From sequence record SRR31156797_9317: 32,823 nt of DNA; one strand, given 5' to 3'. The position numbers were made by a program, and so were the translations under genes. The stretch's first letter is position 1. Each line of letters starts with the position of its first letter. Positions 1 to 32,823 of this stretch are shown in pieces. The notes under the pieces were generated by a model. It was not told the DNA's origin. It worked only from the letters and a program-made list of their open reading frames with translations, and searched no databases.

Positions 1-22
1 CCCCCCCCCCCCCCCCCCCCCC
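1..22. other. Poly-C run at the window/contig start, probable sequencing or assembly artefact
   Basis: 22 consecutive C at the extreme end of an otherwise AT-leaning sequence. Confidence 0.75.
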
Positions 23-50
23 ACCCCGAATTCCATACAACCTAAACCAT

Positions 51-134
51 TGTCATTCTGGACGAAACCCCGAAATTTCGGGATGAAGCGAAGAATCAAT
101 TTCTTATTTCAAAATTTTACTCGGACAGTATTGA
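51..134. repeat. REP-like / miniature repeat element with an internal 14-bp palindrome
   Basis: TGTCATTCT...GAAGCGAAGAATC frame (ATTCT 55-59 pairs with AGAAT 92-96) enclosing the perfect palindrome CCCGAAATTTCGGG (69-82); followed by TTACTCGGACAGTATTGA, which resembles a MITE-like terminus. Only one copy is in the window. Confidence 0.5.
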
Positions 135-182
135 TAACAAATAACGAATATCCAATAACCATTAACGAATCAACCTTATACC

Positions 183-1247
183 ATGCCACGTAAAACCCGA
201 CTCAAATTCCTCGACAGGTATCTCACCCTCTGGATTTTCATGGCCATGTTTGCAGGGGTGGGTCTGGGCTATTTCTATCCCGGTATTGCAGGATTTTGGG
301 ATATGCTAAAACCTTCGCCTGAAAGCTCCACGAGCATTCCGCTGGCCATTGGCCTGATACTGATGATGTATCCGCCGCTGGCAAAAGTGAAGTACGAAGA
401 ATTACCGGTCGTTTTCCGAAATTTTAAAATACTTGCCTTGTCGCTGGTGCAGAACTGGTTCATTGGCCCGGTGCTGATGTTTTTTCTCGCCATCGCATTT
501 CTTCAGGGTTATCCTGCCTACATGTACGGGCTCATCCTTATCGGGCTGGCACGCTGCATAGCCATGGTGATTGTATGGAACGAGCTGGCCAAAGGCAATA
601 CTGAATATGCCGCCGGGCTGGTGGCTTTTAACAGTATTTTCCAGGTGTTGTTCTTTTCGGTGTATGCCTGGTTTTTTCTTTCGGTGGCCCCCGAATGGTT
701 CGGTATTGCAACCACCGAAGCGGTAGAAAAGATCACCATGGGGCAGATTGCCGAAAGCGTGCTGATCTACCTGGGCATTCCGTTTGCAGCAGGATTCTTA
801 ACCCGCTTTATCCTGATCAGGGTGAAAGACAAGGATTGGTACCACCGGAAATTTATCCCCAAAATTTCACCCATCACGCTCATCGCACTGCTCTTTACTA
901 TCGTCGTAATGTTTTCTTATAAAGGCGAAAAGATCATTGAGTTGCCGATGGATGTGGTGCGGGTGGCTATCCCCCTGATCATCTATTTTGTGGTGATGTT
1001 CCTGATCTCATTTTGGATGGGAAAACGTGTCGGTGCCGATTATTCAAGAACAACAACCATTGCATTTACAGCAGCCTCCAACAACTTCGAGCTGGCCATT
1101 GCCGTAGCCGTGGCTGTGTTCGGCCCCTATTCAGGTGTGGCTTTCGCTGCAGTTATCGGGCCACTGGTAGAAGTGCCGGTGCTGATTGCCCTGGTGAATG
1201 TTGCCTTACGATTTCAGAAAAAGTATTTTAAAACACAAACCAACTAA
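183..1247 (+). CDS. acr3: ACR3-family arsenite efflux transporter
   Basis: [35 protein letters not shown] (conserved Cys), [11 protein letters not shown] and GPLVEVP motifs; about 10 hydrophobic segments. Confidence 0.96.
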
Positions 1248-1259
1248 AATTTTTTAGAT

Positions 1260-1682
1260 ATGAAGAAAAATGAAATGACAGTAATGTTGATTTTGATGCT
1301 GGCCTTTATCCTGCCCGGGTTTTCATCTCTGGCTCAGGAAAACAACACAGTAGAAGCCAAAGTGGATGTTTATTATTTTCACACTACCAAACGCTGCCCA
1401 ACCTGTGAAGCCATCGAAAGGGAGACGAAAAAAACCATACAACGTTCTTTTGCCGATCAATACAAAAATGGCACCCTGAAATTGCATATCCTGAACCTGG
1501 ATGACGAGGATAATAAAGCACTTGTAAACAAATACGAAATTTATGGATCAAGCCTGATCCTGGTTCCGGCTGATGGTGGCGAGGTGGTTAATCTCACCAA
1601 TAAAGCATTTCTGTATGCCCTCGACCAGTCGTTTGCGTTCAGGAAAGAACTCCGTGAAAAACTTAACGAAATATTAAAATAA
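1260..1682 (+). CDS. Exported thioredoxin-fold CxxC protein (ArsF-like family found in ars clusters)
   Basis: Signal peptide ending SLA-Q; YYFHTTKRCPTC motif; 12 bp downstream of acr3. Confidence 0.75.
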   Translation: MKKNEMTVMLILMLAFILPGFSSLAQENNTVEAKVDVYYFHTTKRCPTCEAIERETKKTIQRSFADQYKNGTLKLHILNLDDEDNKALVNKYEIYGSSLILVPADGGEVVNLTNKAFLYALDQSFAFRKELREKLNEILK

Positions 1683-1760
1683 GCCACAGGAAAAGATCTC
1701 GCCGACTATGTACTTACGGGGATAACAATTTTTCCGGACATTCGAAAAATTCAAAAACCA

Positions 1761-3098
1761 GTGGATAACAAAAAAGAAATCAGGATTTTACTTTGGATGG
1801 CTGTGATCTTTGCATTTGCATTTTTCATGCCCTTGCAAAGCGAGCGTTTCAACGAAGCCATCATGGCTATGTTCGACCTCACGAAATGGTATGCACAGGA
1901 ACATGTGATCCTGTGCCTGCTGCCGGCGTTTTTTATTGCCGGTGTAATCTCGGTGTTTGTAAGTCAGGGTGCGGTGATGAAGTACTTCGGAGCCAGGGCC
2001 AAAAAATGGGTTGCCTATACGGTGGCTTCGGTTTCGGGAACCATACTGGCGGTTTGCAGTTGCACCATCCTGCCGTTGTTTTCGAGTATTCATAAGCGTG
2101 GTGCTGGCCTGGGCCCCGCTGTTGCCTTTTTATATTCAGGGCCCGCTATCAACATCCTGGCCATCATTCTCACAGCCCGCATCCTGGGTTTCGAGATGGG
2201 CATGGCAAGAATTATCGGAGCCGTGGTTTTTGCCATCGTAATTGGCTCAGCCATGTCATTCATCTATCGCAAGGAGGAAAAAGCCAAGCGGGAAGAACAG
2301 ATGAATTTCCCCGACATCCCCGAAAAAAGGCCGATATGGAAAACATCATTTCATTTTTTCACCCTGGTATTGATACTGGTATTTGCCAACTGGGGAAAGC
2401 CCGAAAGCAGCGACACGACAAGTACGTGGTACTACATTTGGGCATACAAATGGTATATCACCGGATTTTTTTCCCTGCTGCTCATGTATTCGCTGACCTT
2501 TATTTTAAAAATCAAATGGCACAGGGTGCTGTTGGCTGGCCTGGCAACGGTGGCTTCAGCTTTGCTGGCAAACACATTTATCGAAAGCAACAAACTGGCC
2601 CCGCTTGTTCCGGTACTGACCGGCATCGCCGCTTTAAGCCTTATTACCCTAAAAGATAACGATGCTGACAACCGCGAGTGGACCATTTCATCCTGGGGTT
2701 TTGCAAAGCAGATTATGCCGCTTTTGGCCATTGGTGTTGTTACTGCCGGTTTTCTACTGGGTTCCACCCACGGCGATACTGCCATTGCCGGCATAATTCC
2801 CGGTGAATGGATTGCAGCTTTGGTGGGAAATAATTCGATATTCTCCAACTTTTTTGCATCCATTGTGGGCGCATTCATGTACTTTGCCACCCTCACCGAG
2901 GTGCCCATTTTGCAGGGATTAATAGCTTCGGGCATGGGCAAAGGACCTGCACTGGCACTGCTGCTTGCAGGCCCATCGCTTTCCCTTCCGAACATGCTGG
3001 TGATACGCGGCGTAATGGGAACACAGAAAACACTGGTATATGTGTTGCTGGTGGTAATAATGGCGACCATCTCAGGATTGATTTTTGGGGCAATTTAG
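1761..3098 (+). CDS. ArsP/DUF318-family permease
   Basis: LCLLPAFFIAG, AVCSCTILP, FLYSGPAIN, MYFATLTEVPI and LLLAGPSLSLP motifs; polytopic membrane protein; GTG start after an A-rich leader. Confidence 0.88.
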   Translation: MDNKKEIRILLWMAVIFAFAFFMPLQSERFNEAIMAMFDLTKWYAQEHVILCLLPAFFIAGVISVFVSQGAVMKYFGARAKKWVAYTVASVSGTILAVCSCTILPLFSSIHKRGAGLGPAVAFLYSGPAINILAIILTARILGFEMGMARIIGAVVFAIVIGSAMSFIYRKEEKAKREEQMNFPDIPEKRPIWKTSFHFFTLVLILVFANWGKPESSDTTSTWYYIWAYKWYITGFFSLLLMYSLTFILKIKWHRVLLAGLATVASALLANTFIESNKLAPLVPVLTGIAALSLITLKDNDADNREWTISSWGFAKQIMPLLAIGVVTAGFLLGSTHGDTAIAGIIPGEWIAALVGNNSIFSNFFASIVGAFMYFATLTEVPILQGLIASGMGKGPALALLLAGPSLSLPNMLVIRGVMGTQKTLVYVLLVVIMATISGLIFGAI

Positions 3099-3181
3099 CA
3101 GACGATTTGGTTATGAAACGCATCGGGGATATCAGGAGTACCGATTCAGCCGCTTATGACCATTCGGAAATTCTATATTAC

Positions 3182-3604
3182 ATGAAAGACATATTTGCAG
3201 GTAAAGGAATCAAAAACGGCAAGTTGCTTAGCCTCTCTCCAAAAGAAACGGCGGATGCCTGTGCTGAAGGAGCTATCATTGTGGATGTGCGGGAGGACTA
3301 TCTGAACAGCTACAAAATGTTTGGCGTAACCGAAGTAATTTATTTGCCCATGACCAGTTTCAAAAAGGATTATCGCATTCTGCCTGAAGACCGGTATCTC
3401 ATCATTGCCGATTCATCAGGAATAAAAAGTAAGGAAGCCGCAATATTTTTGATGGAAAGAGGCTACAAAAAAGTGGCCAACCTGGCAGGTGGACTGGTGG
3501 AATGGGAACGTGATAAAATGCCGCTGAACACAGACATTGGTGAACGGCTGACCGGTTCGTGTATGTGCCAGCTCAAACCCAGGGACAGAAAGAAGAAAGA
3601 GTGA
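3182..3604 (+). CDS. Rhodanese-like domain protein, Asp at the catalytic Cys position, C-terminal SCMC motif
   Basis: IVDVRE...ANLAGGLVEW rhodanese signature; loop ADSSGIKS; tail GSCMCQLK. Start uncertain (3107 TTG, 3113 ATG or 3182 ATG). Confidence 0.8.
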   Translation: MKDIFAGKGIKNGKLLSLSPKETADACAEGAIIVDVREDYLNSYKMFGVTEVIYLPMTSFKKDYRILPEDRYLIIADSSGIKSKEAAIFLMERGYKKVANLAGGLVEWERDKMPLNTDIGERLTGSCMCQLKPRDRKKKE

Positions 3605-3623
3605 AAACTTAAACTCAAAAGTT

Positions 3624-4397
3624 ATGAAAATACAATCTTGTGGATTTATTGGCGGGGGCAGGATCACCGGGATTTTCCTCCAGGCCTTCGAAAACAAAAA
3701 AGCATCATGGGATGATGTGGTTGTTTATGATAAGGATGAAGAAACAGCCTCAAAGTTAAAACAGCAATTTCCGAAAATTAACATCGCCAAAACTTCAGCA
3801 GAGGCTGCTCAATGCGATGTGGTTTATATTGCGCTTCATCCACCTGTGATCATCGAAACCCTGGCTGACATAAAAGGCCACATGAAAGAAAATTCGGTGG
3901 TTGTGTCGCTTGCGCCCAAAATCACCATCGAAAAGATGCGTGGGATTTTAGGCATTCCAAATGTCATGCGGCTGATTCCCAATGCGACTTCCAACATCAA
4001 CGAAGGCTATAATCCTATTTGCTTTGCTGATGGTTTCAATTCTTCCAGGAAAATTGAAATCCTTTCCATAATCGACATTCTTGGAAAAGCAGTCGAGACA
4101 GATGAATCAAAGCTTGAGGCCTATGCCATTGTTTCGGCTATGCTCCCGACGTATTTTTGGTTTCAGTGGAAAACACTGGTTGAGCTGGGTATTGACATGG
4201 GCCTGGAAAGCAGCGAAAGTAACCAGACTGTTATGCAAACACTGGAAGCTGCCATAAAGCTGATGTTTTCTTCTGGATTGAGTTATGAAGCTATTACCGA
4301 CCTCATTCCGGTTAAACCAATCGCTGAGCATGAAGATGAGATTAGTCAGATATTGCAAACCAAATTATCAGGGTTGTATCAAAAAATTAAACCTTAA
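3624..4397 (+). CDS. NAD(P)-binding oxidoreductase of the pyrroline-5-carboxylate reductase-like fold
   Basis: GFIGGGRIT Rossmann motif, VVSLAP and RLIPN ProC-like motifs; lacks the ProC SGSGPA and SPGGTT motifs. Confidence 0.75.
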   Translation: MKIQSCGFIGGGRITGIFLQAFENKKASWDDVVVYDKDEETASKLKQQFPKINIAKTSAEAAQCDVVYIALHPPVIIETLADIKGHMKENSVVVSLAPKITIEKMRGILGIPNVMRLIPNATSNINEGYNPICFADGFNSSRKIEILSIIDILGKAVETDESKLEAYAIVSAMLPTYFWFQWKTLVELGIDMGLESSESNQTVMQTLEAAIKLMFSSGLSYEAITDLIPVKPIAEHEDEISQILQTKLSGLYQKIKP

Positions 4398-4437
4398 ACA
4401 ATTTTAAAACCAATCTTATCATCCAATCAAGAATAAA

Positions 4438-4812
4438 ATGACCGCCAAACTCAGATACATATTTTTAATATTGCTGCTCATAGCGGGCTCATTTTTGCTA
4501 AATAGCTGTGATCAGGATGAAGAAACGCCGGAGCCTGAACCAACGGTAAATCTGGCACTCGACAGTATCACTACCCCCAAAAAGCATATCGAGATTTTTG
4601 AGGAAATTCTCGTTACTGCGCATGCCCGTGGAAAAAACCTGCAATATTTCTGGGAAACAAACCATGGCAGTATGCTTGGCAAAGATTCCGTTACGGTTAG
4701 ATATTGGGGCTGCCCTTCCTGCATTGGCATCAACACCATACAGTGTACTATTTCCAATGAATATGGTTCTGTTTCCGATACGATAATGGTACAGGTTGAC
4801 CCATGGGATTAA
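4438..4812 (+). CDS. Lipoprotein with CPSC motif and Ig/PKD-like beta fold
   Basis: Lipobox LLNS-C followed by acidic DQDEE; YFW...ISNEYGSVSDTIMVQV resembles a PKD-like domain. Confidence 0.7.
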   Translation: MTAKLRYIFLILLLIAGSFLLNSCDQDEETPEPEPTVNLALDSITTPKKHIEIFEEILVTAHARGKNLQYFWETNHGSMLGKDSVTVRYWGCPSCIGINTIQCTISNEYGSVSDTIMVQVDPWD

Positions 4813-4818
4813 TCGTGT

Positions 4819-5760
4819 ATGAATAAATTAATTTACATCATAACCATACTTGCGGGCCTTCTATTGCCTGATTTTGCCTACGCGCAATGCTGTGCTGCCG
4901 GCAATCCCGTGGGTGGTGACGGATCGCAGGATGCGATGAAAAAAAATCAGTTGAGTGTTTTAGCTGCATACAGGTATAGTAATTCCAGAGATTATTATCA
5001 TCGTGACCAAAAGGAGGATATCCAAAACATCGAAAGGAGCTATTATAATTATGGCAGCCTCTCACTTTCGTATGGCATCAACTGGCGATTTACCCTCCAC
5101 ACCGAAATGGGCTATTATTTCGATAAAATTCAGGTAGTGAATCTTACCACCGGTGAGGAATCCATCAAGGCGGAGGGAATCGGGGATTTATCGGTTACAA
5201 TAAGATATAGCCTGTTGCCCCAAAACATCGTGAATGAAAGCAGGTTGATCTTCGCACTTGGCGGGAGGTTCCCGGTTGGGCAGTTCAACGAGGTGCAGGA
5301 TGGCGTGAAAATTCCGGTTGCCCTGCAACCCTCCTCAGGGGCATTAAAAGTTAACAGCTCCTTGTTTTATTCTCATAAAAAAGCGGATGCATTAATTGGG
5401 TGGAGCGCATTTGCCATGTTTGAGCGGAGCAATCAAATTAACGAAGGGCTGATCGTTTATAAATATGGAAATCTTTGGATGTTGGAGGCTACCGTATTTT
5501 ACCCGATTAAATCATCAACTGTGATTTCGCTGTCCTCCAAAGCTGAGTTCAGGGGGAAGGACACAAAGGAAAACGACCTGGAAATTGAATCTTCCGGGGG
5601 TGTGGTTTTTTATATGAAACCGCAGGTACAATTGAAAATCGCACATGATTTGTATTTGCACACTTTTGGGGAGGTGCCTGTGTACAAATATGTAAATGGC
5701 TACCAGCTTACCAACCTGTTTGCTTTTCAGGTGGGTATTCGAAAAACTTTTACATTGTAG
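4819..5760 (+). CDS. Putative outer-membrane beta-barrel channel (MetA-pathway/SphA-like 'transporter') with N-terminal Cys-Cys
   Basis: Signal peptide AYA-QCC; GIGDLSV, RFPVG and LQPSSG motifs; amphipathic strands; C-terminal FQVGIRKTFTL. Confidence 0.65.
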   Translation: MNKLIYIITILAGLLLPDFAYAQCCAAGNPVGGDGSQDAMKKNQLSVLAAYRYSNSRDYYHRDQKEDIQNIERSYYNYGSLSLSYGINWRFTLHTEMGYYFDKIQVVNLTTGEESIKAEGIGDLSVTIRYSLLPQNIVNESRLIFALGGRFPVGQFNEVQDGVKIPVALQPSSGALKVNSSLFYSHKKADALIGWSAFAMFERSNQINEGLIVYKYGNLWMLEATVFYPIKSSTVISLSSKAEFRGKDTKENDLEIESSGGVVFYMKPQVQLKIAHDLYLHTFGEVPVYKYVNGYQLTNLFAFQVGIRKTFTL

Positions 5761-5792
5761 AAATACTGTCAAATCAAAATCACCAGTTAAAC

Positions 5793-6212
5793 ATGAAAAT
5801 TTTAATCCTTTGTACCGGTAACAGTTGCCGCAGCCAGATGGCCCAGGGATTTCTACAATCCTTTGACCGGGATATTGAAGTGCATTCCGCCGGCACTGAG
5901 GCCTCCGGTAAACTCAATCCAAAGGCTGTTGAGGTAATGAATGATATTGGTATCGACATCAGTCACCATACCTCCGATCAGGTTGATAAATACCTTGGTG
6001 AAACGTGGGATTATGTGATCACGGTATGCGGTGGTGCCAACGAGGTTTGCCCGGCGTTTATCGGAAAAGTGAAACACAGACTTCACATGGGCTTTGAAGA
6101 CCCCTCGGATGCTGTTGGCTCAGATGAATTTATCATGAGTGAGTTCCGCAGGGTGAGAGATGAGATAAAAAAGGCTTTCCGAAAGTTTTATGTTGAGCGA
6201 CTTCGAAACTGA
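5793..6212 (+). CDS. arsC: Thioredoxin-coupled arsenate reductase (LMW-PTP fold)
   Basis: CTGNSCRSQMA P-loop, SAGT, resolving cysteines in TVCG...VCP, FEDP; acr3 context. Confidence 0.93.
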   Translation: MKILILCTGNSCRSQMAQGFLQSFDRDIEVHSAGTEASGKLNPKAVEVMNDIGIDISHHTSDQVDKYLGETWDYVITVCGGANEVCPAFIGKVKHRLHMGFEDPSDAVGSDEFIMSEFRRVRDEIKKAFRKFYVERLRN

Positions 6213-6216
6213 TATA

Positions 6217-6250
6217 CCTCATGAAATTGTTGATTTCGTTGAGGCTTTTT
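6217..6250 (+). terminator. Probable intrinsic terminator after arsC
   Basis: CCTCA-TGAAAT / ATTTCG-T-TGAGG imperfect stem followed by CTTTTT. Confidence 0.55.
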
Positions 6251-6287
6251 GATGAGGATAAAATGGTTACCGGAAACTTAAAAATGA

Positions 6288-6295
6288 TATTTTTG
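6288..6295 (+). promoter_or_regulatory. Bacteroidota housekeeping promoter -7 element
   Basis: TATTTTTG matches TAnnTTTG, 20 bp before the ATG at 6316. Confidence 0.5.
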
Positions 6296-6315
6296 CCAAA
6301 AAAAAACAATATCAT

Positions 6316-7113
6316 ATGAAATCGTTACAAATTCTTTTTTCTCTTTTACTTATTTGTGGAATATCAAATTATAGCATCGCCTCACGTGGAAGTGATGTAA
6401 AAACAGTTAATTCAAATATTCCCACAGAATTGGAAACAGCAGCCGATGCAGGATTCAATACCATTTTGGTGATTACCGATAAAAACGCTCAAGACCTGGA
6501 TCAGGCCATTGAGCTTGCTGAAGCCACAGCTGCAATGAGTAAAAACACCATGGTTGCTGTTGTTGATAAAAGTGTGGAGGAAAACAAAACTATTGTGGAA
6601 AGATACAATATGTCACGCTTTCCTGTACCCTTTGTACTCATTTTGGCGCCTGCCGGAAATGTAACCGGAGGAGCTATGCCGGCCCAGATTACAGCAGAAA
6701 AACTGGCGAAATACCTTCCCAGTCCATGCTATAACCAGGCCCTTGAGGCGAGGAATGGCAGCAAGTCGACCTTAATCCTGATTTCATCTGAAAAGGCTGA
6801 AAACACTGAAGATTGGGAAAAGACTATTAAATCAGCCACCTCAGCAATTACACCCGAACCGGAAATCATTCGTGTTGATGCAGATGATGAGCATGAAAAA
6901 AGCTTTTTGTCACGCGTTGGATATCGTGGTGAAGAGATTCCAATGATAATCGTAATCAATAATTCGGGACAGGTTACCGGAAAATTTACACAGGTTCCTG
7001 ATGTTGAAGTATTGAAAACCACGGCAAACAAAATGATAAAATCAGGGTGTGGCGGTTGTAAGAGTTCAAAGTCCTGCTCCCCAAAAGATAAAGCCCAGTG
7101 TGGCGAAAAATAA
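6316..7113 (+). CDS. Exported protein with two thioredoxin-like repeats and a Cys-rich C-terminal tail
   Basis: Signal peptide; internal repeats PFVLILAPAGNVTG / PMIIVINNSGQVTG; tail GCGGCKSSKSCSPKDKAQC. Confidence 0.7.
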   Translation: MKSLQILFSLLLICGISNYSIASRGSDVKTVNSNIPTELETAADAGFNTILVITDKNAQDLDQAIELAEATAAMSKNTMVAVVDKSVEENKTIVERYNMSRFPVPFVLILAPAGNVTGGAMPAQITAEKLAKYLPSPCYNQALEARNGSKSTLILISSEKAENTEDWEKTIKSATSAITPEPEIIRVDADDEHEKSFLSRVGYRGEEIPMIIVINNSGQVTGKFTQVPDVEVLKTTANKMIKSGCGGCKSSKSCSPKDKAQCGEK

Positions 7114-7131
7114 AACACGGATACGTTGGGA

Positions 7132-7178
7132 AAAACAAAAGAGGCTGTTCAGGTAATCCGGACAGCCTCTTTTGTTTT
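7132..7178. terminator. Bidirectional intrinsic terminator between convergent genes
   Basis: Perfect 17-bp inverted repeat AAAACAAAAGAGGCTGT / ACAGCCTCTTTTGTTTT. Confidence 0.9.
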
Positions 7179-7192
7179 ATAGATGGTTGGGT

Positions 7193-8326
7193 TTATCTTT
7201 TCAGGTCATCGGTTATCCGGTAGATCACATCAATCATCGAAGAGCCAAGTTTCTCACACCTTTCAGGCGACCAGCCATAAACAGGATCGGGTAAATCTGC
7301 ATTATCCTTAAACGGCATCTCAATGGTCATCGAAAGGCATTTAAATTTTTCACCAATCGCTTTGGAACAAATATTCAGGTTAGCAGTGCCCGGATCATTG
7401 ATGGGATAACCGTATTTGGTCTGGAAATCCGGACTGATCTCCACCCAGCTGTCCCTGAATTTGTTGAGTAAAAATTTCAGGTGCTCATCATAAGAAGGAA
7501 TACCTTCGATGGAAGAGATGAAATTGTAGGGCAGGCCCTCATCCGAATGTATGTCCAGATTCAGGTCAACACCTTTTTCTTCCATTTTTTTCAGGATGTG
7601 GTAAACTTCCGGAGCTTTTTCAGGATCAGGGTTGCCCCATTCGCGGTTCAGGTTTAATCCGGCAGCATTGGCCCTCAGGTTACCTGCAACGGCCCCGTCA
7701 GGATTTATAAATGGTATCACATAAAAAACGGCCTTGTTTAGCAGTGTTCTGGAAACGGGATCGTCAATTTCGGCCAAACGGCTGATAAAGGATTCCATAA
7801 AGAATGACGGTTGGGTTTCGCCGGGGTGCTGCCTGGCAATCACCCATATTTTCAGGGCATCTTCCCGTTCATCGCCAATAGTCAGCATATCCAGCTCACG
7901 GCCTTCCACGGTTCGGCCGATACTTTCGTAAGTAACCAACGGCGAAAACTGAATATTATGCACAAACTCCAAATGCCGTTCATAACTGTAGGGTGCAAAA
8001 TAGGCGTAAAAAACGGCATTGTGTTGTGGCTGATGGTCGATGGTTAAAACTTTGCCATCGAATTTGGTGGGCACCATAAACCATTCAATTTTGTCGTAAG
8101 ATGCCCGAACCATGTAATCTTCAAAACCCTCGGGGTAGCTCACTTTTCCGGCGTTTAAAATCTTCATACATAAACTGGTGTTTTCGGCTCCCGTAACCCT
8201 GAAATAAAACCATTGGAAAGTGTCACTTTTGGTGTCCGGCTTAATGTTGAGTTCAATGTTTGCCGGATCTGCGGCTTTTAAAACCTCAATATTTCCGCTA
8301 TCAAATCTGGATGTTATGTTTATCAT
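7193..8326 (-). CDS. M14-family cytosolic zinc carboxypeptidase (CCP/Nna1-like)
   Basis: FDSGN and WFYF N-domain motifs, ARQHPGE (HxxE), NPDG, NLNR, DIH, EMP. Confidence 0.92.
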   Translation of the reverse strand: MINITSRFDSGNIEVLKAADPANIELNIKPDTKSDTFQWFYFRVTGAENTSLCMKILNAGKVSYPEGFEDYMVRASYDKIEWFMVPTKFDGKVLTIDHQPQHNAVFYAYFAPYSYERHLEFVHNIQFSPLVTYESIGRTVEGRELDMLTIGDEREDALKIWVIARQHPGETQPSFFMESFISRLAEIDDPVSRTLLNKAVFYVIPFINPDGAVAGNLRANAAGLNLNREWGNPDPEKAPEVYHILKKMEEKGVDLNLDIHSDEGLPYNFISSIEGIPSYDEHLKFLLNKFRDSWVEISPDFQTKYGYPINDPGTANLNICSKAIGEKFKCLSMTIEMPFKDNADLPDPVYGWSPERCEKLGSSMIDVIYRITDDLKR

Positions 8327-8367
8327 TTTGTTATTAATTTTCTACAAAGCTGCTTCTTTTTAAGGTT

Positions 8368-8375
8368 CAAAAGTA
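8368..8375 (-). promoter_or_regulatory. Bacteroidota housekeeping promoter -7 element for the M14 peptidase
   Basis: TACTTTTG on the minus strand, about 40 bp upstream of the start at 8326. Confidence 0.5.
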
Positions 8376-8519
8376 CGGTAAGTATTTAAAAAGTCTTAAA
8401 CGGAACCATATGCTTAATAAAAAGCATAACATGCTTAGGATGTAATGGTCATGACCGTATGGAGAACTTGTATTGAAAGTTCTGCAACCAGGTATTTCAT
8501 CAGGGTGACAATGATCTGA

Positions 8520-9875
8520 TTATTCTTCTGTAATAATGCCTCCTGTTAGACGGAGCAATTCGGTTTCGGTGTCAATAAGGTCGTAAACGGCTTCGAGCTT
8601 TCTGATGGATGAATTGATATATCTGAGCTGTATATCCCTGAAGTTAAAAGAATTGATGGCCCCGGTTTTGAATTTTTCTTCTGAAATCTGCAGGTTTAAT
8701 CCTGTGCTTTCTTGCGAAGCTTCAGCTACAGCTAATAAATTTTTCCTGATTTCATACAAATCATACTGGGTAATCAACTGATTGGAAAGCGTTTTTGTGA
8801 GCTCAGAAATAGTAATCAAACCTATGTCTTCTTCGATAAGGGCATTTTGAATGGCCCGTTTTGTAGCGCCTCCATTATAAATGTTGAACCCAAGGGTAAA
8901 ATTCACATAATACCCAAACGAATATGTATTACGCGGATCGCTGTCGTTGGTTTTAGTTTTTGAAGTTGAATAATTTCCTCCGGCACCCATATACACATAA
9001 GGATAAACTTCGCTTTCCGCAAGTTTGGTGGTGTTTTCCAAAATCCGCTGATTGATATACTGATTCATGATAGTACGGTTGTTGCCCAGCATCTTTTGCT
9101 TTAACGTGTCGATATTATAATCGTAGGTTTCAACCTGAAAATTATCAGTCAGGACAAACCCGGTTTCCTCATCAAGCGCAAGGAGAAGTTTTAGCAGCAA
9201 TTCAGCATTTTGAAGGTTGAGTTCCTGTTGCAGGTAATTCACTGAATCGCTCAGGTAGGCATCATTAGCCTGTAGTACATCAAAAGTTCCGGCGCTACCA
9301 AATTGTCTTCTGGTATCCTCATATCTGTAACGGTCACGTGAGAGTTCTTTCACTTCATCAAAAACATGCAACTTTTCTGACTGGAGTAATACATTATAGT
9401 AGGCCAGGATTATACTTTGAATGGTATTTTCAATAATCAATGCAGCATTGCCGGCAGTAAGTTCTTCAATGGTTTGCAGGTTTTCCTTGGTGATATTCAC
9501 ACGGAATCCGTCGAAGAGTGTCCAGTTAAGTGCCACTGAAGGGGTGAGATCATAAGCTGTAACTTCATTTCTGATGGGTTCCTGAATAAAAAATTCGGAA
9601 CTGTTAAAAGAATTGGATTGCGAGAGGTTAAAGTCGATGGAGGGGTATCGTCCGGCAGCGCCCTGGGTATTGTTGTTTTGTGCTATTTTAAGCTCCTGTT
9701 CACTGATCCTGATCTGGTAGTTGTTTTCGAGGGCAACAGCAATGGCATCCGACAGCGAGAGCTGAAGCGTGTCCTGGGCAGCTGCAGGTTTTATATTCAG
9801 GATATTTCCAATAAAAATCCCAATTATCAAAAGGGTAACGAATGATTTATTTCGATTCATAGCTGAAGATTTCAT
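8520..9875 (-). CDS. TolC-family outer-membrane efflux protein
   Basis: Signal peptide AAA-Q, LSLSDAIAVALENN, LNWTLFDGF, two helical OEP repeats; alternative start at 9860. Confidence 0.92.
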   Translation of the reverse strand: MKSSAMNRNKSFVTLLIIGIFIGNILNIKPAAAQDTLQLSLSDAIAVALENNYQIRISEQELKIAQNNNTQGAAGRYPSIDFNLSQSNSFNSSEFFIQEPIRNEVTAYDLTPSVALNWTLFDGFRVNITKENLQTIEELTAGNAALIIENTIQSIILAYYNVLLQSEKLHVFDEVKELSRDRYRYEDTRRQFGSAGTFDVLQANDAYLSDSVNYLQQELNLQNAELLLKLLLALDEETGFVLTDNFQVETYDYNIDTLKQKMLGNNRTIMNQYINQRILENTTKLAESEVYPYVYMGAGGNYSTSKTKTNDSDPRNTYSFGYYVNFTLGFNIYNGGATKRAIQNALIEEDIGLITISELTKTLSNQLITQYDLYEIRKNLLAVAEASQESTGLNLQISEEKFKTGAINSFNFRDIQLRYINSSIRKLEAVYDLIDTETELLRLTGGIITEE

Positions 9876-9893
9876 AATTAGTTTCCTATTTTA

Positions 9894-12800
9894 CTAATCC
9901 AGAGAAACTTTCATTTGTTTTGTAGCTGGTTCAACTTCCTCACGAGTTGGTTTTTCGATTTTCTTTTTAGGCCAGGTGCCATCGTTAAACCCAACAATTA
10001 CCCGCCATGCTTTTACGATAAAAACGCGAAAGTCATTTAAAACGATAATCAACACAGGGAATAACAATAAAATAAAACCCGTTCCGAAAAGTACGCCATA
10101 TGCAAGGGTTACGGCCATTGGTTTTAGGAATTGCGCCTGAAAGCTTCCCTCAAGGATGATCGGATACAATCCGACCGTTGTGGTGATGGTGGTGAGCAGG
10201 ATGGGCCTGAAACGGGCAATACCTGCACGATAAGCGGCATTTGCCACAGCATACCCCTCCTTGATCAGACTGTTATATTTTGCAAGGAAAACAATGGCAT
10301 CGTTAATAATTACGCCCGAGAGCGCCACCATACCCCAGGCACTCAGCATAGATACAGGAATACCCTCAATACCATGCCCCCAGGTTGCACCCATCCAGGC
10401 CATCGGGATCATCAGCAAAACAATAAATGCCTGAAGTACAGACCGGAAGTGCATCATGATCAGTGCCATGATTATGATAAAGGCGATGATATATGCCGAC
10501 ATCAAATCGTCCATCGATTCCTGGCTGTCGCGGCTTTGCCCCTGAAAATCAACTTCCACACCAGCATAATTTGCATGTATTTCGGGAACGATCTCATTGG
10601 AAACCCGCTCCAGAATTGGAGGCACAGGTTCGTATGGGTCAACCAGTTCGGCTTCTATCCTGATTTCTTTCAGGCCGTTGTAACGGTAAATATTCACCGG
10701 GCCACGCCGAATCTCATAGCTGGCAAGCTCTTTCAATGGGTACTCACCCATTTGGGTTTTAATTTTCATTTCTTCGAGTTGTCCGATGTTGATGCGATCC
10801 TCCTGGGGATATCTTACCCAAACGCGCACTTCGTCCTTGCCAACCTGGAGTCGTTGTGCCTGTCCGCCGAAAAACCCGTTCCGCACCTGGTTGGCAATAT
10901 CGGATCTGTTCAATCCCATAAAATATGCTTTTGGCTTCAGTTCGAGCTGTATTTCACGTTTGCCAATTGCATTGTTGTCCACAATGTCCCGGAGTTCCGG
11001 AAAAGTCTCCAGTCGTCCGATCATTATTTCCTTGGCTTTTTCAAGCTGGTCGAGGTTTTTACCCAGGAGGCTCACCGATACTGGTGTTCCAAAAGTGTTT
11101 CGTCCACCCACAACAAACTTCTCCGCCTCATCGATGGGGCCAATTTTTTCCCGCACACGGTTCACAATTTCAAAACTTGAAACCGGGGCACCTTCCATAT
11201 TACGCAGCAAAACGAAGATGTTACCGGAGTGTGCGCCAACTTCCCTGCCGTCAAATGCGTTCCCGAGTGAGAGGAAAGTGTAGTCGATGTAGTTTACAGT
11301 ATCGTTGAATTCTTCTTTCAGGTCCTCGTTTACTTCCCATATATTATCCTCAAAACGGGTGAGGTATTCATACGTTTTTTGTTCTCCTGTTCCGGGAGTA
11401 AATGCGAGGTTTACGTTAAACTGATCGAATGGGATGGACGGAAAGAATGTTGCCTGGATAAATCCTCCACCAAACAAACCAAAAGTAATCAGGATCAGTG
11501 AAACCGGCGTTAGCACCATCACCCACTTCCACCGGATCACAAACCGCATCACCCTGCCATAAACCTTATCCCGCAGGAACTTAATGCCATTATCCATTTT
11601 TCGGCGAACCACATTCTGACCACCTTCGCGATCTTTAATTTTAAGTACATGCTTACTCGACAGGTGGGCGGGAAGCACAAAAAATGCTTCAACAAGTGAA
11701 ACTGCAAGACTTATGATGACTACCCAGCCAACGTCGTAGCTAAATTCCATGTTTCCGGATAAGAAAAGCAAAGGTGAAAATGCTACAATGGTTGTGGTTA
11801 CGGAAGTCATTACCGCAGGCAACACTTCCATGGTGCCATCCAGGGCGGCCCGTTTCGGGCTTTTACCCGACTCGAAATGTGAATATATATTTTCGGCGAT
11901 CACAATTCCGTCATCCACCAAAATACCAATTACCAGGATCATCCCGAACAGCGAGATCATATTGATGGTGAGGCCATAAATCAATCCGAGAATGAACATG
12001 CCGAAAAAGGAGGCGGGAATACCAAATGCTACCCAGAAAGAAAGACGCAGGTTAAGAAACAGCCCAAGCGCAATGAGTACAAGCAATAAACCAATGCCCC
12101 CGTTTTTATAAAGCAATTCCAAACGGCTGTTGAGTAGCTCCAGGAAATCGTAGGTGATGATGAGCTCCATGTTCTCATGCTGGTCGTTGAAGTCTTCTCT
12201 GTATTCACTGAGAAAGTTTGAAATGGCTGCCAGGTCTTCTTCGGGAAGCTTCATAACGTTGACCGAAACGGATTGCTGTCCGTTCATCATGCTCGACATG
12301 GGGGTTTCAGAAAATTTCAGTTTTATATTGGCCACATCCCTCAATTGGAGTTTACTTCCGTCTTCATTGGCTCGTATTACGATTTCACCAATGGTTGAGG
12401 GTTCAGTAGACCGGTGTCGTGAACGGATCAGGATTTCCTCATTGCTCGATCGGATAATCCCGGCGGAAATATCACGGTTATTGGCACTTATGGCCCTGGC
12501 AATTTGATCGAAGGTGAGGTTGTATCTTAGGAGATCTTCTTCAGAAATCTCAACTGAAATTTCCAATTCAGGAAATCCATTGATGGTTATCTGCGACATA
12601 ACACCCGAAACCAGCAGGTCGTCTTCAATTTCCTGTGCTGTGGCTTTTAGTGTTTGCAAATCTACCTGTCCGGTGAGCCCCATGAATGCAGCCATGGTTG
12701 TTGAGCGCTGTTTGGCAACAATAGGCCGCTCAGCATCCACGGGGAAGGCGCTGATCCCGTCTACCGAGTTTTTCACATCTGCCAAAACCTCATCAATATC

Positions 12801-13100
12801 AAATTTACCATCGGTTTCAATGGTTACCATCGACATGTTTTCTGATGAAGTAGATGTAATTCTTTTCAGTCCAACCAGGCTTCTTACGGCTTCTTCAACC
12901 CGTGAGGTGATGCCTTCTTCCATCTCCTTGGGCGAGGCCCCAGGATAGAAAACACTGATATTGATAAATCTTTCAGAGCTCTCAGGAAAGAATGATTTTT
13001 TGAGATTGAAAAATGAATATATACCTCCGATGATCAGCAGGGCAATGATCATGTTGGCATAGAATGGGCTGCGTATAAATGCTCCTACAATTTTTCTCAT
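9894..13100 (-). CDS. RND efflux permease (AcrB/AcrD/AcrF family)
   Basis: 1068 aa; YPGASP, GILVDDGIVIAEN, RFRPILLTTITT motifs. Confidence 0.95.
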   Translation of the reverse strand: MRKIVGAFIRSPFYANMIIALLIIGGIYSFFNLKKSFFPESSERFINISVFYPGASPKEMEEGITSRVEEAVRSLVGLKRITSTSSENMSMVTIETDGKFDIDEVLADVKNSVDGISAFPVDAERPIVAKQRSTTMAAFMGLTGQVDLQTLKATAQEIEDDLLVSGVMSQITINGFPELEISVEISEEDLLRYNLTFDQIARAISANNRDISAGIIRSSNEEILIRSRHRSTEPSTIGEIVIRANEDGSKLQLRDVANIKLKFSETPMSSMMNGQQSVSVNVMKLPEEDLAAISNFLSEYREDFNDQHENMELIITYDFLELLNSRLELLYKNGGIGLLLVLIALGLFLNLRLSFWVAFGIPASFFGMFILGLIYGLTINMISLFGMILVIGILVDDGIVIAENIYSHFESGKSPKRAALDGTMEVLPAVMTSVTTTIVAFSPLLFLSGNMEFSYDVGWVVIISLAVSLVEAFFVLPAHLSSKHVLKIKDREGGQNVVRRKMDNGIKFLRDKVYGRVMRFVIRWKWVMVLTPVSLILITFGLFGGGFIQATFFPSIPFDQFNVNLAFTPGTGEQKTYEYLTRFEDNIWEVNEDLKEEFNDTVNYIDYTFLSLGNAFDGREVGAHSGNIFVLLRNMEGAPVSSFEIVNRVREKIGPIDEAEKFVVGGRNTFGTPVSVSLLGKNLDQLEKAKEIMIGRLETFPELRDIVDNNAIGKREIQLELKPKAYFMGLNRSDIANQVRNGFFGGQAQRLQVGKDEVRVWVRYPQEDRINIGQLEEMKIKTQMGEYPLKELASYEIRRGPVNIYRYNGLKEIRIEAELVDPYEPVPPILERVSNEIVPEIHANYAGVEVDFQGQSRDSQESMDDLMSAYIIAFIIIMALIMMHFRSVLQAFIVLLMIPMAWMGATWGHGIEGIPVSMLSAWGMVALSGVIINDAIVFLAKYNSLIKEGYAVANAAYRAGIARFRPILLTTITTTVGLYPIILEGSFQAQFLKPMAVTLAYGVLFGTGFILLLFPVLIIVLNDFRVFIVKAWRVIVGFNDGTWPKKKIEKPTREEVEPATKQMKVSLD

Positions 13101-13135
13101 AAAAGATTTATTTCTGGGTGCTGGAATTGGGTGAT

Positions 13136-14263
13136 TTAAATCCTGGAGGTTGATACAACAGTGCCTTCTTTAACATTGATGAGCGGCTCAACAACAATTT
13201 CAAGCCCCTCCTCAAGTCCGTTAAATATCAAGGTGTTGTTGTTGATCTTTTGTATCCTGATGGATTGTTTACGGAGTGCATTGTCCTGCACAATAAAAAT
13301 TTCATTTTGATTAAAAACAGCCTTACGAGGTATTTCCATGGCATTGTCAATCTTCTTTTCATCAAACCGGGCAATTAAAAACATGCCTGCGTAAATTGGA
13401 TTTTCAGTATTGTTTTTGATGGTAACAAAAACATTGGCCGATTGTGTGTCAGGATCGATAAACTGGCTTATTCTTGCAACAGTGCCTTTCCAGGTTTGAG
13501 TCCGGGCTTCATTTAAAACATCTACCTTATCACCGATATTGACCCACTGGAGATCGTCAACTTCCACCGGTACTTCAAGTTCAAGTACATCGGTTTTAAT
13601 AACCTTTGCTATTCGCGTTCCCATATTTGCAATACCACCTGCCTCCAGGTAAACCTCCATAATTGAACCATCAAACGGAGCCCTGATGTAATGCTTGGCA
13701 AGCCTTTCCTCCATGCCTTTTATATTGTAATACTGATTGAGGATGTCCCTGCTTGCCAGGAAAATCTTGAGAGACTTGTCCTCAATCTCCGGAATTTCAG
13801 GAATGGGATCATTAATTTTGATGCTTTCGAAAAAAGCAACCATATCATCATACCTTTCAGGGTAGTCGAATTTAATATCGGCAAGTGCGCTGGCCAGGCT
13901 GTTTAAAAACCTGCTTTTGCTCGCCTTGATGCTAAGGATTTGTTCAGTATCATAAATCTTGCAAATCATCTGGCCTTTTCTGAAGTTTTCACCAACTTTG
14001 AGGGTTATGTCGCCGGATAAAATTTCTCCCTGTACTTCTGAAATCACGTCAACTACTCTGCCTGAGGCAAGCCTCCCGGGTATTTCAATGGCTGATTTCA
14101 CCGTTTCATATTCTACAATCCTGGTTTGTACAAGCCTTGGATTTTTCTTTGGGACCGCGACTTCGGGATTTTCTTTTTGTTCCGACAGCCATCCGCTCGC
14201 CAAAAATGCCCCACCAAGAACGATGATGGCAGCAACCAGGGTAATAATGCCCTTAAATTTCAT
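13136..14263 (-). CDS. RND periplasmic adaptor (membrane fusion protein)
   Basis: N-terminal anchor, SEVQGEI and IRAPFDG lipoyl-like motifs, IPRKAV; directly upstream of the RND and TolC genes. Confidence 0.92.
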   Translation of the reverse strand: MKFKGIITLVAAIIVLGGAFLASGWLSEQKENPEVAVPKKNPRLVQTRIVEYETVKSAIEIPGRLASGRVVDVISEVQGEILSGDITLKVGENFRKGQMICKIYDTEQILSIKASKSRFLNSLASALADIKFDYPERYDDMVAFFESIKINDPIPEIPEIEDKSLKIFLASRDILNQYYNIKGMEERLAKHYIRAPFDGSIMEVYLEAGGIANMGTRIAKVIKTDVLELEVPVEVDDLQWVNIGDKVDVLNEARTQTWKGTVARISQFIDPDTQSANVFVTIKNNTENPIYAGMFLIARFDEKKIDNAMEIPRKAVFNQNEIFIVQDNALRKQSIRIQKINNNTLIFNGLEEGLEIVVEPLINVKEGTVVSTSRI

Positions 14264-14452
14264 GATGCTCTATGATTTGATTGTGATAAACTTATAAAGA
14301 AAGTTATTCATTTTGAATTACTATGCCGACAAAATTAGACTATTGTAACCTTAGCCTGATGGTTTTGTTTTTTTTAACGTTTACATTTTTCTACATACAC
14401 AGGTTTTATAAAATATTGTTTCCGGTTGCATGATTTTATATTTCAAAAAAGC

Positions 14453-14481
14453 AAAAAACCGCACCGGAAACCCGGCGCGGT
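14453..14481 (-). terminator. Intrinsic terminator after the ABC permease
   Basis: Minus strand ACCGCGCCGG-GTTT-CCGGTGCGGT followed by a T run. Confidence 0.75.
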
Positions 14482-14511
14482 CATGATCAATTGCTTATAG
14501 TTAATAGGATA

Positions 14512-16938
14512 TTATTCATATTTTATGGCATCAACAGGATTACCGAGCCCTGCTTTTACAGTATGGAAACTTATGGTTGCCATACTGATCAACAGTGCGG
14601 CGATACCTGCCAGCACCACGGATGCTACCGATATATTGATGTGGTAAACAAAACTCGTGTCGAGCCAGTTACTCAGCTGCCAAACGGCTACCGGAATAGC
14701 AATGATAAATGCGATGATGATGAGGACAACAAATTCTTTGTACAAAATTCCCAGGATATTGCCAATAGAAGCGCCCATAACTTTTCTTATGCCGATTTCC
14801 TTTGTTTTTTGTTCAGCAATAAACGATGATAATCCAAGCAATCCGAGTAAGGCAATGAAAATAGTGAGCAATGTGGCAATGGTAAAGATCACACCAAGCT
14901 TTTGTTCGCCTTCGTACATACTTCCCCAGGTGTCTTCGAGCATCCGGTAATCGAAAGGCCGTTTCGCACCCAGCTCATTCCACCTATCTTCGACGTATTG
15001 CATGGTTTCGCCAAAATTGTTTGGATTGATCTTTAGCGATAAATAGAACTTATTAAAATCCGCCATGAACAGCATAATCGGTTCAACTTTGTTATGCAAC
15101 GAATTGAAGTGGAAATCTTTTACCACGCCAATAACCTTCAATGTTCGGCCACCATTGCCTTCAAGATCAAAACCCCACCTGATTTTTTTCCCCAGCGGGT
15201 TGTCCTCCCAGCCATATTGCTTCACTGTGGTTTCGTTCACTATCACCGCTTCTTCGGCATCGGTGCCCATGTTCCGGTCAAAATTTCTTCCCTGTAAAAT
15301 CTCAAGCTCGTAGGTATCGATATAGTCATAATCCACAAGTGTGAGGATCATGGCGTCATCAATCATGGCCGTATCTTTTTCCATTTTCACCACTTGTATC
15401 CAGGAGTTATCGCCCGGTATTCCGGTTGAGTTTGCTACTGCCTGGATGTTTGAATTTTTAAGCAGCTCTTTTTTGTAGGTTTCCACTTTGCTACGGAATG
15501 TACTGTCTTGTAGTTCCAAAATCACCATGTGGTCTTTTTTGAAACCCATATCTTTATTCTTGAGGAAATTCAGCTGGTTGGTCACCACAATAGTCCCAAT
15601 GATCATGGCGATGGCGATGGCAAATTGAAATACCACCAGGACTTTTCTGAGTGTACCACCTTTTCGGCCTTTGCCGCGACCGGAACCTTTTAGCACGGTT
15701 ACCGGTTTAAATGAAGATAAATAAAACGCGGGGTAGCTCCCTGACAGCAGTCCAATAATCAGCGTTGTTGTGATAATTGCAATGAGAAATCCGGGGTTGG
15801 TGAAGATTTCGAAATCAATCTCCTTACCCGAGAGGTTGTTAAAATCGGGGAGAAGCAAATATACCAGGCCAACGCCAAGGATCAGGCCAATTATAGCCAG
15901 TAAAACAGATTCTGATAAAAACTGGGTAACCAGTTGTTTTTTGAATGCACCCGCAACTTTCCTGATACCAACTTCTCTGGCCCTTTTGGCCGAACGTGCT
16001 GTAGCCATATTCATATAGTTGATGGCTGCAATGAGCAGGATAAAAAGCGCAACGGCACTGAAAATAAAGATGTATGCCTTGTTTCCTTTCGGGAGGTCTG
16101 CCGAAAGATTGCCTGAAAAATGGGTATCAGTTAGCGGTGTAGACATTAAATCGAAGCTGGCATTAAATGAATCACCAACAGCCTTCATATACTTATCGTA
16201 AAACCCACCGAATTTATCGTGGATGGCCTGTATTTCCGCATTTTCCCTGATCAGCAAAAAAGTGAAAACACCGATGTTCCAAAACCGTCCGGGTTCCATG
16301 CTGTTGAACTCCTCCTCGCCAACGATACTTGCCAGCGTCGTTCCTGAAAGAAGTCCATCAAACCATAAATGCGAATTTTCAGGTACGTCTTCCATAACAC
16401 CGGTAATCTTGTATTGCCTTCCGCTTCCTGACTCAATCAGTTCACCAAGTGGATTTTCATCGCCAAAATATTTTTTGCTGGCGGTTTCGCTTATAACCAT
16501 CGAAAAAGGCTCTATAAGACAGGTGGATGGGTCTCCCAGTGTGAGATTATAGGTGAAAATGTCGAAAAGTGTTGAGTCGACAAAATAGAAATTTTGCTCA
16601 TAAAATTCCTTGTCACCATATTTGAATAGTGAATTACCCACATCATTAAACCTGCAAAATTCCTCAATTTCAGGATATTCCAGTTTTAAAGCCGGACCCA
16701 TGGGTACGGGAACAATGGCAAACTGATCGTGTTTGCCGGAAATGTTAAAATTCGATTCAATCCGGTAAATTCTGTCAGCTTTATCGTGGTACCTGTCGAA
16801 CGAAATTTCACTTCGTACATACATGAAAATGAAAATGAAAGCTGCAAAACCTATGGCCAGACCCAAAATGTTGAGGATGGAATAAAATCTGCTTTTAACG
16901 ATGCCACGTATGGCAATTTTAATGTAATTTCCCAGCAT
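14512..16938 (-). CDS. MacB/FtsX-like ABC transporter permease (tandem duplicated type)
   Basis: NILGLAIG, INYMNMATARS..RAREVGIRKV, KEIGIRKVMGAS, NPVDAIKYE. Confidence 0.93.
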   Translation of the reverse strand: MLGNYIKIAIRGIVKSRFYSILNILGLAIGFAAFIFIFMYVRSEISFDRYHDKADRIYRIESNFNISGKHDQFAIVPVPMGPALKLEYPEIEEFCRFNDVGNSLFKYGDKEFYEQNFYFVDSTLFDIFTYNLTLGDPSTCLIEPFSMVISETASKKYFGDENPLGELIESGSGRQYKITGVMEDVPENSHLWFDGLLSGTTLASIVGEEEFNSMEPGRFWNIGVFTFLLIRENAEIQAIHDKFGGFYDKYMKAVGDSFNASFDLMSTPLTDTHFSGNLSADLPKGNKAYIFIFSAVALFILLIAAINYMNMATARSAKRAREVGIRKVAGAFKKQLVTQFLSESVLLAIIGLILGVGLVYLLLPDFNNLSGKEIDFEIFTNPGFLIAIITTTLIIGLLSGSYPAFYLSSFKPVTVLKGSGRGKGRKGGTLRKVLVVFQFAIAIAMIIGTIVVTNQLNFLKNKDMGFKKDHMVILELQDSTFRSKVETYKKELLKNSNIQAVANSTGIPGDNSWIQVVKMEKDTAMIDDAMILTLVDYDYIDTYELEILQGRNFDRNMGTDAEEAVIVNETTVKQYGWEDNPLGKKIRWGFDLEGNGGRTLKVIGVVKDFHFNSLHNKVEPIMLFMADFNKFYLSLKINPNNFGETMQYVEDRWNELGAKRPFDYRMLEDTWGSMYEGEQKLGVIFTIATLLTIFIALLGLLGLSSFIAEQKTKEIGIRKVMGASIGNILGILYKEFVVLIIIAFIIAIPVAVWQLSNWLDTSFVYHINISVASVVLAGIAALLISMATISFHTVKAGLGNPVDAIKYE

Positions 16939-17081
16939 AACCTATAAGTATTAAATTGGAATGGAAACCATTCAACAAACACGTAAGTGTTTCAGAAGCA
17001 ATCAGGGATGCCAGTTTAGTGTTGTCTGAAAAGCGGCCCTGAATAATCCGACCCGGAGGATGTTCGATTTAAAATATGGAT

Positions 17082-17771
17082 TTACAGTGCAAACTGTTCC
17101 TTTATGTTTTCGGTAACCACCTGGCCATCAAACAGGCGAACTATGCGATGGCTGTATTCCGCATCTCTTTGGGAGTGCGTTACCATTACGATTGTAGTTC
17201 CGTTTTTGTTGAGTTGCTCCAGGAGGTTCATCACTTCTTCACCATGGGCCGAATCGAGATTACCTGTTGGCTCATCCGCAAGAATTAGTTTTGGATTGGC
17301 TACAACTGCACGTGCCACGGCAACCCTTTGTTGCTGGCCACCTGAAAGCTGGAGCGGAAAGTGCTTTTTACGATGAATGATCTGCATTTGCTCAAGGGCA
17401 GCTTCTACCTTGGCTTTACGCTCACTTGCTTTATAACCGAGGTAAATGAGCGGCAACTCCACATTTTCGAACACATTTAGTTCATCAATCAGGTTAAAAT
17501 TCTGAAAAACAAAACCGATATTGTGTTTTCTGAGCGATGCGCGTTGCTTTTCCGAATGGTCGGATACCTCTTTATCCAGGAAAAAATATTCTCCCTCTGT
17601 AGGATTATCAAGCAACCCAAGAATGTTGAGCAATGTTGATTTACCACAACCAGAAGGGCCCATTACGGCAACAAATTCTCCTTCTTTCACTTCAAACGAA
17701 ACTTTGTTTAATGCTGTGGTTTCCACCTCGTCGGTTCTAAAAACCTTTGTTAAATCTACGGTCTTAATCAT
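17082..17771 (-). CDS. ABC transporter ATP-binding protein (MacB/LolD-like)
   Basis: Walker [10 protein letters not shown], signature LSGGQ, Walker [15 protein letters not shown] switch. Confidence 0.96.
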
Positions 17772-17800
17772 ATGTTATTTATTTGGTTGATCTTCTTTTT

Positions 17801-17826
17801 GACGTGTTGCGCCAAAAAAGGTTACA
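17801..17826 (-). promoter_or_regulatory. Putative ECF-sigma promoter upstream of the ABC ATPase
   Basis: Minus strand TGTAAC-N16-CGTC, about 30 bp upstream of the ATG at 17771. Confidence 0.5.
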
Positions 17827-17831
17827 TGTAT

Positions 17832-18089
17832 TTATCGGTTAAAAATCTCCATAAATAGCCGAAGATCTTCAATTTCATTATCCTCCAAATCTTCGATCAG
17901 TTTGCCCTGTATCGCACCCTCAATAGCCAGCAGCATTTCAAAACAAGCACTTGAGTCGTCTGTTTTAATTTTCACAAAAGTGTGCCTGCTTCCCTTCTCT
18001 CTGAGCATTTCAGGAGTAGAAATCCCCGCGTTAATCAGCTTGGATTCCAACTCGCTGTCGATGTTTGGTAAATGAATCAGTTTGCTCAT
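17832..18089 (-). CDS. TfoX/Sxy C-terminal-domain protein
   Basis: LPNI...E.KL..AGI.TPE.L...GS and L.AIEGAIQG match the TfoX_C pattern; 85 aa. Confidence 0.8.
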   Translation of the reverse strand: MSKLIHLPNIDSELESKLINAGISTPEMLREKGSRHTFVKIKTDDSSACFEMLLAIEGAIQGKLIEDLEDNEIEDLRLFMEIFNR

Positions 18090-18127
18090 CGAAATTAAAG
18101 GTGGATTTGATTATCGATCATTGGTTT

Positions 18128-18243
18128 TCATGAACTATGCCAAAGTTTAATACATTTTGATTATCAATGATATACAAAGTGTATAAACAATTCTTCATTT
18201 TAAAGTGTACGATTTTCAGGTAGGTTTTGTTCGGTTGTGGACA
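18128..18243 (-). promoter_or_regulatory. Sigma54-type -24/-12 promoter with tandem upstream activator boxes (copy 1)
   Basis: Minus TTGGCATAGTTCATGA (18143-18128); boxes TGTACGATTTTCAGGT (18206-18221) and TGTTCGGTTGTGGACA (18228-18243). Confidence 0.7.
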
Positions 18244-18450
18244 AATGCTGAAGGCATAAATTCAACTTGATGATTACTCAATCTTAATTATGGGGCGAGA
18301 TGCTGTTTAAAGGCATAATTTTACCAGGGTGAATCGTTATCAGGAACCGCTTATTCATTTCCCAGAGGAAAGGTCTTTTTTGCTAATCACAATTGTAATC
18401 TATATTGCATCTCCAATCACTGCATTATGAGAATTAGCTAGAAATTTGTC

Positions 18451-18458
18451 TATATTTG
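18451..18458 (+). promoter_or_regulatory. Bacteroidota housekeeping promoter -7 element for the signalling cassette
   Basis: TATATTTG; overlaps the ORF-track TTG start, implying a downstream true start. Confidence 0.6.
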
Positions 18459-18494
18459 CACATGGCAGTGCATTTTCCTCTTCCACTTAAAAAC

Positions 18495-20357
18495 ATGAAT
18501 GCTGAAGGCAACCGGGCAACAATAAAAATGATGGGATTAAACCCCCTCACCCTATCCTTTAATGGTGTTGATGAAAAAGTTTTTCTGAAGAAATATTTTC
18601 GGGATTCTTTATTTCAATTCAGGGTAGCGTTTATTTCAGTTACCTTATTGTATGGAGTTTTTGCGCTGTTGGACAAACCAAACGTAAACCAGTATGCCGA
18701 AATATTTCATTACATCCGGTTTGCATTTGTAATCCCTGTGCTCATAACAGTTTTTTTGCTTTCCTATACCAAATTTTTCCAACGTATCTGGCAATCTTTG
18801 CTATTTGTGTCCTTCTTGGTTGCGGGCTCAGGAATTGCAGCAATGACCGCAATGGTACCTGAAAATTACGCGTACTATGCAGGTATGATGCTGATATTTT
18901 CGGCAGGGTACTTTTTTATTAAACTTCGGTTTTTCCTGGCAACCATTGCAGGTTGGATAACACTTGTCATTTTTAATGCAGGTGCTTTATTTAATGGGAC
19001 CGATGCATTAACACTGTGGACAACCAATGCATTTTATGTTGCTGCAAATGTTATCGGGATGATGGCTGCCTACTATATCGAATTCTACGCACGGCGTGAT
19101 TTTTTTCAGGAGGTACAATTGAAAAAGGAGCGGCAAAAAGTGTTGGATGCAAACCGAAACCTTGAACAAAAAGTTGATCTACGAACAAAAGAACTTCAAA
19201 AAAGTAATGATGAATTGCGTGTTGCCAAGGAAGAAGCGGAAAAGTCAGATAAATTGAAATCGGCCTTCCTGGCCAATATGAGTCACGAAATCAGGACACC
19301 GCTAAATGGCGTGCTTGGCTTTGCGCAATTGATAAAAGATGATGATGACCTGGAGGAAATCAGGGAAAATGCTGAGGTGATCATCGACAATAGCGCACAC
19401 CTGCTGGATTTGATTAATGATATCGTTGATATCTCAAAAATCGAGGCTGGTGTTATGGAGTTGAAGCAGGATGAGTTTTCGCTTAATGAAATGATCAACG
19501 ACCTGGCCGCATTTTTCAGGCGCGATGCCAGCGTTCAGGCAAAGGGCCTGGAAATAAAAACCCGGTTTGACCTGCCTGATAAAACATCAATGATCAAGGT
19601 GGATAAAACAAGGTTAAGGCAGGTGCTGGTAAACCTCACCAAAAATGCATGTAAATACACCAAAGAAGGCTATGTTGAGATTGGATATAATTTGCATGAA
19701 GATAACCTGGTTTTTTATGTGAAAGACACCGGTATTGGCCTTGATGATGAGCAGATCAGGTATATTTTTAACAGATTTATGCAGGTTGCCACAACGGTTT
19801 CGTCCAACGAGGAAGGGGTTGGCCTGGGCCTGACTATTTCGAAAGCCATTGTAAGTCAGCTTGGAGGAGATATCTGGGTTGAGTCGGTACCGGGACAGGG
19901 AGCAATTTTTTATTTCAATATACCTGATAAACCGGGTGAAAATGTAATTTTACAAACAGAATATCAAATGCATTCAAATATGGACTACGATTGGAAGGAT
20001 AAAATAATATTGGTGGCCGAAGATGTCCCAACAAATTTCTTGCTGGTAAAAAAATCGTTACGCAAAACCAACGTGCAGCTTTTGTGGGCCAAAAATGGCA
20101 AAGAAACAGTAGAAATGGTAAAAGAACACGACAATATTGACATGGTGTTGATGGACATCAGAATGCCAATAATAAATGGGTTGGACGCAACAAAAGAGAT
20201 CAAAAAAATCAGGCCAAATCTGATTGTAATTGCACAGACTGCCTATGCAATGGATGGTGACAGAGAAAACAGCCTCGATGCGGGTTGCGATGATTACATT
20301 TCAAAACCGATCAACCTGAAGGAATTTATCGAATTGATAGCAAAATACATGAACTAA
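18495..20357 (+). CDS. Membrane-bound hybrid sensor histidine kinase (about 6 TM + HisKA + HATPase + receiver); PhcS-like candidate
   Basis: TM region containing YYAGMMLIF; H-box FLANMSHEIRTPLNG; N-box LVNLTKNACKY; DTGIG and GVGLGL; receiver VAED..LMDIRMP..SKP. Start moved from 18456 to the in-frame ATG at 18495. Confidence 0.92.
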   Translation: MNAEGNRATIKMMGLNPLTLSFNGVDEKVFLKKYFRDSLFQFRVAFISVTLLYGVFALLDKPNVNQYAEIFHYIRFAFVIPVLITVFLLSYTKFFQRIWQSLLFVSFLVAGSGIAAMTAMVPENYAYYAGMMLIFSAGYFFIKLRFFLATIAGWITLVIFNAGALFNGTDALTLWTTNAFYVAANVIGMMAAYYIEFYARRDFFQEVQLKKERQKVLDANRNLEQKVDLRTKELQKSNDELRVAKEEAEKSDKLKSAFLANMSHEIRTPLNGVLGFAQLIKDDDDLEEIRENAEVIIDNSAHLLDLINDIVDISKIEAGVMELKQDEFSLNEMINDLAAFFRRDASVQAKGLEIKTRFDLPDKTSMIKVDKTRLRQVLVNLTKNACKYTKEGYVEIGYNLHEDNLVFYVKDTGIGLDDEQIRYIFNRFMQVATTVSSNEEGVGLGLTISKAIVSQLGGDIWVESVPGQGAIFYFNIPDKPGENVILQTEYQMHSNMDYDWKDKIILVAEDVPTNFLLVKKSLRKTNVQLLWAKNGKETVEMVKEHDNIDMVLMDIRMPIINGLDATKEIKKIRPNLIVIAQTAYAMDGDRENSLDAGCDDYISKPINLKEFIELIAKYMN

Positions 20358-20375
20358 TTTTTAAAATCCATACCC

Positions 20376-21434
20376 ATGTCACAAGGGCCAAAACATAATA
20401 TCTCCCTGCTGTTTGTTGAAGATAATGAAACCATTAGATTTTTATATAACCGGCTCCTTTCCAGTCGGGTGAAGGAATTTTATATCGGTGAAAATGGTCA
20501 GGAGGGGCTTGAGCTTTATAAAAAACACAAACCTGATCTTATCATAACTGACATTAGTATGCCGATCATGGATGGCCTTGAAATGATTGGCCACATCAAA
20601 GAAATAGACCCGGACGTGAAAGTGATCGTAATGTCGGCGTACAGTATTAAGGAATATTTTCTCGAAGCCATCAACCACGGGGTTCACGGTTACCTCATTA
20701 AACCGGTTGAAGCCAAAAAATTATTCAGCCTGATTGATGAACTGGCAAGCCACATTTTACTTACCAAGGAACTTGCCGAAAAAGAAGAAAAACGAAAAGT
20801 GGCCGAGGAAAATCTCAAGCGATCACTCGAAGAAAAAGAGATTCTGCTTAAAGAGGTACACCATCGTGTTAAAAATAACATGCAGATCATTTCCAGCATA
20901 TTAAAAATGCAGGAGCGACTTATCGATGATGAGCGATTAAAGGTGGTGCTCGAAGAAAGCCAGAACAGGATCAGGTCGATGGCGCTGATACACGAAAACC
21001 TTTATCGCAACGAGAACCTGGCAAACATCATGTTTTCGAACTATGTGAAGAGTCTCGCAGGAAACCTGGCCCGATCGTTTTCCGAACAACAGGGCAACGT
21101 TGCTTTTGACTACGATATCGACGATGTTTACCTTCCCCTCGACATTGGAATACCGTGTGGTTTAATCATCAACGAATTAATTTCCAATTCTTTCAAGTAT
21201 GCTTTTAAAGGAAAAGATAACGGCAAAATCACTATTAATCTGAAGCGCCTGGATGAGCAAAGTTTCAGGCTTGAAGTATGCGATAATGGATTAGGTTTAC
21301 CCGACGGAATCAATATCGAAAAATCGGGATCTCTGGGAATGAAAATCGTTTCCAAACTTGTGATGCAAATCGACGGGACCCTGAAATACGAATACAGCAA
21401 TGGTGCAAAATTTATCATCGAATTCAATATTTAA
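20376..21434 (+). CDS. Cytoplasmic receiver + HisKA_2 histidine kinase
   Basis: Receiver [27 protein letters not shown]-box; [20 protein letters not shown]. Confidence 0.92.
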
Positions 21435-21445
21435 TATCGGAATAT

Positions 21446-22201
21446 ATGTCAGAATATAAAGTACTAATTGTTGAGGATGAATTGCTGGTTTCAGCTGATA
21501 TCGAGGAGAGCCTGGAGTTATTGGGCTATACTGTGGTTGGAGCCGTGGCAACAGGAAAGGATGCCATTGAAAGCGTGGAAAAAAACCTGCCGGATGTGAT
21601 TCTTATGGATATCATGCTCAAAGGAGATATGACCGGAATAGAAGCGGCAAACATCATCAGGAAAAAGCATGATGTTCCCATTATTTACCTCACTGCAAAT
21701 GCTGATCTTGGTACCATAGAAAAGGCTAAAGTTTCGCTGCCATATGGTTACATTATCAAACCATTTACTGAAAAAGATTTACAGACCAACATCGAGATTG
21801 CCAGGTTTAAGTTTAGCAACGATATCCAGGCGAAAATGGAAAGCGACCAGTACAACCGGTTTTTCAATGATGTGAATAGTGGTAAAACAAGCATGTTCGC
21901 CGAGTCAGGATCAGGACTTGAAAAAATAAAAATCGGAGATATTTATTATATTGATTCAAATGAAGATGGTTCGTTGATTGTGATGTCGGATGAAGACATT
22001 GCCGTTTCAAAATCGGTTGATGAACTCGAAAAAGAATTACCTGATGATCAGTTTATCAAGGTTAACCAAAATCAAATTGTGAATGTCAGAAAAGTATTTC
22101 TCTCAACATTGCCCGAAATAATTATTGCAGATAAAATGAACGTCATCATTGTTGATGAAGACAGAATGGAGCTGGTAAAAGCCAAATTAGAATCCAAATA
22201 A
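21446..22201 (+). CDS. Response regulator with a degenerate LytTR-like output domain
   Basis: Receiver IVEDE..LMDIML..LTA..IKPF; C-terminal IYYIDS...LEKELPDDQFIKVNQNQIVN. Confidence 0.85.
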   Translation: MSEYKVLIVEDELLVSADIEESLELLGYTVVGAVATGKDAIESVEKNLPDVILMDIMLKGDMTGIEAANIIRKKHDVPIIYLTANADLGTIEKAKVSLPYGYIIKPFTEKDLQTNIEIARFKFSNDIQAKMESDQYNRFFNDVNSGKTSMFAESGSGLEKIKIGDIYYIDSNEDGSLIVMSDEDIAVSKSVDELEKELPDDQFIKVNQNQIVNVRKVFLSTLPEIIIADKMNVIIVDEDRMELVKAKLESK

Positions 22202-22240
22202 CTGCAAATAATTATCAAAAAATTCCTACCGGGGGCAGCT

Positions 22241-23122
22241 ATGAATACAACACTAACTGAATTTCGACTTAAAGAAAAAATTATTCAACTTCTACGAAAC
22301 TATGGGCCAGAGCCGGATGAGTACCAATCAATTCTTCAGTTTTTTGATACAATAAAATCCGAGGAAATTAAGGACTTCAGGGATATGATGAAACCCATCC
22401 TGAATCCCAATACCATTATCGGCTTTTCATTTACCAAACCTTTTGGCTATAACGGTGACTTTTTCATTATTGAAAAAATTTACCAGCACTATGTAAACCC
22501 GGATGAAAAGTACCGGAAATGGGACGAATTTTTCCATACATTTCCTGCGGCTATTGCCGTGGTAAACCGAAAAGCACTTGCCAGAGAAGTAATCACCAAT
22601 TTAAATGAAAATGCCCGGGGTAACAGGCAGGATGTCATGATTCTGGGTAGCGGACCAGTGACTGAAGTTTATGAATATTTTCAGCAAACAGATGAAAATT
22701 TCCTTGATTTCGACCTGCTGGACCTGGATAAGCGGTCGATCGAATATGCCAAACAGAAGCACCGAAACAACATAAAATACCTGAATTTTCATAATCAAAA
22801 TGTTATCAGGTTTACCCCCGAAAAAAAATACAGCCTGATTTGGAGTGCCGGATTGTTCGATTATTTCAAGGATAAGCATTTTGTTTTCATGATTAAAAAA
22901 TACTATGAGTTTGTGCAGGATGGGGGCGAAATGATCATTGGCAATTTCAATACAATGAATCCTTCAAGAAAGATAATGGAAGTGCTTGGCGACTGGTTTT
23001 TGTATCATCGATCCGAGGATGAACTGATCGGTTTTGCTTTGCAGGCGGGGATTCCTTACGAAAATGTAGAAGTTATAAAGGAGCCACTTGGGATTAACCT
23101 TTTCCTCAGGGTGAAAAAGTAG
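22241..23122 (+). CDS. Class I SAM-dependent methyltransferase, PhcB-like
   Basis: KPFGYNGDF, ILGSGP (SAM motif I), LLDLD, WSAGLFDY, GGEMIIGNF, WFLYHRS and EPLGINLF motifs, recognised from PhcB-type methyltransferases. Confidence 0.8.
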   Translation: MNTTLTEFRLKEKIIQLLRNYGPEPDEYQSILQFFDTIKSEEIKDFRDMMKPILNPNTIIGFSFTKPFGYNGDFFIIEKIYQHYVNPDEKYRKWDEFFHTFPAAIAVVNRKALAREVITNLNENARGNRQDVMILGSGPVTEVYEYFQQTDENFLDFDLLDLDKRSIEYAKQKHRNNIKYLNFHNQNVIRFTPEKKYSLIWSAGLFDYFKDKHFVFMIKKYYEFVQDGGEMIIGNFNTMNPSRKIMEVLGDWFLYHRSEDELIGFALQAGIPYENVEVIKEPLGINLFLRVKK

Positions 23123-23222
23123 GCTGCTCGTAATGTTTACGATGGTGATCGATACCAACTGATGGCATTCACGGAAAGTTTGAATGCATTATTTCCCTTT
23201 CTCACCAACCACAATAATCAAA

Positions 23223-25646
23223 TTACTCATACTTGAGCACATTCACCGGATTGGCACGTGCAGCTTTCATTGATTGTACAATTACGGTAAGCAACCCAAT
23301 GGTTATGGCCAAAATCAATGAGAAGGTAAAATAGTACCAACTTAGTGCAATCCGGTTGGCGAAGCTATCCAGCCAGTTGGTCATTAAAATGTAGCTGAGT
23401 GGAATAGCCAGAACACCGGCAATGATGATCAGGCTTAAAAACTCCTTTACAAATTTTCTTGTGATCTGATTTTCGGTGCTTCCCAGCACTTTTCTGATCC
23501 CGATTTCCTTGGTACGCTGTTCAGTGCTGTACGACGCCAGCCCCAGCAATCCCATCGAAGAAATGATTACGATAAGTATGGCAAAGTAGCCAAAAATGCT
23601 TAGCAATCTGCGCTCACGGTCATATTGCATTTCAAAATTTGTATCCAGGAAATTGTAGTTTAAAGGGTGTTTTTGGTTATAGGAATTCCATTTTGATTCC
23701 ACAAAAGCAATGGTTTCTTTGAGCGATTCGGGTTGAATTTTAATTGCTATCCTGTTGAGCAGATGAGGTGTAAAGATCATGACCAGGGGTTCAACAGGAT
23801 TTTGAAGTGAAGCATAATGGAAATCATTAATCACCCCAACAATCCGGCCATTTACCCCAAGTCCACAATACATGCGATGTCCCACAGGTTCTTCTAACCC
23901 AAGAAATTTAACTGCAGCTTCGTTCACAACAAACGCAGATGTATCGTCGTGGGCATAATCTTCGGAAAAGAATCTTCCCTGTTTAATTTCTAAATCGAGG
24001 ATGCTGGTGAAGTTCTCATCAACGGCAAAAATATTCATGGTTTTATTGATGAAATTACCATCATCATCTACAAAAAACAACAACCTGCCATGTTTAAATC
24101 CCGGAAGGCTGTTGGTTGCCGAAACCATTTCGATACCCGAAAAATTTCTAAGTTCCTTCACAAAACTTTCTTTTTGTTGTACCATCGAAGTATCAGAAGG
24201 CAGGTTGACCACCATGATGTTATTTTTTTCGAAACCCAGGTCGTGTGTGCGCATAAACTGTAACTGATCAAAAACCACCCAGGTACTGATGAGCATGGCC
24301 ACTGAAATGAGAAACTGTAAAATCACAAGGCCTTTTCTGAGCCCTGCAGCGCTGAATGCCATATTTCCTGACCGGATCTTCATACTGCCGCCTTTTAGCA
24401 CATTCACAGGTTTAAAACCCGAAAGCACCAACGCAGGAAAACTTCCGGAAAACAAACCAACTAACACTACAAGGAGCAATACCTGTATCCAGGTGAAAAA
24501 CAAGCTCATTCCCGCAGTTTGATGAAAAAGTGATAGACTCTTTCCGGTAATTTGATTAAAAACCGGTGTGAATAATTCTATAAGGATCAATGAAATAACC
24601 AGAGAAAAAAGACTGAAGATTATGGCCTCACCCAAAAACTGGATGATGAGCTGCCCCTTATTAGCGCCTGATACTTTTCGGATTCCTATTTCACGGGCAC
24701 GACGGATCGATTTTGCAGTTGCCAGGTTCATATAATTTATACTGGCTATGAGCAGAATAAAAATTCCAATAGCACCAAAAATATAGATGTATTTTGAGCT
24801 GGTGTTCGACGACATGTCGTACTGCCGTGAGGTGTTGAAATGTATTCCAGTTAGGGGCTCTATCTGGAATGAAGCACTTGCTGACAATTCCAGTTCATTA
24901 ATCCATGGGTCGATCGTTTCAGCAGTCCACTGGTCAATACTTCGTTTCAGGTCGGTCATTTTGGTGCCAGGCTTAGCAAGGAGGTAAGTGTAACTTATCA
25001 TTCTAAACCAGTCGGCGTTGAGCGTTTCAACAAAACTCCTGGGAAACGATCCGGAAGAGATGAGGATGTTGGGCACAAAATGCGAAACGAAGTCGTCATT
25101 TTTAAAAACACCATTAATTTTAAAGGTATTGGAAGTGGTTTTAAATGTTTTTCCGATAATGTCTGTCGTTCCAAATAACCGGATGGCTTCTGTTTCTGAG
25201 ACAACCGCTGTAAATGGTTCATTCAGTACGATTTCCCGTTGGCCCGAAATAAAATTATAATCGAATATTCTGTAAAAATCCGGGTCAGTGGCATAAATCT
25301 CCTCTATGGGAAAAATGTGTTCGTCAACCTCAATGTTTTGAGTACCAACCAGACTGAACCTCACAACGGTTTCCACACCAGGGATGGCTTCCTTCAGGGC
25401 AGGGCCAACCGGGAAGGATGTTAGCGCAAAGGGATCATCACTTCCTGACATGTTCAGGCTTTCTGTAATGCGGTAAGTGTTTTCGGCATTAATCCAGCTT
25501 CGGTCGTGGGCCAGCTCACTTTTAATATACATGAATATAATAATTGCTGATGCAAGGCCTACCGCAAAACCAAAAATTGTGATGAGCGAATATGCCAGAT
25601 TCCTTCGCAGGTTCCTGATGGTAGTTATTATATAGTTTTTTATCAT
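23223..25646 (-). CDS. MacB/FtsX-like ABC transporter permease (second paralogue)
   Basis: INYMNLATAKS..RAREIGIRKV, RTKEIGIRKVLGS, NPVNVLKYE. Confidence 0.93.
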   Translation of the reverse strand: MIKNYIITTIRNLRRNLAYSLITIFGFAVGLASAIIIFMYIKSELAHDRSWINAENTYRITESLNMSGSDDPFALTSFPVGPALKEAIPGVETVVRFSLVGTQNIEVDEHIFPIEEIYATDPDFYRIFDYNFISGQREIVLNEPFTAVVSETEAIRLFGTTDIIGKTFKTTSNTFKINGVFKNDDFVSHFVPNILISSGSFPRSFVETLNADWFRMISYTYLLAKPGTKMTDLKRSIDQWTAETIDPWINELELSASASFQIEPLTGIHFNTSRQYDMSSNTSSKYIYIFGAIGIFILLIASINYMNLATAKSIRRAREIGIRKVSGANKGQLIIQFLGEAIIFSLFSLVISLILIELFTPVFNQITGKSLSLFHQTAGMSLFFTWIQVLLLVVLVGLFSGSFPALVLSGFKPVNVLKGGSMKIRSGNMAFSAAGLRKGLVILQFLISVAMLISTWVVFDQLQFMRTHDLGFEKNNIMVVNLPSDTSMVQQKESFVKELRNFSGIEMVSATNSLPGFKHGRLLFFVDDDGNFINKTMNIFAVDENFTSILDLEIKQGRFFSEDYAHDDTSAFVVNEAAVKFLGLEEPVGHRMYCGLGVNGRIVGVINDFHYASLQNPVEPLVMIFTPHLLNRIAIKIQPESLKETIAFVESKWNSYNQKHPLNYNFLDTNFEMQYDRERRLLSIFGYFAILIVIISSMGLLGLASYSTEQRTKEIGIRKVLGSTENQITRKFVKEFLSLIIIAGVLAIPLSYILMTNWLDSFANRIALSWYYFTFSLILAITIGLLTVIVQSMKAARANPVNVLKYE

Positions 25647-25677
25647 ATGAGATTCAGATTATCTGCAGATTGTAATT

Positions 25678-25793
25678 TCATATTTCATGCCAATCGACGT
25701 ATAGTGTTGGTTTTCAAGGAAAAGTAATGGCAGGCGATTACAGCCTGGTGAATTCAATGTTCGATATTGACTTAAGATGTACAGATATGAACA
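25678..25793 (-). promoter_or_regulatory. Sigma54-type promoter with tandem activator boxes (copy 2)
   Basis: Minus TTGGCATGAAATATGA (25693-25678); boxes TGTTCGATATTGACTT (25758-25773) and TGTACAGATATGAACA (25778-25793). Confidence 0.7.
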
Positions 25794-25988
25794 AATCTGT
25801 CATGAGAAGGAAAGCCGGATAGGGTGGTTCGAATAAGCTGAATTGATTTTACAATGACATTGGGCGTGTAGCATGTTTTCATGTTCCATTTGTCATGGGG
25901 CCCATGGAAAATGCGTTTAGTTAGGTAGTTAGCCATGTGCTTCTGTCGGGCTTAGGTATGTGTAATTGCCCAACGTTTGAAAAAACGG

Positions 25989-27482
25989 TTAATTCCTGTT
26001 TCTGAGAATTACCATATCGGCGCTTTTATGAAGCATCTCATAATTGGCGGCCACAAGCTCATGGTCCTCAAGTTGATCCATGCCAAAATGCGTAATGAAA
26101 AACGCTGAAAGGATAATGTAATCAATGTCAAACTCTTCAGCTTTTTTGAGGAACCCGGTTTTATAAATTGTTGTGTCTGATTTTTTTAACTCATTATAGC
26201 ATATTTCGCCCTGGATCCTGTTAAAATGCTCTATTTCATTAAAAACTGAGGCCATTGGTGCAATGATATTCAGGGTGTCGGTTTTATTGCCAATGAACCG
26301 GTTGGTAATTTCACGGGTGTTCAGGTCGTCATATTTTTCAAATGACAGGTTGACGTTATATACCATTTGTACCGAAAAATATCCAATGATGACAAGAGTA
26401 ACCAGCTTGCCAAACTTTTCTTTGCTGAAACTTTTTGATAAAAATACCGGCGAAAAACCTTTTTCTGAAATGTATCCCAATGCGAGGGAGATCATTAAAA
26501 CGAAATAAGGCATGTATAAAATGAGGTATTTTGAGGATTTGTTCACCGAAATGAACATCAGGGAGATGACCAATAAGAGTGTGTACCTCAAAAGGTTTCT
26601 GTGATTTTTCAAATGCCTGAATGCAGGAATGAAAACCAGGAGGAAGAGTATTGTGAAAGAAAATTCAACCGGACTGTGAAAAAAGCGCATTTGTTCATCA
26701 GCGATCCGTTTAAAGAAATGCAGGACAGGGGATTGTTGGTTGATGGCTTCAACAGAAGGTGAGTCGTTGAATTGATGATACCATAGCTGAAAATCAGCTA
26801 CCGAAAGCATGTCAAGAAAGTAAATGCCGATGGCAGGTATTGTGGCAAGCCCGAATAAAACACCTGCCCAAAATCGTTTATTCCAAATCAATAATGCAAA
26901 TCCTGCTGCAACAAAGATGAGTCCGTTGAGGTGTGTTGATACTGCAAGTCCTGCAAAGAGGCCGGCCAGAATAAGTGATAGTTTTTGATTTTTATTTTTC
27001 AGGGATTTTTCAAGAAAAATATAGGATACAAATCCAAATGTCATGACCATTATTTCAGGCCGGTAAACAAACGACAGGTTGAAAATGATGGCGTTGGCTA
27101 ATATGATTGAGATGGCAATAAGAAATTCTTTTGGGGCCAGAATTTTTCTGTATGTATAACCAAAGAAAATCATCAAAAAGGCAATAAATGATATCAGGCT
27201 TATTGATTTGAGCACTGTGAGTGAGAATCCAAATATCTTGATAAACCCGGCACCGATGTATGTGTGAAGCTTATGGTGAACAACAATTTTTTCCTCTTGG
27301 TTGGTAATGCCCCTCATTAACTCCGATTTGGCCTGACCGGTTTTTGCAAGCCAGTAGGTATGGTCGCCTAACCATGCATCGTCAACATGTGGAGGCCTTC
27401 CGATCAGGCTGTATATGTACAGCATGAGGATTCCTCCTATTAAAATTTTCAGGATTAACGGATTTTTGAATGTCTTCACCAT
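25989..27482 (-). CDS. ArnT/PMT-like (GT-C fold) membrane glycosyltransferase
   Basis: First-loop acidic motif HVDDAW, YRPE, LAGLFAGLAVSTH; many TM segments. Likely start is the ATG at 27482 rather than the TTG at 27602. Confidence 0.75.
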   Translation of the reverse strand: MVKTFKNPLILKILIGGILMLYIYSLIGRPPHVDDAWLGDHTYWLAKTGQAKSELMRGITNQEEKIVVHHKLHTYIGAGFIKIFGFSLTVLKSISLISFIAFLMIFFGYTYRKILAPKEFLIAISIILANAIIFNLSFVYRPEIMVMTFGFVSYIFLEKSLKNKNQKLSLILAGLFAGLAVSTHLNGLIFVAAGFALLIWNKRFWAGVLFGLATIPAIGIYFLDMLSVADFQLWYHQFNDSPSVEAINQQSPVLHFFKRIADEQMRFFHSPVEFSFTILFLLVFIPAFRHLKNHRNLLRYTLLLVISLMFISVNKSSKYLILYMPYFVLMISLALGYISEKGFSPVFLSKSFSKEKFGKLVTLVIIGYFSVQMVYNVNLSFEKYDDLNTREITNRFIGNKTDTLNIIAPMASVFNEIEHFNRIQGEICYNELKKSDTTIYKTGFLKKAEEFDIDYIILSAFFITHFGMDQLEDHELVAANYEMLHKSADMVILRNRN

Positions 27483-27634
27483 AAAATGCTCAGGGCAATT
27501 TTGAATACCCTCAAACTGGGTTTTCGAAAAAAAATTGCGGACATTACAAAAATCGTGCTGAAAATAAGAGTACTGACTTTCAGAATTTTGAAAGAAAAAC
27601 AAATCCTAAAAGGTTACAAGGGCACTCCTGAATT

Positions 27635-28075
27635 TTAATACCGATGATAAACTTTACTTACAATACGCCAGCCTTCGGGAAATTTATACAGGAACAGATA
27701 ATCGGTAAAAATCCGTGTGTTGTCACGAAAAAGATCAATTTTTGCCATGGCAGACTCCCCCGTAATATCGATCTCAACAAACTCCACAGTTGTTTTTTCA
27801 TCCGGCCCTTCCGGTTTTTCTGCCTTTCGTTTTTTTGTGCTTTCAATCCAGGAATAGATGGGGTATTTCACCAGTTGTCCTTCCTGATTTTTAATGAGCA
27901 GGTTGAATCCCGGGTGAAATCCTTGTTCGATGTTCTCAATGCTTTTCAGGTTGTGGATGCCATCGATGTATGCCGATTGAATAACTTTTTTGATGGCTTT
28001 TTCTTCGTTTTGTGCTGTGGCAAAATTGAACGATGTCACAATCATGATGATGATGAGTGGTAGTACTTTTTTCAT
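27635..28075 (-). CDS. Exported NTF2-like (putative lumazine-binding family) protein
   Basis: Signal peptide ATA-Q; YIDG, GFHP, IDITGESAMAK, FTDYLFLYK...WRIVSK. Confidence 0.8.
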   Translation of the reverse strand: MKKVLPLIIIMIVTSFNFATAQNEEKAIKKVIQSAYIDGIHNLKSIENIEQGFHPGFNLLIKNQEGQLVKYPIYSWIESTKKRKAEKPEGPDEKTTVEFVEIDITGESAMAKIDLFRDNTRIFTDYLFLYKFPEGWRIVSKVYHRY

Positions 28076-28123
28076 GTAATTTCTCCTTTAATAGTTTTGT
28101 GTATTTAAAAATATTGTATGTGG

Positions 28124-28558
28124 TTAACTATGATCGGCTTCACCGAACTTTTCAACCAGAAGTTTGTCTTTCACCTTCATTCCTATGGCAAGAAAAAGCG
28201 TGGCTATTATCCCGAGTGTGATGGAGGCACCCGATTGTAACTTGAAAATGATGCCCAGATTGAACAGGATATAAGCCAGGTATTGGGGGTGTTTTACAAA
28301 TCTGTAAATTCCGGATGTTACCCGCCGGGTGGTGTCCATATAATTGTTTCCGGGTTGCACTCCGCCTCGTTTTTTAAGCGCAACAAGTGCACTTACCCAA
28401 AGAAATACTGAAACCAGCCATAGAAAAATACTCAGGTAAATAGCCTGAGGAAAAATGCGAACAGAATTTGAGAAAACCATGAAAAAAATATGGATTCCTG
28501 TGAGTAACATTCCAACATTCAGATAACTGAATAAAGTATATTTATGATTTGGTTTCAT
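28124..28558 (-). CDS. Isoprenylcysteine carboxyl methyltransferase/PEMT-family membrane protein, possibly C-terminally truncated
   Basis: VTSGIYRFVKHPQY motif; ATG overlaps the upstream stop (TAATG at 28560-28556); ends at KFGEADHS. Confidence 0.7.
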   Translation of the reverse strand: MKPNHKYTLFSYLNVGMLLTGIHIFFMVFSNSVRIFPQAIYLSIFLWLVSVFLWVSALVALKKRGGVQPGNNYMDTTRRVTSGIYRFVKHPQYLAYILFNLGIIFKLQSGASITLGIIATLFLAIGMKVKDKLLVEKFGEADHS

Positions 28559-29478
28559 TAATACCTGATTTCGGTTTTTTTGTGCTTCTGCCATGCAGGC
28601 AATACCAATTGGTCGTCGTGCCAGGCATTTTTCAATAGAAACAAAGCAATCACCAATCCAAAGATAACAGTAATTGGCGAGGCCTCAATGCCAAATTCAC
28701 CGCCGGTTATCCATGCTGGACCTGATAGTTCAGCTGTAATTAATCCAGGGAAATCTATCCCTGAAGCCGGTAGTCCAAACACCGATGCCTGCATGAAATT
28801 CCATGTGAAATGGATGCCTAAAATCATCCAGATGCGACGTGTAAATATAAATGCCATGCTGAGCAATACGCCTGCTTCGATGGCTATTGCTATGGCTGAC
28901 CACAAGTTGGCATGATCGTTGAGCAGGTGTGCTGCTCCAAAAAACATTGCGCTGATGAAGATGGAAATCCAACTTCCCAAATATTCTTCAAGTAGTTTAA
29001 ATACAATCAACCTGAAAATCACTTCCTCGAAAAAAGCACCATAGCCAAAAACAATAAAGCCATGAAATAATTCTTCCGCAGGGTTGAACGATTGGATATT
29101 ATAAAATCCGGCTAGTGCCATGATCAATATTACAACTCCGATGAGTGTGCTGCCAATCAGAACTCCTCCTGTTAGCTCGGTAATTACCGAAGATCGCGAA
29201 AATTCATAAACCGGTCGTTGCTCAACATTCCGGATCAGCAGCATATATGTGGCTGCTATAAGCAGGGTAAGTATAAGGTGTACAAGCAATTCACCCGGAA
29301 TAGATTGATCATTGAAGTATGCTGAAATGTTAGGAAGAAGAAATTGGCCGGCAGCAAATAATAAGAGTGAGATTACAACAAGATACCCAAAAAGTCTGGC
29401 AAACGGGTTGAGCATCCAGCCAGGGATATTCCGGCAATCTTCCTTGTTGGGAATAAGTTTTGAAACATTAACAATCAC
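28558..29478 (-). CDS. CPBP (CAAX/Abi, Rce1-like) intramembrane metalloprotease
   Basis: EEVIFR, FGAAH and HFTWN motifs, plus GGEFGIEAS. Confidence 0.9.
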   Translation of the reverse strand: MIVNVSKLIPNKEDCRNIPGWMLNPFARLFGYLVVISLLLFAAGQFLLPNISAYFNDQSIPGELLVHLILTLLIAATYMLLIRNVEQRPVYEFSRSSVITELTGGVLIGSTLIGVVILIMALAGFYNIQSFNPAEELFHGFIVFGYGAFFEEVIFRLIVFKLLEEYLGSWISIFISAMFFGAAHLLNDHANLWSAIAIAIEAGVLLSMAFIFTRRIWMILGIHFTWNFMQASVFGLPASGIDFPGLITAELSGPAWITGGEFGIEASPITVIFGLVIALFLLKNAWHDDQLVLPAWQKHKKTEIRY

Positions 29479-29503
29479 AACCAGAAAAATATTTGGGCAA
29501 TAA

Positions 29504-29779
29504 TTATTGTGGCTTATGGTCAGCTACTTTCTTTCTGAAAGTCAGCGGAATACCTTCATCGTTGGGAGCCCCGATTTCCATCAGTTCCCAGTCCTTGTCG
29601 TATTCAGCAATTTTATGCTTGATAACCTGTACTTTATCATTGGGAGGTACCCCGGAACCTTCCCAGTCGATTAGTTCTACACGGTATTGCATGGTTTTTT
29701 TGCGGCCATTTATACTTACCTCAATTTCAACATTTTGTTCCGGTTCGATATCTGGTATCAGGATGACTATTTCTCTCAT
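29504..29779 (-). CDS. Small acidic hypothetical protein (91 aa)
   Basis: ATG-initiated ORF in line with neighbouring genes, directly downstream of a sigma54-type promoter. Confidence 0.7.
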   Translation of the reverse strand: MREIVILIPDIEPEQNVEIEVSINGRKKTMQYRVELIDWEGSGVPPNDKVQVIKHKIAEYDKDWELMEIGAPNDEGIPLTFRKKVADHKPQ

Positions 29780-29820
29780 TTTTCTATCCGTTTAAGTTTG
29801 ACAATCCGTACAAAAAGTTG

Positions 29821-29938
29821 TCATGAATTATGCCAAATCATGTAAAATATTAAAATTGAGTATTTTGAGTTGTGCTCTGCTATTGTAAAACAGGGGGGGG
29901 TGTTCGGAAATAAAAAATTATATGTTCAAATACGCACA
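29821..29938 (-). promoter_or_regulatory. Sigma54-type promoter with tandem activator boxes (copy 3)
   Basis: Minus TTGGCATAATTCATGA (29836-29821); boxes TGTTCGGAAATAAAAA (29901-29916) and TGTTCAAATACGCACA (29923-29938). Confidence 0.7.
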
Positions 29939-29953
29939 CATGTTGTATGGGAT

Positions 29954-29991
29954 AAAAAAAATCCGGAAGTGGTTTTACATCACTTCCGGAT
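29954..29991 (-). terminator. Intrinsic terminator of secA
   Basis: 11-bp perfect stem ATCCGGAAGTG / CACTTCCGGAT with a T tract on the minus strand, about 40 bp after the secA stop. Confidence 0.88.
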
Positions 29992-30032
29992 ACATTAAAT
30001 GTGTTTTTATGAGACAATTTTGCCGGTAGGGT

Positions 30033-32823
30033 TTACTTTCCCTTCCCGTGGCATTGTTTGTATTTTTTGCCGCTTCCACAAGGGCACGGGTCGTTACGCC
30101 CTACTTTCTTTTCAACTTTAACGGGTTGCGGCTTCTGCTTTTGCTGAGTATTGCTGTGCGACTGCGACAGCAAATCATCCCGACTTTCCTGGAGTCTCCT
30201 CCGGTCGGCACGTTTAGGCATTTGCGCTTCCCGAACATTGCTTGGATCCTGCAACGGAAGGTTAGCTTTGAGCAGGAATGAAGTTATATCTCGATTGGTT
30301 CTTTGAACCATTGCCTTAAACAAATTAAAGGATTCGAGTTTGTAAATCAGCAGCGGGTCCTTTTGTTCGTAGGATGCGTTCTGGGACGACTGTTTCAGGT
30401 CGTCCATCTCACGCAGGTGTTCCTTCCAGGCTTCATCAATCATCGATAAGGTCACGCTTTTCTCGATAGCCAGTGTAATTTCACGACCACCATTTTCATA
30501 GGCTTTTTTCAGGTTGGCCACAGCCTGGCGTTGCCTTCTTCCATCTGTGATAGGAATGGCAATATTTTCGTATCCGGTTTCTTTTTCAAACACATCCTGG
30601 ATCACGGGGTAGGCTTTCTCCGCAATCAATTTCATTTTTGCCCTGTAGGCATCATAAACATGACTGAAGAGTTTTTCGATGGTTTCATCTTTTGAACCGT
30701 GCAGGAATTCGTCTTCGGTGATGTTGATATTTACAGCCATATCCTTGAGTACCTCAAGCCTGAATCCTTCAAAATCTCCGGTTTCGGTGTAATCAAGTGT
30801 AATTTGCTCGCACAAATCAAACATCATATTCGACAGGTCCACAGCAAGCCGCTCACCATACAAAGCATGGCGGCGTTTTTTGTAGATCACCTCACGCTGG
30901 GAGTTCATCACATCATCGTATTCGAGCAATCGTTTACGAATACCAAAGTTGTTTTCCTCCACTTTTTTCTGGGCCCTTTCGATGGATTTGGAGATCATGG
31001 AGTGCTGGATCACTTCGCCATCCTCAATACCCATGCGGTCCATTATTTTTGAAATCCGTTCCGACCCGAACATACGCATCAGGTCATCTTCGAGCGACAC
31101 GAAAAACTGGGAGCTTCCCGGGTCACCCTGACGGCCGGCACGTCCACGCAACTGGCGGTCAACACGTCTGGATTCGTGACGTTCTGTACCAATAATTGCC
31201 AATCCACCAGCTTCTTTCACACCGGTGCCGAGTTTAATGTCCGTACCACGGCCAGCCATGTTGGTGGCAATTGTAACCTTACCGGGATGTCCGGCTTCAG
31301 CAACTATATCGGCTTCCTTCTGGTGAAGCTTGGCGTTGAGAATGTTGTGCGGAATTTTTTTGCGGTTCAACAGCTTGCTGAGCAACTCGGACGTTTCAAC
31401 GGAGGTAGTACCCACCAGTACAGGCCTTTTATTTTCTACCAGCTCAACAATTTCATCAATTACTGCATTGAATTTTTCGCGCTTGGTTTTGTAAACCAGG
31501 TCTTCCCTGTCATCACGTGCAATTGGCCTGTTTGTAGGGATCACCACCACATCCAGTTTGTAGATATCCCAAAGCTCACCTGCCTCTGTTTCAGCAGTAC
31601 CAGTCATACCAGCCAGCTTTTTATACATCCTGAAATAATTCTGCAGGGTGATGGTGGCGTAAGTTTGCGTGGCAGCTTCGATCTTAACATTTTCTTTGGC
31701 TTCAAGTGCCTGGTGCAAACCATCGGAATAACGGCGGCCTTCCATGATACGGCCCGTTTGTTCGTCCACAATTTTTACTTTGTTGTCCATGATCACATAT
31801 TCCACATCCTTTTCGAACATGGAATAGGCACGAACCAGCTGGTTAACAGTGTGCACACGCTCTGATTTTATGGAGAAATCTGTTGTCAACTCACTTTTTT
31901 TCTGGGCTTTTTCCTCATCTGATAAGTCCATATTGTCGAGGTCAGCCAATTCGGCGCCCAGGTCGGGTAGAATAAAAAAGTTGTTGTCGTTGTATGACTC
32001 GCTTAACAGATCGATTCCTTTGTCGGTAAGTTCAATGGAGCTGTTTTTTTCATCAATAACAAAATACAATGGATCGTCGATGATATGCATGTGCTTGCTT
32101 TGCTCCTGCATGTAAAATCCTTCAGTTTTTGACATCAGGGTGCGCATACCCGATTCGCTGAGGAATTTAATGAGGGCTTTGTTTTTTGGCAGTCCGTGGT
32201 GTGCCCTTACAAGGAGTTCACCACCTTTTTTCTGGTTCTCATCACTTACATCATCACCTGATAAGAGTTGCTTTGCTTCAGCAAGGATTTTTGTTACCAG
32301 GTTTCGCTGGGCGGAATATAGCTTCTGAACATTTGACTTCAGTTCATCAAACAACTGGTTTTCGCCTTTGGGAGTAGGACCGGAGATAATGAGTGGAGTA
32401 CGGGCATCATCAATCAGTACGGAGTCAACCTCATCCACGATGGTATAGTTATGTGGGCGTTGTACCAATTCCTCCGGATTTCCTGTCATATTGTCGCGCA
32501 GGTAATCAAAACCGAATTCGTTGTTGGTACCATAAGTGATATCGCAGTTGTATGCTGCCCGTCTTTCCTCGGAGTTGGGCTGATGTTTATCCACACAATC
32601 AACGGTAAGTCCGTGGAACATAAAAAGCATGCCCATCCACTCGGAGTCACGCTTGGCGAGGTAGTCGTTCACTGTAACCACATGCACCCCTTTTCCGGGC
32701 AGTGCGTTAAGGTAAACCGGTAATGTAGCAACGAGGGTTTTACCCTCACCGGTTGCCATCTCTGCAATTTTACCCTGGTGTAGTACAGCACCCCCGATAA
32801 GCTGAACATCGTAATGCACCATG
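30033..32823 (-). CDS. secA: Preprotein translocase ATPase SecA (5' part lies outside the window)
   Basis: [40 protein letters not shown] motif [13 protein letters not shown]. Confidence 0.98.

Follow-up and report, generated by a model that had tools for sequence, protein, structure and literature searches.

The analyzed stretch of DNA (32,823 nucleotides, hereafter the window) encodes a four-gene cassette that we interpret, with a probability of roughly one half, as a signaling module built around two co-inherited parts, a methyltransferase (MT) of the family that includes PhcB and a sensor kinase whose membrane domain has six helices and is of the PhcS/MASE8 type. Because the MT falls in the family of PhcB and the sensor domain matches that of PhcS, the four genes may form a system that responds to a self-made signal, of a kind not yet described in Bacteroidota. 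Judging from the sequences, there is about an even chance that the adjacent kinase senses a methylated, hydrophobic acyl compound produced by the MT.

Gene content of the cassette and the sensor kinase

The cassette comprises the following features:

18495..20357, + strand: hybrid sensor histidine kinase (gene 1; ORF list and Pfam domains HisKA, HATPase_c and Response_reg)
18495..19199, + strand: membrane sensor domain of gene 1 (aa 1-235), MASE8-like, homologous to the PhcS-type N-terminal domain (hhalign)
20376..21434, + strand: soluble REC-HisKA_2-HATPase_c protein, predicted receiver-controlled kinase (gene 2; Pfam)
21446..22201, + strand: response regulator with REC and a LytTR DNA-binding domain (gene 3; Pfam)
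22241..23122, + strand: 293-aa class I SAM-dependent methyltransferase, assigned to the PhcB-containing family (gene 4, MT; profiles, BLASTP and tree)

The order, strand and spacing of the four co-oriented genes (gaps of 18, 11 and 39 bp), their domain types and the MT motifs, all given in a preliminary description of this DNA, were borne out by the ORF list, Pfam and the translation. Such an arrangement is hardly accidental, as 49 of the 80 GTDB species loci retrieved contain the same four genes. The assignment of the window to Bacteroidota is likewise supported by the closest loci, which come from Lentimicrobiaceae/Bacteroidales MAGs, with the entire cassette syntenic and the MT up to 83% identical.

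Gene 1 encodes, in this order, a membrane domain of ~6 TM segments, a coiled coil, HisKA, HATPase_c and a C-terminal REC; the translation shows both an H-box (SHEIRTPLN) and the Asp of the receiver (LMDIRMP). The ATG at 18495 is a likelier start than the alternative TTG at 18456; the latter is overlapped by a promoter-like box (TAtaTTTG, 18452-18459) that resembles the Bacteroidota -7 consensus. In the N-terminal ~230 aa, where Pfam gave no domain, about 6 TM segments are predicted, with loops of 14 aa or less. Profile comparisons indicate homology between this membrane domain and the N-terminal part of PhcS-type kinases. Aligned by hhalign with 71 N-termini of PhcS-like proteins, which come from phcBSRQ-like loci in Paraburkholderia and metagenomes and do not include the Ralstonia protein, it reached a probability of 99.0% (E 5.8e-18, 178 columns), compared with 9.6% or less for the negative controls and 1.5-2% for a different multi-TM kinase sensor in a profile-profile control; an HMM of the PhcS N-terminus matches the window at E 8.7e-10; and the HMM matches are reciprocal (71/73 and 67/71). 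The earlier suggestion of a PhcS-like membrane kinase is supported by the homology of the sensor domain. Close homologs carry PF20968 (MASE8), with precomputed matches in 103 of the 120 gene 1 homologs among the matches listed, and a PhcS-type N-terminus matches PF20968 at E 0.0012, whereas the window's own sensor domain has no Pfam match at E up to 10. We know of no ligand for MASE8, a domain mentioned by name in one preprint.

Gene 2 (Response_reg, HisKA_2 and HATPase_c in Pfam) and gene 3 (Response_reg and LytTR) are each present in 49/49 loci that have the gene order of the window (type A, see below). Gene 2 shares the architecture of PhcR, which PMC8578825 describes as a soluble receiver and kinase protein without a DNA-binding domain. 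The likeness to a PhcR-like protein is at the domain level only (BLASTP, 18% identity, E 2e-11), and the kinase subfamilies differ, with HisKA_2 in gene 2 vs HisKA in a PhcR-like protein. The REC domain of gene 3 is nearest to PhyR/PRK13435-type receivers, in a match below the cut-off. PhcQ has a receiver, an uncharacterized C-terminus and no DNA-binding domain (PMC8578825); when a PhcQ-like protein was used as the query, a receiver domain was the sole match in the window. Of the PhcR/PhcQ-like relay that had been proposed, the REC and kinase architecture of gene 2 stands, but its HisKA_2 subfamily and the LytTR domain of gene 3 do not fit.

The methyltransferase and its family

The MT gave only sub-threshold class I methyltransferase matches in Pfam (Methyltransf_25/31/12/PK, 20-23 bits) and no match in NCBIfam. 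It consists of a helical N-subdomain with KPxGYxGD, followed by a Rossmann core. Its four motifs (TKPFGYNGD at residues 65-73, SAGLFDY at 202-208, IGNF at 233-236 and EPLGIN at 281-286) are invariant across 22 relatives, with the core residues of the motifs also retained by 85% or more of a diverse set of 90 family members; the family-invariant residues K66, P67, G69, Y70, G72, D73, R110, G138, G204, D207, Y208, N235, W252 and R257 are intact. The A1 profile, which represents the MT, retrieves 2780 cluster representatives at E<=1e-10.

By sequence comparison, the MT is a member of the class I SAM methyltransferase family that contains PhcB. Its residues 26-288 align with residues 178-457 of a PhcB-type protein from a phcBSRQ-like operon (BLASTP, 23% identity, E 8e-24), the two proteins have KPxGYxGD, AGLFDY, NPxR..ME and G(I/V)N(L/V)F in common, and a JGI PhcB-type name is attached to 6/120 MT homologs among the matches listed. 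Orthology with PhcB was nevertheless ruled out. PhcB is 464-468 aa long (PMC8578825), whereas the MT, with 293 aa, is without the ~175-aa N-terminal domain of PhcB, of which no trace was found anywhere in the window (best tblastn E 4.7). In a tree of 90 sequences the MT groups with other subfamilies, apart from the PhcB clade. Furthermore, PhcB-type proteins reach 84-101 bits against the MT profile, less than a PKS-embedded MT domain (115.8 bits), and the PhcB-type profile gives the MT 77 bits, equal to a PKS MT domain. The MT is no closer to PhcB than to other branches of the family, so that its initial comparison with PhcB holds for the family but, in light of the profile search and the phylogeny, not for orthology.

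The MT is single-copy in 19/23 genomes of a Lentimicrobiaceae-related family. Its relatives include fusions to KAS III (two proteins) and to acyl-CoA dehydrogenase (ACAD) with or without an ACP domain (two proteins), a type I PKS whose C-terminal domain is a family member, and a relative that is encoded in an operon downstream of a fatty-acid desaturase; the KAS III, ACAD, ACP and PKS fusions argue for small acyl substrates of the MT. The enzyme, predicted to be soluble, is related to PhcB and PKS tailoring domains, not to bulk-lipid enzymes of the CFA-synthase type.

Linkage of the methyltransferase to the sensor domain

Among the 80 GTDB species loci, 72 were assessable for linkage, and in all 72 the neighbor of the MT is a kinase that aligns across the sensor domain. 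Three gene orders were found, namely HK-RECHK-LytTR-MT (type A, 49 loci), HK-MT (type B, 8 loci) and MT-HK-REC (type C, 15 loci). The MT and the kinase are the only genes common to all three, no other enzyme gene is conserved alongside the MT across the loci, and in types B and C no DNA-binding regulator adjoins the pair. In 5/5 genomes, a single sensor and a single MT of the family lie together (one of these genomes has an extra 28-bit generic MT match). In a sample of 251 genomes of the order, the MT was detected in 14 and the sensor in 28, including all 14 with the MT (Fisher p 1.3e-15, relatedness uncorrected), and the two genes lie within about 4 kb of each other in 12 of these 14. The expectation that the link between the MT and the kinase would be conserved is thus confirmed. 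There is one genome whose MT lies on a different long contig from the kinase that is probably its partner, so that both are kept although unlinked. A genome was also found in which the gene after an MT relative encodes this sensor domain joined to a SpoIIE/PP2C phosphatase; what the MT is linked to is the sensor domain rather than kinases in general. Groups B and C come out in the MT tree as well as in the sensor tree, and the patristic distances correlate (r 0.75).

The module of MT and sensor is nearly universal in the Lentimicrobiaceae-related family and is also found in Prolixibacteraceae such as Draconibacterium. A distant MT subfamily adjoins a kinase with a different multi-TM sensor in 8/10 other MT-positive Bacteroidota genomes. 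The sensor domain, for its part, is promiscuous in its partners: it occurs in 14/237 MT-negative genomes of the order sample, including kinases that are 54% identical in the sensor and have no MT within 14 kb, and where no MT is present it is also combined with outputs of the AraC or SpoIIE type. In the phylum sample, 6 genomes are sensor-positive and 11 MT-positive, the center genome being the only overlap. Absences of the MT or the sensor are soft, given that the genomes are MAGs of unknown completeness.

Possible functions and known systems

Under the preferred scenario, an acyl or fatty-acid-derived metabolite from primary lipid metabolism would be methylated by the MT, yielding a more hydrophobic, membrane-partitioning product that would leave the cell and be read within the membrane by the sensor domain of gene 1; the hybrid kinase would pass phosphate to the receiver of gene 2, whose kinase would phosphorylate the REC-LytTR regulator (gene 3) and thereby change transcription. 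With the enzyme and the sensor putatively co-transcribed, the circuit would act as an autoinducer synthase-receptor pair, as do Phc, Cqs and Lqs. In the alpha-hydroxyketone systems CqsA/CqsS of Vibrio and LqsA/LqsS of Legionella, the gene for an enzyme that draws on acyl metabolism lies beside that for a membrane kinase with several helices, by which the lipophilic product is sensed. The likeness to the window is a functional analogy, with no sequence relation claimed, and these synthases are PLP-dependent whereas the window enzyme is a methyltransferase.

An enzyme co-transcribed with a membrane-sensing kinase would also fit a lipid-homeostasis circuit, in which the six-helix domain responds to an endogenous lipid or to the state of the membrane, while the MT modifies that lipid or its precursor, with no cell-to-cell signal. 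The model is DesK-DesR-Des, which is involved in membrane fluidity in Bacillus subtilis and in which a kinase with a sensor of membrane helices only is encoded beside a lipid-modifying enzyme; the resemblance is one of organization, Des being a membrane desaturase accompanied by a NarL-type regulator. We regard this scenario as possible but rather unlikely. The near absence of extramembrane loops from the sensor and the many MT-less genomes that carry it are as expected of a general membrane sensor, and the desaturase-linked family member and the fusions of MT relatives indicate lipid metabolism; however, the MT is apparently soluble and of a different kind from CFA synthase, types B and C are without an adjoining DNA-binding regulator, and the characterized homologous pair, PhcB and PhcS, is a signal synthase and its receptor (PMC7694676). 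It is also conceivable that an external hydrophobic acid (free fatty acids or a foreign signal) is detected by the kinase, esterified by the MT and removed by efflux pumps. Genes for an ABC ATPase and MacB/FtsX permeases adjoin the cassette in the window and in the loci most closely related to it (7 to 9 of the 49 of type A), HlyD, RND and OEP genes are also nearby in the window, and ABC/FtsX genes are found upstream in three loci of the distant MT subfamily. Such neutralization is improbable, given that the pump genes are not conserved alongside most type-A cassettes or those of types B and C, and that a conserved operator-like element goes with the pump operon, not with the cassette.

In Phc the signal is a 3-hydroxy fatty acid methyl ester and the LysR regulator PhcA mediates the output. 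Strict equivalence to Phc, with the MT making 3-OH-PAME or 3-OH-MAME and the system operating as in Ralstonia, is a special case of the preferred scenario and itself quite improbable. The homology of the MT and the sensor to PhcB-type and PhcS-type proteins, the JGI names and the abundance of 3-hydroxy fatty acids in Bacteroidota lipids all speak for it, but the MT is missing the N-terminal domain of PhcB, it is not the sister lineage of PhcB in the tree, and neither the relay (HisKA_2, LytTR) nor the gene order is that of Phc. Methylation of a relay protein, by which the kinase or a receiver would be adapted in the manner of CheR, would be suggested by weak matches of some MT relatives to the CheR SAM-binding domain (E about 1e-4) and by one plasmid-borne relative annotated as 'chemotaxis protein CheR'; these matches, however, are confined to the common Rossmann core, neither the CheR N-terminal domain nor an MCP-like target was found, and the fusions of MT relatives point to small acyl substrates, which makes this explanation very improbable. 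Peptide quorum sensing of the Agr/Com type, with which the cassette shares only the LytTR output, was rejected because the kinases are HisKA/HisKA_2, not HPK10, and the loci compared have no small ORF or processing gene that is conserved with the cassette.

The preliminary description had seen in the cassette the parts list of phcBSRQ in a different order. This is borne out for the family membership of the MT and the motifs it shares, the homology of the six-helix sensor domain of the kinase, a soluble REC and kinase protein in the operon, and the tight operon linkage, type-C relatives even being ordered MT-HK-REC. It does not extend to a PhcB ortholog; moreover, the window kinase is a hybrid with a C-terminal receiver (hybrid PhcS occurs only in distant PhcB-type loci), the second kinase is HisKA_2, not HisKA, the third protein has a LytTR DNA-binding domain, whereas PhcQ is without a DNA-binding domain (PMC8578825), and the order is HK-RECHK-RR-MT instead of synthase-sensor-relay. 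Phc is treated in print as a betaproteobacterial speciality, the distribution of the phc cluster having been published as Betaproteobacteria in a survey that covered Pseudomonadota only and that also names the Lqs components (PMC10653808); the related cassette described here is found in Bacteroidales.

Tentatively, and with somewhat less than an even chance of being right, we suggest that the PhcB-family MT and the MASE8 sensor constitute an old synthase-receptor module that crosses phyla, that in its Bacteroidales form Bacteroidota would have their first dedicated autoinducer system based on a lipid ester, and that the MT-less sensors of other Bacteroidales (kinases, PP2C phosphatases and AraC regulators) would be eavesdroppers; MASE8, so far an orphan sensor domain, would then gain its first candidate ligand class. 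Bacteroidota, which are dominant in guts, sediments and digesters, have to our knowledge no well-defined dedicated autoinducer synthase-receptor system. In addition, a very large uncharacterized MT family would be tied to acyl-derived signaling chemistry. The prediction is cheap to test, involving a single 293-aa enzyme, and cultured carriers exist, namely Draconibacterium and Maribellus according to the record titles.

The four-gene cassette and the methyltransferase family

The cassette consists of four ORFs with intergenic gaps of 18, 11 and 39 bp:

18495 (alternative start 18456)-20357, + strand: gene 1, membrane hybrid kinase, HisKA-HATPase_c-REC (Pfam)
20376-21434, + strand: gene 2, kinase, REC-HisKA_2-HATPase_c (Pfam)
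21446-22201, + strand: gene 3, regulator, REC-LytTR (Pfam)
22241-23122, + strand: gene 4, 293-aa SAM-dependent methyltransferase (MT), sub-threshold class I methyltransferase matches (Pfam)

The ORF listing and the Pfam search agree with the preliminary description on the ORFs, their spacing and their domains, and the four methyltransferase motifs that it had recorded are present in gene 4 and invariant across 22 relatives. All family-invariant residues are intact in the MT, which is shown, on sequence grounds, to be a soluble SAM methyltransferase. The MT has no NCBIfam match; NCBIfam contains no models for PhcB or PhcS, the signal synthase and sensor kinase of Ralstonia, and neither sensor type gave an informative match in it.

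A word-indexed search yielded 1143 MT relatives at E<=1e-3; among the 120 matches listed, identity ranges from 61 to 87%, and six carry the JGI name 'extracellular factor (EF) 3-hydroxypalmitic acid methyl ester biosynthesis protein'. A profile built from 22 of the listed relatives (A1) was searched against 1.84 billion cluster representatives and matched 4673 of them at E<=1e-3, 2780 at 1e-10 and 444 at 1e-30. The longer matches are fusions with KAS III (two), acyl-CoA dehydrogenase with or without a phosphopantetheine-binding domain (two), PilZ, AraC-HTH and HTH_3; the representatives P0244, P0189/P0274, P0262 and P0198 contain KAS III (FabH-like) or acyl-CoA dehydrogenase with or without an ACP domain. 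On an IncFII plasmid of Enterobacter ludwigii (locus L182), the MT domain forms the C-terminus of a type I PKS, and one representative (P0150, 249 bits to A1) comes from a 98-kb contig of a MAG labeled Promethearchaeota (Asgard) by NCBI. Other contexts in the family vary and include a HAMP kinase with a receiver (Pseudanabaena), an EAL protein (Rhizobium etli p42e) and a desaturase operon (Deinococcus); the context of the Pantoea MT is not telling. A profile search of PDB sequences with the MT gave generic Rossmann-core matches alone (<=26 bits), and in the ESM Atlas an MT homologue fell among generic methyltransferase clusters only.

The preliminary description had likened the cassette to phcBSRQ, with the MT as PhcB. 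As stand-ins for Ralstonia PhcB, PhcS and the REC-kinase PhcR, we used a Paraburkholderia graminis plasmid operon, proteins of Cupriavidus, Paraburkholderia and Massilia, and 80 metagenome loci. The plasmid operon, identified by tblastn against plasmids, has the phcBSRQ layout (468-aa MT, 445-aa kinase, receivers of 134 and 344 aa), and the 463-468-aa MT type, which is common in named Cupriavidus, Paraburkholderia, Massilia, Pseudoduganella and Janthinobacterium, matches the published PhcB length of 464-468 aa (PMC8578825). Alignment of the window MT to the 468-aa protein covers the C-terminal 280 residues of the latter (23% identity, E 8e-24) and puts the motifs FTKPxGYxGD, AGLFDY, NPxR..ME and G(I/V)N(L/V)F at matching positions; for the N-terminal ~175 residues of PhcB, the window contains no counterpart (best E 4.7). 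On the library scale, A1 gives PhcB-type proteins 84-101 bits (E 1e-18 to 6e-24), below the 115.8 bits of the MT domain of the E. ludwigii PKS, and scores with a PhcB-type profile (A2) are 77.2 bits for the window MT, 77.1 bits for the PKS domain and 100 bits for the Pseudanabaena MT. In a FastTree tree of 90 family members (one row, the Pantoea MT, was left out for gaps), the Bacteroidota MTs form one clade amid representatives that include the KAS III, acyl-CoA dehydrogenase, PilZ and AraC fusions; opposite them is the PhcB clade, together with Pseudanabaena, Deinococcus, Rhizobium and PKS sequences. Given these profile scores, the tree and the absence of the PhcB N-terminal domain, the MT is not an orthologue of PhcB but, as judged from sequence comparison, a member of the PhcB-containing family in a subfamily of its own.

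Pairing of the methyltransferase with a MASE8-like sensor

Pfam assigns nothing to residues 1 to ~230 of the gene 1 kinase at a cut-off as loose as E 10, and a hydropathy scan delineates approximately six helices with loops of <=14 residues. The alignment of 73 Bacteroidota kinase N-termini of this type matches the single Paraburkholderia PhcS-like N-terminus with an hhalign probability of 92%, to be compared with 0.2% for the reversed control, <=2.1% for 60 shuffles, <=9.6% for 60 block shuffles and <=1.8% for four other membrane stretches of the window. The 80 metagenome loci with PhcB-type genes have the order phcB-phcS-phcR-phcQ in nearly all cases with enough flank, and a profile-profile comparison with 71 PhcS-type N-termini from these loci gives 99.0% (E 5.8e-18, 178 columns). 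The PhcS N-terminal HMM matches 71 of the 73 Bacteroidota kinases at E<1e-5 (window, E 8.7e-10), and the reverse HMM matches 67 of the 71 PhcS-type N-termini. Since 103 of the 120 listed close kinase homologues have a precomputed match to MASE8 (PF20968) and the Paraburkholderia PhcS-like N-terminus matches this family at E 0.0012, both sensors are assigned by these matches to the MASE8 membrane-sensor kind, for which no known ligand was found in the parts of the literature covered. At eight metagenome loci (L149, L151, L153, L156, L158, L159, L163 and L166), distant PhcB-type genes, 43-48% identical to the Cupriavidus PhcB-type, accompany a PhcS-like kinase that is an 870-1130-aa hybrid and is followed by two ~390-aa receiver proteins; in predicted kinase architecture, this Phc variant is nearer to the window's.

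One genome was scanned for each GTDB species, which yielded at least 572 confirmed MT relatives, and the best 80 loci (44-83% identity) were analyzed. All are Bacteroidota by title (one is an 'uncultured bacterium'), namely Lentimicrobiaceae, Prolixibacteraceae/Draconibacterium/Maribellus, Rikenellaceae and other Bacteroidales.

Table. MT-kinase gene orders among the best 80 loci
Type A, 49 loci: four-gene order of the window; kinase receiver a separate ORF in 24, fused in 25
Type B, 8 loci: ~725-aa PAS-containing hybrid kinase, with the MT directly after
Type C, 15 loci: MT, then ~660-aa kinase, then ~125-aa receiver in 13/15
Outside types A-C, 8 loci: seven ended by the contig, type A as far as readable; one is L079

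The MT-kinase link is conserved in all three orders among the best 80 species loci, and neighbor clustering shows the MT and the kinase to be the sole parts common to all three. L079 at first resembled a kinase-less MT, a reading that was set aside because just 94 nt exist upstream. Downstream of this MT lie a TonB-dependent receptor and an aldehyde dehydrogenase.

In each of five genomes, the sensor and the MT of this kind are both single and adjoin each other, and in the GTDB family of one close relative the MT is single-copy in 19 of 23 genomes. In an evenly drawn sample of 251 genomes of the order, the MT is present in 14 and the sensor in 28, including all 14 MT-positive genomes (Fisher p 1.3e-15, ignoring relatedness). 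The two genes are within ~4 kb in 12 of these 14 and on separate short contigs in one; in G424, they are inside separate 45-kb and 76-kb contigs, so this pair is unlinked yet both members are kept. Genome G352 has one MT in a kinase-linked pair and another that precedes a copy of this sensor domain joined to a SpoIIE/PP2C phosphatase. At this latter locus (L188, G352:C2, 6635-9042), the MT relative is directly followed by the MASE8-like domain with its non-kinase output. The MT is shown to be inherited together with the PhcS/MASE8-type sensor, whichever of the three gene orders they stand in and, in one case, with a different output domain.

The two components also occur apart, in counts that rest on MAGs of unstated completeness. 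In an evenly drawn sample of 301 genomes of the phylum, an MT relative is found in 11 (E<=1e-10) and the sensor in six (E<=1e-5), the center genome being the sole carrier of both. In eight of the other ten MT genomes (identity 37-44% or lower), a ~700-830-aa kinase adjoins the MT; four of these kinases were checked and are HisKA-HATPase-2xREC. The multi-helix N-terminus of this kinase type has no detectable kinship to those of the window or PhcS (hhalign 1.5-2%, no HMM matches). The remaining two genomes have a kinase-less cNMP-binding-MT fusion and an MT on a 5-kb contig, respectively. These eight loci (L172-L178 and L180, in G211, G195, G271, G059, G035, G026, G291 and G107) represent a second Bacteroidota MT subfamily, with MT identity of 37-44% at seven and 33% at L180, where the MT has internal stops; the adjacent kinase has two receivers and an unassigned multi-helix sensor domain of another type at every one of them. 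At L175, L178 and L180, an ABC ATPase and two FtsX permeases are encoded upstream on the same strand. The sensor does exist without an MT: in the phylum sample this holds for four out of five, namely those of a PAS kinase, a kinase-REC-AraC protein, a SpoIIE protein and a 759-aa kinase, and 14 of the 237 MT-negative genomes of the order sample have the sensor, including one kinase that is 54% identical in the sensor domain with zero MT within 14 kb.

The relay and possible functions

Published accounts (PMC8578825, PMC10653808) give PhcR as a soluble protein of 368-374 aa that combines a receiver with a kinase and has no DNA-binding domain, and they class PhcQ as receiver-only. Gene 2, presented earlier as the PhcR counterpart, shares the soluble receiver and kinase architecture. 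Its kinase domain, however, is HisKA_2, as against HisKA in the PhcR-like protein of a metagenome phc locus, and alignment of these two proteins holds at the domain level only. The gene 3 receiver is most similar, below the cut-off, to PhyR/PRK13435-type receivers. Such receivers are typical partners of HisKA_2/HWE kinases, so phosphorylation of gene 3 by gene 2 would fit; the order of phosphotransfer in the relay is inferred.

Given that no accessory enzyme is conserved and that family fusions involve KAS III, acyl-CoA dehydrogenase, ACP and PKS, the MT would methylate an acyl-derived metabolite from general metabolism. The adjacent sensor would detect the hydrophobic product inside the membrane, and from there the signal would pass via the receiver-controlled HisKA_2 kinase to the LytTR regulator. 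We give this reading of the MT and the sensor kinase as synthase and receptor roughly an even chance (about 0.5). That the same genes form a lipid-homeostasis circuit seems unlikely, and that they form a module that senses and detoxifies a compound is less likely still.

A survey limited to Pseudomonadota describes the phc cluster as restricted to Betaproteobacteria (PMC10653808). In literature judged largely by titles and abstracts, we found no paper on a Phc-like system in Bacteroidota, in line with the preliminary description, which knew of none characterized there; one paper does no more than list the signal 3-OH-PAME. The resemblance to PhcB is not hidden, because automatic annotation already gives some of these proteins that name; the way the MT is conservatively paired with a PhcS-type sensor, how the relay is rewired and how the cassette is distributed appear to be undescribed.

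Surroundings of the cassette

The cassette is listed in one DNA run, which may be its source, and in no RNA run. The GC content of the cassette is not distinct from its surroundings, and the neighborhood is chromosomal, with SecA, an RND/HlyD/OEP pump, two MacB/FtsX permeases, an ABC ATPase and a TfoX_C protein. The cassette is bracketed by two paralogues:

14512-18089 and 23223-25646, - strand: MacB/FtsX permeases, 807/808 aa, with the ABC ATPase and the 85-aa TfoX_C protein upstream

The same bracket is present at L003, and at L002 a PMT_2-like protein follows the MT in place of the permease.

The divergent intergenic region contains a conserved operator-like element (18205-18243), with a half-site GTGTACG at 18205-18211 and the palindrome TGTTCGGTTGTGGACA at 18228-18243. 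The palindrome was considered as a LytTR autoregulation site of the cassette and rejected: it is present upstream of the kinase in 7 of 50 cases, each with the TfoX_C-ABC-MacB operon opposite, and the element therefore probably belongs to that divergent operon. A sigma-70 promoter scan gave 11 sites against a shuffle mean of 17.6, that is, no excess. An exact 13-nt direct repeat, AATGCTGAAGGCA, is located at 18244-18256, in a stretch missing from six aligned relatives, and at 18498-18510, just after the kinase ATG.

Two further gene groups were observed in the window:

28124-29478, - strand: ICMT/PEMT-like membrane methyltransferase adjoining an Rce1-like CAAX protease homologue
183-4397, + strand: SBF/ACR3-like transporter, ArsP-type permease, rhodanese and P5CR-like oxidoreductase

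The latter run looks like an arsenic- or sulfur-related cluster.
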